In this document: positions 1-64,000 of the stretch, piece after piece
How positions within the stretch are numbered: the stretch's first letter is position 1
How the letters are laid out: every line of letters starts with the position of its first letter
Source: Patescibacteria group bacterium
GTDB taxonomy: Bacteria; Patescibacteriota; Patescibacteriia; Patescibacteriales; JAQVLT01
Assembly: GCA_028704015.1 (NCBI GenBank)
Contig: JAQVLT010000006.1
Location: 10,102 to 74,101 of the forward strand
Direction of reading: 5' to 3'
Length of the DNA stretch: 64,000 bases
Made by a program: the position numbers and the translations under genes
Notes under the pieces: generated by a model
Databases searched by the model: none
Seen by the model: the letters and a program-made list of their open reading frames with translations, nothing else
Told to the model about the DNA's origin: nothing

Positions 1-108
1 ATTTTTACTGTCAATTTTCGCCAGATTGCGAATAAGATAATAGGAATAATATTCCGTTCCTGTTTTTTTATCCCGATTCGCCCGACTGGCGTCAATGCCG
101 ATTAACAT
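1..108 (-). CDS. glycosyltransferase-like protein, N-terminal 36 codons only (gene runs off the left edge)
   Basis: Reverse complement of 1-108 starts at ATG (106-108) and reads MLIGIDASRANRDKKTGTEWYSYYLIRNLAKIDSKN, resembling GT4-type N-termini. It is truncated by the window edge, so it is absent from the ORF track. Confidence 0.4.
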   Translation of the reverse strand, partial: MLIGIDASRANRDKKTGTEYYSYYLIRNLAKIDSKN

Positions 109-209
109 ACAAAGGATAATTAAGATAATTAAGACAATTAAGATCTTTAAGGTGTATTTTTACAATCCCAATAATCTTAAAAATCTTAATGATCCCAAAA
201 ATCATAAAT

Positions 210-1217
210 CTATTTCGTCGCTAAAATGCTCCGCTTATAGCTATCCAGGTTCTCCAAAGCAATGCCTGTGCCTTTGGCCACGCAGAGCAAAGATTCGTCA
301 GCTACATAAGCCGGAACACCGGTTGTGCGAGAAAGAAGTTGGTCAATATTGCGTAAAAGCGAACTGCCGCCAGAAAGAACCATGCCTTTGTCCATAATAT
401 CTGCCGCTAATTCCGGCGGCGTTTGATGCAATACTTTTTTGGCCGCGTTAATTATCGCTTCCAATTCATTTTGTAAAGCTTCGGTCACATCATCACTTGT
501 TACAGTGATACTCCGCGGCAAGCCGGTAATCAAATCGCGGCCACGGATCTCCATGGACAATTTATCTTCTAAATATAGAGCTGAACCAATATTAATTTTG
601 ACATCTTCTGAAGTTCTTTCACCAATCGCTAAATTATATCGGCGCCTAACATATTCCAGAATCGCGGCATCAAATTTGTTACCACCGATACGCACCGAAG
701 TGGAAGCTACAATTCCCCCCAAGGATATCACGGCCATTTCTGCCGTACCGCCGCCAATATCAATAATCATATGTCCGGATGCCGAACCAATCGGAATGTC
801 AGCGCCAATAGCCGCCGCGATTGGTTCTTTTATAATATAAGCCGCTCTTGCTCCGGCGGCAATCGTTGCTTCCGAAACCGCTCTTCTCTCAGTAGAGGTG
901 ATTCCTGCCGGCACGGCAACCATTACCTCTGGACGAAAAAGCCGTACACCGCCCAAAGCTTTATTGATAAAATATCTAAGCATAGCTTCGGTTGTCCGAT
1001 AATCAGCAATTACCCCATCTTTAAGCGGCTTAACTGCCACAATAGTATCAGGCGTTCTACCTAACATATCCTTAGCTTCATTGCCAACAGCCAAAACTTT
1101 TCTATCTTCTATTGATACAGCCACCACGCTCGGTTCATTAATAACAATGCCTCTTTTAGGCAGATGAACTAATGTGTAGGTTGTTCCGAGATCAATCCCG
1201 ATGCGTTTTATAAACAT
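210..1217 (-). CDS. mreB: rod shape-determining actin-like protein MreB
   Basis: 335 aa. Actin-fold phosphate motifs GIDLGTTYT and DIGGGTAE, and typical MreB length and termini. Confidence 0.95.
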   Translation of the reverse strand: MFIKRIGIDLGTTYTLVHLPKRGIVINEPSVVAVSIEDRKVLAVGNEAKDMLGRTPDTIVAVKPLKDGVIADYRTTEAMLRYFINKALGGVRLFRPEVMVAVPAGITSTERRAVSEATIAAGARAAYIIKEPIAAAIGADIPIGSASGHMIIDIGGGTAEMAVISLGGIVASTSVRIGGNKFDAAILEYVRRRYNLAIGERTSEDVKINIGSALYLEDKLSMEIRGRDLITGLPRSITVTSDDVTEALQNELEAIINAAKKVLHQTPPELAADIMDKGMVLSGGSSLLRNIDQLLSRTTGVPAYVADESLLCVAKGTGIALENLDSYKRSILATK

Positions 1218-1287
1218 GATTATAAATTAAAATTAATAATTTGGTTAATTAATCCTAATATCTTAACGATCTTAACAATCATCCAAT

Positions 1288-3306
1288 CTAAAAATCCACT
1301 TCAAATCTCTTATCAACAGATAAATCGCTTTCCCAGCCGATTTCGTTATTCTTTTCTTTACTAACAGAAAATCCAACCGGACTATATGATTTTATCTTAT
1401 TATTGAACTTGAAGTCAACTGTCAACTTCTCTATATTGCTACCAGGTTGTTTCTGAATATACAATCCGTAAATTCCACTTTTGATTTGCGCGCTAATTTT
1501 ATCCGGCAATTTATAAGTAAAAATCAAAGATCCAATATCACCTGGCTCAATTTTTATATAACCGCCAAAATAAGTTTTATTTAATTCCTGGCCAACCGCC
1601 GCTTCGCCGTCACTTATCCCTTCAGCCCTAATTAATTCGCTTCCCAAGGGAACATACAGACGAGTATAGCTTTGATATCTGGTGGTGCGCCAATCAAAAC
1701 CGCCGTGATGGGCATAATTGATTTTTGCGGTAGCAATAATTTCGCCGTTTTTTTCTTCCAAACTGTATTTGATACTTTTGCTCATAACGGCGTCAGTTTT
1801 AAACGCGCCCATATTAGCATCAACGGCCATTAAATAATCACCCGCTGTTTCCTTCACCTCCCCCGCCCAACCTAAATTTTTGGATAAATTTTGAATTTGC
1901 GAATCATTAAAATAAAATAAAATATTTCTTTCGTATAAATTCCGACTGACGATATCAATCAACTTCGGCCATTCGGCAATCGGCAAATTGAATAATTTAA
2001 TTTTTATTTCCTTAAATATTTCGCCAATCACTTCCTTCCGCTGCCAAGAAGGAATGCCTAATTTCACATAGCTCTTCTCAACACGATACTCCAAAAGCTT
2101 GGTAAAATTGTCTTTGTTGTATTCCTCGCCTTCAATAATAATCGGGCCGGTTAAACTCAATAAATCAGAAACTAATTTTGGTGTAATGCCTATTACGCCG
2201 CTAAAATTTCCATCAAATTTATCAATTTTTTCTTTAGCGGGCAAATAGTTGTATTCCATTTGATAAAACCATTCAATATTTTTAGCCGACTCAGGCCAAT
2301 CGGGAGACCAGTTGGCATCGCGCATAAACCATTGATCGTTCAAGTATTTTTTTATTGGCGGCGGCGGCACTATATTCAATCGGTTCTCAACCGGCATATC
2401 CAAATGATAAACGTCATGGGTTGAAAAATTTAAAATATCACCGTTTTTTATGGTTAAATTTCCATAAGTTCCCAGAAATCCTCCGGTCGGCCTTAGCTCA
2501 TCACTATTTTGCAATAACACCAAAAAATTTGACTCATTTGGATAGCCCGCCAAATACGGAAGCATCTCGGCCATAGGAATAATTTCATTAAATGTTTTTT
2601 TCGCCTCATTTAACTGAACTTTGACATTGTCAATTTTATTTTTTAGCGGCCAAAGAAAACCATAAGCTTTTACCTGATTCAAGTTCAAAGCGGCAAGTTC
2701 TAAATTGGCTTTCAGGCCGTTTAATTCTGGTGTTGATTCAAAGACTAATTTAAGGATATTTTTCTTTTCCTCCTCACTGAATTGAGCAAAATTTAAATTT
2801 TTGTTTTGAGATAATAAATTGGTGAATTTTTGTCCAAAAAGAGAACTCTGATCTAAAGCACGACTTAAAGTCGTTCCGGCGTTGGCTAAATATTCCAAAT
2901 CATTAAACTGATATTCCAAAGCGGAAAAACGAGCAATAATAAAATTATTTTTAATCTCCCGAATATTTGAATAAACATTATTAAAATTTTTCTCCGCATT
3001 TTGCGAAAAAATTTGCGACTGATTAAAATTTCCGCTTTGAGCAAAAGCCAAAGCGGTTTCTAAATTATTTTTGCCTTCTATTGCTTGATAGTAAATATCC
3101 CTGAAACTAAAAAATAAAACACTGACTACGATTACAAAAACAGCAAGGGAAATAATAATGCCCAGACTGAAATACTTAAGAAAATTAGCTATTTTATTAC
3201 GCCTCCGTCTTTCTTTTACCAGAGGAATATTAGCTGCAAATTTCTCAATTTTTTCTTCAATTCCAGAAATATTAATACGTTTTTTTCTAGAAAAAATTGG
3301 CGTCAT
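1288..3306 (-). CDS. DUF4012 domain membrane-anchored protein
   Basis: 672 aa. N-terminal TM helix, and the motif LLQNSDELRPTGGFLGTYG characteristic of DUF4012 as I recall it. Confidence 0.75.
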   Translation of the reverse strand: MTPIFSRKKRINISGIEEKIEKFAANIPLVKERRRRNKIANFLKYFSLGIIISLAVFVIVVSVLFFSFRDIYYQAIEGKNNLETALAFAQSGNFNQSQIFSQNAEKNFNNVYSNIREIKNNFIIARFSALEYQFNDLEYLANAGTTLSRALDQSSLFGQKFTNLLSQNKNLNFAQFSEEEKKNILKLVFESTPELNGLKANLELAALNLNQVKAYGFLWPLKNKIDNVKVQLNEAKKTFNEIIPMAEMLPYLAGYPNESNFLVLLQNSDELRPTGGFLGTYGNLTIKNGDILNFSTHDVYHLDMPVENRLNIVPPPPIKKYLNDQWFMRDANWSPDWPESAKNIEWFYQMEYNYLPAKEKIDKFDGNFSGVIGITPKLVSDLLSLTGPIIIEGEEYNKDNFTKLLEYRVEKSYVKLGIPSWQRKEVIGEIFKEIKIKLFNLPIAEWPKLIDIVSRNLYERNILFYFNDSQIQNLSKNLGWAGEVKETAGDYLMAVDANMGAFKTDAVMSKSIKYSLEEKNGEIIATAKINYAHHGGFDWRTTRYQSYTRLYVPLGSELIRAEGISDGEAAVGQELNKTYFGGYIKIEPGDIGSLIFTYKLPDKISAQIKSGIYGLYIQKQPGSNIEKLTVDFKFNNKIKSYSPVGFSVSKEKNNEIGWESDLSVDKRFEVDF

Positions 3307-3446
3307 TGTTTGATTAATTAATTAAACAAAATATGCAAATATTATAACAATAATTTTACTGTTTGACAATCATAAAAATTTGGAGTAAATTATTTTGAAC
3401 AGCGTCCTTTTTATTGCAAAAACTACTCCGACCACATAGGAGAAAA

Positions 3447-3773
3447 ATGATACCCATCGCGATTCTAAAAACCGACAAAGACCCAATCTTCCTTTCTGGT
3501 ATCTTCAAAGGTTGCGATATCAAAATTGGAGGCCAGAAGGCATACGAGGTAATTGAAAGAAAACCGCGTCTGTTTACTTTCACACCTCTTCGTCAAAGAA
3601 CTTATTCGCGGCTGCCCACGGCCGCCATAAGAAACAATCGTGTGTGGTGTGGGAGTAAGGCATACCCCATAGTTAAATTGCTTCTCAAAGAAGCTGGTGT
3701 GAGCTTTGAAAAGGAACTTAGAACTTTTAAAACCCCCCGAGACGTGCTTGAAGCATTTCTCTCACACACATAA
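3447..3773 (+). CDS. hypothetical protein (108 aa; ORF track start 3414, internal ATG 3447 preferred)
   Basis: AGGAG lies 6 nt upstream of ATG 3447. This is a lone plus-strand ORF in a minus-strand block, followed by a hairpin and a T-run. Confidence 0.5.
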   Translation: MIPIAILKTDKDPIFLSGIFKGCDIKIGGQKAYEVIERKPRLFTFTPLRQRTYSRLPTAAIRNNRVWCGSKAYPIVKLLLKEAGVSFEKELRTFKTPRDVLEAFLSHT

Positions 3774-3779
3774 ATTTTA

Positions 3780-3818
3780 AGGGCAAGTTCGCGTATGCGT
3801 CTCCTGCCCTCTTTTTTT
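3780..3818 (+). terminator. putative intrinsic terminator
   Basis: AGGGCA...TGCCCT stem followed by CTTTTTTT. The loop is long, so the call is weak. Confidence 0.4.
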
Positions 3819-3854
3819 ATATGTTATGTGTTACGTGACATATGCTATGTGACG

Positions 3855-5129
3855 CTATTCATTTCTCAGTGCGGTAATCGGATCCAGCTTTGCGGCTTTG
3901 CGCGCCGGATAAAGACCAAAAAATATCCCAAAAATTATTGAAAAAACCAAGGCAACAATATAAGCTTTCAGAGGAATTCCGAAGCGCCAATCAAGCCCGT
4001 ACGCATTTGCCCCCCACGATATTAAAATAGCTATGGCCACGCCAGCAACAATTCCAATGACTCCACCAATCAAAGTAACTAATATTGATTCAATGAGAAA
4101 TTGCAACATAATGTCGTTATATTTCGCGCCGACCGCCTTTCTCAAGCCAATTTCCGCGGTACGCTCGCTTACAACTACATACATAATATTCATAATGCCG
4201 ACACCGCCAACAATCAAAGAAATCGCCACGATCGCCAGAAGCAAAATTGTCAAAGCATTAGTAATAGTGTCAAGCATGCTCAGCATTTCCGCCATTGTTG
4301 TAACGCGAAAATCGTCCTTGCTAAAATCTTTCGGATCAGAAGAAATAATATCATGACGTTCGCGAAGAAGAGCGCGAATTTCTTCGGCCGTATTTTCCGA
4401 ACGGCTTAAATCATTAACCTGATGAATTAAATATAAAACGTAATCCGTGCCTGTAAGACGTTTTTGCAAAGTTCTAACCGGCACATAAACATAATCATCA
4501 AAATTCATTACCATTACCGCGCCGCGTTCTTTCATCACACCAATAACTCTAAATTTTGATTTTCTGATTTTAATTGACTGGCCGATTGGATCTGAATCGC
4601 CGAACAATTTTTCTTTCATTTTTGAACCCAATACCACTACTTGCGACAAAGACTTGTCTTCCGCGTCAGTGAAAAAACGTCCGTATTCAATTTCGCTTTT
4701 ATCAATATCAATATAGCTGGCATTTGTGCCCATTAAAAATGCTTTGCGAAGTTCATTGCCATAACTCACCTGTTCCTGGCTCATCACGCCGGCATAACTG
4801 TCTTTAACATTGGACAATTTATTGATTTCTTCCATATCATCAAGCGTTAGCGTAGTAATCTGCGCGCCCTGCGCCTGAGTCATTGCTCCGCTGGCATCGG
4901 CATTACTGGTAGTTTTATTACCGGTTGGCACTTTAACTTCTGTTTCAATAATATCGGTGCCAAACGACTCAATTTGGCCTAAAATCAAACCTCTGATCCC
5001 TTCGCCGGCGGAAAAAACAATTATCACTGCGGCAATGCCAATCACAATTCCCAAGACGGTGAGTCCTGTTCTTACCAGATTTGACCTCATTGACCGAAAG
5101 GCCATTTGGAACGAAGTGATAATATTCAT
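3855..5129 (-). CDS. ABC transporter permease, MacB/FtsX family
   Basis: 424 aa. N-terminal TM, large periplasmic domain, C-terminal FtsX-type TM bundle, and the GLRKAVGA motif. Confidence 0.85.
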   Translation of the reverse strand: MNIITSFQMAFRSMRSNLVRTGLTVLGIVIGIAAVIIVFSAGEGIRGLILGQIESFGTDIIETEVKVPTGNKTTSNADASGAMTQAQGAQITTLTLDDMEEINKLSNVKDSYAGVMSQEQVSYGNELRKAFLMGTNASYIDIDKSEIEYGRFFTDAEDKSLSQVVVLGSKMKEKLFGDSDPIGQSIKIRKSKFRVIGVMKERGAVMVMNFDDYVYVPVRTLQKRLTGTDYVLYLIHQVNDLSRSENTAEEIRALLRERHDIISSDPKDFSKDDFRVTTMAEMLSMLDTITNALTILLLAIVAISLIVGGVGIMNIMYVVVSERTAEIGLRKAVGAKYNDIMLQFLIESILVTLIGGVIGIVAGVAIAILISWGANAYGLDWRFGIPLKAYIVALVFSIIFGIFFGLYPARKAAKLDPITALRNE

Positions 5130-5289
5130 AAAAATTCTAATTTCTAATATTCTTAAAATCCTAATATCTAAATACTAAACTCTAAACAAATTCAAAATTC
5201 AAATTATCAAAATTAAAAACTGTTTTGAATTTAGGATTTTAATAATTTGAATTTATTTAGGATTTAGTGCTTAGAATTTAGAATTTGCG

Positions 5290-6543
5290 CTATTCATAGC
5301 GTAACGCTTCTACCGGTTCCAACTTTGAAGCTTTCCTTGCTGGATACAAACCAAAAATTAAACCTATAATCATCGCCACAAACAAAGCCAGAAGAATTGA
5401 CCAGATAGACACGGAAAATGTCCAATCATAATCAAGCGCCTGAATGACAATTGCAATCAAAAAAGAAAAAATCACTCCGCTTATTATTCCAATAACTCCG
5501 CCGATAGAAGTAATAATTATTGCTTCTATTAAAAATTGCGTAGTAATATTAGAATTATTCGCTCCAACCGCTTTACGTAAACCAATTTCGCGAGTGCGCT
5601 CGGTCACGGAAACCAGCATAATATTCATAATGCCAATACCCCCGACAAGAAGAGACAACGCGGCCATCGCGGCAAGAAAAAAACGCAAAGCGTCGGTGAT
5701 CGTCGTGATCATATCCAACGCTTCAGCGGCACTACTTATCGTAAAATCATCGCTAGCTCCGCTCTTGTCAGTAATATCATGACGTTCGCGCAAAGTAACC
5801 ACCGCATCTTCCATTGCCTTGTCCATGTTTTCTTCATAATCAACCTTGGCACGAATCAAACCAAGATGATTAATGCCAAACAATAATTTTTGCGCCGTTT
5901 TAATCGGAATAATTATTTGGTCGTCGTAATCCTGAAAAGCGATTTTCCCGCGCTCTTTCATAACACCGATTACTTCAAAAGTATGCTTTTTTATTTTAAT
6001 ACGCTCGCCAACCGCATCTGAATTTCCAAATATTTCATCTTTTGCTTTACTACCCAATACCACTACACGCGCCAAACTATTTTCTTCTTCTTCGGTAAAA
6101 AATCTGCCTTCCGCTACTTCGCCGCCTTCAACCGCCAAATACCCAACCGTTGAACCGCGCAAGGTCGTGTCATATGAGTTTGATTGCCAGCTCGCCGTGC
6201 CGTTGCCCATGCTATAACCGGCAACTTCAACAAAATTCGGGACATTTTTTTTGTCACGTAAAGCCAAGGCATCTTCATAAGTTAATGTTGTGATTACTAC
6301 TCCCATCACAGACGCCGGCGGACCTTTTTCCTCTGATTTCCCCGGCATAATGCCGACTAAATTTGTTCCCAAACTTTTAACTTGCGCCACAATCAAACTT
6401 TGCGCTCCGGCGCCAACCGAAACTATAATAATCACCGCCGCCACGCCAATAATAATCCCGAGCATAGTCAAAAAACTTCTCGCCTTATTAGCCAGAAGCG
6501 CCACCAATGACATTTTAATGGATTGTCTGATTAGAGAAAACAT
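5290..6543 (-). CDS. ABC transporter permease, MacB/FtsX family (paralog)
   Basis: 417 aa. Same architecture as 3855-5129, with the motif REIGLRKAVGA. Confidence 0.85.
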   Translation of the reverse strand: MFSLIRQSIKMSLVALLANKARSFLTMLGIIIGVAAVIIIVSVGAGAQSLIVAQVKSLGTNLVGIMPGKSEEKGPPASVMGVVITTLTYEDALALRDKKNVPNFVEVAGYSMGNGTASWQSNSYDTTLRGSTVGYLAVEGGEVAEGRFFTEEEENSLARVVVLGSKAKDEIFGNSDAVGERIKIKKHTFEVIGVMKERGKIAFQDYDDQIIIPIKTAQKLLFGINHLGLIRAKVDYEENMDKAMEDAVVTLRERHDITDKSGASDDFTISSAAEALDMITTITDALRFFLAAMAALSLLVGGIGIMNIMLVSVTERTREIGLRKAVGANNSNITTQFLIEAIIITSIGGVIGIISGVIFSFLIAIVIQALDYDWTFSVSIWSILLALFVAMIIGLIFGLYPARKASKLEPVEALRYE

Positions 6544-6646
6544 TTAAAAAATTTAAAATGCAAAAATCAAAATGAAAAATTAATGTATTTCGTTCCGCCC
6601 GCAGGCGGGACTCAATATTTTTAATTTTTGATTTTTAAATTTTGAT

Positions 6647-7375
6647 TTATTTTAACATGTCACCATCCTTCGCTTTTCTCTTATTACTCACGGCATAATC
6701 GTCAACAATCAAACCGTCTTTAACTTTAATGATCCGATCAGCATGCTCGGCGGTATAAGTTTCGTGAGTTACAAGAATTATGGTATTTCCGGCATCATTT
6801 AAATCTTGGAGAATTTCCATAATCTGAACGCCGGATTTGGAATCAAGATTGCCGGTTGGCTCGTCGGCGAAAATTACCGACGGCTCATTGACCAGGGCAC
6901 GGGCAATTGCCACCCTCTGCTTCTCGCCGCCTGATATCTGATTGGTAAAAAAATTCAATCGATGGCCAAGGCCGACGCTTTCCAAAACCTTCCTCGCCCG
7001 CTCATCTATTTGTTTCTGATTTTTGGAATACGTCAAAGGCAATTTGACATTTTCCAAGACAGTAGTCCGGGGCAGTAAATTGAATGCTTGAAAAACAAAT
7101 CCAATTTTTTCATTGCGCAAATTTGCCAATTCATCATCGGATAAGGTAGTAACATTTTGTCCTTCCAAATTATAAATGCCGCCACTGGCACGATCCAATA
7201 ATCCCAAAATATGCATTAATGTTGATTTTCCCGAACCGGAAGGACCCATAATGGAAATAAATTCACCTTTTTTAACATTAAAAGAAAGGCCGTGCAAAAC
7301 GCTAGTCACGACCTCCTCATTAACAAATTCTTTAACTAAATCTTTAATCTCAATCAGCATATAAATAAAATTCAA
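6647..7375 (-). CDS. ABC transporter ATP-binding protein (MacB/LolD type)
   Basis: Walker [10 protein letters not shown], signature [14 protein letters not shown], Walker [13 protein letters not shown]. The true start may be the Met at 7360. Confidence 0.9.
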
Positions 7376-7433
7376 AAGTTAAAAATCAAAAATCAAAATT
7401 ACAATTCAAAAATGAAAAAATAATTAGATAAAA

Positions 7434-7967
7434 CTATAAATAACTTTTTATAAATTTAAATCTTTGATTTAATGGCATCTTTTTTACTTCAATTACCGTG
7501 CAGCCTAATTCTTTATAAATATTTTTTACTAGCTTGTTTAATTTTAAAGAATCTTTCTTATTTAATGATCTCCCGGAAAATTCTCTCTCATTAAAATCCG
7601 CCAATGTGTCGCAGACAAAAACGATGTCATAAAAAATATCTGCTAATAAAATCCTTAATGACTCGGGAACGGCTTGTCCGGCCAATTCTAGCATCGCAAT
7701 ATAATCATACACGCCTCGATCAAAAACAATGACTCTATCTTTTAAATTTTGTTCTATCTCTAATTGTTTTCTTATTATTTTTGAATAAAATTCAACGGGA
7801 TTATTTTTTCTGAATTCTTTCTGTTTATTTTTTCCTAATTTTTTATTTAATTCCTTGATAACCTCTAGTCCAACATCTTTAACCGTTTCAAATCCATTTT
7901 CCTTAAATAACTCAACAAGACTTGATTTGCCGGCATACGTTCCTCCAGTGATTACAATTTTTCTCAT
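7434..7967 (-). CDS. P-loop NTPase (AAA_28/NadR-like ATPase)
   Basis: 177 aa with N-terminal P-loop ITGGTYAGKSS. Confidence 0.55.
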   Translation of the reverse strand: MRKIVITGGTYAGKSSLVELFKENGFETVKDVGLEVIKELNKKLGKNKQKEFRKNNPVEFYSKIIRKQLEIEQNLKDRVIVFDRGVYDYIAMLELAGQAVPESLRILLADIFYDIVFVCDTLADFNEREFSGRSLNKKDSLKLNKLVKNIYKELGCTVIEVKKMPLNQRFKFIKSYL

Positions 7968-8027
7968 AAGTAATAAAAAATGCTATTGAAATTTGAAACT
8001 TTAAAATTAAAATTTTATTTAAATTTT

Positions 8028-9854
8028 TTATTTTTGGCTCTCTTTAACGTAAGTAACTACTTCATCGCCTTCGTTCAAGCCTTCAAGTATCTCAATCATG
8101 CCGCTATCGCCCTTAAGTCCGGTCTTTACCGGCACCTCAATTAATTTACCATTTTTTAAAACCCGAGCTAATTTTGTTTTTACGCCGCTGCCGTTGCCGT
8201 TTTTCTCAATTATTGCGCGCGCCGGAGCGAAAAGCGCATTTTCTTTCTTATCTGTAATAATCACCGCGTTAGCCGTCATTCCCGGTTTAATATTATTATA
8301 ATATTCCTCGCTAACTTTTCCGTCATGAACCAGCCTAATTGTCACTTTGTAATAAACCACGTCTTGAATTACGGTTTCCGCTGGCTCAACAAAAGCAACT
8401 TCTCCGGAAAACTTAACATCTTCTCCAAAAGCATCCAATGTTATCTCGGATAAATCGCCAACTTTGACTTTGTAAATATCGGCTTCAGAAATATCAATTT
8501 TTACTTCATAATCATTATTACCAACCATCGCCAACACATTTTCCGTCGCATTAACTTGCTCGCCTATTTTATAATTTGATTCAGTCACCACGCCGTCTAT
8601 CGGCGCTTTAATAATGCTGTCTTCAACTTGTTTTTTGGCAATTTCCCATGCCGCCTCCGCTTGCGTTAATTGCGCTTGATACAAAGAAATATCCTGGCTT
8701 CTGGGCGAAGCTTCTGTTTGATTTAATTGCGCCTTAGCTAAATCCCAAGCTTTCAAGGCGCCATCAACTTGAGTTTGCGCGGTAGACAATTGTTTCTCGC
8801 CGCTTTTTTCCGCTGTCGTTAAACTATTTTTAGCGGTTTTAATAGCATCATCAAGCGCCAAAATAGCATCAGTCAAATTTTGTTTGGCAGACTGCACCGC
8901 TGCTATTGCCGTATTAATACCGTTCTGATTTGTGCTAATTGTAGTTTTATAAACATCAAGTTCTGTTTGCAAAAAAGCGGAAGAAGTAATGCTTTTTTCC
9001 AAAGATTTATAGCAATAATTCAAAGCCTCATAAGTTTTATTTAGCAAAATCACGCAGTCATTAGCGGCTTGATTAATACTTGCTTCGTTTATATTTATTT
9101 CAGCTTTTGCCAGGCTGGATTGTGCCGGACTAATTAATGCCTTAGCGTCATTATAGCTTAATTTGGTGTTAGCTAAATATGAAGTGTCTAAAACACTTAA
9201 AGTATCCTCTGCGTCCGTATCTTTTAAAATAGTATTGATATTATCAAGAGCTGCGTTTGCTTCGTCAATTTTTAGTTCAATAGTAGTTAAAGCATTAGTT
9301 TTTTTATTTTCTACTGCTTGGCGATAAGAACTTTTAATTGGCGATGTGGATTCTAAATCGGCTAATTTATTTTTAGCTTGTTCAATGCTTTCACTAACTG
9401 TTTTTTCAGTTTTATCTTGCTCATCCAAGGCGGAGTAATAAGCGCTTTTTGCCTTGGAAACACTGGTTTGGCTAACTCCCAACTCCTCTACCGTCGCGCC
9501 GGCAAAAAGTTTATTTAAATTTGCCTGAGCAACCAAATAGTTTGCATAAGCCTCTTTCTCTTTTAAAACATACGAACGGTTATCCAACTCGGCTAAAATT
9601 TGATCTTTTATTACCTTGTCACCAATATTAACTGACAACTTCGCCACTTTACCGCTGACTAAAAAATTTAAATCTATTTTTTCCGCCGCCTTAATTGAGC
9701 CGGTCTCACTAACGCTTTGGATTAATTCTCCTTTTTTAACTTTTTCGGTAGTATACTCCTCCTGCGGTTTTTTATTAAAAATAAAATAACCCGCAATAAT
9801 AACTATCAATGCTACCAATATAATTATTATAATTTTTTTCTTTGTTTTTATCAT
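8028..9854 (-). CDS. HlyD/MacA-family periplasmic adaptor with long coiled-coil insert
   Basis: 608 aa. N-terminal TM, lipoyl-like segment VSGKVAKLSVNIGDKV, and a long Ala/Gln/Lys-rich coiled coil. It lies in an operon with MacB-type genes. Confidence 0.8.
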   Translation of the reverse strand: MIKTKKKIIIIILVALIVIIAGYFIFNKKPQEEYTTEKVKKGELIQSVSETGSIKAAEKIDLNFLVSGKVAKLSVNIGDKVIKDQILAELDNRSYVLKEKEAYANYLVAQANLNKLFAGATVEELGVSQTSVSKAKSAYYSALDEQDKTEKTVSESIEQAKNKLADLESTSPIKSSYRQAVENKKTNALTTIELKIDEANAALDNINTILKDTDAEDTLSVLDTSYLANTKLSYNDAKALISPAQSSLAKAEININEASINQAANDCVILLNKTYEALNYCYKSLEKSITSSAFLQTELDVYKTTISTNQNGINTAIAAVQSAKQNLTDAILALDDAIKTAKNSLTTAEKSGEKQLSTAQTQVDGALKAWDLAKAQLNQTEASPRSQDISLYQAQLTQAEAAWEIAKKQVEDSIIKAPIDGVVTESNYKIGEQVNATENVLAMVGNNDYEVKIDISEADIYKVKVGDLSEITLDAFGEDVKFSGEVAFVEPAETVIQDVVYYKVTIRLVHDGKVSEEYYNNIKPGMTANAVIITDKKENALFAPARAIIEKNGNGSGVKTKLARVLKNGKLIEVPVKTGLKGDSGMIEILEGLNEGDEVVTYVKESQK

Positions 9855-10249
9855 ATTGCTATTTTTTCTTTATTATTTATAACTTTTTTAAATCTATAAA
9901 TAAAATCATCAATACTTAATTCATTTTTGATAAAATAATATTTAACACCCAAATTTGCCCCCATGCTTCGGCTATCATTGTCGCTTAAACTGGTGAAAAT
10001 AAAAACCGGAATAGCGGAAGTTTCCAAATCTTCACGCAACGCCTTCGCCATTTTAAAGCCATCAATTTTGGGAAGAATCAAGTCCAAGATTATATAATTT
10101 GGCTTAAACTCTTTTATTTCATATAATGCATTTTCTACCGCCTCACTGCCGTTATTTATTTCCACTTCAAAACCCTCCAGGCTTAATTTCGCCTGCAAAG
10201 CATACAAAATATTAGCGTCATCTTCAATAATGAATACTTTTTTGCGCAT
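9851..10249 (-). CDS. single-domain response regulator (CheY-like receiver)
   Basis: 132 aa with the EDD...DLILP acidic pocket pattern. It overlaps the adaptor gene by 4 nt. Confidence 0.85.
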   Translation of the reverse strand: MRKKVFIIEDDANILYALQAKLSLEGFEVEINNGSEAVENALYEIKEFKPNYIILDLILPKIDGFKMAKALREDLETSAIPVFIFTSLSDNDSRSMGANLGVKYYFIKNELSIDDFIYRFKKVINNKEKIAI

Positions 10250-10360
10250 ATTATAGAATTTAGCTAATCATATTATAGCACAATACATTAAAACACAAAA
10301 GCAATCTTCATGGAAGACTGCTTTTAATACTGTTTTAATGTTTTCATGCTTTAATGATTT

Positions 10361-10972
10361 TTACGCGAATTTTCTAATCACCCCTCTAACCACCCCTTGG
10401 ATCAGCGGATCTTGAACATATATCGGCTGCATTGCAGAATTCGCCGGTTGTAAACGAATGCGATTCGGTTCGCGGTAAAATTTCTTGAGCGTCGCATAGG
10501 CATTATTAAGAAGAGCAACTACCACGTCGCCATTTCTTGGCGAGGGATTACGCTCCACGATAACAAAATCTCCGTTCAAAATTCCTTCTTCAATCATTGA
10601 CTCGCCTTTTACTTTCAAGACATAACTATTAAAACTATCAGTGACAAAATCTGCTGGCACGGCAATAGTCTCTGTATCTTCAACCGCTTCAATCGGCTCA
10701 CCGGCCGTAATCAATCCAGCTAACGGCAACTCAATCGCCTCTGCCCAATTAACCTCAGTTTTAACCAGCTCAATGGAACGCGCCTCGTTAAAAGATTTTT
10801 TTAAAAATCCTTTAGCCTTCAAATTGTCCAAATGTGATTGCACGGTCGCCGGACTGGACAAATCAAAATGCTCGCCGATTTCCCGCACTGTCGGCGCGTA
10901 GCCGTGCTTGCGCGTGAAATCATTGATAAAATCCAAAATTTGTCGTTGGCGTTTGGTGAGATTGTTGGTCAT
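10361..10972 (-). CDS. lexA: LexA repressor
   Basis: 203 aa. N-terminal wHTH (GYAPTVREIGEHF) and S24 peptidase motifs GESM and K in TLKKF. Confidence 0.9.
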   Translation of the reverse strand: MTNNLTKRQRQILDFINDFTRKHGYAPTVREIGEHFDLSSPATVQSHLDNLKAKGFLKKSFNEARSIELVKTEVNWAEAIELPLAGLITAGEPIEAVEDTETIAVPADFVTDSFNSYVLKVKGESMIEEGILNGDFVIVERNPSPRNGDVVVALLNNAYATLKKFYREPNRIRLQPANSAMQPIYVQDPLIQGVVRGVIRKFA

Positions 10973-11004
10973 ATTTTTGAAGTTAGTTATATTTTTGAAA
11001 TAGA

Positions 11005-11610
11005 CGCCCAGCCATAAATGGCCGAGCTACGTTCTTCCGCAAGCCCCATTAATGGGGCTTTGATTTTCTAGCCCAATCCGTTTACGGTTGGGCGATTGGG
11101 ATATATTCCAATATTTTTATAATATTATTTTCACCGTGATGTTTATTTTGATTCTGAATATAACTTTTAATAAATGGCGTCCCATTACTGCTTAAAGTTA
11201 AACCTCCAAATCCTTGTTGCCATTGGATGTATTTTTCTCCAAATATATTATTAATCTCGTGCGCGCTATATCCCTTTATTTGACCAACAAAATCCGATAA
11301 ACTAATTTGTGGCGGGACAGAACATAATAAGTGACAATGATCTAAATAGCTATTGAATTCAATTACTTTACTGCCCAAATTTTCACTTTTTCCGCAAATC
11401 AACCTACTTAATTTTTTGCTTATCTCCTCATCAATCAATCTCTGTCTATTTTTTGTACACCAAATTATATGGTAATATAATTTATAAAAATTATGTGGCA
11501 TATTTTTTCCTTTCACGCCGCCCAGCCATAAATGGCCGGGCTACATTTTTCCGTAAGCCCCATTAATGGGGCTTTTATTTTTATTAGCCCAATCCGTTTA
11601 CGGTTGGGCG
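11005..11610 (-). mobile_element. IS200/IS605-like unit: Y1 transposase gene bracketed by two about 90 bp triple-hairpin repeats in direct orientation
   Basis: Repeats at 11005-11094 and 11519-11610 are near-identical. Each holds three hairpins (GCCCAGCCATAAATGGCCGGGC, AAGCCCCATTAATGGGGCTT, GCCCAATCCGTTTACGGTTGGGC). Confidence 0.75.
11082..11516 (-). CDS. IS200/IS605-family Y1 (HUH) transposase TnpA, RAYT-like
   Basis: 144 aa. YHIIWCTKNR N-terminus, HUH motif DHCHLL, and C-terminal catalytic Tyr context SYIQNQ. The last codons lie inside the flanking repeat. Confidence 0.85.
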   Translation of the reverse strand: MKGKNMPHNFYKLYYHIIWCTKNRQRLIDEEISKKLSRLICGKSENLGSKVIEFNSYLDHCHLLCSVPPQISLSDFVGQIKGYSAHEINNIFGEKYIQWQQGFGGLTLSSNGTPFIKSYIQNQNKHHGENNIIKILEYIPIAQP

Positions 11611-11648
11611 AAGATGGCTAGCAATTCCTAAATCATAAATCTATTTAT

Positions 11649-11677
11649 AGTATACCCGAACAAAAAACGAACGTCAA
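11649..11677 (-). promoter_or_regulatory. sigma70-like promoter (TTGACG-17-TATACT) with a GTTC-N7-GTTC direct repeat in the spacer
   Basis: Minus strand reads cTTGACGTTCGTTTTTTGTTCGGGTATACT. On the plus strand, GAAC is at 11658-11661 and at 11669-11672. Confidence 0.55.
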
Positions 11678-11730
11678 GAAAAAAATAAAACCTTGAAAAC
11701 TTTGGCTAATATTCAAGGTTATTTTGCTAA

Positions 11731-12222
11731 TTATTTACCTAAAAATTTCAACGCTTCTTTGATTACTTTTACGCTATCCACAGAGTTATAAAATTTAATC
11801 TTATCAACCTCACCCAAGTTAATCCATTCTGCGATATCGGCATATCCTTGCTCATCTTCATCTAGATACTCTTTTGATAATTCCCCGCTAACTTTTTCGC
11901 ATAAAAAATACATAAGCTGGCAATTCCAATATCCTTTAACAAAACTCGGCGTAAAAAAAGAACTCTCGCAAACAACCGTCCGGCCGCGTTTTATTTTTAA
12001 TCCGGTTTCTTCCCAAAATTCTCTCTCCAAAGCTTCATTAATTGTTTCAGCAATCTCAACTCCCCCTCCCGGAAAATCATAGCCGTCCCATTGTTTAGAT
12101 AATAAAATTTTTCCGTCCTCAATCAAAATGCCATAAACCGAGGGACGAAAAATAAGTTCGCTCGCATCAACTTCTTTGTTTTCGCCATGCATATCTTGGC
12201 AGATTACTTTTTCTTTTGACAT
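11731..12222 (-). CDS. NUDIX hydrolase
   Basis: NUDIX box GGGVEIAETINEALEREFWEETG. Confidence 0.85.
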   Translation of the reverse strand: MSKEKVICQDMHGENKEVDASELIFRPSVYGILIEDGKILLSKQWDGYDFPGGGVEIAETINEALEREFWEETGLKIKRGRTVVCESSFFTPSFVKGYWNCQLMYFLCEKVSGELSKEYLDEDEQGYADIAEWINLGEVDKIKFYNSVDSVKVIKEALKFLGK

Positions 12223-12569
12223 ATTTTTATCTTCTTAATCATTAAATACACTAAGCAAGAAAAAAGGTAAACAGCAAAAAAGAAAAATAAAGTTTGCAAT
12301 AATCCAAAAATAAATTTTAATATAGCAGACTTAGGGCTGATGGTAGAGCACCATTCAACGAGAGGATTGCACTCACGAGGATTGGTCAGCGTGACAAATA
12401 GCATCGATACGTTTTCGCATTTTTCTTCATATTTTAATTTTCCGGAGACATCTTCCGGAAACACAATGTCGGTCCAGCATTTTTGATAAGCAGGAATAAA
12501 ATATAAAACAACTAATATTATCAAAAAAATACTTATTTTATATTTTGTAGGCCTAAAAAATCTAATCAT
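12204..12569 (-). CDS. hypothetical membrane protein
   Basis: 121 aa, two predicted TM helices, no recognised motif. Confidence 0.45.
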   Translation of the reverse strand: MIRFFRPTKYKISIFLIILVVLYFIPAYQKCWTDIVFPEDVSGKLKYEEKCENVSMLFVTLTNPRECNPLVEWCSTISPKSAILKFIFGLLQTLFFFFAVYLFSCLVYLMIKKIKICQKKK

Positions 12570-12610
12570 AAAAATAATTTAAAATTTATAACAAATTTTA
12601 TCCTATTTTT

Positions 12611-13615
12611 TTATGCTACCCCGTACTGCTTCTCATAATATTTACGATATTCTCCGCTTTTAATCTCCTTCCACCAATCCTGATTTTTCTCATACCACGC
12701 GATTGTGTCTTTGAGGCCGTCGGCTAATTTAATTTTTGGCTCCCAATCCAGTTCGTTTTTCGCTTTGGAATAATCCAGATCATAGCGCAAATCATGACCC
12801 GGCCGATCTTTGACAAACTCCAACATCTCCTCGCCCTTGCCCATCAAATTTAAAATCATTTTGGTTAAATCAATATTGGCGGTTTGATTGTTGCCGCCCA
12901 AACAATAGGTTTCACCAATTTTTCCTTTTTTAATTATCGCCTCCACGCCGGCGTTATGATCGTCAACGTGAATCCAATCGCGAATATTTTTTCCCTCGCC
13001 ATAAACCGGAACTTTTTTTCCTTCTAGTAAATTGGTGATAAAAAGCGGAATGACTTTTTCCGGAAATTGGTATGGCCCATAATTATTTGAACAATTGGAA
13101 ATGGTAATTGGCAAATTGTGCGTATGAAAATAAGCGCACACCAAATGATCGGACGCGGCTTTGGAAGCGCTGTATGGACTGCGCGGTTTGTAAATTGAAT
13201 TTTCATTTGACGCCGCATCACCAGAATTTAACGAACCGAAAACTTCATCCGTAGAAATGTGATGAAATCTGGTGCCATTAATCTTCGCGGCATCAAGGAG
13301 AACGCGCGTACCCTCAACGTTAGTTCGGATAAAATCAGAGCTATCAATGACCGATCGGTCAACATGCGATTCAGCGGCAAAATGCACAATCAAATCAACG
13401 TCTTTCACTAAATTATTAACCAAATCCGCATCGCAAATATCGCCTTTGACAAATTGGTAGTTAGCATTATTTTCAACATCTTTTAAATTTTCCAAATTGC
13501 CAGCATACGTCAAAACATCCAGATTGACAATTTTGTCTTCCGGATATTTCTTTAACCAATAATGAATAAAATTACTGCCGATGAAGCCGGCGCCGCCGGT
13601 GATTAATAATTTCAT
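12611..13615 (-). CDS. rfbB: dTDP-glucose 4,6-dehydratase
   Basis: 334 aa. TGGAGFIGS Rossmann motif, YSASK catalytic motif, typical RfbB termini. Confidence 0.9.
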   Translation of the reverse strand: MKLLITGGAGFIGSNFIHYWLKKYPEDKIVNLDVLTYAGNLENLKDVENNANYQFVKGDICDADLVNNLVKDVDLIVHFAAESHVDRSVIDSSDFIRTNVEGTRVLLDAAKINGTRFHHISTDEVFGSLNSGDAASNENSIYKPRSPYSASKAASDHLVCAYFHTHNLPITISNCSNNYGPYQFPEKVIPLFITNLLEGKKVPVYGEGKNIRDWIHVDDHNAGVEAIIKKGKIGETYCLGGNNQTANIDLTKMILNLMGKGEEMLEFVKDRPGHDLRYDLDYSKAKNELDWEPKIKLADGLKDTIAWYEKNQDWWKEIKSGEYRKYYEKQYGVA

Positions 13616-13680
13616 TTTAGCTTTGAGCTTGAAGCTTTGAGCTTGAAGCTTAAAGATTTTTAAATCTAAAAGCTAACAGC

Positions 13681-13700
13681 CCTGCCTGCCGGTAGACAGG
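13681..13700. repeat. GC-rich palindrome family member (CCTGCCTGCCGGTAGACAGG)
   Basis: Perfect or near-perfect hairpin downstream of the 13718 gene, flanked by AGCTTTGAGCTTGAAGCTT word repeats that recur at 14262-14295. Confidence 0.85.
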
Positions 13701-13717
13701 TAAACACTTAAAGCTAT

Positions 13718-14260
13718 TTACAGTTTACTATTTTTATATAGCAAATATTTATAAAATAAAGAAATAGTGTAGCCACAAGTAATTTTTTGATTTTGAATCA
13801 ACTGTTTAATTTCTGAAACTGTAAATTTTTTAATTTTAAATAATTCTGTAGGGTCGGGATTCTCCTTAACCGATACTAAATCGCTGGCGATAAAAAGATG
13901 GGCTTTTTCCGGCAATAAAAAATTAGCTGCATAAAAAAATCCGATTTTTTTCCATTTTTTAGCGCGCAACCCGGCCTCTTCTTCCAATTCGCGCTTAGCA
14001 GCCTGAAGCGGTGATTCTCCTTTTTCTTTTCCGCCAGCCGGAAATTCCCAAGAAAATTTATTGCCAATCGGATAGCGATATTGTCCAACCAAAAAAATTT
14101 TTCCTTGTTTATCTTCGGCAACAATACCAACACTATCTTGATTATCTACCCAATAATATTTTCCAATATTTCCTCGCGGCGTAATAACATCATCTTCGCG
14201 GTAAATACGCCAAGAGCTCTGGTGAATAATCTTACTTTTTATTTTTTTCCAACCCTTCAT
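13718..14260 (-). CDS. NUDIX hydrolase (ADP-ribose pyrophosphatase-like)
   Basis: NUDIX box GGKEKGESPLQAAKRELEEEAG. Confidence 0.85.
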   Translation of the reverse strand: MKGWKKIKSKIIHQSSWRIYREDDVITPRGNIGKYYWVDNQDSVGIVAEDKQGKIFLVGQYRYPIGNKFSWEFPAGGKEKGESPLQAAKRELEEEAGLRAKKWKKIGFFYAANFLLPEKAHLFIASDLVSVKENPDPTELFKIKKFTVSEIKQLIQNQKITCGYTISLFYKYLLYKNSKL

Positions 14261-14297
14261 ATAGCTTTTAGCTTTGAGCTTGAAGCTTAAAGCTATT

Positions 14298-14693
14298 TTA
14301 AATATTTTTCTTAATCTTCTCCGCTATCTCCGCCATTTCTTCTTTGCTTAAATTTTTAACCGCTTTCAAATCAATAGCTCCGCCATGGTCGTCGTTCGGC
14401 AAGCGCGGCACAAGCCAAACATGCGCGTGCGCCACTTCCTCGCCAAAAACCATCGAAACAACATAGTCAGTATTAAATGCTTGGCGGATCGCATTTGCCA
14501 CTTTACCGACCGCTTCATAATACGCGCCGATATTTTCATGATCCCAAACCCAACGATAATGTTTCTTGGGAATTACCAAAGTGTGCCCGGGATTAAGCGG
14601 ACGAATATCCAAAAACGCCAAAAAATTTTCATCTTCATAAACTTTATAACACGGAATTTCTCCAGCTATGATTTTACAAAAAATACAATCCAT
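14298..14693 (-). CDS. HIT-family nucleotide hydrolase
   Basis: Histidine triad HAHVWLVP, and GHTLVIPKKH. Confidence 0.85.
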   Translation of the reverse strand: MDCIFCKIIAGEIPCYKVYEDENFLAFLDIRPLNPGHTLVIPKKHYRWVWDHENIGAYYEAVGKVANAIRQAFNTDYVVSMVFGEEVAHAHVWLVPRLPNDDHGGAIDLKAVKNLSKEEMAEIAEKIKKNI

Positions 14694-14725
14694 AAATTTA
14701 ATAATAAGTAAACAGTAATAAGTAA

Positions 14726-15052
14726 TTAGGGAATTAATTCAAATATGATAATCTTTACTAAATCTTCACCAGTGATTTCTCTTTTGTAATATTCTGAATA
14801 CGTTTTATACATTATTTCGTCAGACGCAAATCTTTCATGGCCTTGCCAATCGTCATCATTTAAGTCTTTTATTTTCTTCTCAACAACGAAAACAATCTTC
14901 GCTTTAGCAAATTCCTCTTTCGTTTGCTTGTTTATTAAAATCAATTGATCGCCGACGGTTAAATCTTTGTCGTCAAACAATCGCCAGGTATTAGTCTTTT
15001 CACCACGCAGAATTAATTCTACTAATTTATCATCAAATTTTAAAGTTTTCAT
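14726..15052 (-). CDS. ASCH domain protein
   Basis: 108 aa with an N-terminal ...LILRGEKTNTWR pattern typical of ASCH. Confidence 0.65.
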   Translation of the reverse strand: MKTLKFDDKLVELILRGEKTNTWRLFDDKDLTVGDQLILINKQTKEEFAKAKIVFVVEKKIKDLNDDDWQGHERFASDEIMYKTYSEYYKREITGEDLVKIIIFELIP

Positions 15053-15089
15053 ACCTCTTAGTTGTATGTTATATGTTTCGCGCTATGCG

Positions 15090-15542
15090 TTACGCAATTT
15101 TATACGGCGACTCCGGATCTTTTTCCCAACGAATTTCATCAATCTCTTCTTTTTTTCCTTCGCCGCGATAAAGTTTGTCGGGCAAATTGATTGATAATGC
15201 GTCCTTATCGCCTACACATTTGTATCCGTGCACTACTCCCGGCGGCACAAAAACCGCGGCCGGATTATTCTCGCCAAAAACTTCTTTAAAATATTCTCCC
15301 TTGGTTTCCGAATCTTCGCGCCGATCCCAAAGATGCAGTTCAAAACTTCCCGGACCGACAAAAACAAAACAATCAGTCTGTTCTTTGTGTTCATGCGGAC
15401 CGCGAACTACTCCTGGTTTGGTAATACTAACATAAGACATGGCCGGTTGATATTTATCTTCATCAGCGCGATAAATTTCCGCCAGCCAACCGCGCTCATC
15501 TTCAAATTTATTTAATTTTTTAATTATTACGTCTTTGATCAT
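15090..15542 (-). CDS. cupin, dTDP-4-dehydrorhamnose 3,5-epimerase-like
   Basis: 150 aa. FEDERGWLAEIY and RGPHEH motifs resemble the RmlC/WxcM cupin family. It is shorter than canonical RmlC. Confidence 0.6.
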   Translation of the reverse strand: MIKDVIIKKLNKFEDERGWLAEIYRADEDKYQPAMSYVSITKPGVVRGPHEHKEQTDCFVFVGPGSFELHLWDRREDSETKGEYFKEVFGENNPAAVFVPPGVVHGYKCVGDKDALSINLPDKLYRGEGKKEEIDEIRWEKDPESPYKIA

Positions 15543-15556
15543 AAATATAATGCGAA

Positions 15557-15578
15557 CCTGCCTGCCGGTAGGCGGGTC
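15557..15578. repeat. GC-rich palindrome family member (ACCTGCCTGCCGGTAGGCGGGT)
   Basis: Hairpin between the 15610 gene end and the 15542 gene start. Confidence 0.85.
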
Positions 15579-15609
15579 TACAAATTATATGCGAATGCTA
15601 CGAATATGT

Positions 15610-15849
15610 TTATTGCAAATTATTTGCATCATTAGAATTTGAAGAATTTGCATTAATTCGAGGATTTGCATTGTTTATTACTAACAAAACCATAACATCA
15701 ATCAACCAAAAAATCAACACCCAGTTTATATTAACATAAGACAAAACCATACGCTCCCACAACAATTCCATTGCGCAAAAAATTACTAATGCGCCAGTGA
15801 GGATGTAAAATAATTCGGTCGTTATAATTGTAATAATTTGTTTTCTCAT
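15610..15849 (-). CDS. small membrane protein
   Basis: 79 aa, two TM helices. Confidence 0.4.
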   Translation of the reverse strand: MRKQIITIITTELFYILTGALVIFCAMELLWERMVLSYVNINWVLIFWLIDVMVLLVINNANPRINANSSNSNDANNLQ

Positions 15850-15910
15850 TAATTCAAAATGTAAAAATCAAAATGACAATGCAAAATGTAAAATTTTTAA
15901 TTTTAAACTG

Positions 15911-17362
15911 TCATTTTGCATTTTGATTTTTAAATTTTAATTTTTCCGATATTTTCTCCCACAAACTTCTCCCCTCCAATTCAACTTTTATCTCATCAAT
16001 TTCAATATTTCCTTCATTCAACCCCGGAATGGACAAAAGAAAACTGTATTTATAAAATTCCCGATAAGCGTGCTTGGTGTCAAATTCCGCGCTGGCGACT
16101 TTCCATCCGTCAATTTCTTGCGGCGGCGTGTAGCGCGCCAAAATAAAATTTATTCCCTCCGCGTCAGCATCAAAACTTCCGTCCACTTCCCGAAAATCAG
16201 GATTGATTAAACCGCCCTGGTTAAAACTAAATACCCCATTACCGCTCAAAATTATGTCGTCCTTGGCAATTTTTAAAGGCGTAATTTTATCGCTTAATTT
16301 TAAACCAAATTGTTTGTAGGTCTCGCTTAAATCTAACACGCTTTCTCCGGCATAAATCTTTTGCAAGCGTCCCGGGTTAATCGTCTGGGCATTAATCGCG
16401 CGGCTGTCCGTATAAATTGTTAGGTCTTTTTTTTCAGCATCGGCGAGCCAGACGCGATTGATAAACGCGATTTTGGTCTGTTGAGTTTCAATATCTTTTG
16501 TCACGATGTCATCGTTACAGCGCAATTCAACTTTGTACACTCCCTCAGGCAAGTTCGCTTCTTTAAATTCCAAAATTCTGGGCGCGGAGATCTTACCGCC
16601 ATCAGTTTTATCACCGTCATCGTCCAAATGCCGGCTGGAAATTAGCTGACCCTGATAATATAAATTAATATCAATCGGATCGCTATCTTGGTTAATATTT
16701 AAATCTGCAAAATCAAAATTAAAATTCAGCTCTTCACCTTTATTGAGGTAAGTATAAAATTGCCAAGGACCACGTAAACTCAAGGAGCTTAGCTCTTTAT
16801 TATTTACTGATCCGGAGCTTAGCTCTGGGTACCCAGAGCTAAGCTCCAAATTTTTCAAATCCGTGTTATACAAAGCAATCTCATCGCGCTGCGGCAATTT
16901 TTCCTGAAAGTCCGCGATACTGGAAAACTTTTTTTCACGTTGGAGTAACATCAAATTGCCTTCGCGAATCACACTCCATGATTTCAGTAAATTATCCAGA
17001 ATGTCATTTTCCAGCGGCTTCAAATCATAATGCCAAACGGTTTTGTCAGTCAAAACTCCGGCTTCAATAATCGACGCGGCGGAATTATTTTTGTATTTGA
17101 TCGTCACTTTCGTCGTATCAAATGTCCGCGGCGTACGCAGAGAAAAATACGCCGGATCGCCAATAATTTTTTGCGTGCCATTTTCCGGATCCGCTACTCT
17201 CTCTGCCGGAGTCAGCTTCAGAATAAACTCACTCGGCTTGATAAAATCATAAACATAAGTAATATCACCGCCCGGCACAATTGCCAAATAAAAAAGCCAA
17301 GCGACAATGATTGCGAGTATTGACCAAAAAATTAATCTAATTTTTATTTTAAATTTTTTCAT
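15911..17362 (-). CDS. hypothetical membrane-anchored protein (start moved to Met at 17362)
   Basis: The ORF track start 17416 reads through a repeat element (LRRSQRFASRNDK). MKKFKIKI plus a TM helix begins at 17362. Confidence 0.6.
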   Translation of the reverse strand: MKKFKIKIRLIFWSILAIIVAWLFYLAIVPGGDITYVYDFIKPSEFILKLTPAERVADPENGTQKIIGDPAYFSLRTPRTFDTTKVTIKYKNNSAASIIEAGVLTDKTVWHYDLKPLENDILDNLLKSWSVIREGNLMLLQREKKFSSIADFQEKLPQRDEIALYNTDLKNLELSSGYPELSSGSVNNKELSSLSLRGPWQFYTYLNKGEELNFNFDFADLNINQDSDPIDINLYYQGQLISSRHLDDDGDKTDGGKISAPRILEFKEANLPEGVYKVELRCNDDIVTKDIETQQTKIAFINRVWLADAEKKDLTIYTDSRAINAQTINPGRLQKIYAGESVLDLSETYKQFGLKLSDKITPLKIAKDDIILSGNGVFSFNQGGLINPDFREVDGSFDADAEGINFILARYTPPQEIDGWKVASAEFDTKHAYREFYKYSFLLSIPGLNEGNIEIDEIKVELEGRSLWEKISEKLKFKNQNAK

Positions 17363-17375
17363 TAATCTTTTCTGC

Positions 17376-17495
17376 TTGTCATTGCGAGAAGCGAACCGCT
17401 GTGAGCGACGAAGCAATCTTTAATATTTTCCCAGACCAATAAACCCAGTATTATAGATTGCTTCAGCCGGTTGCGACCGGCTTCGCAATGACAAA
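17376..17495. repeat. inverted pair of an about 40 bp element TTGTCATTGCGA-(GC-rich)-GAAGCAATC
   Basis: 17376-17418 and the reverse complement of 17457-17495 share both conserved termini. Confidence 0.8.
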
Positions 17496-17606
17496 ATATA
17501 CTAGTAAATCTTGCCATACTCATTCATTCTGTTATACTAAAATTAGTTTTATTTTACTTTATTTTACATAAAAAAACAACGGGGTTGGATATATAATTTC
17601 AAACAT

Positions 17607-18050
17607 ATGAAAGAGCAAGAAGACATAAAAGGTCATCTAAAATATTTACTACAAAATTGCCAAACCGCTTTCATAGAATTAAAACGTTTAAACAAAGAAT
17701 TAAAAGAAGCCATATCTAAAAACGTCGAAACAAAAGTAGATATAAATCAGCTAGGAGCACTCCATACAATAATTCAAGACTATCTCATAATAAGAAGCGC
17801 GGGGCTCTTTGACTCAAAAAATTATGCTGTTTCTTTTGAACAAGAATTTTCTCAAGAAAAAGAATATAAAAATATTAAAAATGAAGAAATAATAAAATAT
17901 CTACAAAAATTAAGAGGCAACTTTGTTGGGCATAAACATATAAAATCTTCTTTCCCGGAAACTTCTAAAATTTTAAACTCAAATCTTTTAAATATTTTTA
18001 ATAAACTCGATAAAATGTTAACACACAAAATGAGTAATCATGAATGGTAA
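17607..18050 (+). CDS. hypothetical protein, possible HEPN-like (RGNFVGH)
   Basis: 147 aa helical protein. It has an R-x5-H motif near the C-terminal third, which is weak evidence. Confidence 0.5.
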   Translation: MKEQEDIKGHLKYLLQNCQTAFIELKRLNKELKEAISKNVETKVDINQLGALHTIIQDYLIIRSAGLFDSKNYAVSFEQEFSQEKEYKNIKNEEIIKYLQKLRGNFVGHKHIKSSFPETSKILNSNLLNIFNKLDKMLTHKMSNHEW

Positions 18051-18078
18051 ATAAAATTATTTTATAATTTAAAAATTT

Positions 18079-18507
18079 ATGAAAAAAGAAACAATCGAAG
18101 TCTTAAGCGAAACACATCGCGATCAAAGAATAACACCTACTATATGGAAATGGTATTTTGGATGGCATCCACGAATATTATTAACAGTACCAATTTTTAT
18201 ATTTTTTATATACAGCGGACTTTGGTTTATTTGGGCTGAAATAGGTGATGTTATATATTTTTTTCAATCAAAGCCCGTAACATGGGGTGCTATTTTTCTA
18301 ATAATATTCTTAGGCAGTTTTTTACTTACGCTCATTTTAGCGCCAATATATATCTGTTTTCTTTCAATAGGTTGGCTATATGAAATAATAATTGGGGACT
18401 ATGGTGCTTGGAAAAAATTCTTATATACAACAGGAATTATCTTGCTTGTACTAATTGGAACTTCGCTTATAAGATTATTCACTGTTTGGTTCCTTGGTAT
18501 TTTATAA
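18079..18507 (+). CDS. hypothetical membrane protein
   Basis: 142 aa with 3-4 TM helices. Confidence 0.5.
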   Translation: MKKETIEVLSETHRDQRITPTIWKWYFGWHPRILLTVPIFIFFIYSGLWFIWAEIGDVIYFFQSKPVTWGAIFLIIFLGSFLLTLILAPIYICFLSIGWLYEIIIGDYGAWKKFLYTTGIILLVLIGTSLIRLFTVWFLGIL

Positions 18508-18548
18508 TATAAATCTTTTAACAGTGCGTGCGACCTTAACCACCACCT

Positions 18549-18908
18549 ATGAAAATATACATTGGACACTCAAAAGAATTTGATTACAAAAATGATTTAT
18601 ACTCGCCCATCCGAAATAGCGAGCTGAATTCCAAACATGAAATAATTTTTCCGCATGAAACTGATGAGCTTATAATCTCCCGCGATATAATAAAAACCGT
18701 TGATCTCATGATAGCGGAAGTCAGTTATCCGGCGACCGGGATGGGAATTGAGTTGGGCTGGGCGGATTCTTTTGGTCGTCCGATTATTTGTATTTACAAA
18801 AAAGGATCAAAAATATCCAAATCGCTAAAAGCAGTATGCGATAATTTTATAGAATATTCCGACGAAAAAGATTTGGTAGAAAAATTAAAAAAAGTATTAA
18901 ATAACTAA
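18549..18908 (+). CDS. nucleoside 2-deoxyribosyltransferase-like protein
   Basis: 119 aa. Motif ATGMGIELGWA matches the xGxxxExGxA nucleophile loop of the NDT fold. Confidence 0.6.
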   Translation: MKIYIGHSKEFDYKNDLYSPIRNSELNSKHEIIFPHETDELIISRDIIKTVDLMIAEVSYPATGMGIELGWADSFGRPIICIYKKGSKISKSLKAVCDNFIEYSDEKDLVEKLKKVLNN

Positions 18909-18911
18909 CCC

Positions 18912-19334
18912 ATGGCCTACTATAATAAAATTGGCTTATTAATTTTAAGCGATGACAAAACTAAATTTCTGGTTTGCGAGCCGGGTGATAAATACTTGGA
19001 AAAAAGCGTCACGCAATACTTGATGCCCGGCGGCCAGCTGGAAGAAAAATCGGATCTGGAATGTTTAGAACGCGAAATCAAAGAAGAGCTTGACTGCAAA
19101 ATCAAGAAAGATAACATTAATCTTATCGGCGAATACACCGACATCGCCGCCACTCCCGGACGTGATGTGATGATTAGATTATACGCCGGTGAAATTATCG
19201 GCGAGCCAATGCCCAATACGGAAATCGGCGCGCTTCACTGGATTGGCCGGAACGACATTACCAACGAACGCGTCTCACCGATTATCAGAAATAAAATCAT
19301 TCCTGATTTAATAAAAAGAAAAATTTTATTATAA
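18912..19334 (+). CDS. NUDIX hydrolase
   Basis: NUDIX box GGQLEEKSDLECLEREIKEELD. Confidence 0.8.
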   Translation: MAYYNKIGLLILSDDKTKFLVCEPGDKYLEKSVTQYLMPGGQLEEKSDLECLEREIKEELDCKIKKDNINLIGEYTDIAATPGRDVMIRLYAGEIIGEPMPNTEIGALHWIGRNDITNERVSPIIRNKIIPDLIKRKILL

Positions 19335-19338
19335 AAAT

Positions 19339-19587
19339 ATGTTAAATGACATCATTGGATATCTTGGCGGAATTTTTACTACAATAAGCTTTCTCCCACA
19401 AGTTATTAAATCATACCGAACAAAAAGCGCCAACGACCTATCATCGGGGATGATTTTTGCCACCTTAATAGGAACCGCTTTTTGGATAATTTATGGTTTC
19501 TTAATTAATAGTGTGCCCATCATTATAATGAACGTTATCTTTGAAATTATCGTTTTATTTCAATTATTTTTCAAGATTAAATATTAA
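19339..19587 (+). CDS. SemiSWEET / PQ-loop transporter
   Basis: 82 aa, 3 TM helices, with the PQ motif FLPQVIKSYRTKS. Confidence 0.75.
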   Translation: MLNDIIGYLGGIFTTISFLPQVIKSYRTKSANDLSSGMIFATLIGTAFWIIYGFLINSVPIIIMNVIFEIIVLFQLFFKIKY

Positions 19588-19616
19588 TATTAACAAAAAT
19601 ATTTTATTATCATAAT

Positions 19617-19763
19617 ATGCTTGATAAAGATGTTCCAGAATTAATTATTTACTCAATAATTATTTCCGATGTATTAATCGCTATCAGTATTACCCTTTAT
19701 CACCTGATTGATAATGGAATTTTTTACAATCTAAATAATATAACTCTCTCGGTAAATTGGTAA
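19617..19763 (+). CDS. small hydrophobic protein (48 aa)
   Basis: ATG at 19617 and an in-frame TAA at 19761 (MLDKDVPELIIYSIIISDVLIAISITLYHLI...). It is below the ORF-track cutoff. Confidence 0.3.
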   Translation: MLDKDVPELIIYSIIISDVLIAISITLYHLIDNGIFYNLNNITLSVNW

Positions 19764-19766
19764 AAA

Positions 19767-19802
19767 ACAAAGAGAGCTCGCCATTTGGCGGGCTCTCTTT
19801 GT
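19767..19802. terminator. bidirectional intrinsic terminator
   Basis: ACAAAGAGAGCtcGCC-ATTTG-GCGGGCTCTCTTTGT flanked by an A-run and a T-run. It sits between convergent genes (the plus-strand island and rpoC). Confidence 0.75.
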
Positions 19803-19812
19803 TTTTCTGATT

Positions 19813-22800
19813 CTAATATTTTACTCTTTCTTTATTCTTCCTATATCCAGTACCTGCCGGAATCAATCGTCCGATGATTACATTTTCTTTAAGGCCATCT
19901 AAATAATCAATTTTACCGTTTACGGCCGCGTCAATCAAAACGCGAGAAGTATCTTGGAACGAAGCGGCTGACAAGAAACTATCGGTAGTAAGAGAAGATT
20001 TGGTAATACCAAGAAACAAACGCTCTTCTTTGGCTGGTTTAGCCGCATTTTTATTGGCGCGAGCTAAAACCGCTTCTTCAACAATTTCCCCTGGCAAAAG
20101 TTCGGTATCTCCCGATTCAACAATAAAGTGTCGGGAAAACATCTGGCGAGCAATAATTTCCACATGCTTATCATTAAGCGGCTGTCCTTGCGAGGAATAT
20201 ACATATTGAATTTCTTTGATAATATATTTCTGCACGGCCAATTTATTTTTTAACTTATAAAGTTGCTGCAAATCAACGCTGCCTTCGGTTAATTGATCGC
20301 CCTTTTCAACCTTATCGCCATCGCTAACCATGATTGAAGTTCCTTTTGGTATTATATATTCTCTTATTTTATCCGCTTCACTGGACACCTTGATATATTT
20401 TGATTCAATTGACACGACGCCAGCCTTCTCGGCTTTTACAATTTTTTTATCAATAGAAAAAAGTTCTGCTCCTTTTTTCACATCCTCGCCGTCTTTCACT
20501 GAAATCTTCGGTTCTAATTTTTTGCCGCTCAAACCCTTTTCCAACTTCACTTCATTAGCGGCTTCGGCAAAATAATATTTTTCCGAATCAATGCCGCGAT
20601 ATTTAATCTTGAGAACTTTTTCTTGTTGGTTCGCAACAACGATTGTGCTGCCGTCTTCTTGCGTAATTGTCCTCTGGGCTGTCTCTATCTGCACAGTGCC
20701 TGATGATTCGGCAATTAAAGCTTTTCTTTTTGGCGGACGCGCTTCAAAAATTTCTTCCACGCGCGGCAAACCCTGGGTAATATCTTCTTGGCCGGCAACA
20801 CCACCAGTGTGGAAAGTTCTCATAGTAAGCTGGGTGCCAGGTTCGCCAATTGACTGAGCGGCAATGATGCCAACGGCCGTCCCCAATTTGACCGGCTTGT
20901 TGTAACCCAAATCATAGCCGTAACATTTAGCACAGGTACCGCGAGACAATTTGCAGCTCAAAACAGATCTAATGCATACTTCTGTAATTTCTTCATTCTT
21001 GATTTTGTTAGCGATTTCTTCGCTTATTAATTCGCCAGCGGCTAAAAACACTTTGCCATTTTTATCTTTTACATCTTGAGCGGCAAACCTGCCGGTAATT
21101 TTTTTGAAGAAATCTTCGCCGATTTTATCACTATCTTTTTTGTAAAGCACTACACCTTCTTTATCGCCGCAATCTTCTTCAAAAATAATCATATCCTGAG
21201 CCACATCCACGAGACGGCGGGTCAGATAACCGGCGTTAGCGGTACGCAAAGCTGTATCGGACAAACCTTTACGCACGCCGTGAGTGGAAATAAAGTAACC
21301 CAATACGTCAAATCCCTCTTTAAAATTACCTTTTACAGGCAATTCAATAATATCGCCGGAAGGAGAAGTCACTAAACCTTTCATGCCGATAATCTGCGTA
21401 AGTTGCGCCCAACTGCCACGAGCGCCGGATTCAATCATTGAATAAATCGGACTTTCTAATTTTAAACCAACTTTGCAAATACCAGTAACTTTTTCTTTAG
21501 TATTAGTCCAAGCTTCAATAACCTTGCTGTAACGTTCACTTTCAGTTAAAAGACCATCGTCATATTGTGATTGGATGTTTTCTACTTCTTTTACGGAGTT
21601 AGCAATCAGCTTGTCTCTTTCTTCCAAGTGCGGCAAATCACCAAAACTCCAAGACAAACCGCTTTTGGTAATAAAATTAAAACTGGTATTTTTGAGATGA
21701 TCAAGAAACTCTACCGTCATCTCTTCACCATAATGCCCTAAACATTCCTTAATCAATCCTTTCAATTTGCTTTTACCGACAACTTCATTGATGTAGCGCA
21801 ACTTTTCCGGCAATACATCATTAAATAACACTCGGCCGACAGTAGTTTGCAATAACGAGCCATTTATTCTTACTCTGATCGGTTCATGGAGAGTAATAGC
21901 TTTTGCCGCGTAAGCATATTTCGCATCCGCAATACTAGCAAAAGCTCTTAAATCTTTTTCTTCTTTTTCGGTTTTTTCTTCCGAGGTCATGTGATAAGCT
22001 CCCCAAACAATATCCTGTCCTGGCGCAACTACCGGATCTCCGGTCGCCGGTTTCAAAAGATTATGAGAAGCAAGCATTAAATCGCGCGCCTCGGCAACTG
22101 CTTCCTTGGTAAGCGGTACATGCACGGCCATTTGGTCACCATCAAAGTCAGCATTAAAAGCGGTACAAACTAAAGGATGTATCTGAATGGCTTTACCCTC
22201 AATCAAAATTGGTTTAAACGCCTGAATACCAAGACGGTGTAAGGTCGGAGCGCGGTTGAGCAAAACATAAGCCCCTTGAACTATCTCTTCCAAAATATCC
22301 CACACTTCTTCATGGCCAGCTTCAATATAGCGGGAAGCGCTGCGAACATTATGAACTATTTCTTGTTTAATTAATTTTGAAATTACAAATGGCTTGAATA
22401 ATTCAAGAGCCATTATTTTGGGTAAACCGCATTGATCCAGCTTTAATCTCGGATTAACGACGATGACACTTCTACCTGAGTAATCAATTCTTTTACCCAA
22501 AAGATTCTGGCGGAAGCGCCCTTGCTTGCCTTTCAGCGAATCAGCCAAAGACTTTAACATTCTCTTTTGACCGGTAGACGCGGTGACAGTTTTTCCATGA
22601 CGCGCGGAATTGTCCAGAAGCGCGTCAACCGCCTCTTGAAGCATTCTTTTTTCATTACGGCAAATAACTTCCGGCGCATTCAATTCAATCAATTGTTCTA
22701 AACGATTATTTCTATTTATCACGCGACGGTAAAGGTCATTCAAATCAGAAGTGGCAAAACGACCGCCATCCAAAGCTACCATTGGGCGCAAATCAGGAGG

Positions 22801-23757
22801 AATAACCGGAACCTGAGTAAGAATCATCCATTCCGGCCTAATATTATTTGCTCTAAGACTTTTTAATAATTTTAAACGCTTGGTGATTTTTTCTTTTTTT
22901 GCATCAGTCGCGCCAGGAAGAAAAGTTTCCAATTCATTGATGGTTTTATTCAGATTAATTCTTTCTAATAATTTTCTGATGGCTTCGGCGCCAATTCCAG
23001 CTTCAAAAATATGACCATATTTCAAGCTCAAATTTTGATAAACATTCTCGGAAATTATTAAAAGCGGTTTTAAATCTTTAAGTTCTTTTTGCGCTTGTTC
23101 AAAGGCGCGCATTAAATTTTCCATCTTCTCATCTTTGACCTTGGTGAGCGCTCCAATTTCTGACAATATTCCTTCTTCCACATCGCTTTTTTCCTTGCCG
23201 TCCTGAAGCATTTTTCCTTTGCTATTTTTGATTTCATCAACCTGTTTTTTATATTCGCCTTCAATATTCTTCTTTTTTTGTTTAAGCTCCTGTTTAATTT
23301 GTTCTATAGTCGCGTTTTTTAAATCATCATCAACGTCAGTGACAACAAAACTCGCAAAATAAACTACTTTTTCCATCGCTTGCATGGAAAGATCCAGGAT
23401 CAAACCAATCTTTGAAGAAATACCGCGCAAAAACCAGATATGCGAGCAAGGCGATTGCAAGCTAATATGGCCCATGCGTTCACGGCGTACAATGGAACGA
23501 GTTACTTCCACTCCGCATTTATCGCAGATAATTCCTTTATAGCGAATCTTTTTGTACTTTCCGCAATAGCATTCCCAGTCCTTTGAGGGGCCAAAAATTC
23601 GCTCGCAAAACAAACCGTCTTTCTCCGGTTTTTGCGTGCGATAGTTTATGGTCTCGGGACGAGTTACCTCGCCGTGCGACCAACGCAAAATATCATCAGG
23701 AGAAGCTAATTTTAATTTAATGGCGTCAAAATCTGTTGTTTTTATTGGAATAAGCAT
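19813..23757 (-). CDS. rpoC: DNA-directed RNA polymerase subunit beta'
   Basis: 1314 aa with the NADFDGDQM catalytic motif and zinc-binding cysteines near the N-terminus. Confidence 0.98.
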   Translation of the reverse strand: MLIPIKTTDFDAIKLKLASPDDILRWSHGEVTRPETINYRTQKPEKDGLFCERIFGPSKDWECYCGKYKKIRYKGIICDKCGVEVTRSIVRRERMGHISLQSPCSHIWFLRGISSKIGLILDLSMQAMEKVVYFASFVVTDVDDDLKNATIEQIKQELKQKKKNIEGEYKKQVDEIKNSKGKMLQDGKEKSDVEEGILSEIGALTKVKDEKMENLMRAFEQAQKELKDLKPLLIISENVYQNLSLKYGHIFEAGIGAEAIRKLLERINLNKTINELETFLPGATDAKKEKITKRLKLLKSLRANNIRPEWMILTQVPVIPPDLRPMVALDGGRFATSDLNDLYRRVINRNNRLEQLIELNAPEVICRNEKRMLQEAVDALLDNSARHGKTVTASTGQKRMLKSLADSLKGKQGRFRQNLLGKRIDYSGRSVIVVNPRLKLDQCGLPKIMALELFKPFVISKLIKQEIVHNVRSASRYIEAGHEEVWDILEEIVQGAYVLLNRAPTLHRLGIQAFKPILIEGKAIQIHPLVCTAFNADFDGDQMAVHVPLTKEAVAEARDLMLASHNLLKPATGDPVVAPGQDIVWGAYHMTSEEKTEKEEKDLRAFASIADAKYAYAAKAITLHEPIRVRINGSLLQTTVGRVLFNDVLPEKLRYINEVVGKSKLKGLIKECLGHYGEEMTVEFLDHLKNTSFNFITKSGLSWSFGDLPHLEERDKLIANSVKEVENIQSQYDDGLLTESERYSKVIEAWTNTKEKVTGICKVGLKLESPIYSMIESGARGSWAQLTQIIGMKGLVTSPSGDIIELPVKGNFKEGFDVLGYFISTHGVRKGLSDTALRTANAGYLTRRLVDVAQDMIIFEEDCGDKEGVVLYKKDSDKIGEDFFKKITGRFAAQDVKDKNGKVFLAAGELISEEIANKIKNEEITEVCIRSVLSCKLSRGTCAKCYGYDLGYNKPVKLGTAVGIIAAQSIGEPGTQLTMRTFHTGGVAGQEDITQGLPRVEEIFEARPPKRKALIAESSGTVQIETAQRTITQEDGSTIVVANQQEKVLKIKYRGIDSEKYYFAEAANEVKLEKGLSGKKLEPKISVKDGEDVKKGAELFSIDKKIVKAEKAGVVSIESKYIKVSSEADKIREYIIPKGTSIMVSDGDKVEKGDQLTEGSVDLQQLYKLKNKLAVQKYIIKEIQYVYSSQGQPLNDKHVEIIARQMFSRHFIVESGDTELLPGEIVEEAVLARANKNAAKPAKEERLFLGITKSSLTTDSFLSAASFQDTSRVLIDAAVNGKIDYLDGLKENVIIGRLIPAGTGYRKNKERVKY

Positions 23758-23806
23758 AGTATTTAGTAATTAGTAAATAGTAATTTGTAATTTGAAAAGA
23801 AAGTTT

Positions 23807-26800
23807 TTATTTTTCTTCTATATTAGCATCCTTATTTTTTTCTTCGCCGCCGTCTTGTGTCTTTTTCTCTTCAAATTTCTCGCCATATTCATCCGTCTTC
23901 TCGCCGCCCAAAAGTTCAACATCCAAACAAAGCCCTTTTAACTCGCGCACCAAAACGTTAAACGATTCCGGAACATTTAATTTTCTAATAGTCTCACCCT
24001 TAATGATTGATTCATACGCCTTGCTTCTACCCGGCACGTCATCGGATTTGATTGTTAAAATTTCTTGAAGACAATGAGCCGCGCCATAGCCTTCCAATGC
24101 CCAGACTTCCATTTCACCGAAACGTTGTCCGCCGAATTGCGCCTTGCCACCCAGAGGCTGTTGAGTGATTAATGAGTATGGACCAATTGAGCGCTGATGC
24201 ACCTTGTCTTCCACCATGTGGTTGAGTTTTAACATATATTTGATTCCCACGGTAATTCTATTATCATAAGGTTCGCCGGTTTTTCCATCATAAAGCACGG
24301 CTTTACCATCTTCGGGTAATCCGGCTTTTTTTAGTTCGTCTTTTATTTGTTCTTCTGTCACGCCATGCAAAACCGGAGTGGCTATACGATAACCCAAACG
24401 TTTAGCGGCAAAACCTAAGTGAGTTTCCAGGAGTTGGCCCAAGTTCATACGAGAAATAATACCCAAAGGAGACAAAATAATATCAATCGGAGTACCGTCA
24501 GCCAAATAAGGCATATCTTCGGCTGGAACAATTTTTGAAATAACGCCTTTGTTGCCATGTCGGCCGGCCATCTTGTCGCCTGCCTGTATTTTTCTCAAAT
24601 TCGCAACTGAAACTTGAATTGTTTTAATTACGCCAGCCGACAATTTATCGCCGTCTTCGCGGGAAAAAGTCTTAATATCAACTACTCTACCATGTTCGCC
24701 ATGCTCAAGATACAACGAAGAATCGCGCACGTCCTTGGCTTTTTCACCGAAAATGGCGCGCAATAATTTTTCTTCCGCGGATAATTCAGTCTCGCCTTTT
24801 GGCGTGATTTTACCAACCAAAATATCACCCGAAGAAATTTCAGCGCCAATGCGGATTATTCCGTTTTCATCAAGATCTTTTAATTTTTCTTCACCAATAT
24901 TCGGAATGTCATTGGTAATAATTTCCGGACCAAGCTTAGTATCGCGTACGTCAATTTTGTACTCTTCTATATGAATTGAGGAATAAGCGTCATTTCTTAC
25001 CAGCCGCTCGGAAATTATAATCGCGTCTTCATAGTTAAATCCTTCCCAAGTCATAAAAGCGACTAAAATATTTTTACCCAATGCCAATTCACCTTTGTCA
25101 ATCGCCGGACCATCAGTTAACACCTGTCCTTTTTTTACTTCATCTCCGATATTTACTATCGGTCTTTGGTTAATGCAGGTAGAAGAGTTGGAGCGTAAAT
25201 ATTTAATTAGCCGATATGATTTGGTTTTTTCTTTAAATTTTATTTCAATGGAAAATGAATCAACTTTTGTGACTATTCCATCATCTTCAGCGACGATTAC
25301 ATGTCCGGAATCTTTAGCGGCACGCGCCTCTACGCCAGTGCCGATAATCGGCGCTTCCGGATTAACAATCGGGACTGCCTGACGTTGCATGTTCGTTCCC
25401 ATGAGAGCGCGCTGTCCATCATCGTGTTCCATGAACGGAATCAAAGAAGTCGCTACGGAAATAATCTGATTAGCCGCAATGCCAAAAAGATCAATTTTTG
25501 TTATCTCTTGCGTAGCCGGCTGGCCATATTTTCTAGCTTCGCATTTTTCAACCAAAAAATATCCGTTACTATCAATAGGCGTAGTAGAAGCGGTAGAAAT
25601 ATATTTTTCTTCTTCAAAAGCGTCTAAATAAATTATTTCGTCGGTAACCACCGGCTTAATAGGTATTAAAGCGTGGCGGTCAACTTTCTTCGTCAATTCT
25701 TCAGCCGCAGATTTATCAATAACTTCTCCGGCTTTGACTATAACTTTTCCTTTTTTATCATCATCAGCTTCGCTATACAAAATGCGCCATTCATTTTTGT
25801 CGCTTATCAATCCTTTGGTTAAATCAGGCACATAATCTCGACTTAAATCTTTTACTTCGCAAATATCTTCGCGCGCAATTTTTCCTGTGGTAATTTTGGG
25901 ATTATTCTCAATATCGTGTAAAACTACGCGATAAGGCGCTTCAATAAAACCATATTTATTCAATCGCGCGTAGCTGGCTAAATGGCCGACTAAACCGATA
26001 TTCGGACCTTCCGGAGTAGCAATTGGACAAATTCTGCCGTAGTGAGTGGTGTGCACGTCGCGCACGTCAAATCCGGCGCGTTCGCGCGTCAAACCGCCCG
26101 GACCCATCGCCGACAATCTTCTTTTGTGCTCCAATTCGGCTAACGGATTGGTTTGATCCATGAATTGCGACAACTGAGAAGACATAAAAAATTCTTTTAC
26201 AACACTGATAACCGGACGAGCATTTATCAATTTATTCGGGGTCAAAGTATTAATATCTCCGGTACTCATTCTGTCTTTGATGATGCGTTCCATGCGCGCT
26301 AAGCCAACGCGGAATTTATTTTGAATAAGCTCACCAATAGCCCGAACACGGCGGTTTCCCAAATGATCAATATCGTCTTCTTTTCCCTGAGTTATGTTCA
26401 AGCGTATCACTTCCTTGATGATAGAAACTAAATCTTCTATTTTTAAAATTCTATTTTCTTTATTAATCGGGGTGTTTAATTTAAAACGTCTATTCAATTT
26501 GTAGCGACCGACTCTGTCAAAATCATAGCGATCAAAACGAAAAAACATAGAATGAATCAATTGGCGGGCATTATCAGTTGTCGCCAAGTCTCCCGGACGA
26601 ATTCTCTTGTACACTTCTTTTAAGCCCTCAGCTTCATTCTTGGCAACATCTTTGGAAATAGTCGCGTCAATATAACCGCTTTCCTCTTCGTTTTTAGTCA
26701 AATCAATATCTTTGAACAATGTTCTAATTTCTTCGTCGGTAGAAATCCCAAAAGCGCGCAATAACGAAGTTATTGCCACTTTTCTTTTGCGGTCAATGCG

Positions 26801-27340
26801 CACCCAAACAACTTTGTTCAAGTCGGTTTCAATCTCCAGCCAAGCGCCGCGGTTTGGAATAATTTTCGCGCCGTAATATTTCTTTCCTTTAATAAATTCG
26901 GAAGTAAAAATTACACCGGCGCTTCTGATTAGCTGTGAAACTACTACTCTTTCTATGCCGTTAATAATAAAAGTGCCGTTCTTGGTCATTAAAGGGAAAT
27001 CTCCCAAAAATACTTCTTGCGTTGAAGTTTCATTTAAACGCTTATTTACCAAACGCGCTTTTACTCTAAGTGGTGCTTCAAAAGTGGCATTTTTAGCCTT
27101 GCTTTCCAATTCATCAAATTTTGGCTCGTCCAAATAATAATCGTCAAAATATAATTCCAAATCACGACCGATAAAATCAGTTATCGGGGAAACCTCTTCA
27201 AAAAGTTCTTTCAGTCCCTCTTCCAAAAACCATTTATAAGAATCTTTCTGAATTTCTATCAAGTCCGGCATAGGCATTATCTCCCGGCTTTCGGAAAAAT
27301 ATTTTCTTTCACTATTTTTAGCGCGCATGGTATTAGACAT
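23807..27340 (-). CDS. rpoB: DNA-directed RNA polymerase subunit beta
   Basis: 1177 aa with conserved [13 protein letters not shown] and [10 protein letters not shown] motifs. Confidence 0.98.
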
Positions 27341-27548
27341 ATTTTTAAATATTATAATTTATAATTATTTAAAGTTTTTAAGCTGGGGTTTTGGCAAAGA
27401 CAACAAAAAATCTCAATCCGAACGAGAATTGAGTTAAATTAACTGTTAATTATTCAGTTTAGACAAGCGGAAGAAGATTGCCACAGATTGTTTAAAGGCT
27501 AAAATAATTTAAAAGCATGGGTGATACTTTTACTTTTAAAACAAAAAA

Positions 27549-27595
27549 ACGGGAGTATTGCGCATTTACTGAAAACGCAGATTATCCGTTTTTAA
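27549..27595 (-). terminator. hairpin plus T-run inside the rpoB leader (attenuator-like)
   Basis: Minus strand reads ACGGATAATCTGCG-loop-CGCAATACTCCCGT followed by TTTTTTTG. It lies between the predicted promoter (27644-27672) and the rpoB ATG (27340). Confidence 0.4.
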
Positions 27596-27643
27596 ATTTT
27601 TTCTTTTCTTCCACAGAAAAATTCAGTTTCTTTATTTCCTCTT

Positions 27644-27672
27644 ATATTAACAATAATTTTGAGTATTGTCAA
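27644..27672 (-). promoter_or_regulatory. sigma70-like promoter TTGACA-17-TAATAT upstream of rpoB
   Basis: Minus strand reads TTGACAatactcaaaattattgtTAATAT, about 300 nt upstream of the rpoB start. Confidence 0.6.
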
Positions 27673-27820
27673 GCAAAATGGCCTTAAAAATCTAAAAATC
27701 TAAAAATCTAAAAAATTTTAGCTAACATTAAATAAAATATAAACTAAAAAATATTAGTAAATTTGACAAAAAAATCTCTCCGCCGATTTATACACAGCCG
27801 ATCTAACATAATAAAATGTA

Positions 27821-27955
27821 ATTGTTAATTGTTAATTGTTAATTGTTAATTGTTAATTGTTAATTGTTAATTGTTAATTGTTAATTGTTAATTGTTAATT
27901 GTTAATTGTTAATTGTTAATTGTTAATTGTTAATTGTTAATTGTTCTCTTACCAC
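27821..27955. repeat. tandem octamer AATTGTTA x about 17
   Basis: Perfect head-to-tail repeats read directly. They overlap the last codons and the stop of the Mur-ligase gene (..LTINN*). Confidence 0.95.
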
Positions 27956-29329
27956 CCTTCTATCATCCCAAGGAATTTTCTCGCCATTAGCCACGCAAAT
28001 CGCCTGCTCGCTCCCCTTGCCGGTAATCAAAACAATATCGCCGGTTTCGGCCAAAGACAAAGCTTTTTTAATCGCTTCGCGACGATCCAAAATATTAAAA
28101 AGGTTTTCATTCTTCTTTTTTCCCGCGTGTTCGGCGCCAACTTCCACTTGATCAATGATAATTTGCGGATCGTCATCGTAAGGATCTTCGTTGGTTACAA
28201 TAACATAATCGGCATTGGCGCCGGCAACTTTTCCCAATATCGGCCGGCGCGCCACATCACGTCCCCCGCCCGCCGAACCCAGGACATGAATAATTTTATT
28301 GTGCGGAATAAATTTTACCGTCTCATACAATTTTTCCACTGCCTTTGGCTCAAAAGCGTAATCAACAATAACAACGAATTTTTGCCCCTCATCAATCTTC
28401 TCCAACCTACCGGGAATTCCCGAGACGCTTTCCAAACCTAATTTTATTTTTTCTCGCGCTATTTCCTGCGCTTCGCCCACGCAATACGCCGCCATGGCAT
28501 TTGTCGCGTTAAATTCACCGAGCAGCTGCAAAGCAATTTTATTATCCCCAACTTGAAAACTTGTACCCTTTTCGGACGCAACAATATCACTGTACTCAAT
28601 TATTTTAATATTACTAAATAAATCTTGTTTCTTGTTTCTTGTTTCTTGTTTCTTTGCATAGCCATATTTTTCTTCCGCCCAAAAATCCAAAAAATATTCC
28701 GCGTTATCGTCATCCAAATTGGCAATGATGGTTTTTTTAACGCGCTTCAAATCTAATTTACGAATATTGCTTAGCCCTGTATGCACCGCTCTATTGTCGT
28801 CGGCGTATTTTGTTTTGCATCGTTTCAGATGAGCGAACAATTCACCCTTGGTTTTCTTGTAATTAAGAAAGCTGCCATGCGATTCAATATGCTCCGGATA
28901 CAAACCGGGAAAAACCAAAATATCATAATTAATAAAACGGTGGCGATATTGCCTAATACCTTCGGAAGTAGTTTCGATAATCGCGTACTGGCAGCCGTTC
29001 TTGATCATTTTGCGTAAAATTCCCTGGGTGAAAAATCTGCCCATCATGGTCATTTTTTTATCATTCAGCCATTCTTTATTTCCATCACCGAACATTGCCG
29101 TGGAAGTATAGCCGACTTTGTAGCCGGAATTCGCAAACATCTTAGCGACCAAATAAGTGATCGTGGTTTTTCCGGTGGTGCCAGTCACGCCGATAACAAT
29201 TAAATTATCACTCGGCCAGCGATAAACGACCGAAGCAATCCAACTCATTAGAAAATGATAGACCGGCTGGAGCGCTTTGAATAGTTTTCTGGGTAGTAAT
29301 TTTTTAATTTTAACTAATATTTTATCCAT
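27923..29329 (-). CDS. Mur ligase family protein (MurE-like)
   Basis: 468 aa with P-loop GVTGTTGKTT and Mur ligase middle and C-terminal domain patterns. It contains a CTTGTTT x4 tandem at 28624-28651. Confidence 0.7.
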   Translation of the reverse strand: MDKILVKIKKLLPRKLFKALQPVYHFLMSWIASVVYRWPSDNLIVIGVTGTTGKTTITYLVAKMFANSGYKVGYTSTAMFGDGNKEWLNDKKMTMMGRFFTQGILRKMIKNGCQYAIIETTSEGIRQYRHRFINYDILVFPGLYPEHIESHGSFLNYKKTKGELFAHLKRCKTKYADDNRAVHTGLSNIRKLDLKRVKKTIIANLDDDNAEYFLDFWAEEKYGYAKKQETRNKKQDLFSNIKIIEYSDIVASEKGTSFQVGDNKIALQLLGEFNATNAMAAYCVGEAQEIAREKIKLGLESVSGIPGRLEKIDEGQKFVVIVDYAFEPKAVEKLYETVKFIPHNKIIHVLGSAGGGRDVARRPILGKVAGANADYVIVTNEDPYDDDPQIIIDQVEVGAEHAGKKKNENLFNILDRREAIKKALSLAETGDIVLITGKGSEQAICVANGEKIPWDDRRVVREQLTINN

Positions 29330-29426
29330 AATATATAATAATAATTTCTAATGCCTAAATTATAATTTCTAATAAATTTACTAATGACCAATGAACTAAT
29401 TTTTTAACATTTAATCATTTATTAGA

Positions 29427-29447
29427 TCTGCCTGCCGGCAGGCAGGA
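29427..29447. repeat. GC-rich palindrome family member (TCTGCCTGCCGGCAGGCAGGA)
   Basis: Hairpin between the FemAB-family gene end and the Mur ligase start, flanked by AT-rich inverted words (ATAATTTCTAAT / ATTAGAAATTGT). Confidence 0.85.
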
Positions 29448-29469
29448 ATTAGAAATTGTAATTTAGAAA

Positions 29470-30546
29470 TTAAACGGCTCTCCTTATTTTTCTCAACAAC
29501 CCGTAAATTCCATACCATCCTCTACTAAACACCGCGTCAAACGTCCCCGGATAATCATATTCAAATCCGGCGAAGCCTTTTTTGAACCGCGTTACGCCCG
29601 GCCATTTCGTTTCGCTGATACCATAAAAATCATAATATTTATAACCCAACTCTTTGGCTAATTTAATGCAGTGCCATTGCAAGGCGTATGGCGCCATTAA
29701 ATTTCTGAATTCGTTGGAAGACGCACCGTGCATATAAGTAACCGTGTCGCCAAAAAACGCCACAATATTTCCGGAAATTATTTTCCCTTGATACTTCGCG
29801 AGAAATAATTTTACATTTAATTCAGAATTTGTAATTCGTAACCTGCCTGCCGGTAGGCAAGGTTGATAATTCGTAATTGATAATTGCTTTTGATAATATT
29901 CTTTCTCATGTAATCTAAATTTATCGCGTGTCTTGGTTTGCTCCATGATCTTCCACCACTCATCAAAATCAGCGCTCCCCTCTCCTTGAGCTTTGTCCTC
30001 CCTCCTTACGAAGGAGGGAGATAGAGGGAGGTCCTGGGGTGAGGTTATTATCTCAATTCCCTTTTTCTCCGCCAACCGGATATTATATCTCGTCTTTTCA
30101 TGCATATCTTTCAATAATTCTTCCTCGGACTTAGACAAATCAAGAAGTAAAGTTTTAGATGGCTGAATGTCAATTGTGCGCGTAACGCGTAACGCATAAC
30201 GCGTAACGTCAAATGTTGGCTCAAAACGTAAAAAAATAATTTTCTCTTTCTTAGCTTTTTTATTAATTTCATTAAAGAAAAAAGTTATATGTTCTACGTT
30301 ATGCGTTATGCGAAAGATTGGTCCGCGTGGCGAATACCAATACTTCATTCCGAGCGGCAATCGCTTCTCAATTAAAGTCGCAGCCGCCATGAACTCTCCT
30401 TTATCTTCTACGCCAAAACGCAAAACTTTATTCCCCGCGCTTGCCTGAAATTCACCCCATTCATAGGACTCCAAAAACGCGCTATGCTCCTCGGCACTTA
30501 CAAATTTATTCAATTCTTCTTTATTTTTTATTTCAACTAAATTCAT
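29470..30546 (-). CDS. FemAB-family peptidoglycan interpeptide-bridge aminoacyltransferase
   Basis: 358 aa with the N-terminus ...FLESYEWGEFQ and the C-terminal GVTRFKKGFAG pattern. It carries at least 4 in-frame repeat-derived inserts (see findings). Confidence 0.7.
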   Translation of the reverse strand: MNLVEIKNKEELNKFVSAEEHSAFLESYEWGEFQASAGNKVLRFGVEDKGEFMAAATLIEKRLPLGMKYWYSPRGPIFRITHNVEHITFFFNEINKKAKKEKIIFLRFEPTFDVTRYALRVTRTIDIQPSKTLLLDLSKSEEELLKDMHEKTRYNIRLAEKKGIEIITSPQDLPLSPSFVRREDKAQGEGSADFDEWWKIMEQTKTRDKFRLHEKEYYQKQLSITNYQPCLPAGRLRITNSELNVKLFLAKYQGKIISGNIVAFFGDTVTYMHGASSNEFRNLMAPYALQWHCIKLAKELGYKYYDFYGISETKWPGVTRFKKGFAGFEYDYPGTFDAVFSRGWYGIYGLLRKIRRAV

Positions 30547-30689
30547 ATTATTTATCTTAGCATTTTAAAGAATAATTGCAAAAATTTATCCAAACCTGAT
30601 AATTGTTAAATTGCTTGCATGCACTAATAATTTATTGCTATAATATAAATAATAATAGGGAGGAAATTTATAAACTAACCAATAAAATT

Positions 30690-31013
30690 ATGTTTCAACC
30701 AGACGGAGTTAAACCAACTAATAAACACGAGGATCAGTCGGACCAAAGCAAAGAAACTACTATTGAGCAAGCTCTAATGAATTTTGGTAAAATACTGGAA
30801 TGGCACAAGGCAGACCCAAAATTAATTGAGCAAATAAACACATTAATAAAAAAACTGGGAGAAAACGCAAATCCAGAAGAATTAATTTCTCTTAAAAATG
30901 AAATTTTAACATCAGTATCATCACTTCAAAAAGATCTGAATTTTAATGGAGAAAGTCCTGAACTAGACGAACAACTTAGCGCATTAGCGCAGACGTTAAA
31001 GGCACAATTGTAA
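30690..31013 (+). CDS. hypothetical protein (107 aa; ORF track start 30603)
   Basis: ATG at 30690 lies downstream of a TGcTATAAT extended -10 (30636-30644). No recognised motif. Confidence 0.4.
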   Translation: MFQPDGVKPTNKHEDQSDQSKETTIEQALMNFGKILEWHKADPKLIEQINTLIKKLGENANPEELISLKNEILTSVSSLQKDLNFNGESPELDEQLSALAQTLKAQL

Positions 31014-31078
31014 TAATTTTTAAAGTAAAATTATACGGACATAAGCCTGCAAGGGTTCAATTTCAAATAAACTCATAA

Positions 31079-31897
31079 TTACAACGGACTTTTGATATTT
31101 TTTAAACTTGGTTTTGTCACCTGCGTATAAATTTGAGTAGTCCTGATATTGCAATGACCCAAGAGCTCCTGCACATATCTCACGTCTGTGCCGTTTTCTA
31201 AAAGATGCGTAGCAAAACTATGACGCAATGAATGGAAAGTTGCGTCTTTTTTTATTTTAGCTTTGGTCAAGGCATTTTCAAAAATCTTCTGCGCCGTTCT
31301 GTCGGTTAGCTTGCCGCCTTGATTACTTTCAAAAACCAAATCTTCGCCTCGCCTTCCCGCCAAATAATTTTTTAATTCTTCCCGCAATTTCTCCGGCAGA
31401 AGCGTAACCCGATCTTTTTTTCCTTTAGCTTCTTTCAAGTGAATAAAATTATTGGCGAAATCGACATCTTTTACTTTTAAATTTATGGCCTCGCTCACTC
31501 GGAAGCCAGCACCGTAAGATAAGGCAACCAATAGTTTGTGTTTGCCATTGCTTATCGCACCAATCACTTCTTCAATTTCCTCGCGCGACAAAACCACCGG
31601 CAATTTTTTGGAAGTCTTGGCAAATTTTAAATCAATCGCCACCGCGCTTTTAAAAATTTCCCGGTAAAGATGTTTAATGGCGTTGAGATGAAGATTTATC
31701 GTCTGCGACGACAAACCGCGTTCTTGTTTTTTCAGCAAATATTTTTTTATCAACTCAATCTCCGGATCTTTTTTGACTACTTTAATAAATTTAAAATAAT
31801 CAACCAAGCAACCAAGGTAGCTCTTAATCGTTTGCCGGCTGTAATTCCGCAGTTTTAATTCATTCTCAATTTTTACCAACAACTCTTTAAATTCCAT
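31079..31897 (-). CDS. tyrosine recombinase, integron-integrase-like but lacking the IntI-specific insertion
   Basis: 272 aa. Box I GAGFRVSEAINLKVKDVDF, KGKKDR, box II HSLRHSFATHLLENGTDVRYVQELLGHCNIRTTQIYTQV (R..H-x-x-R..H..Y). N-terminal SAM-like RNYSRQTIKSYL. Confidence 0.9.
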   Translation of the reverse strand: MEFKELLVKIENELKLRNYSRQTIKSYLGCLVDYFKFIKVVKKDPEIELIKKYLLKKQERGLSSQTINLHLNAIKHLYREIFKSAVAIDLKFAKTSKKLPVVLSREEIEEVIGAISNGKHKLLVALSYGAGFRVSEAINLKVKDVDFANNFIHLKEAKGKKDRVTLLPEKLREELKNYLAGRRGEDLVFESNQGGKLTDRTAQKIFENALTKAKIKKDATFHSLRHSFATHLLENGTDVRYVQELLGHCNIRTTQIYTQVTKPSLKNIKSPL

Positions 31898-32007
31898 ATT
31901 ATTATGTTATACTTAACAACAAGAGTGCTGTTACTAACAAAATACCAAAATTTCGCATAATATACAACGACAAGTAGTTAATTAACATAAAATTCGTATA
32001 AAAACTA

Positions 32008-32186
32008 GTTCCGCCGAAATCGCTCGCTTACGCTCGCTCCTTTTCGGCGGAACGGCTTCGGAATCCTTCCTCGTCCCGCTCAGTCGCTCGCTCACGCTCG
32101 CGACATCGCGGAACTCGGAATACGCGAAATTGCCTTTCGTCCCGAAGCGTCGGGACTCCGGCAACTTCGCTTATTCCGAAGCCGTT
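32008..32186 (+). repeat. 179-bp GC-rich ORF-less element, copy E1 (at the attI-like junction)
   Basis: GTTCCGCCGAAA...TTTCGGCGGAAC hairpin, then a GGCTTCGGAAT...ATTCCGAAGCC long stem, bounded by GTT on both sides. Identical to E2 and E3 by eye. Confidence 0.95.
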
Positions 32187-32290
32187 ATACGCCATAATAA
32201 AAAGCCTCTTTTATTTTTAGTAATAATTTTGGCAATTTATTTTGTGAGGTCGACGTATAATTTTTTAAGTAATATTAATTAACAAAAAAT

Positions 32291-32581
32291 ATGCGAGACA
32301 AAATTACATTTACACAAAACAACCCAGGAGGACAAACTGGATTTGACAGATTCGAAGAAATTATTACGACATTAAACCCCGATCTTCAGGCCATCCTGAA
32401 GAGAATTCCTGAAGAAAAAATTGCACAAATGCTTAAAACATTCGGTGAAGCCGGAATAACGCCTGATAAAATAAATTTCACATCTGCTCTACCTAACTTT
32501 TCTTCTAAAGATAATAATGTTATTTTTACTGGGACCAAGGCCGACGGCGAAGAAGTTAAATATGGTATTGATGTGGCTTAG
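32291..32581 (+). CDS. hypothetical protein (cassette C1)
   Basis: 96 aa. The ORF is bracketed by an about 45 bp inverted repeat (32193-32243 / 32586-32631). Confidence 0.55.
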   Translation: MRDKITFTQNNPGGQTGFDRFEEIITTLNPDLQAILKRIPEEKIAQMLKTFGEAGITPDKINFTSALPNFSSKDNNVIFTGTKADGEEVKYGIDVA

Positions 32582-32631
32582 GATAAATTAAATTGCCAAA
32601 ATTATTTTATTAATAGAGGCTTTTTATTACA

Positions 32632-32833
32632 GCGTATAACAACGCATATCTGGCTACGGAAATTGTGCATTAATAGAAACCTTGAGGTGGCACAATTTCC
32701 TCCGCCCAAATCCCGCACTAATTTTTGTGGGATTTGGATGGAGTTAAGCATTTAAAGAAGTTTGCATTAATTTATTGCTTGTTTAAGAAACAACGAAAAA
32801 TTAGCGCGGGACTTCAGATGATGCGTAAACGTT
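32632..32833 (+). other. attC-like site 1
   Basis: GCGTATAAC-AA-CGCATATCTGG ... CTTCAGATGATGCG-TAAAC-GTT. Confidence 0.65.
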
Positions 32834-33009
32834 CCGCCGAAATCGCTCGCTTACGCTCGCTCCTTTTCGGCGGAACGGCTTCGGAATCCTTCCTCGTCCC
32901 GCTCAGTCGCTCGCTCACGCTCGCGACATCGCGGAACTCGGAATACGCGAAATTGCCTTTCGTCCCGAAGCGTCGGGACTCCGGCAACTTCGCTTATTCC
33001 GAAGCCGTT
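32831..33009 (+). repeat. 179-bp element copy E2
   Basis: Identical to E1 by eye. It starts at the GTT of attC-like site 1. Confidence 0.95.
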
Positions 33010-33089
33010 AGGCGACATATTTTAAAAACGATTCCAAAAACTTTTTTTATCGCCTTCGGCGATTTGGGGGCGAAAACTTTTTTTATTTT

Positions 33090-33098
33090 TGTTATAAT
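33090..33098 (+). promoter_or_regulatory. extended -10 element TGTTATAAT, 6 nt before ATG 33105 (possible leaderless transcript)
   Basis: Sequence tttTGTTATAATgaatacATG. No convincing -35. Confidence 0.4.
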
Positions 33099-33104
33099 GA
33101 ATAC

Positions 33105-33335
33105 ATGAATACTAAACCTTACTACAAATACAAAGATTTTTCTCTTTTTCACGGCAACTGCCTTGATATTTTAGCTAAAATTCCAGAAAATTCGGTTGAT
33201 ATGATCTTCGCCGATCCACCCTACCTACTCTCAAATGGCGGTTTTACCTGTCATGCTGGTCAAATGGTTAGCGTAAATAAAGGCCAGTGGGATGTAAGCA
33301 ACGGCCTAAAGAAAGATTTTGAATTTCATCTATGA
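33105..33335 (+). pseudogene. 5' fragment of a DpnA-like (beta-class, DPPY) N6-adenine DNA methyltransferase
   Basis: 76 aa. TKPYYKYKDF...SVDMIFADPPYLLSNGGF...VSVNKGQWD closely parallels the N-terminus of M2.DpnII (DpnA) as I recall it. It stops after about 25 percent of the expected length, and its TGA overlaps the next ATG. Confidence 0.7.
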
Positions 33336-34099
33336 AAATAATTTTTAATACAGCTCTTGCAAATAAATATACTAGCTTATCTCAAAAAGCCAGAGTTTTA
33401 ACTGAAACATGGGTTGACAATGAAATATTTTGTCCGAGTTGTGGGACAAATATTGAAAATTATGAAAATAATCGTCCAGTAGCTGATTTTTATTGCCCAA
33501 ATTGCAAAGAGGAATATGAATTAAAAAGCAAAAAAGATGGTTTGTCTAAAAAAATTGTTGATGGAGCTTATAAAACAATGCTTGAGAGATTAAAAAGCAA
33601 TAATAATCCGAACTTTTTTTTCTTAAATTACAATCCGATAAAATATGAGGTTTTAAACTTCTTGGTTATCCCAAAACATTTTTTTGTCCCTGATATCATC
33701 GAGAGAAGAAAACCATTATCAGAAAACGCTAGACGAGCTGGCTGGATAGGTTGTAATATCTTGCTTCAAGCTATTCCGCAAAGCGGAAAAATATTTTATA
33801 TAAAAAATGGAAATATTGAGAGCAAAGAGGATGTCTTAAAAAATTGGCAAAAAACTTTATTTTTAAGAGACTCAGACAAAGCTGAATTAAAAGGCTGGAT
33901 TTTAGATATAATGAGTTGTATTGATAAATTGAATAAAATAGAATTCTCTCTCGATGAAATTTATAATTTTGAAAACATTTTAAGCAAAAAACATCCGGAA
34001 AATAGACACATCAAAGATAAAATAAGGCAGCAACTACAATTTCTGAGAGACAAGGGGTATTTGAAATTTTTAGACAGAGGAAAATATAAATTAGTTTAA
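33332..34099 (+). CDS. DpnI-like methyl-directed (type IIM) restriction endonuclease
   Basis: 255 aa, collinear with remembered DpnI. SQKARVLTETWV, CPSC...NNRPVADFYCPNC zinc ribbon, EYELKSKK (D-EXK), NNPNFFFL, ARRAGWIGCNI, and the C-terminal wH IRQQLQFLRDKGYL..GRGKYKL. Confidence 0.8.
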   Translation: MKIIFNTALANKYTSLSQKARVLTETWVDNEIFCPSCGTNIENYENNRPVADFYCPNCKEEYELKSKKDGLSKKIVDGAYKTMLERLKSNNNPNFFFLNYNPIKYEVLNFLVIPKHFFVPDIIERRKPLSENARRAGWIGCNILLQAIPQSGKIFYIKNGNIESKEDVLKNWQKTLFLRDSDKAELKGWILDIMSCIDKLNKIEFSLDEIYNFENILSKKHPENRHIKDKIRQQLQFLRDKGYLKFLDRGKYKLV

Positions 34100-34301
34100 A
34101 ATTATGGAAATCAACATCAGCCCTTTACTGGCAAAAAATATTTTACGAATTAATTTTCTCACAAGAATAAAAATTATGTGCCGCGGATATAGTGAAGATA
34201 AAAAAAATTTCACCGAGCTTGTTTGGCCAGACGACAAAGATCTTGATTTTTACAACAAGAAAGATTATCCGCAATTTCAACTTTGGTTTATTTGAATTTA
34301 A

Positions 34302-35144
34302 ATGAAATATTCTATGGAAACTAATCATATTGCTATTTTTAAAGGCAAATCAATTAGAAAAACTATTTTTCATAACGAGTGGTGGTTTTCGGTAATTGAC
34401 GTTGTCGAAGCTCTAACCGGTACGGGCAGACCTAGAAAATATTGGAATGATTTAAAGAAAAAGCTACTAAGCGAAGGATTTTTTGAAGTGTCCGAAAAAA
34501 TCGGACAGTTTAAATTAATGGCTTCAGACGGCAAAATAAGAGAAACTGACTGCGCCGATACCGAGACAATGTTTCGTATTATTCAATCTATTCCATCACC
34601 AAACGCCGAACCATTTAAGCGCTGGCTAGCTAAAGTTGGTTACGAAAGAACCCAAGAAATTGAGAATCCTGAGCTGGGAATTAAAAGAACAAAGACTCTT
34701 TACAAACTTAAAGGATATTCTGAGGACTGGATTGAAAAGCGCATGCGTGGTATTACTATACGTGAAGAATGGACCGATGAATGGAAAAAACGAGGCGTTA
34801 AGGAAAATATCGAGTTTGCTATCTTAACCGCCGAAATATCAAAAGCAACTTTCGGCATGACACCAAGCCAATACAAAAAATTTAAAGGCTTAAAACGAGA
34901 AAATTTGCGAGACCACATGGACGACCTTGAATTAATTTTTTCTATGCTCGGCGAAGCTTCAACTACAAAGATTACTAGAAGCAAAAATGCAAATGGTTTT
35001 ATCGAGAATAAAACTGCCGCCCAGAAAGGCGGAAAAATCGCGGGTGATGCCAGGCGAAAACTTGAGGTTGAATCCGGCGACAAGGTTATTACTAGAAAAA
35101 ATTATTTAATAGGCGCTCAAAATCTTAAAAAACTAAAAAAATAA
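34302..35144 (+). CDS. Bro-N domain protein (antirepressor/DinD-like)
   Basis: 280 aa with the N-terminus IAIFKGKSIRKTIFHNEWWFSVIDVVEAL, typical of Bro-N. Confidence 0.65.
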   Translation: MKYSMETNHIAIFKGKSIRKTIFHNEWWFSVIDVVEALTGTGRPRKYWNDLKKKLLSEGFFEVSEKIGQFKLMASDGKIRETDCADTETMFRIIQSIPSPNAEPFKRWLAKVGYERTQEIENPELGIKRTKTLYKLKGYSEDWIEKRMRGITIREEWTDEWKKRGVKENIEFAILTAEISKATFGMTPSQYKKFKGLKRENLRDHMDDLELIFSMLGEASTTKITRSKNANGFIENKTAAQKGGKIAGDARRKLEVESGDKVITRKNYLIGAQNLKKLKK

Positions 35145-35250
35145 AAAAATTTTCGCCCCAAATCTAATTCGCTTCGCGAATTATAAAAAAAGTTTTTGGA
35201 ATCGTTTTTAAAATACGCTAAAGCCACGCTGCGCTCTCGCTATCGCTCGG

Positions 35251-35348
35251 GTCGCCTAACAACCGATATCCGGTTCGGGGCTCAGCTCGCCCCTCTCCCA
35301 TATTTTTGCTCCCGTTGGTCGCAAAAACATCGGATATCGCGAAACGTT
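35251..35348 (+). other. attC-like site 2
   Basis: GTCGCCTAAC-AA-CCGATATCCGG ... CATCGGATATCG-CGAAAC-GTT. Its R'' is the exact reverse complement of GTTAGGCGAC at 33007. Confidence 0.7.
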
Positions 35349-35524
35349 CCGCCGAAATCGCTCGCTTACGCTCGCTCCTTTTCGGCGGAACGGCTTCGGA
35401 ATCCTTCCTCGTCCCGCTCAGTCGCTCGCTCACGCTCGCGACATCGCGGAACTCGGAATACGCGAAATTGCCTTTCGTCCCGAAGCGTCGGGACTCCGGC
35501 AACTTCGCTTATTCCGAAGCCGTT
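35346..35524 (+). repeat. 179-bp element copy E3
   Basis: Identical to E1 by eye. Confidence 0.95.
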
Positions 35525-35544
35525 ATATGACATTTTAAAAAAAT

Positions 35545-35922
35545 ATGAATACGGAGCAATTGAAAAACAACAAATATTTTCTAGGATGCTATACAGACCC
35601 CGGAGCGTTTAACGGGTGGCAAATTGGGTCATTTTTTCCTGAAAACCATCCGTGCAGAACTGACATGGTTGAATTATTGTATAAAGAGCATGCCGCCGGA
35701 GATACAGAAAAGCCCCATTACCACAAACAAAAAATTGAATTAATAATCATGCTCGAGGGACAAGCCAAGTATAACGTAAACGGAAAAGATGTTCTGTTAG
35801 AAAACAGCAATTTTTTATTTGTAGATACAAACAATGTTATTTACGGGGAATTTCTAAAGCCTTCGAAAATATTTGTAGTGCACACACCTAGCCTGCCTAA
35901 GGATAAAACTTTAATTGAGTAG
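35545..35922 (+). CDS. cupin-fold protein (cassette C3)
   Basis: 125 aa with the HYH..E..LEG cupin-like motif PHYHKQKIELIIMLEG. Confidence 0.55.
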   Translation: MNTEQLKNNKYFLGCYTDPGAFNGWQIGSFFPENHPCRTDMVELLYKEHAAGDTEKPHYHKQKIELIIMLEGQAKYNVNGKDVLLENSNFLFVDTNNVIYGEFLKPSKIFVVHTPSLPKDKTLIE

Positions 35923-35938
35923 AAATTTTTTTAAAACA

Positions 35939-36058
35939 TCATATAACAAAGAATATCTGGTTCAAGAATTTTTCTTGTTAATGTATAAGGAGTAAAAATT
36001 CTTTCACCCAAATTTTATTTCACTACGTTCAATAAAACTTCAGATATTCTTATACGTT
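35939..36058 (+). other. attC-like site 3
   Basis: TCATATAAC-AAA-GAATATCTGG ... TTCAGATATTC-TTATAC-GTT. Confidence 0.65.
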
Positions 36059-36232
36059 CCGCCGAAATCGCTCGCTTACGCTCGCTCCTTTTCGGCGGAA
36101 CGGCTTCGGAATCCTTCCTCGTCCCGCTCAGTCGCTCGCAAGCTCGCGACATCGCGGAACTCGGAATACGCGAAATTGCCTTTCGTCCCGAAGCGTCGGG
36201 ACTCCGGCAACTTCGCTTATTCCGAAGCCGTT
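36056..36232 (+). repeat. 177-bp element copy E4 (short variant GCTCGCAAGCTCGC)
   Basis: Same as E1 except for a 2-nt shorter inner hairpin. Confidence 0.95.
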
Positions 36233-36376
36233 AGCTGAAATATATATTTTTCTTTTGCCCTGCGGGGCAACTCTTAAAAAGAATTCAATTTTTGTTTTTT
36301 TATTAATTAGAAAGGGGTAATAAGTGTTTTCTTCGCTACGCTACAAAAACGATTTATTAATTAATCCAAAAAATAT

Positions 36377-38548
36377 ATGAAGAAACAATTAACAATTCTA
36401 CTAATTCTAACTTTTATTTTAGGGTTAGTGCCTTTCAATTTTTCAGAGGCGATTACTCAAAATCAAATTAGTGCCGAGGTTCAAATTGTTTGCCCGGACA
36501 ACTACGGAAATTGGTATAGCGGTTCGGGAACAATCATTGATCCTAAAGGAATTATTTTGACAAATAAGCACGTGGTATCCGACCAATATGGCGGAATTAT
36601 AAAAACCTGCTTTATTGGCTTTACGGAATCCATAAGCCAAGAACCAAATTTTGGTACTGAAACAAACCCAAATTTGGCAGAGGTAAAGTATTATACGACT
36701 GCAAATGATATGGATGCGGCTATCTTGTATCTCAATAATCTAACAAATAAAAGCTACGCTTATGTTGATATATGGAATTCCAACTCAAACGCTTTGCAAT
36801 TCGGCCACAAAATTGAAGCTATTGGTTTTCCCGGTATTGGCGGCTCGACAATAACTTATACTTCTGGCGATTTTAGTGGTTTTGGTAGTACGTCAGACGG
36901 AACACAAAATTACCTAAAGGCCACAACTCCACTCGAACATGGCAACTCTGGTGGTGCGGCATATAATCCAACAGGGCAATTTATCGGCATTCCAACAATG
37001 GTGGTTGCTGGCACTTTAAATTCTTTAAGTTATATCTTATCCGTCAATAGTATTAAAAGTTGGTTGTCTGGGATTTTAGGAAATAATTATCAACAAGAGG
37101 TTATCGAGCAAAAACCAATCGTAGAAAAACCAAAAGTCAGCGTGCAGAACGATATCACGCCGCCCGACATTAGTAAGTATAAACCAATTGCTACATGGAA
37201 TACGTTTATTTATTATGATTTATATAATAAAAATAATGAAACAATAAAAATGGGTCAATCAATAGATAATAAAATTATTCAAACTGGCATTTCTAACAAA
37301 ATTTCCTTATACACAAGCTACTCAGGAGATAAGACTTGGAATAAAACTATGGGTTATGACGTGGTTGAAAGTGAAAGCGGACTTTACAGTGTTTATTATA
37401 AATTCTCAAATAGTTTATCAGGATTAAACGATAAACCTTATGAAGAACAGGTGTTAAAATTAGATCTTGGCAGAACTGCAATTACTCCAATAATTGAATT
37501 ACCCGATAAAGAAGGCAGTTATTATTTTTCAATTAAATTTAAAGATAACGCAGGGAATGTTTCAAATGAATACATTTTAACGTATACATATTTAAAAGAG
37601 CATTATAAAGAATTAAAAACTTTGTATTTTTATTCTGATAAAAATTATAAAAATCTAATTGGTAGTTACGACATGAACTTTCTCTTTGATGGTTTTGATT
37701 ATTTGCGATGTATCACAAAATATAATACTGTCTATGTTCGATGGAAATATGATGATGACGATCAATTTCCTGGTTATGTAGCGAGAATCTTCCCTGACGA
37801 TATGTACGCGCTCAACCCTTCGGATACTATCAATAATAAAAACCTATCTTTAATAACAAATAATAAAATTCCCGTATATAATATAAATAAGTCAACAAAA
37901 GACGATCATGTATCCGATCTAAAAATATGCATGGATAAAAACGATACTCTGTGCAATTTAAGTGGCCAGGTAACATCGCTTTTGCTAAAACCAGTTGCAA
38001 ATAAGGACCTTTTTTTGGAAGGCAAAAATACTGTTGTAAAATTTCATTACAATTCAAATTTTGATCAAGGGTTTATGTGTGGATATCCTGATATAGAAAA
38101 TGAAAGTAAGCGCAATGCCATAGGAGAACCAAATTATTATATTCTAACTCAAGGTAATACTAATGCATCTAATGATTTATCGGAAAAGTTAAGCGGCCGC
38201 ATATTATTGCAAGTTGAAGCTCATGGTGAAGCTTATTATGTATATCCTAAAGACGGCAAAAGATACTATATGGCCAACGGTAATGAAGCATACAGAATAA
38301 TGAGATATTTAGGTGTTGGTATAACCAACAACGATTTGAATAAAATCAAAAATGATAAAAATTTCGCTAAAAAACACAGCGGAAAAATATTTTTGCAGGT
38401 TGAATCTCGTGGCGAAGCCTATTATATAGACTTTAACGGCAACGCCCATTATCTAAAGGATGGCGCCGCTGCATATACCGCCATGAGAGAATTAGGGCTT
38501 GGGATTACTAATAATAATTTAAATAAAATTCCAGAAGGAAGATTGTGA
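36377..38548 (+). CDS. secreted trypsin-like (S1/S1C-type) serine peptidase with large C-terminal extension and two terminal repeats
   Basis: 723 aa. Signal peptide or TM, TNKHV (His), DMDAAIL (Asp), GNSGGAAY (Ser). Two about 55-aa C-terminal repeats (LQVEaHGEAYY...GITNNdLNKI). Confidence 0.7.
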   Translation: MKKQLTILLILTFILGLVPFNFSEAITQNQISAEVQIVCPDNYGNWYSGSGTIIDPKGIILTNKHVVSDQYGGIIKTCFIGFTESISQEPNFGTETNPNLAEVKYYTTANDMDAAILYLNNLTNKSYAYVDIWNSNSNALQFGHKIEAIGFPGIGGSTITYTSGDFSGFGSTSDGTQNYLKATTPLEHGNSGGAAYNPTGQFIGIPTMVVAGTLNSLSYILSVNSIKSWLSGILGNNYQQEVIEQKPIVEKPKVSVQNDITPPDISKYKPIATWNTFIYYDLYNKNNETIKMGQSIDNKIIQTGISNKISLYTSYSGDKTWNKTMGYDVVESESGLYSVYYKFSNSLSGLNDKPYEEQVLKLDLGRTAITPIIELPDKEGSYYFSIKFKDNAGNVSNEYILTYTYLKEHYKELKTLYFYSDKNYKNLIGSYDMNFLFDGFDYLRCITKYNTVYVRWKYDDDDQFPGYVARIFPDDMYALNPSDTINNKNLSLITNNKIPVYNINKSTKDDHVSDLKICMDKNDTLCNLSGQVTSLLLKPVANKDLFLEGKNTVVKFHYNSNFDQGFMCGYPDIENESKRNAIGEPNYYILTQGNTNASNDLSEKLSGRILLQVEAHGEAYYVYPKDGKRYYMANGNEAYRIMRYLGVGITNNDLNKIKNDKNFAKKHSGKIFLQVESRGEAYYIDFNGNAHYLKDGAAAYTAMRELGLGITNNNLNKIPEGRL

Positions 38549-38605
38549 TAGCAAAATAGAAACGATAAATATAAATTTTAAAAAATTAGCCTTAAACAAA
38601 AAACA

Positions 38606-39811
38606 ATGATTAGTTTTGAAGTTAAAAATAATTTTCTTATACTTATCTACAATGCAGAGAGCGAAAACAATGAATGGGTTTTTAATAAAATAAAAGAGTC
38701 TGGTAAAGTTACACTCAGACAAACTTTTACTTTCACCGAGGAAGATTTACATAACATTAATCTAAAATCAGTAGATGAAAATGATTATGAAAAACCAATA
38801 AAATTTTCACTTGCGAAATTAGCAGATGGCTATTTTAAAATTGAAAAAAGAATATTACTAATAGATTATTTTGTATTTATATATAAAGACGTAAAAATAT
38901 CATTAAATTTTTTTATGTCAACAAAAAACATCTCAATATTTAAAATAATAAATAAACTAACAAGCGAAGATGTTTACATTGGGGGTAATAGCCCTGATGC
39001 CATACCCAAAAAAGTTTTTTTTGAACTTATTGAAAATTTTCCCAATAATTATGAGGTAGCTAAATACGTTAACGCACGTATTAGCTCCATTTTAAGAGAC
39101 TATTTTGACTCAACAATCGATAGCGAAAAAGAATACAATCAATACATGAATAAAAAAATAAGTCATAGGGGAAAAAATTTATCAATCCTATTTGTGGATA
39201 ATGAACTAAATAAATATAAAATCATTTTAGATAAACTCAGGGAGATGCTAAAAGATGAAGATAAATATAACGAAAAACAATGGCAAGAAGAAATCATACA
39301 AATAATATTATTTATATTTCCCAAATATATTAGAGTTTTTAACGAAGCTCCTGTAAGGGACACATACAACAACAAAACAAGACTTATTGATTACTTATTA
39401 ATTGATTCAAATGGAAATACTGATATTATTGAAATAAAAAAACCCTTTAGTCATTGTATTGTAACAAAAACCGTATACAGAGATAACTACATCCCCTTAA
39501 GAGAATTATCTGGTACCGTTATGCAAATCGAAAAATATATTTTCTATCTGAATAAATGGGGAAAAAAGGGTGAAAATAAATTAACAAATAAATATAAAAA
39601 CGAGCTTCCAAACAAATTTCAAATAAAAATTACAAACCCTGGCGGTATTATAATTATGGGTAGAGAAGATAAACTATCAACAGCTCAAAAACATGACTTT
39701 GAAGTAATAAAAAGAAAATATAAAAATATTATTGATATTATAACTTATGATGATTTACTGAAAAGATTGCAATTTATTATAGATCGATTAGAAAATTTAT
39801 CCAAAAAATAA
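38606..39811 (+). CDS. Shedu-like (DUF4263) PD-(D/E)xK nuclease
   Basis: 401 aa. C-terminal LIDYLLIDSNGNTDIIEIKKP (D...ExK), QIEKY, PGGIIIMGR, ITYDDLL, as in SduA-family proteins from memory. Confidence 0.6.
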   Translation: MISFEVKNNFLILIYNAESENNEWVFNKIKESGKVTLRQTFTFTEEDLHNINLKSVDENDYEKPIKFSLAKLADGYFKIEKRILLIDYFVFIYKDVKISLNFFMSTKNISIFKIINKLTSEDVYIGGNSPDAIPKKVFFELIENFPNNYEVAKYVNARISSILRDYFDSTIDSEKEYNQYMNKKISHRGKNLSILFVDNELNKYKIILDKLREMLKDEDKYNEKQWQEEIIQIILFIFPKYIRVFNEAPVRDTYNNKTRLIDYLLIDSNGNTDIIEIKKPFSHCIVTKTVYRDNYIPLRELSGTVMQIEKYIFYLNKWGKKGENKLTNKYKNELPNKFQIKITNPGGIIIMGREDKLSTAQKHDFEVIKRKYKNIIDIITYDDLLKRLQFIIDRLENLSKK

Positions 39812-39830
39812 TTAATTAAAATGCTATAAT

Positions 39831-39896
39831 GAGTTTTAGATTATGGGCATTCACCCCTAACCCCTCTGCCCAAAATCTAAAACGAAAAAAACAAAA
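39831..39896 (+). repeat. conserved hairpin with C-rich loop (TTTTAGATTaTGGGCA-TTCACCCCTAACCCCTC-TGCCCAAAATCTAAAA), copy 1
   Basis: A near-identical copy lies at 47763-47825. Both sit after the last ORF of a cassette. Confidence 0.85.
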
Positions 39897-39954
39897 CTGA
39901 ATTCTTTTTGCGAGTAATCCCAATAGCTATCGGGATTAAAGAAAAATATATACA

Positions 39955-40054
39955 TCAGCTAACACGGCATATCCGGTTGCGGCTTTTATACAAAAGCCTA
40001 CACCCACATTTGCCTCCGCTACGCTACGGCAAACATCAGATATGCCGAAACGTT
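39955..40054 (+). other. attC-like site 4
   Basis: TCAGCTAAC-AC-GGCATATCCGG ... CATCAGATATGCC-GAAAC-GTT. Its R'' is the reverse complement of GTTAGCTGA at 36230. Confidence 0.7.
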
Positions 40055-40228
40055 CCGCCGAAATCGCTCGCTTACGCTCGCTCCTTTTCGGCGGAACGGC
40101 TTCGGAATCCTTCCTCGTCCCGCTCAGTCGCTCGCAAGCTCGCGACATCGCGGAACTCGGAATACGCGAAATTGCCTTTCGTCCCGAAGCGTCGGGACTC
40201 CGGCAACTTCGCTTATTCCGAAGCCGTT
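40052..40228 (+). repeat. 177-bp element copy E5 (short variant)
   Basis: Identical to E4 by eye. Confidence 0.95.
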
Positions 40229-40420
40229 ATACGCAATTCAAAAAATATTTTTCTTTTAATAAGGAATTTTGACAGGCTTTTTAAAAAGGGGAATAAATTT
40301 GTTTTTTTATTTATTAGAAAGGGGTAATATTGTGTTTTTTCTGCTTTTGGAGGCGCAGAAAAAACGATTTACTTACAAGGGGAAAACGGGTACTATACAA
40401 TTACTTATTAGGAATAAACT

Positions 40421-41614
40421 ATGGCAAATAAAAATCTTACAAATGCTAAAAAGGCAAAGAATGATGAATTTTATACTCAATTTTCAGATATTCAAAAAGA
40501 AGTTGAGTCCTATCTTGAATATGACGCTAACACTTTCAAAGGGAAAGTAGTTTATAGCAACTGCGACGACCCATTTGAGAGTAATTTCTTCCGCTATTTT
40601 GTCCTAAATTTTAAAAGACTAGGGATGAAAAGACTTATTGCAACTAGTTACAAACCGTCACCAGTTGCGAATACTCAATTAGAGCTTTTTGGAAATGATA
40701 CTACTCTTAAACCCATGAAAGGACGCCCGAAAATAACTGCTAATAAATTCATTATTAACGAAGTTGGTGATGTGAATGGCGACGGTTCTTTTACGCTAGA
40801 AGATATTGCCCTACAACTTAAAGCAAACAAAAACAACGAATGGTCTCCGCTTGAGGGTGATGGTGACTTCAGGAGTGATGAGTGTGTCGAGTTACTCAAG
40901 CAATCTGATATTGTCGTCACTAATCCTCCGTTTAGTTTATTTCGTGAATATATAACTCAACTCTTTGAACATAAAAAACAATTTCTAATCATCGGAAATC
41001 TCAATGCAATAACTTACAAGGAAATTTTTCCAATGATCAAAGCGAATAAAGTTTGTTTGGGAAATAATGCAAGAGTTAATGGTGGTGCAATGTTTTATGA
41101 GATTCCAGAAGCTGTTGCAAACTTGGATCAAGTTCGTGAAATCAAAACGGATGAAAAAGGTAAAAAGGTATATATAACAAGAGTCCAGGGAGTTCGTTGG
41201 TTTACAAACCTTGACCACGGACGACTACACCAACCTATTCCCCTAATGAGTCATGCCGACGTCTTAAAGTTCAGTACAAATAAGCCATTCGTACACTATG
41301 ACAATTATGATGCTATTGAAATTGCTTTAGTAAAAAATATTCCTAAAGACTACAACGGCGTTATGGGCGTACCAATCAGTTTTTTAGATAAGTATTCACC
41401 CGATCAATTTGAGATTTTAGGGACAAGCGATAACGGTCTCGTAGATGACAAGTACAAAACATCGCTAGGTTTAAAAAAACAATTTGTAGAAGACTACTAC
41501 AAAGCTGGGGGCACTGGTGCCTACAAAGAAGGTAATCCAACAGCGGGTTTTTACGAAGACGGCATCGCAAAAATGGCTTACAAGCGAATTTTTATAAAAC
41601 ACAAGAAAAACTAA
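40421..41614 (+). CDS. N6-adenine DNA methyltransferase, EcoRI-methylase-like family
   Basis: 397 aa with N-terminal NDEFYTQ and catalytic VVTNPPFSLF (NPPF). Confidence 0.75.
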   Translation: MANKNLTNAKKAKNDEFYTQFSDIQKEVESYLEYDANTFKGKVVYSNCDDPFESNFFRYFVLNFKRLGMKRLIATSYKPSPVANTQLELFGNDTTLKPMKGRPKITANKFIINEVGDVNGDGSFTLEDIALQLKANKNNEWSPLEGDGDFRSDECVELLKQSDIVVTNPPFSLFREYITQLFEHKKQFLIIGNLNAITYKEIFPMIKANKVCLGNNARVNGGAMFYEIPEAVANLDQVREIKTDEKGKKVYITRVQGVRWFTNLDHGRLHQPIPLMSHADVLKFSTNKPFVHYDNYDAIEIALVKNIPKDYNGVMGVPISFLDKYSPDQFEILGTSDNGLVDDKYKTSLGLKKQFVEDYYKAGGTGAYKEGNPTAGFYEDGIAKMAYKRIFIKHKKN

Positions 41615-41615
41615 C

Positions 41616-42878
41616 ATGAAAAAAGTTAAAGTTTCAATTCAAGATGAAAACACGTTGGTTTTATTAGAAGATGGATCAAGGGGTGATTTAATTGACCTCA
41701 GGTCCATACATGAAGCTGATATTGATAAAACAACCATTACAAATGTGGTTAACTCCATAAAACGTGATGTTTTTAATGCTGAACTCCAAAAAGAAAAAAA
41801 TGTCATTAAGCGTGAAAATGAATTAAAGCTTGAACTCAAGGAAAAAGAGTTCAAAAGCCGCGCAAAAGAAGATTTAATGGAGAAAGACAAGGAAATTATT
41901 GCACTTAATTCAGAACTAAAAAATATCGCTGAGAAAACAGAATCAGCTATAAAACTTAAAGATATTCAAGAGAAGCAAAAGATAGAGGAGGAATACAGAG
42001 AAAAGTTGAACGAGAAAGAAATTGAGATAAATAACATCAAGCACGAGAAAGAATTAAGCGAGGAAAAACTAAAAGAACAAATCAAGTCAACAGAGACAGC
42101 TCTTGTTTCACTAAAGGAAATGCGCACCAAGATGAGTACTAAGATGATTGGTGAGTCTCTTGAAGTACACTGCGAAAATGAATTTAATCGTATTCGTCAT
42201 ATAGCATTTCCTAATGCAAAGTTTGGTAAAGATAATGCCGTATCAGAATCTGGTTCAAAGGGAGACTACGTTTATCGCGAAGTTGATGAAGATGGCAATG
42301 AGATTTTGTCCATTATGTTTGAAATGAAGAACGAGGATGACATTACCGCTACAAAGAAAAAGAATAAAGATTTCTTTAAGGAACTAGATAAAGATCGTCA
42401 GGAGAAAAAATGTGAATATGCTGTCTTGGTAAGTCTCCTTGAAAAAGATAATGAATATTATGATGACATTGTTCCTGTTTATGAATATAAACTTATGTAT
42501 GCTATCCGCCCCCAGCATTTCATTACTATCATTGGATTTCTACGACAAGCAAATATAAAATCACAGCACCTCAAGCGTGAAATTCACATACTTAACAATC
42601 AAAATGTTGACGTTTCAAACTTTGAAGCAAACATGAATGCATTTAAGGAGGCATTCTCAAGAAATTTCAGTTTGGCATCAACACAATTCTCTAACGCTAT
42701 TGCAGAGATAGATAAAACCATTGACCATTTAAATAAAGTCAAAGAAAATCTTCTAAAATCTGATAACAACCTACGACTTGCAAATAATAAGGCCACCGAC
42801 TTATCTATAAAGAAACTAACCTCCAATAGTCCAAGCGTAGCCAAAGCATTCGAAGAAATTAATAATGAAAATAAATAA
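41616..42878 (+). CDS. DUF2130 protein (coiled coil plus C-terminal PD-(D/E)xK-like module)
   Basis: 420 aa. [47 protein letters not shown] match the DUF2130 pattern from memory. Confidence 0.7.
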
Positions 42879-42880
42879 TT

Positions 42881-44044
42881 ATGAAAACCACACTAAAAAA
42901 TGACATCACGATAAAAGAAGTTTGCGATGGTTTTGTATATAATGAACTTGAAGGCAAAGGGCTGTTCGGTCTCTCGGGCAAACTAACTATTCAGCCAGAG
43001 TATCAGCGTAATTACATTTACGCTGACGGCAAATGTGACGTTGCTGTAATTGACTCAATTTTAAAAGGTTACCCAATAGGTTTAATTTATTTCAACCATG
43101 TTAGCACTGATAAATTTGAAGTGCTCGACGGACAGCAACGCATCACTAGTATTGGTCGGTTTGTGACAGGCAAGTTTGCCGTCAAAGATAAAAATGGACA
43201 TGAACAATATTACAGTGGCATGGCTACCAGTCAACGCGAGCAAATAATGAACGCTAAATTGTTAGTGTATTTGTGTAAAGGTGATGAGCTTGAGATTAAG
43301 GATTGGTTTAAAACTATCAATATCGCCGGAGTACCATTAACCGAACAAGAGATTCTCAATGCAGTATATTCTGGAACATTTGTTACTCGCGCTCGCGAAG
43401 AATTCAGTAATAGCCAAAATACCAACATTCAGAAATGGAGTACCTATATTGCAGGTGATATCAAACGCCAAGCATATTTAGAACGGGCTTTAGATTGGGT
43501 TTCTGGTGGAGAAATCGATAGCTACATGAGTAAACATCGGAACGATAAAAACATCACTGAACTGAAAAAGCATTTCGATACTGTCATTGACTGGGTTTCA
43601 ACCACCTTCACGGACGTTGAAAGTGAAATGAAGGGTCTTGAGTGGAACAGGCTTTACCAAACTTACCACAAGAAAAAATACAACCCAGCAATAGTTTCTG
43701 CTAAGGTTCAGAAACTCTATGCTGACGGCTTTGTAAAAAGTCGTAAAGGCATTTTTGAATATGTTTTAGGTGGAGAAGTAGAAACAAAACTGCTTGAAGT
43801 TCGAGTATTTGAAGACCCGACAAAACGTTCAGTGTATGAAGCTCAAACTTCCGCCGCAAAAAATAAAGGCATTTCAAATTGCTCGCATTGCGCGATTGGT
43901 CACGATGCGAACAAAACGAAAATTTGGGGTTTGAGCGATATGGATGCCGATCATGTTTCGGCTTGGAGCAAGGGCGGTGCAACAGATGTAAAAAATTGTG
44001 AGATGTTGTGTAAGACGCACAATCGAGCAAAGGGAAATCGTTAA
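42881..44044 (+). CDS. DUF262 (ParB/GmrS-like, DGQQR) plus C-terminal HNH endonuclease
   Basis: 387 aa. [19 protein letters not shown], and C-terminal [32 protein letters not shown]. Confidence 0.75.
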
Positions 44045-44145
44045 CCAAATAATTAAAATCAGTATGGAAAATGCTTAAAAAATAAATTGAGGATATAATG
44101 GAGAAAGTGAAATGTACATATATAATTTAGGCTAAAGACAGCAAT

Positions 44146-44173
44146 AAAAAACGCCTACCGGGGGCGTTTTTTG
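44146..44173 (+). terminator. intrinsic terminator
   Basis: AAAAAACGCC-TACCGGG-GGCGTTTTTTG. Confidence 0.75.
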
Positions 44174-44247
44174 TATTAATAGAGTTAAATACAGAAAGGT
44201 AAAGCATAAAAGAAAATGATAATTATTTGTTTTTGTGTCCCATTTTG

Positions 44248-44276
44248 TTGCGCTGGTGTCCCAAATATGCTAATAT
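44248..44276 (+). promoter_or_regulatory. promoter TTGCGC-17-TAATAT flanked and overlapped by a GTGTCCCA direct repeat
   Basis: tttGTGTCCCAttttgTTGCGCtgGTGTCCCAaatatgcTAATAT. It lies 40 nt upstream of the AAA ATPase gene. Confidence 0.5.
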
Positions 44277-44316
44277 ATTAAGTGTGGATAAAATAAATTC
44301 ATTTCATTTAAAATAA

Positions 44317-45363
44317 ATGTATATGCGCAAAAAAAACATTTTAAATTTAATTAAATATCATGCCGAAAAAAATGAGGCGGGTTTTAAAAATGAAGCCTAT
44401 GACATAGCAAGATATTTCGATTCTACTGGTGACTCTGAATTGGCTCAATATATTATGGCCTTACTGTCTGGCGCTAATACTTTTGTGCCGCAGGACAACG
44501 AATACAATCTTCCATTTTTTATGAAAGCAAATTTAGATAGTAGCAAATCCTTCCCACTTCCCACTCTTATAACAAACGATATAGTGGGCATTATAAATTC
44601 AATTGGACATAAGATTGGGGTTAACAAATTCTTATTTGAGGGTGATCCTGGAACAGGCAAAACTGAAACAGCAAAACAAATTGCTCGTATTCTTGAACGA
44701 GATTTATATGTGATAGATTTTGATAGTGTTATAGATAGCAAGCTTGGTCAAACGTCCAAAAACATTGCTTCCGTTTTTACAGAGTTACAAAGATTGCCTC
44801 ACCCAGAAAAAGTCATTATTTTATTTGACGAGATAGACGCAATAGCTTTAGATAGAATTAACTCTAACGATTTACGAGAAATGGGGAGAGTAACTTCTTC
44901 TGTTTTAAAAGGGTTGGATGGATTAAATGATGAAGTTGTTCTTATAGCCACCACTAATCTTTTTGGGCAATTCGATAAGGCTTTACTTAGAAGATTTGAT
45001 TCAATTATAAATTTTAATAGGTATAACAAAGAAGAATTGATTGAAGTCGCAGAATCTATGTTAAATGAGTTTTTAACAAAATTTAAATTTGCTAGTCGTA
45101 ATATGAGGCTTTTTAAAAAAATATTTTTAACATTAGACCATATTCCTTATCCTGGTGATTTGAAAAATATAATTAAAACCGCACTAGCATTTAGTGATCC
45201 AAATAATGAATATGATTACTTAAAAAAATTATATGAATCTATACAACCTAAAGACAAAAAGATAGATTTAAAAAAATTACAGTACAGCGGTTTTACGGTT
45301 AGAGAAATAGAAATATTAACAGGAGTTTCTAAAAGCCAAGTGTCGAGAGAACTAAATGTCTAA
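44317..45363 (+). CDS. AAA+ ATPase, IetA-like, with C-terminal HTH
   Basis: 348 aa. Walker A GDPGTGKTE, Walker B VIILFDEIDA, ATTN sensor. C-terminal FTVREIEILTGVSKSQVSREL. Confidence 0.75.
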   Translation: MYMRKKNILNLIKYHAEKNEAGFKNEAYDIARYFDSTGDSELAQYIMALLSGANTFVPQDNEYNLPFFMKANLDSSKSFPLPTLITNDIVGIINSIGHKIGVNKFLFEGDPGTGKTETAKQIARILERDLYVIDFDSVIDSKLGQTSKNIASVFTELQRLPHPEKVIILFDEIDAIALDRINSNDLREMGRVTSSVLKGLDGLNDEVVLIATTNLFGQFDKALLRRFDSIINFNRYNKEELIEVAESMLNEFLTKFKFASRNMRLFKKIFLTLDHIPYPGDLKNIIKTALAFSDPNNEYDYLKKLYESIQPKDKKIDLKKLQYSGFTVREIEILTGVSKSQVSRELNV

Positions 45364-47611
45364 AATTATGAACAATATTCTTCAATTAAAAGGTGTCCTT
45401 CAAGAACGTTCGCATATTGGCCGGCCAAGCTCTCGTAATGTTCCAAAAAATTCCCCAACTATAAATTCTGATAAACTAAAAAATTTGGTTAGACAGCTCC
45501 AGGATCTTGCTGATTATTGGACTAGGCAAAATATTATTAAGGGTTGCTTAGTTGATGTTTGTTATATCGACGTCATCGCTAAGAGTAATAGAATTAGTGG
45601 GTTATTATCAAGTAGTGGCTCTGTAAATGACTCTGTTGTTGGTGCAAGATTTGCTAATGAAGAGACAAGAAAACATGTGATTACGCATCATGTCAGCGAA
45701 AAAGTAATTCAGGATACAATTAAAAAATTAGAAGGCTGTATAAAGCTATTAGATGAAATATTTAGCGGAAAGATAACCCATGATTTGATTGGTGGTTTAA
45801 ATGATAAAAATATAAAGTATGAAAAATATGGGGTAACAAAAACAAATTTTCGAAATATAATTGTAGATTCACATTATGTAGAAGGTTTTACGGTTCCAAA
45901 TAACAGTGCAAACACAAATAATAGATCAATAATTACAATATATAAAACTAATGTTGGTTTAACTGAATTAATGAAAGATATCGGTATAAACGTTCAGCCT
46001 GATAAAATACTAAGTGAAACCACCTTGCTTTTATACCCAGATGAAATCAAACTCTTGTCAGACAAGGCACCATATCTAATTGCAATGTCGACAGAAGATA
46101 TATCTAAACTAAGTTTTAAAGATATTGTTGATGGCGCAAACAGCGAATCTGCTATAAAAACAATAGGATCACCCAAAGACGAACCTATTGTTGGCGTAAT
46201 AGATACTTTATTTGATGAATCAGTGTATTTTTCTGAATGGGTGGATTTTAGAAAAATGATCAATAAAGAAATACCTACGGAATCCAAAGATTATGTTCAC
46301 GGAACATCGGTAAGTTCAATTATTGTTGATGGGCCAACTATTCACCCAGAGCTAGATGATGGGTGTGGCAGATTCAGAGTTAGGCATTTTGGTGTAGCCG
46401 CACAAGGACAGTATAGCGCCTTTTCTATTATGAAAGCCATAAAAGAGATAGTTACTTCAAATCCAGATATAAAGGTATGGAATCTGTCTTTGGGATCCGA
46501 CAGAGAAATTAATCCCAATTTTATATCACCAGAAGCAGCTATACTAGATGAAATTCAATATGAAAATAATGTTATTTTTGTAATAGCAGGCACTAATAAA
46601 CGCGACGATGAAAGTAGGGTAGAAAAAATGATTGGCTCGCCCGCCGATTCAATTAATGCTATAGTTGTAAATTCGGTAAATAGTAAGGGATCTCCAGCAA
46701 CCTATTCCAGAAAGGGGTTAGTTTTATCATTTTTTAATAAACCAGACGTTAGTAGTTATGGAGGTGATAATGGCGATTATCTTAGGGTGTGTACACCAAC
46801 TGGCGAAGGTTTGTGCAGTGGTACTTCATACGCAGCTCCATGGGTAACTCGAAAAATTGCTTACTTGATAGAAGTACTCGGACTTAATCGAGAAGTCGCA
46901 AAAGCGCTAATTGTAGACGCTGCTGCTGGGTGGAATAGTATTGGCAATAATACTAAATTAGCACCCTTTGTGGGCCATGGGGTAGTACCTAAAAATATAG
47001 AAAACATTATAAAAGCGGATAATGATGAAATAAAGTTTATCATAAGTGGTATCTCTGAGAAATGGGATACATATGCTTATAATTTACCTGTTCCAACACA
47101 TAATAATAAACACCCTTTTGTTGCCAAAGCTACCTTATGTTATTTTCCCGGCTGCTCTATTAATCAAGGAGTTGATTACACAAACACAGAACTAGATATA
47201 TATTTTGGTAGAATTAAAGACAAGGGTATTAAGTCTATAAACAAGAATTGTCAAAATAATGATGACGGCGAAAAACATTATATATACGAAGGTAATGCCA
47301 GGGAATTTTACCGAAAATGGGACAACACTAAACATATAAATGAAATTCTTACAGATAGAGTTCATGCACGCGACGTTTACGATAAAGGCATGTGGGGACT
47401 AAGTATTAAATCAAAAGAAAGATTGAGTAGGCGTAGCAATGGTATTAATTTTGGTTTAGTTGTGACATTAAAGGAGATTTATGGAGTTAATAGAATTAAT
47501 GATTTTGTACATCAATGCGAATTACTTGGCTGGTTGGTAAATCGTGTAGATATAGATAATAAAATTGATATCTATAACAAGGCTCAGGAAATAGTTACAT
47601 TTGATAAGTAA
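45356..47611 (+). CDS. S8 subtilisin-like serine peptidase, IetS-like
   Basis: 751 aa with triad contexts VGVIDTLFD, HGTSVSSII, GTSYAAPWV. It overlaps the ATPase gene by 8 nt. Confidence 0.75.
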   Translation: MSKIMNNILQLKGVLQERSHIGRPSSRNVPKNSPTINSDKLKNLVRQLQDLADYWTRQNIIKGCLVDVCYIDVIAKSNRISGLLSSSGSVNDSVVGARFANEETRKHVITHHVSEKVIQDTIKKLEGCIKLLDEIFSGKITHDLIGGLNDKNIKYEKYGVTKTNFRNIIVDSHYVEGFTVPNNSANTNNRSIITIYKTNVGLTELMKDIGINVQPDKILSETTLLLYPDEIKLLSDKAPYLIAMSTEDISKLSFKDIVDGANSESAIKTIGSPKDEPIVGVIDTLFDESVYFSEWVDFRKMINKEIPTESKDYVHGTSVSSIIVDGPTIHPELDDGCGRFRVRHFGVAAQGQYSAFSIMKAIKEIVTSNPDIKVWNLSLGSDREINPNFISPEAAILDEIQYENNVIFVIAGTNKRDDESRVEKMIGSPADSINAIVVNSVNSKGSPATYSRKGLVLSFFNKPDVSSYGGDNGDYLRVCTPTGEGLCSGTSYAAPWVTRKIAYLIEVLGLNREVAKALIVDAAAGWNSIGNNTKLAPFVGHGVVPKNIENIIKADNDEIKFIISGISEKWDTYAYNLPVPTHNNKHPFVAKATLCYFPGCSINQGVDYTNTELDIYFGRIKDKGIKSINKNCQNNDDGEKHYIYEGNAREFYRKWDNTKHINEILTDRVHARDVYDKGMWGLSIKSKERLSRRSNGINFGLVVTLKEIYGVNRINDFVHQCELLGWLVNRVDIDNKIDIYNKAQEIVTFDK

Positions 47612-47762
47612 CCGTTAGTTTACAATTCCATCGGAGCTGTGTAAAAACAAAAGTACGTTTAATAGTATCACCAAAAAGTTTTAGGGATCAAACCCAAATA
47701 AAAGACAAAAATTCCCTCCCCTTAAACCCCTTCCTTTTTGCCTTTTATTTGAAAAGAATAAG

Positions 47763-47825
47763 GAGTTTTAGATTTTGGGCATTCACCCCTAACCCCTCTG
47801 CCCAAAATCCAAAACAAAAAACAAA
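47763..47825 (+). repeat. conserved hairpin with C-rich loop, copy 2
   Basis: Matches 39831-39896. It is preceded by a second AT-stem/C-rich-loop hairpin at about 47697-47755. Confidence 0.85.
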
Positions 47826-47879
47826 TTTATTATTAAGTAGCCTATCAAAATATTATTTTATTTAAAATATTTTTGAACA

Positions 47880-48005
47880 GCGTATAACACGGCATAATCT
47901 GGTTCCAGAATTTTTCATTAACAGTTAATAATAAGGAGTAAAAAATTCTTACACCCATATTTGCCTCCGCTACGCTACGGCAAACATCAGATATGCCGAT
48001 ACGTT
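47880..48005 (+). other. attC-like site 5
   Basis: GCGTATAAC-AC-GGCATAATCTGG ... CATCAGATATGCC-GATAC-GTT. Its R'' is the reverse complement of GTTATACGC at 40226. Confidence 0.7.
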
Positions 48006-48181
48006 CCGCCGAAATCGCTCGCTTACGCTCGCTCCTTTTCGGCGGAACGGCTTCGGAATCCTTCCTCGTCCCGCTCAGTCGCTCGCTCACGCTCGCGACA
48101 TCGCGGAACTCGGAATACGCGAAATTGCCTTTCGTCCCGAAGCGTCGGGACTCCGGCAACTTCGCTTATCCCGAAGCCGTT
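48003..48181 (+). repeat. 179-bp element copy E6
   Basis: As E1 with one substitution (TTATCCCGAAG). Confidence 0.95.
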
Positions 48182-48219
48182 AGACGAAATTTTTCAAAGC
48201 TACTAACAAAAATGAATAT

Positions 48220-48531
48220 ATGAAAAAAATTATTATCATTTCAACAATTATTATTCTGATTCTAGTAACTATTACTGGATTTATTTATTTTTATATGAAC
48301 CAAGGGTCTGATATTTCCGGGTTTCCAGATTATTATAAAAATTTAGCCAAAGAATGTGAATTAAAGCTAAGTCATGATTGTTGCATGTCTTCAGTAAACA
48401 TAATGACTAATGGAAATTATCAATTAGCTCCTGGCAAAACATTAGCAGAAAGCGGCTGCCCGGAAGGATATCAACCAAATATGTTAAAATGTATTGATAG
48501 CTTCAGATGGTGTGAGCCAATAAAACGGTAG
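48220..48531 (+). CDS. small secreted/membrane-anchored Cys-rich protein (cassette C6)
   Basis: 103 aa with an N-terminal TM helix and 7 Cys in the ectodomain. Confidence 0.55.
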   Translation: MKKIIIISTIIILILVTITGFIYFYMNQGSDISGFPDYYKNLAKECELKLSHDCCMSSVNIMTNGNYQLAPGKTLAESGCPEGYQPNMLKCIDSFRWCEPIKR

Positions 48532-48543
48532 TTTTGAAAAACA

Positions 48544-48595
48544 TCACTTAACACGCAATAAGCGACATTAAAACAATCGCTTATTGCGGGACGTT
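48544..48595 (+). other. attC-like site 6 (compact, no 179-bp element)
   Basis: TCACTTAAC-AC-GCAATAAGCGA-CATTAAAACAA-TCGCTTATTGC-GGGAC-GTT. Confidence 0.75.
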
Positions 48596-48660
48596 ATCGG
48601 AATTGCTCTTTTACAAAATACTTTTTAGGGGCTACATAACACGAAAAAAAGGAGGACAAG

Positions 48661-48903
48661 ATGGCCATCCAAGTCACAAGTTGGCAAGATCTAGCCGAGA
48701 AAACGTTCTTTAGCGGCTTAACTGCCCAAGAAGTTAAGGAAATGGGACTAACTTACAAACCAGGGAAAAGCTTTTCAACCCTGGCACAGACAATCAATAC
48801 TACAGGACCTCGTCCACCTTACAGTTACTGGGCAGTATTAGCCGGAAGGGAGGATGTTCTTCGAGAACATCTCGAAGGCAATCTTACAAACGACCGTGAT
48901 TAA
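48661..48903 (+). CDS. hypothetical protein (cassette C7)
   Basis: 80 aa with a strong SD, AAAGGAGGacaagATG. Confidence 0.55.
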   Translation: MAIQVTSWQDLAEKTFFSGLTAQEVKEMGLTYKPGKSFSTLAQTINTTGPRPPYSYWAVLAGREDVLREHLEGNLTNDRD

Positions 48904-48999
48904 CAGGGCTCCTTGGGGACATAAGCATGTCCCCGCCCCTAAAAAGCATTTTGTATTTTGGCTAATCGCCAAAAGGCTATCGCCTAAAAGAGCAATACA

Positions 49000-49121
49000 T
49001 CCGATAACACGGCATATCCAGCTCGGACTTTTCCGAAAGTCCTCACGCAAATTTTTGTTTCTCTTTACTTTATAATAAATAAAGGTGGAGAAACAAAATC
49101 TTCGGATGATGCCGAAACGTT
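49000..49121 (+). other. attC-like site 7
   Basis: TCCGATAAC-AC-GGCATATCC ... GGATGATGCC-GAAAC-GTT. Its R'' is the reverse complement of GTTATCGGA at 48593. Confidence 0.7.
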
Positions 49122-49315
49122 CCGCCGAAATCGCTCGCTTACGCCTGCCTACCGGCAGGCAGGCTCGCTCTTTTTCGGCGGAACGGCTTCGGAATTCTTC
49201 CTCGTCCCGCTCAGTCGCTCGCAAGCTCGCGACATCGCGTAACTCGGAATAAGCGAAATTGCCTTTCGTCCCGAAGCGTCGGGACTCCGGCAACTTCGCT
49301 TATTCCGAAGCCGTT
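49119..49315 (+). repeat. 197-bp element copy E7 (divergent; carries a nested GC-rich palindrome)
   Basis: Short variant with several substitutions. CCTGCCTACCGGCAGGCAGG (49143-49164) is inserted in the first hairpin loop. Confidence 0.95.
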
Positions 49316-49349
49316 GTACGAAATATCATTCACCTTTAATTCGTAAAAT

Positions 49350-49769
49350 ATGAAAACTGCCTACATATTCGGGCCAATTCATTTATTCGGACAAGATTAT
49401 TTACCCGTCTATAAACATCTCATGAAACTTTGTGAGCCGTATTTTGATAAAGTCATTGGCACTTATCCCGATTTTTGGGATAGTAAAGAAACTCCGCGTG
49501 AATTTTATGACCGCACCTACCAAGTTATTACTAAATGCCAGCTTTTTATCGGCGAGGTCTCAAGTCCTTCGATGGGTGTTGGCATGGAATTTCAAATGGC
49601 GCAGGAAAACAATATCCCATGTATAGCGCTTTGCAAAAAAGGAGTTGAGCCGTCGATGATGATCGCTGGCATACCTTGTACTAAAAAAGTTGTTTATTAT
49701 GAAGACTTCGCCGACTTGTCCGAACAAATGAATGAGATATTAAAAGATACGAGCTGGTTAAACGGGTGA
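49350..49769 (+). CDS. nucleoside 2-deoxyribosyltransferase-like protein (cassette C8)
   Basis: 139 aa with the SMGVGMEFQMA nucleophile-loop pattern. It differs at 2 aa from the 59818-60237 copy. Confidence 0.6.
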   Translation: MKTAYIFGPIHLFGQDYLPVYKHLMKLCEPYFDKVIGTYPDFWDSKETPREFYDRTYQVITKCQLFIGEVSSPSMGVGMEFQMAQENNIPCIALCKKGVEPSMMIAGIPCTKKVVYYEDFADLSEQMNEILKDTSWLNG

Positions 49770-49777
49770 ACGATACA

Positions 49778-49828
49778 TCGTACAACACGCGATATCCAAA
49801 ATTAGAACTTCAAATATGCCGAAACGTT
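49778..49828 (+). other. attC-like site 8 (compact)
   Basis: TCGTACAAC-AC-GCGATATCC-AAAATTAGAAC-TTCAAATATGCC-GAAAC-GTT. Confidence 0.7.
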
Positions 49829-49853
49829 ATCTGAAATTTCACCCCTCCTCACT

Positions 49854-50501
49854 ATGGTAGATAAAAAAACTTTTGAATTAGCAAACAAGTTGTGGGACTA
49901 CCACCATGTTAATCAATCTCTTGAAAAATCTGATTGCATTTTAGTTCTGGGTAGCCATGATTTGAGGGTCGCCGAAAGAGGCGCGGAATTATATCTTGAA
50001 AAATGGGCACCGCTTATTATTTTTTCCGGCGGACTCGGCAACTTAACCAAAGGTATTTGGGGTGAAGCTGAAGCTGACAAGTTCGCAGCTGTTGCTCAAA
50101 AAATGGGTATTCCTAAAAAAAATATTTTGATTGAAAATAAATCAACTAACACCGGTGAAAACATATTATTTACGCAACGGCTGCTACGTGAAAAAAATCT
50201 AGACTTTCAATCTTTCATCGTTGTTCAAAAACCATATATGGAGCGTAGAAGCTATGCAACCTTTAAAAAACATTGGCCAAATAAAAAACTAATCGTAACT
50301 TCCCCCCAAATACCTTTTCTGGAATACTATAACGATGAGATTCCGCTCGAGAAAGTAATTAACATAATGGTCGGCGACTTACAAAGAATTAAAATATACC
50401 CTGATAAAGGCTTTCAGATTTTTCAAGAGATTCCCACGGACGTATGGGAAGCGTACGAGCAACTTGTTGAGTTAGGCTATGATAAACATTTAGTGCGTTG
50501 A
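49854..50501 (+). CDS. YdcF/DUF218 family protein (cassette C9)
   Basis: 215 aa with the CILVLGSHD...FSGG...STNTGEN pattern of DUF218. Confidence 0.7.
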   Translation: MVDKKTFELANKLWDYHHVNQSLEKSDCILVLGSHDLRVAERGAELYLEKWAPLIIFSGGLGNLTKGIWGEAEADKFAAVAQKMGIPKKNILIENKSTNTGENILFTQRLLREKNLDFQSFIVVQKPYMERRSYATFKKHWPNKKLIVTSPQIPFLEYYNDEIPLEKVINIMVGDLQRIKIYPDKGFQIFQEIPTDVWEAYEQLVELGYDKHLVR

Positions 50502-50518
50502 ACCGGAGGGGCAAAACA

Positions 50519-50686
50519 TCACCTAACACCGCGATAAGCGGCTACAGAAAAGTTTCTTAATTAATATAATAATGAGTAAACTTTTCTTCCGGCCCAAATT
50601 TTGCAGATGAATAATAATTATAATAATGTATCTGCAAAACTTCGCTTATTCCGAAGCCGTTAAAACATCGCATACGCCGAAACGTT
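50519..50686 (+). other. attC-like site 9 (compound: two GTT ends, contains the 3' 25 nt of the 179-bp element)
   Basis: TCACCTAAC-AC-CGCGATAAGCGG ... ACTTCGCTTATTCCGAAGCC-GTTAAAAC-ATCGCATACGCC-GAAAC-GTT. Confidence 0.6.
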
Positions 50687-50753
50687 AGCTGAAATATTAT
50701 TCGGGGAGCGCCCCGCAAAAAAATTTATATAATTCTTAATCAATCAAAATAAT

Positions 50754-51383
50754 ATGCAACCTGATTACAACCTTGAATTCGCTCATATTTATGCAGATGA
50801 AGAATTTGGATTAGAACAACTCAAAAGTTTGGAGGTTTTGAAGAAAGTCATTTCAAAATTAAAAAAAGAAAATAAAACTTTCGTTACTTCTATTTTGATT
50901 GACGAATTTCATCCCGTAGTTTTCAGACTCGATGAAAATAAGATTATCGAAGAATTCAAAAAACATGGCATTGTTGTGGATTTTATCGGTTATGAATCAA
51001 AACTTGGAATTATAGCTGATAAAATTCTAAAAGAACTTCCAAAATCAATGTTAAAACTTGAACATTTTCATAAACCGGAGAAAGAAATTTTGATGTTAAA
51101 AGAAAATAATAAAAAAATTGGTTTAAAAGAAGACTTTGCGTTTATGTATAGACATACTTGTGCATTATTAAGTTGCTCTTGGTCACTTTGTAGATTAGGA
51201 ATTTTTAAAATTCCCAAAGATGCCATCAGAAACTTAAGCAATGCAAATTTTGATGCCAAACGAATAATCACGATTCTCCCCGAAAAATATCGTGTAGTTG
51301 AAGATAAAATCATTGAGATAATAAAATCATCAAAATACAAAAAGGCCGTACAAAATATAGAATATGAATTCTTCGAAATTTAA
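50754..51383 (+). CDS. hypothetical protein (cassette C10)
   Basis: 209 aa, no recognised motif. Confidence 0.55.
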   Translation: MQPDYNLEFAHIYADEEFGLEQLKSLEVLKKVISKLKKENKTFVTSILIDEFHPVVFRLDENKIIEEFKKHGIVVDFIGYESKLGIIADKILKELPKSMLKLEHFHKPEKEILMLKENNKKIGLKEDFAFMYRHTCALLSCSWSLCRLGIFKIPKDAIRNLSNANFDAKRIITILPEKYRVVEDKIIEIIKSSKYKKAVQNIEYEFFEI

Positions 51384-51446
51384 CTCAGCGCTCCCTGCGT
51401 CATACTGTCGCTTCGTTTCGCTCTACTCATTCGCCTTACAGGTTCA

Positions 51447-51533
51447 CCACATAACACGGCTTAAACGGAAATTTCTTACAAAAATTAACTAAATGCTCGG
51501 CTAACGCCTCGCACTTCGTTAAGCCGAAACGTT
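51447..51533 (+). other. attC-like site 10
   Basis: CCACATAAC-AC-GGCTTAAACGG ... CGTTAAGCC-GAAAC-GTT. Confidence 0.7.
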
Positions 51534-51557
51534 AGGCTAAATATTTTTTTAAATACT

Positions 51558-52187
51558 ATGAAAACATTAATTCTCGCTTCGAGCGGACAGTTTATAACCA
51601 ATAACAATGTTGATAATTTTTTGCCTAAAAAAATAGCTGATTGCAAAATCGCATATATTATAACCGCTTCAAAAAAGACTTCAGATACCGGATATATAGA
51701 CAAGCATCGACAAAAAATGGACGAATTAAATTTCTACTACGACGAAATAGACATTGCCGGTATGCATGAAAGCGAATTGAAAAAGGCACTTGACGGGCAT
51801 GATATTATTATGGTTGAGGGTGGTAACGCATTTTATTTGTTGAAAGCTATAAGAGAAAGCGGCTTTGATAATGTTATAAAAAAGTTAATTGATAACGGCG
51901 TAGTTTATATTGGCTCAAGCGCCGGTTCTTATGTTGCGTGCCCATCAATAATTGTATCAACCTATACTAATAAACAAAGAGATAGATGCGGTATTACCGA
52001 TTTTACTGGAATGAACTTAGTGCCTTTTTTAATCAAAGCACATTACACGCCAGACATGTTGCCAGACATGAAGGATCTTAGAAAAAACGTGGAATACCCG
52101 TTGCATATTTTAAATGACCAACAAGCACTATTGATTAGAGACGGAGAATTTCAACTCTTAGGTAGCGGTAAAGAAATAATATTATAA
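51558..52187 (+). CDS. peptidase S51 (dipeptidase E-like) (cassette C11)
   Basis: 209 aa with the nucleophile-elbow context VYIGSSAGS. Confidence 0.65.
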   Translation: MKTLILASSGQFITNNNVDNFLPKKIADCKIAYIITASKKTSDTGYIDKHRQKMDELNFYYDEIDIAGMHESELKKALDGHDIIMVEGGNAFYLLKAIRESGFDNVIKKLIDNGVVYIGSSAGSYVACPSIIVSTYTNKQRDRCGITDFTGMNLVPFLIKAHYTPDMLPDMKDLRKNVEYPLHILNDQQALLIRDGEFQLLGSGKEIIL

Positions 52188-52217
52188 GTATATTTATCAC
52201 GACGAAAAAAATTAAAT

Positions 52218-52340
52218 CACACAACACTATATATCTAGTTCAGAAATTTTACATTAATAAAGAGTAAAAATTTATTAATACTATATTTTATATTTTTTCT
52301 CATTTGAATAAGCAAACAAGATAAAAATATCAGACATTTT
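52218..52340 (+). other. terminal, degenerate attC-like half-site
   Basis: TCACACAAC-AC-TATATATCTAG and the shared inner module (TTCAGAAATTTT..AAGAGTAAAAATTT) are present. No matching L'-GAAAC-GTT is found. Confidence 0.45.
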
Positions 52341-52348
52341 TAAATATT

Positions 52349-52381
52349 AAAAAAAGTGTCGCCGGTTAAACCGTGCGACAC
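52349..52381 (-). terminator. intrinsic terminator of the 52388-52606 gene
   Basis: Minus strand reads GTGTCGCACGG-TTTAA-CCGGCGACAC followed by TTTTTTT. Confidence 0.8.
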
Positions 52382-52387
52382 ATTGCT

Positions 52388-52606
52388 TTACTCGCCGAAC
52401 AGACCATCATCATAACCCATGGCAAAGGTCGTCGGCTTTTTAAACACGAGGCTTTCGCCGCCGCTCCCCCTGTCCAACCTCCCTTTTTGTAAGCCTTGGT
52501 TATAAAGCTTGATCCGCCGCTCCCTCTCCCCACCTTCAACACTCATGGGACAGAGAGGATCATGGCCTTGCCCTTTTTCCCAATTGCAATACTTGCATTT
52601 GTCCAT
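52388..52606 (-). CDS. small Cys-containing protein
   Basis: 72 aa with a strong SD (AAGGAGGAT) and its own promoter and terminator. It has two Cys pairs (CKYC...C). Confidence 0.6.
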   Translation of the reverse strand: MDKCKYCNWEKGQGHDPLCPMSVEGGERERRIKLYNQGLQKGRLDRGSGGESLVFKKPTTFAMGYDDGLFGE

Positions 52607-52643
52607 ATACCTATCCTCCTTGGTATTTAAAAAGCATCAAATT

Positions 52644-52672
52644 AACATAACAGAAAATATTCTTACTGTCAA
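52644..52672 (-). promoter_or_regulatory. promoter TTGACA-17-TATGTT
   Basis: Minus strand reads TTGACAgtaagaatattttctgtTATGTT, upstream of the 52606 start. Confidence 0.55.
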
Positions 52673-52839
52673 GCAAACAAGGTAATGTGCGCATACACTC
52701 CAAGATTGATAGCCAGAACATTGTTCAAAAAATATGATAAATATTATATAATACATCGGAAGCGATTAAACACATTAAACAATACAAAAAAATAAATAAC
52801 CATAGCTAAATAAAATTTAATTACAATAAACTCAATTAA

Positions 52840-53523
52840 ATGATCAACGAAATAAAAGATGACCTAAGACGTCGGATGCAAAAAGCGCAAGAAAGTTTGC
52901 AGTCTGACAAAAAAATTGGAGTTAAACATTTGGAGCAACTAGGCGACGAAATAATGTCAGCCTTCGATCGGGCGATCGGCTCGCTTGATTTTAAAATCAA
53001 TATTTTTGAAGAACTGAAAAAAAGACGCGAGGACCTAAAAAATTGGAAAATAAGCTGGCGCAAAACTTTTTTTCCGATCAATTTCAAATATCTTCTTAGC
53101 GCTCCTTTTATTTACGGTATGATTATACCCGGAGTATTTTTTCATATTACACTAGAAATCTATCACCAAGTTTGTTTCCGATTTTACGGTATTCCTCGAG
53201 TAAAACCTGGGGACTATTTTATTTACGATCGACGTCTCCTGCCATATCTCAATTGGTTTGAAAAGCTAAATTGCATATATTGCAGTTACTTTAATAATCT
53301 ATTACAATACGCCGTTGAGATAGCGGGACGAACGGAACGTTTTTGGTGTCCAATTAAATACGCCAAACGAGTAACAAAAACTCATTCTCAGTATAACAAA
53401 TTCGTAGATTATTTGGATGCCAAAAACTTCCGCGAAAAATGGCAAGAATTGAGAGGCTTTTCTGATATTAAGCAGCTCGAAGAAAAAAAATGTGATTTTG
53501 ATAAAAATAAAGAGAAAAAATAA
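52840..53523 (+). CDS. conserved hypothetical membrane protein
   Basis: 227 aa. The central YGIPRVKPGDYFIYDRRLLPYLNWFEKLNCIYCSY...ERFWCPIKYA segment resembles a widespread uncharacterised family. Confidence 0.55.
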   Translation: MINEIKDDLRRRMQKAQESLQSDKKIGVKHLEQLGDEIMSAFDRAIGSLDFKINIFEELKKRREDLKNWKISWRKTFFPINFKYLLSAPFIYGMIIPGVFFHITLEIYHQVCFRFYGIPRVKPGDYFIYDRRLLPYLNWFEKLNCIYCSYFNNLLQYAVEIAGRTERFWCPIKYAKRVTKTHSQYNKFVDYLDAKNFREKWQELRGFSDIKQLEEKKCDFDKNKEKK

Positions 53524-53528
53524 TTTTC

Positions 53529-53846
53529 ATGATAACGCCAATACATCTTATTTTTGATTTCGGAATTTATTCCTTAGCTAATTCAGCCGGCATCATCCAC
53601 GCAAATAGCACTGATCTACTGCTTCTTTTTTCATCCGAGCTGATTGATCTGGATCACTTATTTTCTCACCCAATTTATCATCCGCGCCGCAATCCTTTCA
53701 CAACGCATTTTCTGCATAAAAATTGGAGAATTTTATTAATAATATCTATTTTAATAATTTTCTATCGACCGTTAACATTTTTCGGCATTGGCATTTTATC
53801 CCATTTTCTCTTGGATTATTTGTATAATAAAATTTATAAATTATAA
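53529..53846 (+). CDS. small polytopic membrane protein (possibly YdjM/DUF457-like)
   Basis: 105 aa, 3 TM helices, with several His. The family call is weak. Confidence 0.4.
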   Translation: MITPIHLIFDFGIYSLANSAGIIHANSTDLLLLFSSELIDLDHLFSHPIYHPRRNPFTTHFLHKNWRILLIISILIIFYRPLTFFGIGILSHFLLDYLYNKIYKL

Positions 53847-53872
53847 AAAACTCCGGATGTCCGGAGTTTTTT
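53845..53872. terminator. bidirectional intrinsic terminator
   Basis: AAAAAACTCCGG-ATGT-CCGGAGTTTTTT between convergent genes. Confidence 0.8.
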
Positions 53873-53882
53873 ATAATTTATT

Positions 53883-54455
53883 TTATCTTCCAATTGTTTT
53901 CAATGCCTCTCTAATTCTCTCGCCGCTATCTTTTATTTTTGGGTCAACGAGCTTTAAGGCCTCGCGCGCCTGCGGCATGGAATAACCCAGTGCCATCAAG
54001 GCATCAATCTCATCGGACGCAAAATTTTGCGTCCCTACTCTATTGCCATCTGCCAACTTCCCAATTTTTTCTCTTAATTCCAACACCACTCTTTCGGCGG
54101 TCTTGCGGCCGATGCCGGATACCTTTGTCAGAAGCGCTGAGTCGCCGCGCGCTATTGATTCTTTTATATCTTCAATGCTGGCAACTGACAATACCCCCAG
54201 AGCAGACTTCGGTCCGATGCCGGAAATAGTCAAAAGCAACTCAAAAAATTCTAATCCTTCAATATTTTTAAAACCGTATAAATCAAGCGCATCCTCGCGC
54301 ACTTGCTGATGCGTATAGATTTCCACTTCACTCTTCAAAGCCAAATCAGCAAAAAATGACGGGGCAACAAAAACTTGATAACCGACACCGACGGTTTCAA
54401 TAATAATATAACCTTTGCTTTTATTTATAATTTTACCTTTGAGATAACTGATCAT
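53883..54455 (-). CDS. ruvA: Holliday junction branch-migration complex subunit RuvA
   Basis: 190 aa with N-terminus MISYLKGKI...VGVGYQV and HhH motifs ISGIGPKSA / VSGIGRKTAERV. Confidence 0.9.
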   Translation of the reverse strand: MISYLKGKIINKSKGYIIIETVGVGYQVFVAPSFFADLALKSEVEIYTHQQVREDALDLYGFKNIEGLEFFELLLTISGIGPKSALGVLSVASIEDIKESIARGDSALLTKVSGIGRKTAERVVLELREKIGKLADGNRVGTQNFASDEIDALMALGYSMPQAREALKLVDPKIKDSGERIREALKTIGR

Positions 54456-54496
54456 AAACGTAGTATAAAGTAAAAAGGTAAAAATTAAAAGACTTT

Positions 54497-55846
54497 CTAC
54501 TTTCTACTTTCTACTTTTCGCCTCAGTACGCTGTATTCCGGCACGCTCTCGCCGACCTCCAAAATCACTGTTTGGCCGCCGCTACCGCCGTGCGCTTCGC
54601 TAATTTCCTTATTATTTTTAATATCAACCAATTTTTCCACCCTCATTTTTATTATATCATAAAACGGCCGGACAATCTCAATCTCATCCCCCACTTTTAC
54701 GGTATTGTGTACTTTAACTAAAATTCTGTTACGTGCTATGTGATATGTGCTATGTGAAATAACTTGTCCGCAAAACTCCCATTTACTCGACTGATGTGAC
54801 AGCTTTAGCTCTTGGTCCGCCTTGCCACCCAAAAGAAAGCCGGTAGTATAACCGCGATGCACTAATTTTTTATCCAATTCATTATAAAAATAATCCAAAT
54901 CTTTTTTTGTTATGTGTTTTATGTTATGTGTTACGTGAGAATAAATTCCATTAACCATCGCCTCATAATAAACGCTCTTGGCCCGCCCTTCGATTTTAAA
55001 GCTAGTTACACCGGCGTCAACTAATTTATCCAAATATTTTATCAAACATAAATCTTTTGAATTCAAAATATAACTTCCATGCTCCTCTTCCACAATCTCC
55101 AAGGGCTGATCAAATCTTTTTTCTTCTGCAATAAAATATTCTTTACTTTCTACTTTCAACTTCTTGTCCGCCGAAGCTTTAGCGAAGGCAGATCTACTTT
55201 CAACTCCGTAAGGCCACCGGCATGGCTGTGTGCAATCGCCTAAATTAGCGCTCCGATCATTAAAATATTTAGAAAGAAAACAACGTCCCGAATATGCCAT
55301 ACACATCGCGCCATGGACAAAATATTCCAATTCCATTTCCGGCGCGCGCCGATGAATTTCTTTAATTTCATCAAGCGTCGTTTCCCGGCCCAAGATAATC
55401 CTCTTTACTCCGGCTTTCCGCCAAAATTTAACCGCCTGCCAATTTGTGCAATTCGCCTGCGTGGAAAGATGAATTTCGCAAGCCGGCCATATTTTTTTTG
55501 CCAAAACTAAAACTCCAGGGTCAGAAATAATTAAGGCGTCAACTTTTATCTTTTTAAGCTCTTTTAAATAAGGCGGCAATTTATCAAGATGTTTGTTGTG
55601 CGCAAAAATATTTATTGTCACATAAACTTTCTTGCCTAATTCATGGGCATATTTCACCGCCTCTTTCACTCCGGCTAAATCAAAATCATTAATCCGCACA
55701 CGCAAAGAAAAATCAGGAATGCCCAGATAAATCGCGTCGGCGCCAAAAGCGAAAGCGGTTTTCATTTTTTCCAAATTCCCTGCTGGTGCGAGTAACTCAA
55801 TTTTTTTTATTTTTAATTTTTTCATAATAACCTCGTTAAAAAACAC
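54497..55846 (-). CDS. U32 family peptidase
   Basis: N-terminal ELLAPAGN..AFAFGADAIYLG pattern. The likely start is Met 55825. It contains two in-frame GTTAYGT heptad arrays. Confidence 0.8.
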   Translation of the reverse strand: MFFNEVIMKKLKIKKIELLAPAGNLEKMKTAFAFGADAIYLGIPDFSLRVRINDFDLAGVKEAVKYAHELGKKVYVTINIFAHNKHLDKLPPYLKELKKIKVDALIISDPGVLVLAKKIWPACEIHLSTQANCTNWQAVKFWRKAGVKRIILGRETTLDEIKEIHRRAPEMELEYFVHGAMCMAYSGRCFLSKYFNDRSANLGDCTQPCRWPYGVESRSAFAKASADKKLKVESKEYFIAEEKRFDQPLEIVEEEHGSYILNSKDLCLIKYLDKLVDAGVTSFKIEGRAKSVYYEAMVNGIYSHVTHNIKHITKKDLDYFYNELDKKLVHRGYTTGFLLGGKADQELKLSHQSSKWEFCGQVISHSTYHIARNRILVKVHNTVKVGDEIEIVRPFYDIIKMRVEKLVDIKNNKEISEAHGGSGGQTVILEVGESVPEYSVLRRKVESRK

Positions 55847-55921
55847 TCAAATCTACAAATGCATACAAATCTACAAATACTAATAAATTCGTAGATTTGA
55901 AAATATTTGCAAATTTGAGTG

Positions 55922-56305
55922 TTATTCGCCTAATTCTTCTCTAATTTTTTCTATTATTTCTTCGGTGGTAAAATGCGCTTTAACCAAATAATTATTCGCG
56001 CCAAATTCCATGGCTTTTTTAATATCAGTTTCTTCACCCAGATTTGAGAGCATTATTACCGGCACTTTCTTGGCGTTTTCGTCTTCTAGGGAACGTATTT
56101 TTTGCAGAACTTCAAAACCATTAATACTGGGAAGCAAAATGTCTAATAAAATTAAATCAAATTTTTCTTTGTCTACTGCCAATAACGCTTTCTCTCCGTC
56201 TTCCGCTTCTGTCACTACAAATCCTTCTTTGGCTAATCTTTTAAAAATTATTTCTCGCAAAAATGAGTCGTCCTCCACTAATAATATTTTTTTGTCTTTA
56301 GCCAT
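55922..56305 (-). CDS. single-domain response regulator
   Basis: 127 aa with the VEDD...DLILLDILLP receiver pattern. Confidence 0.85.
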   Translation of the reverse strand: MAKDKKILLVEDDSFLREIIFKRLAKEGFVVTEAEDGEKALLAVDKEKFDLILLDILLPSINGFEVLQKIRSLEDENAKKVPVIMLSNLGEETDIKKAMEFGANNYLVKAHFTTEEIIEKIREELGE

Positions 56306-56315
56306 ATTTTTAAAA

Positions 56316-58160
56316 TTATTTACTTAATGATATATCAAAAATAAATTCCGATCCCTTGCCTTCCTCGCTTGAAAAAGAAATGCTGCCGCCGTGTTTTATA
56401 ATAATATTTTTAGCGATAAACAACCCCAAGCCAGTACCCTCGGTTTCCATGCGCAAAACCTTATCGCTGCGGAAAAATTTAGAAAACAATTTTTCTTGAT
56501 CTTTCGGCGGAATGCCGATGCCGCTGTCCTTAATACTTACATAAAACCTATCACCCGCCGTCTTAAAAGTCAACTCAATTTTACCGCCAAGCGGCGTATA
56601 TTTAACAGCGTTATCAAGAAGATTCTGCATCACCATGCCGATTTTATCTTTATCAATATACACCCTGGGCAATTCTTGATTTTTTTCTATAATTAATTTT
56701 ATTTTCTTTTTCTTAATTGTCGCCTCCAAATTTTCAACCGCAATTTCCAAAATATCCGCAAATTTATAATTATTAAAATTATAGCCGAAACGGCCTTCTT
56801 CAATACGGGAAACATTCAATAAATCATCAACCAATTTTATCATTCTTTCATTGCTTTTGTAACCTTTTTTCAAAAGATCTATTTGTTCAGCATCAATTTT
56901 CCCTTTATTTTCCTTAATTACCAAATCAATAGACCATTTAATAGCGGCAAGCGGGGTGCGCAATTGATGCGCGGCCACAGTGATAAATTCCGATTTCATT
57001 TTATCAATGGTTTTTTCCCGAGTCAAATCATAAAATATTTTCATAACACCCAGATATTCGTCATCATCGCCTCGCACTTCGGAAGTAATCACCTTATAAT
57101 AGCGCGCTTCATTTTGAATTTTTAAATCCATCTCTTCAATTCCCAAATTATTATTGTTTTCCTCAACTGATTTGGCATAATTAAAATCGGCGCTAATTAT
57201 AGTTTTGAATTTGTCCAAAGAAAAATCATTTCCATCTAATACTTTTTTGCCAATATCAGAAAATTTAACTCCTAAAATTTCTTTACTGGCGTGATTGTAA
57301 ATCGCCAATTTGTTTTCATTGTCCAAAACAATAATCGGATCGGAAAAATTGGAAATAATCGCCAAGGTTTTGTATTTTTCATCTTCGGATTTTTCTTTTT
57401 CTTTTTCCAGCGCTTTGATCGTGCGATTTAATTCTGAATCGCGCTTGACTAGAAGTTTAGCAGTCCTATCCAGTTGTTTTAATTCATGAAGGCGCTTCTC
57501 CGTCTCGGCATTTAGCTTTTGCGTCTGTTCTCCCAGAAGCTCCTCGCGCCGAAAAAGCATATTGATTCCATAGCCGCTAAGAATTGCCACGATAATAAAG
57601 GCCGTGGAAATAGTTATAGATTTGGCCAAACCAACTGATAAAACTAAATAATCAACCGTCGGAACATTAAAGCGCCCGGCGTGGGGAATTATTTTATAAT
57701 ATTCCGCCAGTACCAAACCATTAACTAACAAAGAGGAGAGAATACTAGTGGACAGGGATCCTCTCAGCCCAAAAATAAGGGCGGCGGAAACAATAGAAAA
57801 AAAATAAAAAAAATGTATTATACTCTCCGCGCCGCCGGTATAATGCATAATCAAGGTAAGCGCAATTAATTCTGACCCAACTTGCCACCAGCTTAAAATT
57901 TCCAAATTTATCGCCGATTTATCCTTCTTTATATACTGCAAATACAAGTAAAAAATAAAATTTATTGCAATATAAAATAAATAAAGGATCGCCATTGTGA
58001 CCAGCGGAAAATTGACGCTGGAATAACTAAAAAACTTAGTATACAACCCAAGCACAAGAATAGCTGAGGCATAAAACCACCTGGCCTTGATAATCAAACC
58101 ATTAAATTCTATTTTTCGTTCAATCACTCTAATATTTTCCATAATAAAATTATAACACAA
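56316..58160 (-). CDS. sensor histidine kinase (polytopic N-terminus, PAS-like, HisKA, HATPase_c)
   Basis: H-box AAHQLRTPL, N-box LLDNAVKYT, G-boxes DSGIGI and GTGLGL. The likely start is Met 58142. Confidence 0.9.
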   Translation of the reverse strand: MCYNFIMENIRVIERKIEFNGLIIKARWFYASAILVLGLYTKFFSYSSVNFPLVTMAILYLFYIAINFIFYLYLQYIKKDKSAINLEILSWWQVGSELIALTLIMHYTGGAESIIHFFYFFSIVSAALIFGLRGSLSTSILSSLLVNGLVLAEYYKIIPHAGRFNVPTVDYLVLSVGLAKSITISTAFIIVAILSGYGINMLFRREELLGEQTQKLNAETEKRLHELKQLDRTAKLLVKRDSELNRTIKALEKEKEKSEDEKYKTLAIISNFSDPIIVLDNENKLAIYNHASKEILGVKFSDIGKKVLDGNDFSLDKFKTIISADFNYAKSVEENNNNLGIEEMDLKIQNEARYYKVITSEVRGDDDEYLGVMKIFYDLTREKTIDKMKSEFITVAAHQLRTPLAAIKWSIDLVIKENKGKIDAEQIDLLKKGYKSNERMIKLVDDLLNVSRIEEGRFGYNFNNYKFADILEIAVENLEATIKKKKIKLIIEKNQELPRVYIDKDKIGMVMQNLLDNAVKYTPLGGKIELTFKTAGDRFYVSIKDSGIGIPPKDQEKLFSKFFRSDKVLRMETEGTGLGLFIAKNIIIKHGGSISFSSEEGKGSEFIFDISLSK

Positions 58161-58226
58161 ATTATCATAATATAAAAATCCGCCTCAAATACTCAAGACG
58201 GATTTTTATTTAAATTTTTCTTTAAA

Positions 58227-59654
58227 TTAATTCTCAAAAAATGCTTTATAGCCAAGATAGGCGCAATAGAGATCTGCCTTGGAAGCGATTTCCAGCGGCG
58301 CGTGCATATTAAAAAGCGGCACGCCCATATCAACGATGTCCATATCACGGTTAGCCATAAACATCGCAATCGTTCCGCCACCGCCCAAATCAACCTTCGC
58401 TCCCAAATTACCGCTAACTTGATAAATAATATTTTTATTTTTATTTAAAATGTCTTTTATTTCTCTAACAAATTTAGCTGATGCCTCGGAAGTGTGAACT
58501 TTACCGCCCGCTCCGGTATATTTTTCCATTACTGCGCCAGCACCCAATCGCGGAGCACTGCGTAAATCAAATACATCTTTGTAGTCCGGATCAACTCCGG
58601 CGCAGACATCCGCTGAGATTGCTTTGGCATTTGAAAACGCGGCATAAACATTTTTTATTTTGCCTTCTTCACCGGATAGCTCCAGGAGATTGGCAATAAA
58701 ATTCTCTATAAAAATTGATTGCGCGCCGGTTGCGCCTTCGGAGCCGATTTCCTCGCGATCAATCCAAACGCATATTTTTGTAATCTCATTATTTTTTGAA
58801 TCTGCCAGGGCTTTAATAGCGGCAAATGAACAGATGCTATCGTCATGGCCATAGGCGCAAATTAATGATCGATCAAAACCCAAATCACGCGCTTTTTCAC
58901 AAGGCACGGCCTCAAGTTCGGCGCTCGCGAAATCATCTTCTTTGATGCCATATTTATTAAATAAATATTCAAGTACCGCTAATTTAACTTTTTCTTTGAC
59001 ATTTTTTTCATTCACTGGGATTGAACCAATGAGCAGGTTGAGATCTTCGCCCTGCACTTCCCGTTTTCTTATCTCTCCGCCCGGACCGGTCGGCCGATCA
59101 AGATGAGGAAGCAAATCAGTTATCATAAAAACCGGATCATTTATATCTTCACCAATATTTATTTCCATTTCTTTTCCGCCGGCAAGATAAACCACGCCAT
59201 GCAAAGCCAAGGCGATCGTCGGCCATTGGTATTTCTTGATACCACCGTAGTAATGAGTTTTAAAAAATGCTAAATTTTCTTCTTCATAAAGCGGAGTCAC
59301 TTTTAAATCCAGATGCGGCGAATCAATATGCGACATAATAAATCTAAAACCGTTGCTTATTTTTTCTTTGCCAATGGTGGCTAAAATCAAACTGCGATTA
59401 CGATGAGCGTAATACACCTTGTCGCCGAATTTTAAATTTTTTACTTCGGCAATATTCTTGAAACCATTTTGCTTAGCAATCAAAATTCCGGCGCGCGTCG
59501 CCTCTCTCTCGGTCTTTGCTTGATTTAAAAATTCCTTATACCCCTCGGCAAAAGAAAAAGCTTCTTTCTTTGTTTTATCATCCCAAACCTCCCAAATATT
59601 TTTTTTCTTCAAGGTTAATTGTTCCTCCAATTTTTTGTAATTTTTTTTAGCCAT
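58227..59654 (-). CDS. M18 family aminopeptidase
   Basis: 475 aa with SHIDSPHLDLK and the typical M18 length and pattern. Confidence 0.8.
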   Translation of the reverse strand: MAKKNYKKLEEQLTLKKKNIWEVWDDKTKKEAFSFAEGYKEFLNQAKTEREATRAGILIAKQNGFKNIAEVKNLKFGDKVYYAHRNRSLILATIGKEKISNGFRFIMSHIDSPHLDLKVTPLYEEENLAFFKTHYYGGIKKYQWPTIALALHGVVYLAGGKEMEINIGEDINDPVFMITDLLPHLDRPTGPGGEIRKREVQGEDLNLLIGSIPVNEKNVKEKVKLAVLEYLFNKYGIKEDDFASAELEAVPCEKARDLGFDRSLICAYGHDDSICSFAAIKALADSKNNEITKICVWIDREEIGSEGATGAQSIFIENFIANLLELSGEEGKIKNVYAAFSNAKAISADVCAGVDPDYKDVFDLRSAPRLGAGAVMEKYTGAGGKVHTSEASAKFVREIKDILNKNKNIIYQVSGNLGAKVDLGGGGTIAMFMANRDMDIVDMGVPLFNMHAPLEIASKADLYCAYLGYKAFFEN

Positions 59655-59680
59655 ATTTATTATTTTTAATTCGTAATTAT

Positions 59681-60274
59681 AACGTATCCAAATATCTGAA
59701 GTTTGTTGGAGTGAAACGAAAGCAAATTTGGGTTGAAAAAGTTTTTCACTCCTTAATTTAAAAATCTAATAAGGCAAAACTTTTGAGCCAGCTATTTGGT
59801 GTTGTACGATGTATCGTTCACCCGTTTAACCAGCTCGTATCTTTTAATATCTCATTCATTTGTTCGGACAAGTCGGCGAAGTCTTCATAATAAACAACTT
59901 TTTTAGTACAAGGTATGCCAGCGATCATCATCGACGGCTCAACTCCTTTTTTGCAAAGCGCTATACATGGGATATTGTTTTCCTGCGCCATTTGAAATTC
60001 CATGCCAACGCCCATTGAAGGACTCGAGACCTCGCCGATAAAAAGCTGGCATTTAGTAATAACTTGGTAGGTACGGTCATAAAATTCACGCGGAGTTTCC
60101 TTGCTATCCCAAAAATCGGGGTAAGTACCAATGACTTTATCAAAATACGGCTCACAAAGTTTCATGAGCTGTTTATAGACGGGCAAATAATCTTGCCCGA
60201 ACAAATGAATTGGTCCAAATACGTAGGCAATTTTCATAATTTACGGATTAAGGGTGAATGATATTTCGTACAAC
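59681..60274 (-). mobile_element. orphan integron-type cassette (NDT-like gene plus its own attC-like site) inserted between core genes
   Basis: Minus strand reads G|TTGTACGAA...CDS...TCGTACAAC-AC-CAAATAGCTGG...CTTCAGATATTTGG-ATAC-GTT. Homology to array cassette C8 begins exactly at GTT. Confidence 0.7.
59818..60237 (-). CDS. nucleoside 2-deoxyribosyltransferase-like protein (inverted duplicate of 49350-49769)
   Basis: 139 aa, differing from 49350-49769 at 2 residues. The 3' half of the gene is identical at the DNA level by eye. Confidence 0.6.
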   Translation of the reverse strand: MKIAYVFGPIHLFGQDYLPVYKQLMKLCEPYFDKVIGTYPDFWDSKETPREFYDRTYQVITKCQLFIGEVSSPSMGVGMEFQMAQENNIPCIALCKKGVEPSMMIAGIPCTKKVVYYEDFADLSEQMNEILKDTSWLNG

Positions 60275-60285
60275 TCTGAATTATT

Positions 60286-61170
60286 TTACCAACTCCCGCT
60301 AGATCCTCCGCCCCCCGAACCGCCACCGCCAAAACCACCAAACCCTCCACCGCCAAAACCACTGCCGCCTCGCCCACCGCCAATCCACCATGGGATAGGT
60401 CCGCCAGCTTTGTGCTTAGCATAACTCCTAGATACCACAAAATCAAACAACAAGCCAAGCGGTATTAAAATGACGATGGAAGCAATGCCGAAATATAAAA
60501 AACCTTTAATAACACCAATAATTACACCGATTATCCCACCTATAACACCACCGGCCCACCAAGACTTGCTTCTACCTAATATACTAGCTAACCACAAAAT
60601 AACAAATATTACAACCCAAAATATAAATTCCCAATTACTGTTACTCAAACCACTTGCTAGTTTTTCTTCTGGCACATATTCGCCCTTAGTCGCGGCAATA
60701 ATTTTATCAACGGCGCCGTCAATCCCGCCGTAATAATTATTTTCGCGAAATGCCGGCTTCATTATGTCATTAATAATCCAATAGCTCTGCGCGTCAGTTA
60801 AAGCGCCTTCCAGGCCATAGCCGACTTCAATGCGCATCTGCCGATCATTAATAGCGACCAAAAGCAAAACGCCATTATCTTTATTTTTCTTGCCAATTCC
60901 CCAATCCTTAAATAATTCCACGGCAAAATTTTCAATAGTGTCGCCGTCCAGGCTCGCAATTGTCACAATAGAAATTTCATTACTGGTATCTTTCTCAAAT
61001 TGTACTAATTTATTTTCCAGCGCCTGTTTTTGGTCAGCCGCCAACACTCCGGCAAAATCATTAGCATAACCAGTCGGCTGGCCAGGATTGGTATAAGCAA
61101 AAACGGGAAAAACAAGAAAACAAGAAAACAAGAAAACAAGAAAACAATTTTTTAGTAAACTTTTTTTCAT
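60286..61170 (-). CDS. TPM-domain protein with Gly-rich C-terminus
   Basis: 294 aa with signal peptide, NDFAGVL...QFEKDTSNEISIVTI (TPM), C-terminal TMs, and a GGGSGFGGGGFGG tail. AACAAGAA x4 lies in the signal-peptide codons. Confidence 0.8.
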   Translation of the reverse strand: MKKSLLKNCFLVFLFSCFLVFPVFAYTNPGQPTGYANDFAGVLAADQKQALENKLVQFEKDTSNEISIVTIASLDGDTIENFAVELFKDWGIGKKNKDNGVLLLVAINDRQMRIEVGYGLEGALTDAQSYWIINDIMKPAFRENNYYGGIDGAVDKIIAATKGEYVPEEKLASGLSNSNWEFIFWVVIFVILWLASILGRSKSWWAGGVIGGIIGVIIGVIKGFLYFGIASIVILIPLGLLFDFVVSRSYAKHKAGGPIPWWIGGGRGGSGFGGGGFGGFGGGGSGGGGSSGSW

Positions 61171-61192
61171 TCTTAAATCTTAATTCCTAATT

Positions 61193-61235
61193 CCCTGCCT
61201 GCCGCCTGCCTGTCCGGTAGGCAGGGCAGGCAGGT
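61193..61235. repeat. GC-rich palindrome family member (double-length)
   Basis: CCCTGCCTGCCGCCTGCCTGTCCGGTAGGCAGGGCAGGCAGGT. Confidence 0.85.
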
Positions 61236-61240
61236 TAAAT

Positions 61241-61810
61241 CTAAAATTTCACCGCTGGTGCATTTTCCGCTCCGGCAGCCGCTTCAAAATATGCTTTTTC
61301 ATTAAAGCCAAACCAACCAGCAAGAATATTCGCCGGCACGCGTTTGATCATAGTATTGAATGCCTGAACTTGATCATTAAATCTTTTTCTTTCTACACTG
61401 ACTCTGTTTTCCGTGCCTTCCAATTGCGCCATTAAAGTCTGGACAGTATCAACCGATTTTAATTGCGGATAATTTTCCATAACCACTAGCAATCTTGACA
61501 ATGCGCCCTCAACTTCTGTCGCCGCTTCTGCTTTTTCATTTACAGTCGCAGCGCCGGCATAACGAGTACGCGCTTCGGCTAAATCTCCAAAAACTTTAGT
61601 TTCCTGCGCCATTGCGCCCTTTACTGATTCTACTAAATTTGGAATTAAATCAAAACGCCTTTGATATTGCGTTTCTACCTGCGCCCATTGACCGGTAACT
61701 GCCTGATCAGCGGCAACCATTTTGTTATAAACGCTCCAAGCGTAGATGCCCACGACAACAACGAGGGCAAAAATGATAATAAGAGCTTTTTTCATAAAAC
61801 TTTTTCGCAT
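61241..61810 (-). CDS. lemA: LemA family protein
   Basis: 189 aa with N-terminal TM and the QYQRRFDLIPNLV and ENRVSVERKRFN motifs. Confidence 0.9.
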   Translation of the reverse strand: MRKSFMKKALIIIFALVVVVGIYAWSVYNKMVAADQAVTGQWAQVETQYQRRFDLIPNLVESVKGAMAQETKVFGDLAEARTRYAGAATVNEKAEAATEVEGALSRLLVVMENYPQLKSVDTVQTLMAQLEGTENRVSVERKRFNDQVQAFNTMIKRVPANILAGWFGFNEKAYFEAAAGAENAPAVKF

Positions 61811-61876
61811 AACGCGTAACGTAAAACGTATAACGCATTATGAAAATTTTTAATTTTGTAATTTTTAAATAATATC

Positions 61877-62227
61877 TTAATTTTTATTAACAACTTTGAC
61901 ATTATTCAAATCAAAAACTTCTTTGATTATAACTAAAATAGCATTTTTTGGCGGATATGTCATATCGCTATGAAAACATAAATCAAAATATTTTCCCTCG
62001 GAAAAAATTTCCGCCTCTCCTTTGATCCTAAAATAACCACCTATAATACAAATATTTTTATTACTTTGCAAATTCTTAAGCGTGGTGTTCATCTGAGAAT
62101 CTTTTATTAACAATTTGCCATCAACAAAACCTAATGAAGTAACTATATTCGCGTTTGGTATTCCGTCAGGCGAAACAGTTGCCAGAATAATTTCCTTTTC
62201 TTTTTGAAAATTTTCTTGCCAACCCAT
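61877..62227 (-). CDS. pyridoxamine 5'-phosphate oxidase-like FMN-binding split-barrel protein
   Basis: 116 aa with LATVSPDGIPNANIV, typical of the PNPOx-like fold. Confidence 0.5.
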   Translation of the reverse strand: MGWQENFQKEKEIILATVSPDGIPNANIVTSLGFVDGKLLIKDSQMNTTLKNLQSNKNICIIGGYFRIKGEAEIFSEGKYFDLCFHSDMTYPPKNAILVIIKEVFDLNNVKVVNKN

Positions 62228-62238
62228 ATTTATAATTT

Positions 62239-63387
62239 TTAATTGATAACCTGCCTGCCGGTAGGCAAGGTTTTTAGTTGAAAATTAACTTCCCTACCTC
62301 TCGCTTTCGGCGCATGATAACCAGCGAGGAGACAAGCGGACTTTAAAATTTCTTCTTCGCTTTTATTCTCACTTAATTTTAAATTTTCTATATTTAGCTC
62401 CTTCGGAATTTGTAATTTAAAATTTGATAATTCATTTAAAACCTGCCTGCCCTGCCTGCCGGACAGGCAGGCGGTAGGCAAGGTTGAAAATTGAAAATTG
62501 AAAATTCTAACAACAGTCAGCGGTCCTACTTCGTTCTTTAATTCTACCACAATATCTCCCTTTTTTGCCAATTTTTCTAATGCTTCATTATCTCTTTTAT
62601 CTCTACCCACTATAATTAATATATATTTTTTATCCATCTTTGCCCAAAAAGGCCGTCCATATTTAAGCAACTCTACATCTTTAGGCCCACACTCCGGCCA
62701 ATTCTTTATCATCTCTCGTAATTTATCACAAAATTGCGCTTCAGTTAGCAAACATCCGCCAGCAGGAGCAGGATATTTTTTGATGCCAAATTTTTTTGCG
62801 AGTTTCATCTGCCTTTCCCGGCCGCGGCCTTCAATGTCCAATAATTTTTTTCTGTTTATCAAGCCTATTTTTTCATAAATTGTCTCTGGCAATAATTTCG
62901 CGGAAAGTGGACGCAAAACTTCCACCCCGGCTAATTTTTCCACTCGTCCAAGCGACTGTTTATTTTGCGACATCGGACGCTGGCCCAAAACTTCACCCGT
63001 AGCAATAACCTCTCCCGCCCCCTCTCTCCTGCCTCTCCCCGACTCGCTATCGCTCGTCACCCCTCTCCTAATTAGGAGAGGGGTCGGGGGAGAGGTGAGG
63101 ACGGACGCTTTTTTTATCATGAACGCATGGCAATCAATACAAGGATTTAGACATTTGCCATGTCCACACTTGGGATTTTTTACTATTTCCAAAAGTTCTT
63201 TACTAATATTAATAACTTCCAATGGAACTTTAAGTTCTTCAACCGCTTCACGCGCTTTATTGGCGTTAAAAAAATTACTCTCAAAAGCAACCGCGGTCAC
63301 ATCAATTCCTTGCGCTTGTAAAATTTTTACCGCGAGCATTGAGTCCAATCCGCCGGATAATAAAACTAGAGCTTTAATCTTTTTCAT
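62239..63387 (-). CDS. PP-loop ATP pyrophosphatase (ThiI/MnmA-like tRNA thiolation-type) carrying three in-frame repeat inserts
   Basis: N-terminal SGGLDS PP-loop and CIDCH Cys pair. Inserts lie at 62248-62272, 62441-62485 and 63009-63100. Confidence 0.6.
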   Translation of the reverse strand: MKKIKALVLLSGGLDSMLAVKILQAQGIDVTAVAFESNFFNANKAREAVEELKVPLEVINISKELLEIVKNPKCGHGKCLNPCIDCHAFMIKKASVLTSPPTPLLIRRGVTSDSESGRGRREGAGEVIATGEVLGQRPMSQNKQSLGRVEKLAGVEVLRPLSAKLLPETIYEKIGLINRKKLLDIEGRGRERQMKLAKKFGIKKYPAPAGGCLLTEAQFCDKLREMIKNWPECGPKDVELLKYGRPFWAKMDKKYILIIVGRDKRDNEALEKLAKKGDIVVELKNEVGPLTVVRIFNFQFSTLPTACLSGRQGRQVLNELSNFKLQIPKELNIENLKLSENKSEEEILKSACLLAGYHAPKARGREVNFQLKTLPTGRQVIN

Positions 63388-63454
63388 ATTTAAACTTTTG
63401 ACAAGCGTGGTGGGGGCTAAGACTGCTAGCCCCCGATTTATTTATCCTCTCCTC

Positions 63455-63670
63455 TTAATAATAGAGGTATACAACCTCCGCGGCATACCATGGAACAAAC
63501 AACATACTCATGGTAATTTTAAAAGATTTTTTGACCTTACAATGATCGGGGTTAACAAGATACCCCCGCGTTTCCCCCATCGAACCAGCGACGGCATAGA
63601 GTATCGGGTAGCCCGCCACTCCCTTGAGTTGGATCAGAAATAAACTCACGTTCCCCTCCTTTCTCTTCAT
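63455..63670 (-). CDS. possible small protein (65-71 aa) in a GC-rich intergenic block
   Basis: AAGGAGG lies 6 nt before GTG at 63649, and the ORF runs to TAA at 63455. There is no recognisable family, so the region could instead be structured RNA. Confidence 0.3.
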   Translation of the reverse strand: MKRKEGNVSLFLIQLKGVAGYPILYAVAGSMGETRGYLVNPDHCKVKKSFKITMSMLFVPWYAAEVVYLYY

Positions 63671-63696
63671 CTGAAGAAATTTGAAGGAACAATATC

Positions 63697-64000
63697 TTAA
63701 ACTCGCTTAATCCCCAAAATACATTTCTCGCCATTCACATTAACTTCTTTCTTATTCTCTCCGCCCTCGCCTTGAGTTAAACTAACCGATAGAGTATCTT
63801 TTAATATTTCATCTTTAAATAATTCAAATGCCTCTTTCACGCCCGCGCCATCACTCTGCCAATAGATTTCCACGCGATCTTGAATTGATAATCCAGCATC
63901 TTTGCGCAAAGCATTGACAAAGCGAACAATTTCGCGCTTCACGCCTTCCAATTTTAATTCTTCGGAAATCTCCGTGTTCAGTTCAACCGCAATCTCTCCG
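63697..64000 (-). CDS. class I aminoacyl-tRNA synthetase C-terminus (IleS-like), partial (continues right of window)
   Basis: The frame is open to the window edge (..GEIAVELNTEISEELKLEGVKREIVRFVNALRKDAGLSIQDRVEIYW..), resembling IleRS C-terminal domains. Confidence 0.5.
   Translation of the reverse strand, partial: GEIAVELNTEISEELKLEGVKREIVRFVNALRKDAGLSIQDRVEIYWQSDGAGVKEAFELFKDEILKDTLSVSLTQGEGGENKKEVNVNGEKCILGIKRV

Follow-up and report, generated by a model that had tools for sequence, protein, structure and literature searches.

Gene content of the locus

The window analyzed here is a 64,000-nucleotide (64-kb) stretch of a contig from a Patescibacteria group bacterium. It carries a compact cassette in which a short ORF resembling the beginning of a DpnA-type methylase gene is followed by an intact DpnI gene, a small ORF, and the gene for a Bro-N domain protein, the whole being preceded by a candidate promoter and bracketed by inverted repeats (Table 1). 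The positions given in the preliminary description for both main ORFs, for their ATGA overlap, and for the TGTTATAAT element were all correct. The stop codon of the first ORF (TGA, 33333-33335) and the start codon of DpnI (ATG, 33332-33334) share the four letters ATGA. The two genes had been described as fused; no fusion protein is encoded, as the frames differ and the overlap is 4 nt long.

Table 1. Features of the DpnI cassette, in window coordinates
Feature	Position	Strand	Evidence or remark
33-nt perfect inverted repeat, left arm	33018..33050		100% complementary (repeat search)
Terminator-like hairpin and T-run	33050..33083	+	Promoter/terminator scan; consensus match only
Extended -10 element TGTTATAAT	33090..33098	+	6 nt before the ATG at 33105; no -35 element, no Shine-Dalgarno motif
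Methylase stub, 76 codons, 5' remnant of a DpnA/LlaDCHIB-type beta-class N6-adenine methylase gene	33105..33335	+	Similarity to L025 and LlaDCHIB; full-length relatives aligned
ATGA stop/start overlap, junction of methylase-derived DNA and DpnI	33332..33335	+	Sequence; recurs in relatives
Intact DpnI-family methyl-directed (predicted Gm6ATC) type IIM restriction endonuclease, 255 aa	33332..34099	+	Profile, structure, and PADLOC matches
orf63, conserved small ORF travelling with DpnI	34104..34295	+	Homologues in relatives
Bro-N domain protein, 280 aa, PADLOC phage-defence candidate PDC-S13	34302..35144	+	PF02498, 6e-10; PDC-S13, 4e-116
33-nt perfect inverted repeat, right arm	35183..35215		Repeat search

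The inverted repeats enclose the whole cassette, and the left arm extends to approximately 33090 at about 80% complementarity (blastn self-match of 33018-33090 against 35137-35215). Scans for tRNA genes and Rfam families from 30 kb to 38 kb of the window returned nothing that accounted for the flanking repeats. A second inverted-repeat pair, of 30 nt, brackets a neighbouring 96-aa ORF, and a tyrosine recombinase gene is located at 31079-31897. We considered whether the recombinase might invert or excise the cassette at the 33-nt repeats, in which case the stub-DpnI arrangement would be one programmed state and not a scar. The perfect repeats, the second pair, and the recombinase gene would all suit such a switch. 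However, the promoter lies inside the repeats, so that inversion would leave expression unchanged; neither an alternative 3' part nor any other piece of a DpnA-type methylase gene was found in the 64-kb window; the orientation was the same in both public assemblies that carry the exact window DpnI; and the repeats were absent from relatives sharing the same junction. A switch of this kind is therefore regarded as very improbable.

The DpnI gene

The product of the 255-aa ORF matched the DpnI profile PF06044 (E = 7e-83) over positions 1-182 of 183, with the catalytic PD-(D/E)XK domain complete, and residues 186-253 matched the winged-helix domain DpnI_C (PF17726; 1.5e-32). The PADLOC model mREase_II was matched at 5e-117, and the R.DpnI structure 4ESJ was matched over residues 1-253 at E = 3.4e-85. 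Two CxxC pairs, CPSC and CPNC, form a Cys4 zinc site. D52, E63, L64, K65, C34, and C55 were invariant across nine relatives. D52, E63, and K65 aligned with D53, E64, and K66 of R.DpnI, which are reported to be its catalytic residues (Siwek et al. 2012). Indeed, with catalytic residues, zinc site, and winged helix all present, the downstream ORF is the full-length DpnI that it had been proposed to be. The likeness to R.DpnI (PDB 4ESJ, 4KYW) comprises a full-length alignment, the D/E-L-K residues, and the winged helix at the C terminus. Identity over the aligned part is slightly above one half, as read off the alignment and not computed. Specificity for Gm6ATC is a prediction from homology.

The methylase stub

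The 76-aa ORF upstream of DpnI had been proposed to be the N terminus of a DpnA-type methylase, and two comparisons confirmed this. Over its full length, it was 87% identical to the N terminus of an intact 264-aa PF01555 methylase at a related locus, L025 (tblastn E = 4e-42; L and a number label related loci in the comparative set), and it was 48% identical to residues 14-86 of LlaDCHIB (E = 5e-24). Intact L025 was 51% identical to LlaDCHIB across 97% of its length. LlaDCHIB, reportedly a DpnA homologue (Moineau et al. 1995), contains the DpnA motifs that the preliminary description had listed. It is the second methylase of a DpnII-type system on the Lactococcus plasmid pSRQ700 (NC_002798.1), in which the gene arrangement is Dam-LlaDCHIB-DpnII. 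A Pfam search of the 76-aa ORF gave no match because the ORF is too short for PF01555, and homology was therefore shown via its relatives; in NCBIfam, N-terminal matches to CcrM-type methylases were obtained (E = 1e-8).

The stub retains motif IV, (D/N)PPY, as DMIFADPPY at residues 32-40. It ends at residue 76, without motifs V-VIII, the target-recognition region, motif X, and motifs I-III, including the AdoMet-binding motif I (FxGxG). In intact relatives these parts occupy residues ~77-264, with DPFAGSSTTG near residue 230; compared with DpnA and LlaDCHIB, only the first 76 of ~264 residues remain in the window. Judged from this alignment, the stub is a gene remnant and not a beta-class methylase enzyme. 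Since the AdoMet-binding and target-recognition parts are gone, it should be unable to methylate, which would explain how DpnI is tolerated beside it. The nearest solved structure by sequence was CcrM (6PBD), a GANTC enzyme; therefore, the proposed GATC specificity of the ancestral gene rests on the partner enzymes of its relatives and not on the stub.

Comparison with intact methylase-nuclease operons

Intact relatives of the stub were found beside DpnII (PF04556; 14 loci), Sau3AI/MutH-like (18 loci), and Dam D12 (13 loci) enzymes, and a further partner was PADLOC REase_II (DUF6996/97). A search of relatives for the version of the cassette with an intact methylase, as the preliminary description had suggested, was successful, and the swap was directly visible in four locus pairs that contrast an intact methylase-nuclease (M-R) operon with a swapped one (L115/L029, L109/L051, L182/L026, and L073/L072). 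In these pairs, the 3' portion of the methylase gene together with the 5' portion of the nuclease gene (~0.6 to 0.9 kb) was gone, and ~0.95 to 1.0 kb with DpnI and a small ORF stood instead. The left and right arms were 77 to 86% identical around the exchanged middle, and the flanks outside the arms were unrelated in every pair examined. Comparison of these sequences shows that the arrangement originated by replacement inside a methylase-nuclease operon, and the window is one case of a widespread and recurrent architecture, found mainly in Patescibacteria-type metagenomic genomes. The earlier reading of the locus as the fossil of an R-M polarity swap thus held for the swap itself. The word "fossil" does not apply, since the stub looks undecayed, nor is the arrangement unique, given its recurrence.

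Among 75 related DpnI loci, 21 carried a methylase remnant that starts at profile position 1 or 2, ends at position 30 to 154, and abuts the DpnI ATG. The remnants kept codon 1 and the upstream region throughout, and none was internal or 3'. About 72% of the related DpnI genes had no stub; therefore, DpnI does not need one. The junction of the window, after ...FEFHL, recurred in L013, L117, L119, L125, L167, and L186. Many swapped loci also carried a C-terminal nuclease remnant downstream, from one of four families (MutH-like, DUF6996/97, a 174-aa family, and DpnII). No displaced-nuclease remnant was found in the window, and by comparison with its relatives the window copy has lost this right-hand remnant. 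In the place where relatives keep it stands the PDC-S13 gene, whose model matches the 280-aa protein over 5-274 and which is specific to the cassette copy of the window genome.

Homologues of orf63 (family A, with the motif ...C[KR]GY[SN]ED..NFTELVW.DD..LDF...YPQFQLW) were located 5 to 30 nt 3' of DpnI in 22 distinct loci and were absent from 66 intact M-R loci. Neither orf63 nor the other small ORFs 3' of DpnI belonged to a Pfam or PADLOC family.

These comparisons show an ancestor in which a DpnA-like methylase gene was followed by its nuclease gene; the 3' part of the first and the 5' part of the second were exchanged for a core of DpnI and a small ORF. In the window, the left-hand remnant alone survives, as the first 76 methylase codons with their own predicted promoter. 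To account for the diversity of junction positions, one must assume multiple illegitimate founding events or else recurrent deletion, and a neighbor-joining tree of DpnI, which was poorly resolved, did not separate one ancient junction with subsequent erosion from several independent insertions. One locus, L094, appeared paradoxical in that a PLD plus DpnI_C nuclease stood beside a seemingly intact methylase. This methylase proved to be another truncation, its final ~25 residues, including motif II, having been replaced. The nuclease of L088 showed no profile similarity to DpnI.

Predicted promoter and expression

The preliminary description had suggested a leaderless transcript, and this idea received comparative support. 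The arrangement TGNTATAAT-N6-ATG was also present in the closest relatives, L015 and L186, and in the intact L025. Moreover, across 87 distinct upstream regions of the stub's methylase family, hexamers resembling a -10 box peaked 6 to 7 nt before the ATG (22 regions, versus ~1 to 2 at most other offsets), and a Shine-Dalgarno-like motif occurred in 6. Since the TGTTATAAT site has neither a -35 element nor a Shine-Dalgarno motif, a leaderless mRNA starting at A33105 or an adjacent nucleotide is predicted. The absence of a -35 element is also why a two-hexamer promoter scan did not flag the site. A hairpin stem of 10 pairs (33050-33073), followed by a T-rich tail, lies directly upstream of the promoter element and would insulate the cassette against upstream transcription.

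The promoter of the pneumococcal DpnII operon was reportedly described by Sabelnikov, Greenberg, and Lacks in 1995 as an extended -10 promoter giving a leaderless transcript. That promoter shares with the window an element of the form TGNTATAAT a few nucleotides before the ATG and the lack of both a -35 element and a ribosome-binding site; the window's predicted promoter differs in that it would drive, via the stub ORF, the antagonist nuclease.

Between the stub start and the DpnI ATG, there was no Shine-Dalgarno motif, and no promoter-like element was found beyond hexamers matching at 9 of 12 positions, which were no commoner than in shuffled sequence. We propose that transcription starts at the extended -10 promoter of the methylase gene, yielding a leaderless mRNA, and that ribosomes would read the 76-codon stub, stop at the TGA of the ATGA overlap, and start again on DpnI, which is without a ribosome-binding site of its own. 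The same tightly packed transcript would also carry orf63 and, after it, the PDC-S13 gene. The ATGA is a likely site of termination-reinitiation coupling. Both promoter and coupling are assigned here at the level of consensus motifs.

Alternatively, the stub might be a functionless, drifting pseudogene fragment; DpnI would then be expressed from signals of its own, and neither the ATGA overlap nor the TATAAT upstream would be more than incidental. That many DpnI relatives work without a stub, that some (L098) have their own -10-like box just 5' of DpnI, and that stubs showed occasional stops and a slightly raised mismatch rate at conserved positions (2.1% versus 0.9%; P = 0.046) would be expected on this account. 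It is nevertheless unlikely in view of the weak hexamers noted above, which are all that the window offers between the stub start and the DpnI ATG, the retention of codon 1 and the upstream region in every remnant, and the -10 spacing, a conserved trait of the family. In addition, 20 of 25 distinct stubs were open up to the DpnI start, and none of the 25 was in frame with DpnI. Most likely, the stub is a noncatalytic remnant from which DpnI still draws its promoter, a start codon, and translational coupling.

Probable transfer of the core by recombination

Several pairs of related loci showed steps in identity between core and arms. In L115 and L124, the cores were 97 to 100% identical, and the proportion of synonymous differences (pS) was 0.45 in the stub versus 0.08 in DpnI; identity remained high for ~15 nt of the adjoining stub and ~55 nt of the nuclease remnant, and the arms differed mainly at third codon positions. 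In L107 and L109, the core was 92% identical versus ~65% for the stub (pS, 0.34 and 0.81, respectively). L186 (contig Ga0210042_1055602) has a window-like stub and upstream region, yet its core is 100% identical to that of L117; as all three sequences have 23 nt in common at the crossover, this locus may be a chimera of the assembly. The incongruence, read here from identity steps and pS, fits recombination. Near-identical DpnI cores between diverged remnants point to spread by recombination into resident operons. The methylase stub and nuclease remnant would thereby act as homology arms across lineages, and recombination of a DpnI core into a resident intact M-R operon would convert it in one step. 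Since the window copy has no right arm and no close relative showing recent transfer, this role applies to it as a lineage-level inference only.

The stub might also have been domesticated as a small protein with a function of its own, under selection as a regulator or chaperone of DpnI or as a dominant-negative partner of incoming DpnA-type methylases. The window stub is an intact ORF without a mismatch at any of 19 positions that intact methylases conserve, and its differences from relatives fell mostly at the third codon position (7:5:32, 8:2:38, and 6:2:29 by codon position), a pattern that would equally fit selection on the peptide. Stubs as a group had pN/pS proportions of 0.21/0.77, as low as the 0.24/0.77 of the same region of intact genes; these proportions and the codon-position counts were used because synonymous sites were saturated, making dN/dS proper unusable for most pairs. 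There were also hundreds of short homologous metagenome ORFs, all of which, where the context was checked, adjoin a methyl-directed nuclease gene. However, this all-short list may partly reflect how candidates were collected, since a species-level scan returned mostly full-length methylase genes. The remnants of relatives range from ~30 to ~250 aa, so that no fixed domain is kept; the stub-free majority of DpnI genes (72%) and internal stops in some stubs (L122, L149, L098, and L073) also argue against a required peptide; and 76 aa would cover a small N-terminal part of the methylase fold in the CcrM alignment, making autonomous folding unlikely. Moreover, the histories of stub and DpnI appear decoupled, and no selection on the peptide is then needed to account for the conservation: most of each stub would be the recipient's own, recently functional gene and would for that reason look like undecayed methylase. 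A conserved small-protein family was therefore rejected as the main reading, given the species-level scan and the variable stub lengths, and we consider a domesticated peptide even less probable than a drifting pseudogene.

Taken as a whole, the best explanation, to which we assign a probability of roughly 70%, is a DpnI-type cassette inserted in the shell of a former DpnII-type operon, with an inactive stub, a captured promoter and translational coupling, and spread through homology arms. A bolder version is put forward tentatively, as we think it somewhat more likely to be wrong than right. Core, stub, and nuclease remnant might together form a self-propagating replacement cassette. As its arms are pieces of the R-M operon that it destroys, it could home into any resident DpnII-type operon, flipping cutting from unmethylated to methylated GATC in one step. 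Such conversions might have happened many times, in Patescibacteria as well as in other phyla, and the nuclease module might be exchangeable (DpnI, PLD plus DpnI_C, or a third, unnamed nuclease). Less likely still, the small ORF downstream or the peptide encoded by the stub might aid survival of the switch while the genome is still methylated.

Relation to known systems

DpnI and DpnII were reportedly described by Lacks and colleagues in 1986 as alternative restriction cassettes of Streptococcus pneumoniae. They resemble the present loci in their gene sets, DpnI with a small gene versus a DpnA-type methylase with a GATC nuclease, and in the homologous recombination of a nonhomologous core between homologous flanks. 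In pneumococci, these flanks are neighbouring chromosomal DNA, and the alternative cassettes are clean, whereas here the flanks are truncated genes of the displaced system (methylase 5' end and nuclease 3' end), and the displaced nucleases came from at least four families. Two papers describe the pneumococcal systems as mutually exclusive, acting on methylated versus unmethylated GATC (PMC3573125, PMC3812788). The neisserial dam-replacing gene, drg, likewise puts a DpnI-family nuclease gene in the place of a GATC methylase gene; there, an alpha-class dam gene was replaced at the leuS/dam locus, whereas here a beta-class methylase and nuclease operon was gutted and both ends were left (PMC4269198). 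The literature searched, coverage of which was incomplete, contained no account of a methylase stub lying 5' of a DpnI gene.

Biological significance

As regards the window by itself, the findings have modest practical consequences. The 76-aa ORF warrants annotation as a remnant of a methylase gene, the host is expected to lack Gm6ATC, and a captured leaderless promoter is predicted to drive the DpnI gene. More generally, R-M systems that act with opposite polarity on the same recognition site are lethal to one another, and how lineages pass between them is therefore a real question; to our knowledge, the pneumococcal DpnI and DpnII cassettes are essentially the one case in which such an exchange has been worked out. 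The loci compared here appear to hold the exchange frozen in the act, with a methyl-dependent nuclease amid the genes that it displaced, in many uncultured lineages and with four nuclease families. If the remnants are truly homology arms, they would offer a defence gene a simple and general way to spread, namely by targeting the system that opposes it. The same reading, if true, would also explain many short "methylase-like" metagenome ORFs that annotation pipelines call methyltransferases.

Identification of the two open reading frames

Both open reading frames (ORFs), their ATGA overlap, and the extended -10 box TGTTATAAT were found in the sequence where the preliminary description had placed them (see the table). 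The proposed head-to-tail fusion did not hold at the protein level, since the frames of the two ORFs differ and no fusion protein results. The downstream ORF, described as a full-length DpnI-like gene, encodes a complete DpnI that matched the catalytic profile PF06044 (7e-83; profile positions 1 to 182 of 183) and the winged-helix profile PF17726 (1.5e-32) in Pfam, the solved R.DpnI (4ESJ/4KYW; E = 3.4e-85; residues 1 to 253), and the PADLOC model mREase_II (5e-117). Residues D52 and E63-L64-K65 were invariant among the nine relatives compared, as were two of the four zinc cysteines, all four of which (CPSC and CPNC) are present in the window protein. As a DpnI-family nuclease, the window protein is ordinary.

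Coordinates of features in the window
Feature	Position	Strand	Remark
Methylase-stub ORF	33105-33335	+	76 codons
DpnI ORF	33332-34099	+	255 codons
ATGA overlap	33332-33335	+	stub TGA shares bases with DpnI ATG
Extended -10 box	33090-33098	+	6 nt upstream of stub ATG
Terminator-like hairpin	33050-33073		followed by T-run
Bro-N protein gene (PDC-S13)	34302-35144	+	
Tyrosine recombinase gene	31079-31897	-	adjoins the two bracketed cassettes
Inverted-repeat pair 1	33018-33050 / 35183-35215		perfect; brackets stub-DpnI-orf63-PDC-S13 cassette
Inverted-repeat pair 2	32184-32213 / 32611-32640		90% complementary; brackets 96-aa ORF
200-nt repeat copies	32004-32205, 32811-33028, 35342-35543, 36037-36243, 40033-40229, 47984-48198, 49100-49326		

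The upstream ORF had been attributed to the N terminus of a DpnA-type methylase. Too short to match a Pfam family, its product had only weak matches in NCBIfam, to the N termini of CcrM-type methylases. [quoted passage not shown] We take LlaDCHIB to be a close homologue of pneumococcal DpnA. Motif IV (DPPY) is retained in the stub, and everything past it is missing; the losses include AdoMet-binding motif I, which intact relatives have near residue 230. Judged from its sequence, the stub is left over from a gene of the DpnA/CcrM methylase family and does not itself count as a member. We consider it very likely (probability of about 0.9) that the locus represents an intact DpnI gene behind a methylase remnant left when a GATC restriction-modification operon was replaced.

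Dam-type methylases had been expected to be absent, and tblastn indeed revealed no other Dam-class or beta-class methylase within the 64-kb window. GATC frequency, also put forward as an indicator, showed no marked avoidance in the window: the 140 sites in 64 kb give an observed/expected ratio of 0.80 (Markov model), similar to the ratios for GTAC (0.79) and CTAG (0.68). Two of the three cassette GATC sites (33203 and 33213) fall within the stretch that encodes DMIFADPPY, where a GATC arises from the codons for A-D-P (GCC GAT CCA); the target is thus built into motif IV in genes of this methylase family. The + strand of the window is strongly asymmetric in base composition (20.5% C versus 16.4% G).

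The displaced operon

The intact, methylase-containing version of the cassette anticipated in related genomes was recovered. A scan for methylase relatives with one genome per species gave 80 loci, most with full-length methylases (258 to 290 aa), and the downstream partners included a Sau3AI/MutH-like nuclease of about 210 aa (18 loci), a DpnII-family nuclease (14 loci; PF04556 at 1.5e-93), a Dam D12 methylase (13 loci), an unnamed 174-aa family (13 loci), and a DUF6996/DUF6997 protein scored as a type II nuclease by PADLOC (3 loci). This is the company kept by DpnA-type GATC methylases. The nearest solved structure to the methylase is that of CcrM, a GANTC enzyme; therefore, the GATC specificity of the ancestral gene rests on context and not on the stub.

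In many relatives, DpnI and a small ORF are followed by what is left of the displaced nuclease, its C-terminal part, which is MutH-like at about 15 distinct loci, DUF6996/97 at about 7, of the 174-aa family at 4, and, at L073, a DpnII gene minus only its first 24 codons. That the displaced nucleases belong to four families implies four or more founding events. When swapped loci were paired with intact operons (L115/L029, L109/L051, L182/L026, and L073/L072), both arms aligned at 77 to 86% identity; a middle of 582 to 908 nt (methylase 3' end and nuclease 5' end) was swapped out, and 937 to 1,036 nt carrying DpnI and the small ORF was swapped in. No right-hand nuclease remnant was found in the window, where the small ORF (orf63) is followed by a Bro-N protein gene that matches PADLOC defence candidate PDC-S13 (4e-116), is missing from relatives of the cassette, and appears to be cotranscribed with DpnI. 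The match spans the full length of this protein, a single-gene phage-defence candidate.

The small ORFs, 5 to 60 nt past DpnI (L003, L009, L119, L127, L136, and others), fall into at least four unrelated families of 52 to 70 aa. Family A (orf63-like) accompanies MutH-like remnants, family B DUF6996/97 remnants, and family C 174-aa-nuclease remnants; none of the families occurs in intact methylase-nuclease operons or corresponds to a Pfam family.

Recurrence of the arrangement

Stub-like short ORFs gave 446 matches in metagenomes, and the best 120 of these were all 67 to 133 aa long, in a collection whose method may favour short proteins. Six of the seven with inspected context directly precede a methyl-directed nuclease gene, encoding DpnI in five cases and, in the sixth, a PLD (NgoFVII-like) nuclease joined to the winged helix of DpnI; the seventh (P0024, at L024) comes from a methylase gene split by a frameshift, of which it is the N-terminal half, and an intact DUF6996/97 nuclease gene follows. 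Such fusions (PLD domain NgoFVII/DrmC-like) lie behind truncated DpnA-type methylase genes at L020 (4001-5169; remnant of about 104 aa) and L094 (3779-5669; about 250 aa), which suggests that a second architecture of methyl-GATC nuclease uses the same replacement route. In the species-level scan, a 75-aa stub at L088 was followed by a third, unnamed nuclease-like ORF of 247 aa. This locus (3998-5510; Candidatus Portnoybacteria, MHNE01000008.1) has a window-like frame with an orf63 homologue and a MutH-like nuclease remnant; the ORF in its nuclease slot is unrelated to DpnI, with a winged-helix-like N terminus and a nuclease-like C terminus (...FEVEH...), and had no match in Pfam or NCBIfam and only a weak PADLOC REase_II match.

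Among the 80 metagenomic loci closest to the window DpnI (61 to 75% identity), 75 have at least 150 nt upstream, and 21 of these carry a methylase remnant. All 21 begin at profile position 1 or 2 and end between positions 30 and 154, and every remnant abuts the DpnI start, with a gap of a few to about 30 nt; longer remnants (182 aa at L033 and about 250 aa at L094) occur outside this set. The junctions fall at 10 or more different codons, the window junction (...FEFHL, ATGA) being common to L013, L117, L119, L125, L167, and L186. At L162 and L167, the stub starts a few nucleotides past the 3' end of a tRNA-like sequence (...GGTTCGAATCCCACTCCCTCCGCCA), which suggests a tRNA-associated insertion site for these cassettes.

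Histories of stub and core

Across pairs, nonsynonymous/synonymous differences were 0.21/0.77 for stubs versus 0.24/0.77 for the same codons of intact genes, and the window stub differs from L025, L105, and L186 mainly at third codon positions (7:5:32, 8:2:38, and 6:2:29 by position). At positions at least 93% conserved in intact genes, the window stub has 0 of 19 mismatches; stubs overall have 2.1% versus 0.9% (P = 0.046), the excess coming mostly from one decayed copy. Taken alone, the intact conserved positions, the low nonsynonymous share, and the third-position bias could mean selection on a functional peptide. We regard this as unlikely, however, because stub and core, by comparison of related loci, have different histories. 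In L115 and L124, DpnI and orf63 are 97 to 100% identical (pS 0.08), whereas the stubs have a pS of 0.45; the high-identity tract stops about 15 nt into the stub and about 55 nt into the nuclease remnant, past which differences between the arms fall at third positions, and the outer flanks show no relationship. In L107 and L109, the junction is the same and the cores are 92% identical, with stubs about 65% identical (pS 0.81 versus 0.34). L186 (1-1744, JGI Ga0210042_1055602) is window-like in its upstream region and stub (82 to 97% identity) and, starting about 40 nt short of the junction, 100% identical to L117; this mosaic reflects either very recent recombination or chimeric assembly at a 23-nt stretch that is shared at the crossover.

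Most simply, the core would enter resident intact operons by homologous recombination and take along short pieces of the arms next to the junctions; most of each stub would then be the recipient's own, recently functional gene. The many junction positions arose either from several illegitimate founding events or from later deletions, origins that the DpnI tree is too weak to separate.

The cassette is bracketed by a perfect inverted repeat (pair 1), and a neighboring 96-aa ORF is bracketed by another (pair 2); the repeats are 30 to 33 nt long, the left arm of each pair follows a copy of a 200-nt repeat, and, with the recombinase gene, the layout resembles a cassette array, although the two pairs are unrelated to each other. 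A programmed invertible module, in which the recombinase and flanking inverted repeats would switch the cassette, is most improbable. The roughly 200-nt repeat is GC rich and intergenic in an AT-rich genome, with at least seven same-orientation copies at 85 to 98% identity. Very stable folding was computed for both strands (+ strand, z = -7.2; - strand, z = -9.2 and -110 kcal/mol), and the repeat matched no Rfam family and no tRNA.

Expression of the cassette

A terminator-like hairpin and T-run lie upstream of the extended -10 box, and TGATATAAT-N6-ATG is shared by all of the closest relatives, of which two are stubs and one is an intact gene. Across 87 distinct upstream regions of the DpnA-type methylase family, the gap between a -10-like hexamer and the ATG is 6 nt in 16 cases and 7 nt in 6, compared to about 1 or 2 cases at most other offsets, and a Shine-Dalgarno-like motif occurs in 6 of the 87. 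No ribosome-binding site was found upstream of the DpnI ATG in the window. A leaderless transcript, as first proposed, would have the stub translated, and termination-reinitiation at the ATGA would then yield DpnI; this would account for remnants never lacking codon 1 and usually being open to the junction. Of 25 distinct stubs, 20 are open to the DpnI start, 5 have earlier stops, and none is in frame with DpnI. That the stub is pure junk, with DpnI expressed independently, is improbable, though somewhat less so than a functional peptide. The stub probably now provides a promoter, start codon, and translational coupling and, in the lineage, also a recombination arm.

Discussion

In overall logic, the window-type loci are the same as the pneumococcal DpnI/DpnII alternative cassettes (PMC3573125, PMC3812788) and the neisserial dam-replacing gene (PMC4269198). 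Unlike in the pneumococcal cassettes, the arms of the window-type loci are the displaced genes themselves. In the literature searched, neither system is known to have a nuclease gene lying between truncated genes of the operon that it displaced and recurring across many lineages and nuclease families. The window copy is a well-explained scar; seen across the family, the pattern is a neat example, open to testing, of how a defence gene spreads when it takes the place of its antagonist.

Follow-up and report, generated by a model that had tools for sequence, protein, structure and literature searches.

The related leaders and 3′ hairpins of two defence cassettes in the window (the whole stretch of 64,000 nucleotides of patescibacterial DNA analysed here) form the opposite arms of a single long, imperfect palindrome with an attC-like site at its centre. 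This module is a conserved palindromic cassette end that keeps its self-complementarity across sequence families and is reused for unrelated cargo, and the frame that it forms around the cargo is the standard cassette end of the lineage and is not peculiar to the two cassettes in the window. On balance we favour the view, drawn from the sequence comparisons and predicted folds below, that the module acts as DNA, either by extending and shaping the folded recombination site or as accessory architecture for a Xer-like enzyme that does not have the IntI-specific insertion.

An integron-like array beside a XerA-like recombinase

The window is AT-rich and carries an integron-like array on the plus strand from ~31.9 to 53 kb. 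The features of the array that are used below are as follows.

31079-31897, minus strand: XerA-like tyrosine recombinase of 272 aa (Pfam Phage_integrase), divergent from the array
31898-32012, plus strand: attI-like region with two TTCG(C/T)ATAA boxes, the second ending in ..AAAACTAG|TT, where the first cassette starts
36057-36230, plus strand: ORF-less GC-rich cassette E4 (the '179-bp element'), between the preceding attC and cassette 1
36231-36300, plus strand: 5′ arm of cassette 1, inverted repeat of 39885-39963
36301-36362, plus strand: 5′ core of cassette 1, with T-rich run, G-box, GTG, weak hairpin and AAAAACGATTTA
36377-39811, plus strand: cargo of cassette 1, a trypsin-like protease (36377-38548) and Shedu SduA (38606-39811)
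39833-39883, plus strand: 3′ core hairpin of cassette 1, with a 17-bp stem and a C-rich 17-nt loop TTCACCCCTAACCCCTC
39885-39963, plus strand: 3′ arm of cassette 1, ending in the R″-like box CAGCTAAC (39956-39963)
39956-40052, plus strand: attC-like site of cassette 1, with R″ CAGCTAAC, L″ CGGCATATC, L′ GATATGCCG and ..AAACG|TT
40053-40226, plus strand: ORF-less GC-rich cassette E5
40227-40312, plus strand: 5′ arm of cassette 2, inverted repeat of 47816-47888
40313-40372, plus strand: 5′ core of cassette 2, with G-box (40313-40329), GTG, hairpin TTTTTTCTGC/GCAGAAAAAA and CGATTTA
40421-47611, plus strand: cargo of cassette 2, an EcoRI-type MTase, DUF2130, a DUF262-HNH REase, a terminator, IetA and IetS
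47765-47815, plus strand: 3′ core hairpin of cassette 2
47816-47888, plus strand: 3′ arm of cassette 2, ending in the R″-like box GCGTATAAC
47880-48003, plus strand: attC-like site of cassette 2, ending in ..GATATGCCGATACG|TT

The recombinase aligns end to end with XerA of Pyrococcus abyssi (PDB 4a8e, E 8e-43), as a member of the Xer family does, and scored 218.9 bits against the NCBIfam model XerA_Arch (cut-off 220) and 216 bits against the IntI model TIGR02249 (cut-off 265). Its best PDB match is VchIntIA (IntI4, 2a3v), of which residues ~212–243 have no counterpart here; the protein does not have the IntI-specific insertion and does not group with IntI by this feature. The insertion has been stated to be essential for integron function (PMC8138268), and the present recombinase probably belongs to the ‘Cand’ Xer-related subgroup of that study. 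More than 5600 homologues, ~70% identical, are distributed across Parcubacteria, and at one locus (L061) the gene adjoins scpA/scpB. The two-box layout of the attI-like region, with its ..AGTT end, recurs upstream of all homologous recombinases examined (the window and 10 further loci). With cassettes joined at G|TT and an attI-like region beside the recombinase, the locus has the organisation of an integron in this respect. The attI-like region was also considered as a dif site of the replication terminus, and this was ruled out because there is no skew switch: GC skew is −0.15 to −0.24 to either side of the locus, and the array alone departs from these values.

The cassettes (36231–40052 for cassette 1 and 40227–48003 for cassette 2) are separated by imperfect palindromes of ~100–200 nt that start with ..TAAC and end with ..AACG|TT. 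These attC-like sites have AAC/GTT ends and R and L boxes that pair; their spacer is asymmetric, and a 2-nt mismatch is invariant. They match the 7-nt R consensus of attC (RYYYAAC/GTTRRRY) only partly, for example with CAGCTAAC / GTTAGCT. The ‘179-bp’ element is present in seven copies, always exactly between a GTT and its own ..GAAGCCG|TT, and behaves as an ORF-less cassette in which a short 5′ and a short 3′ arm abut. Its copy E4 folds as DNA with −50.1 kcal/mol (z −5.8), the first hairpin being TTCCGCCGAAA/TTTCGGCGGAA. The same variant of this GC-rich element stands before both leaders, as a sequence-only reading of the window had noticed, and the two copies agree at 91% (35993–36233 and 39989–40229).

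Leaders and 3′ hairpins of the two cassettes

The same reading had proposed that the two cassettes share a homologous 5′ leader and a 3′ hairpin around unrelated genes, and the alignments bear it out at both ends. The leaders (36230–36380 and 40226–40424) are identical in 75% of the columns of a pairwise alignment, and the more degenerate similarity that had been seen to run back to the GTT is present in it. Identical in both are the core TTTGTTTTTTTATT(A/T)ATTAGAAAGGGGTAATA, GTGTTTT and AAAAACGATTTA, with a variable hairpin between GTGTTTT and AAAAACGATTTA; in cassette 1 the G-box ATTAGAAAGGGGTAATA is located at 36306–36322 and AAAAACGATTTA at 36345–36356. The Smith–Waterman score of leader against leader was 73, compared with 22.8 ± 3.8 (maximum 38) in 500 dinucleotide shuffles. 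Moreover, when leader 1 was scanned over the whole window its sole non-self match was leader 2, and the 17-mer ATTAGAAAGGGGTAATA occurs in the window only at positions 36306 and 40313. Because the similarity passes the shuffle test, the window scan and the test of 17-mer uniqueness, it is not confined to T/A runs. The variable hairpin of the leaders, by comparison, was recovered in one cassette of the two: it is stable in cassette 2 (−10 kcal/mol, z −4.7), and in cassette 1 it is not significant when taken alone (z 0.85).

At the 3′ end, 39826–39889 and 47758–47821 are 94% identical over 64 nt, with a Smith–Waterman score of 115 compared with 18.8 ± 2.6 in shuffles, and as DNA the two hairpins fold with −13.1 and −12.8 kcal/mol (z −7.2 and −4.6, respectively). 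Chance or low-complexity similarity of the frames is thus ruled out by the shuffle tests and the whole-window scan.

Leader and trailer of each cassette are complementary

In each of the two cassettes the 5′ leader is an inverted repeat of the cassette's own 3′ trailer. From the GTT/AAC boxes in the attC-like site the complementarity extends outward for ~75–130 nt, and a repeat search detected outward inverted repeats from GTT/AAC in every cassette of the array. In cassette 1, 36230–36255 pairs with 39938–39963 (26 nt, 92%) and 36270–36300 with 39885–39915 (31 nt, 84%); the 5′ arm is interrupted by the local hairpin GCCCTGCGGGGC (36257–36268), and the 3′ arm contains the local hairpin AATCCC..GGGATT (39916–39937). 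Aligned with its own reverse-complemented trailer, the leader gave Smith–Waterman scores of 60 in cassette 1 (shuffles 20.5 ± 3.1) and 59 in cassette 2 (shuffles 21.7 ± 3.5), whereas swapped pairs of leader and trailer scored 22 and 25, which is background; hence the complementarity is cassette-specific. The reverse-complemented trailers align with the leaders along their entire length, including the G-box, where ..AGAAAGGGGTAATA.GTG of the leader stands against ..GCAGAGGGGTTAGGGGTG of the reverse-complemented hairpin loop.

We folded the junction of a circularised cassette, made of the 3′ hairpin, 3′ arm, attC, 5′ arm and 5′ core in this order. The predicted structure is a single long hairpin with 52 inter-arm pairs in cassette 1 and 59 in cassette 2, and the predicted energies are −79.2 and −69.1 kcal/mol, compared with −56.2 and −47.9 kcal/mol with swapped arms. 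In the predicted fold of cassette 1 the local hairpins at 36257–36268 and 39916–39937 are opposed and give a four-way junction. Both conserved cores are predicted to fold locally at the base of the structure, beside the cargo, and are unpaired with each other; thus their sequences are not explained by stem extension alone, and binding of a protein or core-to-core recombination are candidate reasons for the strong conservation of their sequences.

A cassette is laid out as G|TT, 5′ arm, 5′ core, cargo, 3′ core, 3′ arm, attC-like site and G|TT, where the 5′ core consists of a G-rich box, a short hairpin and CGATTTAT, and the 3′ core of AATAAGGAG and the 17-bp hairpin with its C-rich loop. These features suggest how the module may work. 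In the excised circle the 3′ arm, attC and 5′ arm of one cassette would become contiguous, and the junction could fold to one hairpin in which more than 50 inter-arm pairs prolong the R″/R′ stem and the two small local hairpins would form the four-way junction. In this way the module would stabilise or shape the folded recombination site, with the bottom strand slightly favoured. The two window cassettes would resemble each other through membership of the same chassis family, and the cargo would turn over inside the chassis, partly by homologous recombination in the conserved cores.

The frames are general in the lineage

A metagenome search for the same frames with other cargo showed that the frames are general and that the cargo differs. 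Cassette 1 itself is contained in the read sets SRR22315503 and SRR22315502. A first metagenome scan with the exact leader core gave zero matches; the leader core of a JGI relative (locus L053) differs from it by one base (ATTAAAAAGGGG). A genome scan with the 17-mer gave 50 matches, 48 of which, in other phyla, are SD-like sites that precede an ATG and match by chance; the remaining two (L041 and L008) are true leader homologues, and each begins at GTT, as does the leader at L053. In L041, a marine Patescibacteria MAG, a leader of the cassette 2 type lies between an attI-like site and a type I R-M system, with homology extending through ATG GCA AAT, and in L008 the leader follows an attC and a different GC-rich element. 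The array of L053, whose recombinase is 86% identical to that of the window, has a leader of the cassette 2 type before DUF4268, an MTase and a DUF262 gene, and also a cassette 1-like leader and 3′ hairpin variant around a short-chain dehydrogenase.

The top of the 3′ hairpin, GGGCATTCACCCCNNNCCCCTCTGCCC, was found on at least 120 metagenome contigs of uncultured Parcubacteria, and the hairpin is usually preceded by AATAAGGAG. Of 109 testable copies of the hairpin, at least 70 satisfy a strict pattern for an R″/attC-like site 60–150 nt further on, and such a site was recognised by eye in most of the others. In 34 cassettes the trailer has a significant inverted partner 0.8–6.3 kb upstream, directly after a GTT, a count that comes from the roughly half of the hairpin-bearing contigs that are long enough for the 5′ partner to be tested. 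The leaders share a plan that begins with GTTAnnTGAAATA, ..TTTTCTTTT, a local hairpin, an A/T-rich stretch, A(G/T)AGGGG(GG) and TATAAGGTG, and continues with a hairpin, CGATTTAT and then unique sequence; the hairpin of this plan is composed of a T-run, a GC core, a loop, a second GC core and an A-run, and occurs in at least seven sequence types.

Because long terminal inverted repeats surround variable cargo, conserved cores lie inverted next to that cargo and one cargo includes an IS1595-type transposase, we asked whether the repeats could be the termini of a transposon or MITE-like unit moving independently of the array recombinase. The fit is poor, and we regard this origin as very improbable. 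The repeats start exactly at GTT/AAC, and almost every copy is found within an array, directly beside an attC-like site; terminal inverted repeats are present, but target-site duplications of the kind that mark MITEs were not seen, and the cargo has no transposase in common. Moreover, the same cassette is found in different arrays with its breakpoint at GTT (L053b/L142), leaders of the cassette 2 type occur after attI, attC or GC-rich elements alike, and the viral contigs scanned contained neither leader nor hairpin.

Pairing is conserved in the hairpin and between the arms

The lower stem of the 3′ hairpin varies with compensatory changes. Among 72 homologues, 11 of 12 variable pairs are compensatory, 88.6% of the cells are paired compared with 32–51% in slid controls, and 134 cells have double changes compared with 40 in shuffles (0/500); the set was retrieved by a pattern that fixes the hairpin top, so that the conservation of the top itself lies outside this measure. 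Between the arms, a gapless comparison of the 30 nt that end the 3′ arm with the 30 nt that open the 5′ arm showed 83% of cells pairing compared with 38–54% in slid controls, 129 double-change cells compared with 44 in shuffles (0/500) and 19 of 30 pairs compensatory. In both comparisons the metagenomic copies are related, so that the shuffle controls overstate their independence. All 27 of the sequences compared have mismatches at two positions immediately outside the R box (TGAAAT versus ACATCA), and indels in one arm of a cassette are mirrored in the other. Self junctions are predicted to be more stable than cross junctions in 15 of 15 cases (mean −86.5 versus −57.6 kcal/mol). The bottom strand is predicted to be more stable than the top strand in 12 of 15 folds, which is only suggestive for related sequences. 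The arm complementarity could also come from a palindromic module that is co-inherited as a unit and has no present-day function.

Unrelated cargo in a conserved chassis

The cargo of the two window cassettes is indeed unrelated, with protease and SduA in one and MTase, DUF2130, DUF262-HNH, IetA and IetS in the other. Between the R-M and IetAS halves of cassette 2 no remnant arms were found, only a canonical terminator. The cargo census of the 34 cassettes comprises 88 ORFs that match 64 Pfam families, mostly diverse R-M and other defence genes. Type II R-M systems are represented by MvaI/BcnI, TdeIII, HindVP, NgoPII, EcoRV, DpnII, HinP1I, Eco47II and Eco57I, and the other cargo includes SMODS, SDH-protease/NfeD, DUF6119, RhuM, a short-chain dehydrogenase (SDR) and the IS1595 transposase. 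Since the SDR cassette has the frame as well, the frame is not specific to defence cargo.

Among 561 cassette pairs compared, 98 share both frames, and in 95 of these 98 the cargo similarity is below 5%. The remaining three are two pairs with partly shared cargo (L085/L156 and L143/L166) and one cassette that is present in two arrays (L053b/L142); cassette 2 of the window and L053c also share part of their cargo. In the clearest case, L073 against L108, L175 and L182, the frames are 94–97% alike and the cargo has no similarity. The proposal that cargo is replaced inside a conserved chassis therefore stands in its first half, a chassis with unrelated cargo being strongly supported by the 95 of 98 pairs, and from this pattern we infer replacement as the process.

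If the frames were functionless relics of a single ancestral cassette that was duplicated and then had its cargo replaced, their inverted symmetry would be accidental. The clear homology of the window frames would fit such a history, and so would the partly shared cargo of L143/L166, L085/L156 and window cassette 2/L053c. However, frames are conserved at 94–97% between cassettes without cargo similarity in different metagenomes, stems and arms show compensatory substitutions and mirrored indels, and on at least 120 contigs there are several frame families, each of which keeps its own self-complementarity. We therefore consider the relic explanation improbable, and prefer a module that acts as DNA.

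A possible role of the frames as expression signals

The sequence-only reading had offered, as an alternative, that the leader is a shared regulatory element. It gained no positive support, since neither a conserved uORF peptide nor a canonical promoter or terminator nor an Rfam family was detected. In a wider form, the leader would serve as promoter, 5′ UTR, translation enhancer or uORF and the 3′ hairpin as terminator or mRNA stabiliser, and inward structures at both ends might insulate self-regulated and potentially toxic cargo from read-through. The frames lie where such signals would be expected, one shortly before the first gene and the other shortly after the last, and the cargo is mostly made up of R-M and defence genes, whose expression needs to be controlled. 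SD-like purine boxes (AGAAAGGGG, AAGGTG and AATAAGGAG) occur in the frames, the same 17-mer occurs before ATG in unrelated Firmicutes, TTGACA is present within the arm of cassette 2, and the covariation of the hairpin fits RNA as well as DNA. Moreover, in both window leaders a short ORF from GTG/TTG ends at the main start (36324–36380 and 40330–40431).

Other observations speak against such a role. No canonical promoter and no intrinsic terminator was called at the frames, and the 3′ hairpin is followed by an A-run and not by a T-run, although the genome has canonical terminators, one of them in the cargo of cassette 2 at 44141–44175. A conserved uORF or leader peptide was rejected, because across 38 leaders the hairpin lengths differ by non-multiples of three and shift the frame, the peptides differ, and the start codon is sometimes absent. 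No family of Rfam 15 matched in the window at gathering score; the only hit, to glmS and below threshold (25.4 bits versus 37), covers the attC and the GC-rich element on the minus strand. An RNA structure on the coding strand was likewise rejected, as there is no G.U enrichment on the plus (coding) strand (17 G.T versus 31 A.C). In many cassettes −10-like boxes lie between the core and the ATG, which would place the core outside the mRNA. Within a cassette the two elements mirror and complement each other, a property that expression signals do not require. Because the arms are rich in A and T, precede genes and include hexamers that resemble TTGACA and TATAAT, a role in expression keeps some plausibility, but as the explanation of the frames we judge it unlikely, and more so than the action of the module as DNA.

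Comparison with known systems

The array resembles integrons, for example those with the Vibrio cholerae VCRs, in several respects. It stands beside a divergent tyrosine recombinase and an attI-like site, its cassettes are bounded by G|TT, its imperfect palindromes have L-like boxes inside their AAC...GTT ends, unrelated cargo is attached to a single homogeneous site family, and it has both ORF-less cassettes and defence cargo. Defence cargo is already known in sedentary integrons (bioRxiv 10.1101/2024.07.02.601686). The array differs from integrons in its recombinase, which is without the IntI-specific insertion, and in its palindrome, which continues for ~75–130 nt beyond the R boxes on each side and is several times longer. 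Because it extends beyond the R boxes on both sides, half of the palindrome lies at the 5′ end of the cassette. Furthermore, conserved cores flank the cargo here, and the framed cassettes are mostly multi-gene (usually 2–6 genes), 0.8–6.3 kb long and provided with leaders of 100–200 nt, and so depart from the form of one promoterless ORF with a short 5′ UTR and an attC; classical cassettes are described with short 5′ UTRs in PMC4670013. By its sequence organisation the system would thus work like an integron with a homogeneous, VCR-like attC family, yet its recombinase falls outside IntI.

Three other systems share some properties with these cassettes. Elements of the CTX-phi type (IMEX) integrate by Xer at a folded single-stranded attP hairpin, which is forked and ~150 nt long, and accumulate in tandem at one chromosomal site. 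By analogy, a Xer-family recombinase would act here too on a hairpin folded from inverted sequences, but there are no phage genes and no GC-skew switch at the site, and the units are small cassettes with attC-like R and L boxes and a GTT crossover context. The pdif modules of Acinetobacter plasmids carry diverse cargo bounded by inverted Xer-type sites, these sites being 28-bp duplexes of alternating orientation without a long hairpin. Discrete modules, diverse cargo and inverted Xer-type sites make the present cassettes seemingly analogous to them, whereas pdif modules form no array beside a recombinase gene and have no conserved cores. Cassette-borne expression elements include short ORFs of the attI1 ORF-11 type and cassette promoters. 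Like ORF-11-type elements, each of the window leaders contains a short upstream ORF that has a strong SD and ends where the cargo gene starts; unlike them, the ORF is not conserved in the family and the element is mirrored at the 3′ end. In the searchable literature we found no description of such arrays or frames.

Cassette turnover and a possible route of cassette birth

The origin of the recombination sites on integron cassettes is an open problem, and the palindromic frame bears on how cassettes are born. The present site family tells unusually much, since its trace can be recognised to either side of the cargo and its inner boundaries are sharp: one lies ~10–15 nt beyond the leader hairpin, the other at AATAAGGAG ahead of the 3′ hairpin. 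Since near-identical frames (94–97%) surround unrelated genes, gain, loss and exchange of cargo can be mapped to the nucleotide in metagenomes. Moreover, the combination of attC-like hairpins with a Xer-like enzyme that is without the supposedly essential domain bears on the origin of integrons from Xer systems, and R-M and defence modules form a large mobile reservoir in Parcubacteria, whose genomes are tiny.

We tentatively propose, as a joint reading that is rather doubtful in its entirety, that the palindromic chassis is both a unit of cassette birth and part of a Xer-based proto-integron platform. In the birth part, an ‘empty’ hairpin cassette would take up new DNA at its apex, the 5′ and 3′ cores marking the points of capture or exchange, and the cargo would then be shuffled among chassis by recombination in the cores. 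In the platform part, an unspecialised XerA-like enzyme without the IntI insertion would use very long folded hairpins, and the platform would be pervasive in Parcubacteria and serve mainly as a bank of R-M and defence modules. No ‘empty’ full-length chassis, in which the 5′ core is followed directly by the 3′ core, was found, the shortest spacing being 1262 nt; seen instead were only the minimal ORF-less 179-bp cassette and the fused cassettes at L084 and L152, which are without the palindrome centre. Genesis by insertion of two flanking empty cassettes was rejected, as it predicts the order cargo, 5′ arm, 3′ arm and attC, and the observed order differs.

Among the cassettes examined, matched arms are the rule. 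In three loci (L079, L099 and L148) the 3′ hairpin is a hybrid, its 5′ half belonging to one family and its 3′ half to another, with the crossover inside the conserved top; these hybrids show recombination in the cores, which also accounts for the arms of different families in L099 and L176. Since such mismatched-arm cassettes exist, arm pairing is not obligatory. At L084 and L152 the palindrome centre, including the attC, has been deleted, and two cassettes have become fused.

Recombinase and attI-like sites

A XerA-like recombinase without the IntI insertion lies next to the array, and it is conserved at ~70% across thousands of Parcubacteria proteins. Together with its attI-like site it occupies the following region, which has counterparts in the comparison loci L053, L055 and L059-L063.

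31079-32012: recombinase gene and attI-like region

At every locus examined, the recombinase gene is followed by a conserved two-box attI-like site and then by a divergently oriented array in which the genes are small and variable; at L061, scpA/scpB adjoin the recombinase gene. Recombinase, attI-like site and array may constitute an undescribed Xer-linked integron-like platform. An attI-like site in L041 (4973-5082, - strand) bears a framed type I R-M cassette; typA/bipA and an asparaginase gene lie upstream of this site, and no recombinase gene adjoins it.

A GC-rich unit without an ORF

A GC-rich unit of ~175 nt that contains no ORF is present in seven copies in the window.

31995-32185: GC-rich unit
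32830-33008: GC-rich unit
35345-35523: GC-rich unit
36057-36230: GC-rich unit
40053-40226: GC-rich unit
48004-48180: GC-rich unit
49118-49316: GC-rich unit

For each copy, the insertion point is exactly the GTT of an attI or attC, and the 3' end is ..GAAGCCG|TT. The unit is predicted to fold into a short arm hairpin and a long attC-like hairpin; it looks like a proliferating 'empty' cassette. In L008, a different GC-rich unit occupies the corresponding position. A glmS ribozyme match in Rfam (39966-40143, - strand; 25.4 bits, E 0.0046) is below the gathering score of 37 and spans an attC plus the GC-rich element; it probably arises spuriously from GC-rich hairpins that are nested here.

Cassette cargo and its junctions

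In cassette 2, a canonical intrinsic terminator separates the R-M genes from ietA/ietS, and hence this cassette holds two defence systems that are transcribed separately.

44141-44175: intrinsic terminator, AAAAACGCCTACCGGGGGCGTTTTTT
40421-40429: first three codons shared with L041 (4773-4781)

The leader homology between cassette 2 and L041 runs into these codons (ATG GCA AAT), and the genes that share this start, an MTase in cassette 2 and HsdR in L041, are otherwise unrelated; the homology hints at a cargo junction just within the coding region.

The cassette with a DpnI-family gene has 70-nt inverted arms of its own.

33018-33090 and 35135-35215: inverted arms
33107-34099: MTase fragment and DpnI-family gene (the latter 33332-34099)

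The DNA methyltransferase-like ORF is a short N-terminal fragment which ends prematurely just 5' of the DpnI-family gene, and this MTase may have decayed; an extended -10 element, TGTTATAAT, lies 7 nt 5' of its ATG.

Hybrid and fused cassettes

The 3' hairpins of L079, L099 and L148 are hybrids whose stem halves derive from different families, with the crossover falling within the conserved top, and because hairpins are hybrid, the whole cassettes L099 and L176 carry mismatched 5' and 3' arms. In L084 (after the hairpin) and L152 (~3190-3330), the 5' core of the next cassette directly abuts the 3' hairpin, and the palindrome centre, attC included, is deleted; two cassettes have thus been fused.

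Repeats outside the array

Intergenic regions of the backbone, outside the array, carry a recurrent palindromic motif, ..CCTGCCTGCCGGTAGGCAAGG.., which may be a REP-like element or form a family of terminators.

13656-13691, 29436-29470, 29820-29885, 61169-61204, 62228-62286, 62426-62506: CCTGCCTGCCGGTAGGCAAGG motif
27791-27951: ~20 tandem copies of the heptamer TAATTGT
11005-11067 and 11519-11581: direct repeat, 63 nt, 92%

The heptamer array is directly upstream of a Mur-ligase gene (- strand) and overlaps the gene start, and the copies of the direct repeat, each with two small hairpins inside, flank the ORF 11082-11516.

Follow-up and report, generated by a model that had tools for sequence, protein, structure and literature searches.

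In IetAS systems, IetA acts as the antitoxin and IetS as the toxin (PMC13069673, PMC8562856), and both roles have been demonstrated for an Escherichia coli ietHAS homolog. On the Agrobacterium plasmid pTiC58, following the account of Yamamoto et al. (2009, J Bacteriol 191:4656) given in PMC13069673, an ATPase antitoxin and an S8 protease toxin stabilise the plasmid. The Bacillus cereus IetAS operates by abortive infection and is triggered by yosG of SPbeta (10.1101/2022.08.27.505566). [quoted passage not shown] The mechanism of IetAS was still called unknown in April 2026 (PMC13069673).

The locus described here lies in a window of 64 kb (the whole stretch of DNA analysed) from a Patescibacteria genome and includes the following coding features:

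44323-45363, + strand: ietA, encoding an AAA+ ATPase of 346 aa, with a second in-frame ATG at 44317
44641-44664 and 44821-44838, + strand: Walker A and Walker B motifs of ietA, respectively
45268-45354, + strand: three-helix HTH at the C-terminus of IetA (residues 316-344, with SKSQVSRE as the recognition helix)
45368-47611, + strand: ietS, encoding a cytoplasmic S8 (subtilisin-like) protease of 747 aa, or 751 aa from the ATG at 45356
46202, 46298, 46595 and 46826, + strand: codons of the IetS catalytic residues D283, H315, N414 and S491 (751-aa numbering)

A sequence-only reading of the window had likened this pair to IetA and IetS, and the PADLOC models, taken as equivalent to the DefenseFinder Gao_Iet models, bore out the likeness: IetA matched PDLC02196 (IetA; 8e-45, aligning residues 6-346 with positions 5-368 of the 374-position profile) and IetS matched PDLC02197 (IetS; 1.5e-61). 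The Pfam families AAA (1.7e-25) and Peptidase_S8 (1.1e-31) were recovered for IetA and IetS, respectively. Judged by these profiles, the ATPase and protease are a genuine IetAS-type toxin-antitoxin/anti-phage pair of a known family. Both proteins scored far under the NCBIfam equivalog cut-offs (IteA: 5e-35 and 121 bits against a cut-off of 510, with an alignment confined to the AAA core; IteS: 145 bits against 900 bits), and therefore represent a divergent subfamily. They share their two-gene architecture and profiles with the IetAS that defends against phage (Gao et al. 2020; homologs from B. cereus m1293 and from E. coli ECOR52); in HTH-bearing relatives, the IteA model reaches into the C-terminal HTH region. 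The Walker A (GDPGTGKT) and Walker B (ILFDEID) motifs, intact as that reading had it, were invariant among homologs, as were the four catalytic residues of IetS. The genes are adjacent on the + strand with ietA first, an order shared by the homologous loci for which an IetS was identified.

The same reading had let the two genes overlap by 8 nt; the open reading frames are 44317-45363 (ATPase) and 45356-47611 (protease). Because homologs begin with MRKKN (IetA) and MNNILQ (IetS), the conserved starts are the ATG at 44323 for ietA and the ATG at 45368 for ietS, which leave a gap of 4 nt; the overlap holds solely if the ATG at 45356 is used. AlphaFold2 (AF2) models searched with Foldseek place IetA in the classic-clade AAA+ fold. 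IetS comes out as pro-subtilase-like, extended at the N-terminus and with a beta domain at the C-terminus, and its N-terminal region of about 270 aa has no assigned function. In IetA of this clade, the pore-loop aromatic residue is swapped for a lysine (SKLG), so neutralisation of IetS by IetA may not use threading.

The M. mycoides proteins were 52% (A132) and 42% (T133) identical to IetA and IetS over their full length, with similar sizes (353 and 757 aa), the same gene order and a shared C-terminal HTH (NFTVREIEILKGLSKSSVALKV). TA132/133 differs in lying on a mycoplasma chromosome outside an integron cassette, with no adjacent restriction-modification (R-M) module reported, and its description mentions neither the HTH nor an operator (PMC8562856). 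The pTiC58 system shares the order of AAA+ ATPase then S8 protease, whereas its IetA (328 aa) aligned with the window protein in the AAA core alone (33% identity over residues 101-254), lacks the C-terminal HTH and the TGTCCC boxes described below, and retains the pore-loop aromatic (KFMG). By analogy with these homologs, IetS would be the toxin and IetA the antitoxin in the window as well.

The intergenic region upstream of ietA contains the following elements:

44146-44173, + strand: intrinsic terminator-like hairpin, AAAAAACGCC-TACCG-GGGCGTTTTTT, closing the upstream R-M module
44235-44242, + strand: putative operator box 1, GTGTCCCA, with core TGTCCC at 44236-44241, just 5' of the -35
44248-44253, + strand: -35 hexamer TTGCGC, between the boxes; TTGACA-like in most homologs
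44256-44263, + strand: putative operator box 2, GTGTCCCA, with core TGTCCC at 44257-44262, placed 21 bp from box 1 in the spacer between -35 and -10
44268-44276, + strand: extended -10 TGcTAATAT (TG at 44268-44269, TAATAT at 44271-44276), 17 nt from the -35

A terminator, a TTGCGC-17-TAATAT promoter and a twice-repeated octamer on either side of the -35 had all been claimed for this region, and each was found in place, the TG adding an extended -10 to the promoter. The hairpin and T-tract read AAAAAACGCCTACCGGGGGCGTTTTTTG and fold as a 13-bp stem, which is retained with G-U changes in three homologous loci (L001-L003). Transcription of ietA is predicted to start near 44282, leaving a 5' UTR of about 40 nt. 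The -35 of the window matches the consensus at 3 of 6 positions, and a generic promoter scan did not list the TTGCGC/TAATAT site; its yield of promoter-like sites in the region did not exceed that in shuffles. The arrangement TGTCCC-N15-TGTCCC occurs once in the 64-kb window against 0.04 expected; on the window alone the repeat is thus mildly unusual, and support for its reality comes from its conservation.

In homologous loci, the TGTCCC direct repeat, with starts 20-21 bp apart, lies around the -35 and before an extended -10, whose TGnTAnnAT motif is kept 5-9 nt past box 2. The earlier suggestion had hinged on such conservation upstream of homologs, which was observed in 76 of 77 assessable metagenome loci (those with enough upstream sequence present) and in 19 of 21 genome loci, where TGTCCC-N14/15-TGTCCC lies 57-87 nt upstream of ietA. 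In one of the other genome loci the repeat is displaced to 342 nt upstream of ietA (L012), and in another, cut by the contig end, a single box is visible (L005). The genome loci with the repeat come from at least six phyla, and homologs carrying it belong to Patescibacteria, Saccharibacteria, Bacillota, Bacteroidia, Actinomycetota, Campylobacterota and Mycoplasmatota; it was also present on two plasmids, one of Clostridium perfringens and one of Carnobacterium. The published natural promoter of TA132/133 contains TTTTTGTCC twice, 20 nt apart, and its layout matches that of the window (hairpin, two TGTCC boxes around the -35, extended -10). The repeat had a background rate of 0.05 per kb, which amounts to 0.02 expected for each upstream region. 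Overall, about 100 loci have the boxes on both sides of the -35; the boxes carry 1.7-2.0 bits per position compared to 0-1.1 in the flanks, and the surrounding intergenic DNA is unalignable. All these loci descend from one mobile operon; the conservation proves selection on the boxes and not which protein reads them. This conserved promoter repeat of ietAS appears undescribed, though it is conventional for toxin-antitoxin systems.

The boxes always stand at fixed distances from the -35 and -10, as would also be expected if they were promoter architecture or a host-factor site (UP-like or activator), with the HTH serving in tethering or foreign-DNA sensing. Such a sensing role is conceivable since the Bacillus IetAS is triggered by phage replication-associated functions (10.1101/2022.08.27.505566). 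However, the motif follows the operon across phyla with differing transcription machineries, CPR and Mycoplasma included, which argues for a cis-encoded cognate binder. In addition, many loci have a canonical TTGACA between the boxes, which means that the -35 is not formed by the boxes, and box 2 occupies the spacer, a classic repressor position. A purely promoter-based or host-factor origin of the boxes is therefore considered very unlikely.

A candidate for the cognate binder is the C-terminus of IetA itself, where FTVREIEILTGVSKSQVSREL is present. That the ATPase ends in an HTH, as proposed from the sequence, agrees with the AF2 model, in which helices span residues 316-321, 326-333 and 337-344, and with the near-invariance of this segment among homologs, beside a variable linker; Pfam HTH models matched it weakly (E 0.05-0.16). 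Relatives with another recognition helix have other repeats: AGCCTGACCA twice in Sphingopyxis (0/2000 shuffles), TTTTTCATTA twice in Macrococcus (25/2000 shuffles) and TTTGGTGG three times in Vibrio, at 21 and 43 nt, the 20-21 bp spacing being retained among these differing repeats. No repeat was found in M. hyorhinis, where the HTH is degenerate and IetS is retained, nor in L. salivarius, where the HTH is truncated, and the canonical IetA of the Ti plasmid and of Klebsiella lack the HTH. The Plesiomonas and phage phiT5282H relatives have the HTH without an obvious direct repeat. The relatives behind this co-variation are few and distant, and for one of them the DNA is AT-rich and so prone to repeats (p about 0.01). 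Taken with the conservation of both elements, it suggests that the C-terminal DNA-binding tail of IetA probably reads the TGTCCC boxes.

The boxes could alternatively be a real operator bound by an IetA-IetS complex or by IetS itself, with repression set by the toxin:antitoxin ratio (conditional cooperativity) or by the N-terminal extension of IetS. In type II toxin-antitoxin systems the toxin often acts as a co-repressor, IetS has its long N-terminal region without assigned function, and IetS accompanies the boxes in nearly all loci. Against this, M. hyorhinis retains IetS yet lost both the HTH and the boxes, the pro-subtilase-like model of IetS has no recognisable DNA-binding fold, and the repeat sequence shifts along with the recognition helix of IetA. 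Binding through IetS thus seems unlikely.

The predicted layout resembles that of type II toxin-antitoxin modules, with the antitoxin gene first, a DNA-binding domain, an operator overlapping the promoter and tightly coupled genes. It differs in that the antitoxin would be a 346-aa AAA+ ATPase where type II antitoxins are small and labile, the putative operator consists of direct repeats instead of a palindrome, and neutralisation by IetA, unlike that by a type II antitoxin, probably needs ATPase activity (PMC13069673).

The ietAS operon shares an integron cassette with an R-M-like module, delimited as follows:

39956-40232, + strand: the preceding cassette's attC, with R'' CAGCTAAC and R' GTTATAC
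40421-44044, + strand: co-cassette R-M-like module of three genes (PADLOC/Pfam)
40421-41614, + strand: EcoRI-type adenine methyltransferase (MTase)
41616-42878, + strand: DUF2130 gene
42881-44044, + strand: GmrSD_N-HNH nuclease
47880-48185, + strand: attC of the R-M/IetAS cassette, R'' GCGTATAAC at 47880-47888 and R' GTTAGAC at 48179-48185

Two PADLOC models matched the module, MTase_II with 1.2e-98 and REase_II with 2.4e-81. The cassette begins at the crossover G|TT (40226/40227), and the starting sequence GTTATACGC at 40226 is the exact reverse complement of R'' GCGTATAAC at 47880 (9/9). Such a match between a cassette's start and its own R'' marks one cassette, here with both the R-M module and IetAS inside it. 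This complementarity holds for five consecutive cassettes of the array (four besides this one), and in L001 and L003. The interval 44044-44317 had been said to be free of an attC-like site, and nothing found there contradicts this: 44045-44316 folds no better than shuffles (z = -0.5), and no similarity to the attC module of the array, whose attC sites are about 300 nt long, was detected within 40300-47750. A weak attC candidate, CGTTAAC...GTTAAAT (44039-44190), was rejected as it breaks the R'/R'' rule for both flanking cassettes. The cassette indeed holds two systems and is very large, as described earlier, while its extent, 40227-48179, is 7,953 bp and not 7.8 kb.

A short Xer-like tyrosine recombinase of 272 aa is encoded at 31079-31897 on the - strand, scoring 216 bits against TIGR02249 (cut-off 265; match in two stretches) and 218.9 bits against NF040815 (cut-off 220). 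In L001 and L003, homologs of it with 56-58% identity are neighbours of the same cassette. Vibrio superintegrons carry toxin-antitoxin cassettes. Compared to known integron defence and toxin-antitoxin cassettes, the present one has a Patescibacteria host, about 8 kb and two systems, and compared to known integrons, the array has an integrase under the IntI cut-off and attC sites of the length given above. It is alike to the integron defence cassettes called BRiCs in being an attC-bounded defence with its own promoter, independent of Pc (10.1101/2024.07.02.601719).

The terminator and separate promoter split the two modules, most other loci carry IetAS without this R-M module, and DUF2130 is inserted in the window copy alone. 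The two-system cassette could hence be an accident, in which the loss of an internal attC joined two once separate cassettes and the R-M module and IetAS are functionally unlinked. However, the R'/R'' complementarity covers all 7,953 bp, and the nuclease-IetA-IetS block is contiguous in three other Patescibacteria genomes with 82-89% identity. In L001 and L003, the whole cassette is on the contig as a single cassette, first next to the integrase and bounded by different attC sites, with the MTase and nuclease contiguous with IetAS; in L002 the nuclease is the sole R-M gene visible upstream of IetAS, and an attC alone is seen because the contig end removes the cassette start. A non-random co-localisation of RM III and ietAS has also been reported in E. 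coli (10.1101/2022.08.21.504612). An accidental association seems rather unlikely; an ancient fusion of the two modules may have occurred and is compatible with the main explanation given below.

With a probability of roughly 70%, ietA and ietS make up a bicistronic operon of the HTH-bearing clade, expressed from its own promoter within an integron cassette and autorepressed through HTH-operator contact, in which the effector IetS is held by IetA and released on infection. Family membership, the conservation of the operator and HTH, and the cassette boundaries are the observed basis of this reading. IetS, with its intact catalytic tetrad, would be the toxin and effector, and IetA the neutralising AAA+ ATPase. 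Most likely, two HTHs of an IetA oligomer would bind the two TGTCCC boxes, which share one DNA face two helical turns apart. Since box 1 abuts the -35 and box 2 lies in the -35/-10 spacer, IetA sitting on them would keep RNA polymerase away and so repress ietAS, a negative autoregulation as in type II toxin-antitoxin modules. The upstream terminator would insulate ietAS from the R-M module, and the close gene spacing (4-nt gap or 8-nt overlap) would serve to couple the A:S ratio. If the B. cereus IetAS is a guide, infection would break the grip of IetA on IetS, and the freed protease would arrest or kill the cell. IetA as the binder of the boxes, repression as its effect, the trigger and the targets of the protease are inferences.

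A more elaborate version, which we regard as improbable, would make IetA a DNA-tethered AAA+ oligomer whose HTH-operator contact is part of sensing and not routine autoregulation and, separately, would turn the R-M module plus IetAS into a two-layer defence coupled by design. Phage-induced changes, such as transcription shut-off, replication intermediates or a yosG-like protein, would then displace or deplete IetA and so release IetS. Restriction would act first with abortive infection as back-up, the integron moving both as a unit; four Patescibacteria genomes have the two together in one integron cassette. For the autorepressed operon favoured here, the conserved boxes and the HTH provide a concrete experimental handle on the IetAS system.

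The ATPase and the protease of the ietA-ietS operon matched the PADLOC profiles for IetA (PDLC02196; 8e-45, nearly end to end) and IetS (PDLC02197; 1.5e-61), which upholds the family assignment proposed from the sequence alone, and Pfam placed an AAA domain in the former and a Peptidase_S8 domain in the latter. The NCBIfam models IteA and IteS also matched them with scores far under their equivalog cut-offs, so that the pair belongs to a divergent subfamily and is not closely orthologous to the anti-phage pair that was curated. Walker A and Walker B were invariant in homologs, as were D283, H315, N414 and S491 of the protease, and the pore-loop aromatic residue was replaced in this IetA clade (SKLG). 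The AlphaFold2 model of IetA (pLDDT 78.5) resembled in Foldseek classic-clade AAA+ machines (proteasomal Rpt subunits, Rix7, Vps4, Msp1, Trip13), and that of IetS (pLDDT 82) resembled pro-subtilases with a C-terminal beta domain (pro-Tk-SP, KP-43, furin/kexin). A sequence search for solved structures returned none for members of either family.

The elements of the operon, all located on the window sequence where the sequence-only reading had placed them, were the following.

44146-44173: GC-stem hairpin followed by a T-tract (read from the sequence)
44235-44242 and 44256-44263: two copies of GTGTCCCA, the boxes (read from the sequence)
44248-44253: -35 element TTGCGC, 17 nt before the -10
44271-44276: -10 element TAATAT, with TG at 44268-44269
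45363: end of the AAA+ ORF
47611: end of the S8 protease ORF

Homolog comparison gave the N-termini MRKKN for IetA and MNNILQ for IetS, and the conserved start codons are therefore ATG 44323 (ietA) and ATG 45368 (ietS). With these starts, 4 nt separate the two genes; the earlier claim of an 8-nt overlap requires a non-conserved ATG at 45356. The proposed promoter, TTGCGC-17-TAATAT, is present as placed and its -10 is extended by the TG, but its -35 is weak, which accounts for its absence from the list of a generic promoter/terminator scan. The proposed terminator was likewise unlisted, and the scan gave no surplus of sites over shuffled sequences, so single-sequence promoter calls are uninformative here. 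Within the window alone, the two-box pattern occurred once against 0.04 expected, a count that is suggestive only. A second direct repeat, TAAAATAAAT in two copies 20 nt apart (44289-44318), lies in the predicted ietA 5' UTR; it was reached in 7/2000 shuffles and is conserved only in part in three other Patescibacteria genomes (L001-L003). As this repeat, and not the operator boxes, is the longest in the 200-nt ietA upstream region, the case for the operator must rest on comparative data. No Rfam family was matched in the entire window, so the ietA upstream repeats are not a known RNA.

The comparison covered 21 genome loci with IetA homologs (63-96% identity) from Patescibacteria, Saccharibacteria, Bacillota, Bacteroidia, Actinomycetota and Campylobacterota. 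Searching both strands of 320 kb for TGTCCC-N13-17-TGTCCC, with at most one mismatch in total, yielded 23 matches, 21 of them upstream of ietA on the coding strand. The distance to the ietA ATG was 57-87 nt in 20 matches (window included) and 342 nt in locus L012; only one box is visible in locus L005, whose upstream region is truncated by the contig end. The boxes held 1.7-2.0 bits of information per position, compared with 0-1.1 bits in the flanking intergenic DNA, and the homologs shared a layout with a TTGACA-like -35 between the boxes and TGnTAnnAT after box 2. The same box arrangement was found on one plasmid each of C. perfringens and Carnobacterium, and the published natural promoter of the Mycoplasma mycoides pair contains a hairpin followed by two copies of TTTTTGTCC 20 nt apart. 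Among metagenome loci with sufficient upstream sequence, 76/77 possessed the boxes, and the sole exception (L061) retained box 2; the relaxed-pattern background in the same loci was 0.05 per kb, or 0.02 expected per upstream region. The expectation that the repeat would be conserved upstream of homologs was thus borne out.

The last ~30 residues of IetA (LQxxGFTVREIEILTGVSKSQVSREL) are near-invariant and follow a variable linker. They form three short helices in the AlphaFold2 model, and the weak Pfam matches to this C-terminus are all to helix-turn-helix (HTH) families. The NCBIfam IteA model aligned through its C-terminal end in HTH-bearing proteins only; the HTH thus belongs to a broad anti-phage clade and is not peculiar to this locus. 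Co-variation of helix and repeat was examined in more distant IetA-like proteins of plasmids and phages.

Recognition helix of distant IetA-like proteins and repeats upstream of their genes
Sphingopyxis: helix SRQMVHRY; AGCCTGACCA twice, 20 nt apart (0/2000 shuffles)
Macrococcus: helix SISTLSRE; TTTTTCATTA twice, 20 nt apart (25/2000 shuffles)
Vibrio: helix SRPTVKKS; TTTGGTGG three times, at 21 and 43 nt
E. faecium: helix SKSSVQRY; TGTCCC retained, as an inverted pair
M. hyorhinis: degenerate HTH, IetS kept; no upstream repeat
L. salivarius: truncated HTH, without IetS; no upstream repeat
Ti plasmid and Klebsiella: without HTH; without TGTCCC boxes

Taken together, box conservation, the HTH fold and the co-variation of repeat and helix point to IetA as the protein most likely to read the boxes. 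With box 1 abutting the -35 and box 2 inside the spacer, repression of ietAS is the most likely predicted outcome of their occupancy, and the two-box operator is probably autoregulatory. This arrangement follows standard toxin-antitoxin logic. Two Ligilactobacillus salivarius plasmids (L027, L028) carried orphan IetA-like ATPases (48-50% identity) with a truncated HTH and no S8 partner, within operons of small hypothetical genes, one adjoining an IscB gene.

On sequence grounds, the window pair is an IetAS member of the HTH-bearing clade. Its IetA and IetS share 52% and 42% identity over the full length with A132/T133 of Mycoplasma mycoides capri, whose sequences and natural promoter are given in the supplement of PMC8562856, whereas the founding pair of the Agrobacterium Ti plasmid has only the AAA core in common with it. 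In the mycoplasma pair, the protease was confirmed experimentally as the toxin and the ATPase as the antitoxin, and losing only the A132 antitoxin was lethal in JCVI-syn2.0 (PMC8562856). Among other IetAS homologs, construction of an ietA mutant was unsuccessful, consistent with an antitoxin role of IetA (PMC13069673), and abortive infection triggered by SPbeta yosG was reported (10.1101/2022.08.27.505566). As of April 2026, how IetAS acts against phages was explicitly termed unknown (PMC13069673), and a literature search for IetAS with cryo-EM or mechanism found no such paper. Neither the IetAS HTH nor the two-box operator is mentioned in the searched literature, where this feature seems undescribed.

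The operon lies in an integron-like array (31079-53500) of what is apparently a Patescibacteria (CPR) genome; a literature search for integrons in Patescibacteria found nothing substantial. The array runs on the plus strand after a recombinase and is punctuated by ~300-nt repeats starting with ..TAAC and finishing with GCCGTTA... Its other features were as follows.

31079-31897, minus strand: Xer/IntI-like tyrosine recombinase, 272 aa, scoring slightly under the IntI and XerA cut-offs
33332-34099: DpnI-like methyl-directed restriction enzyme
34302-35144: Bro-N domain protein
36377-38548: secreted-looking trypsin-like protease, 723 aa
38606-39811: full-length Shedu SduA (PADLOC 2e-154)
41616-42878: DUF2130 gene, between an EcoRI-type MTase and a GmrSD_N-HNH nuclease
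48220-48531 and 48661-48903: two small ORFs, between attC 47880-48185 and attC 48995-49316

The DpnI-like enzyme and the Bro-N protein, at earlier positions, indicate an array rich in defence functions, and the cassette preceding that of IetAS (36233-39950) is another multi-gene defence cassette, with the trypsin-like protease and SduA as its two genes. At ~300 nt, the attC sites are unusually long; common to them is a GC-rich 3' module of ~190 nt, near-identical in seven copies (31987, 32810, 35325, 35993, 39989, 47940 and 49076). A generic attC scan for R''/R' and L''/L' complementarity was dropped, known sites not being separable from background, and the comparison was instead made between the start of each cassette and the R'' in that cassette's attC. 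This R'' was the reverse complement of the sequence following the G|TT crossover in each of five consecutive cassettes. The rule that R' matches the next cassette's R'' fails between attC 47880-48185 and attC 48995-49316, and an attC of a different type that escaped recognition may lie in 48185-48995. A long-stem hairpin of 64 nt (GAGTTTTAGATTxTGGGCA...TGCCCAAAATCxAAAAC; the two window copies 94% identical) separates the last gene from the attC in the SduA (39826-39889) and IetS (47758-47821) cassettes and also follows IetS in L002 (4283-4340) and L003 (11443-11479); it may be a terminator or a piece of an attC-proximal structure. Outside the array, a perfect tandem TAATTGT heptamer (~20 copies) occupies intergenic DNA at 27805-27950.

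For the IetAS cassette, GTTATACGC at 40226 pairs with the R'' GCGTATAAC at 47880, its reverse complement, which delimits 40227-48179 (7,953 bp) as one cassette holding the R-M module and IetAS, in line with the large two-system cassette first proposed. The interval 44045-44316 showed no significant structure in a folding test and no similarity to the attC module, so no attC separates the ATPase from the upstream genes, as had been claimed; a weak core-site pair inside it was rejected as an internal attC because it departs from the complementarity rule. A contiguous nuclease-IetA-IetS block was found in L001-L003 at 82-89% identity. In L001 and L003, the MTase, GmrSD/HNH, IetA and IetS genes form the first cassette beside a homologous recombinase (56-58% identity), with an attI and a different attC at its edges, the latter again obeying the complementarity rule; in L002, the cassette start is cut by the contig end, and a partial nuclease, IetAS and the downstream attC are present. 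The DUF2130 gene is absent from the otherwise collinear cassettes of L001 and L003 and is thus a recent, window-specific insertion into the R-M module. The suggested search for IetAS as a cassette of its own found none among the loci inspected for it.

Loci L004 and L020 have only the operon in common with the window. Away from this cassette, IetAS was accompanied only by its own promoter and operator, in defence-island-like contexts. In L004 (Saccharibacteria), a UvrD-helicase/PD-(D/E)XK nuclease gene (11313-14393) lies 27 nt after ietS, recalling the helicase-containing ietHAS variant (PMC13069673), although the ietHAS helicase is SNF2-type; in L019 (Trichococcus), a TIR-domain gene (4821-5597) follows ietS.

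Overall, the finding of the sequence-only reading is real and its interpretation largely right, and none of these results overturns current ideas. The HTH-bearing IetAS clade defined here is large, has a sharply conserved two-box operator usable as a sequence signature for its annotation, and takes in the experimentally validated mycoplasma toxin-antitoxin pair. The operator and HTH offer a handle on the control that an AAA+ ATPase antitoxin exerts over its own operon and over the protease paired with it. These genomic comparisons show that an 8-kb two-system cassette (R-M and IetAS) moves between integron-like arrays in Patescibacteria, so that the picture of integrons as stores of defence systems now takes in the CPR.
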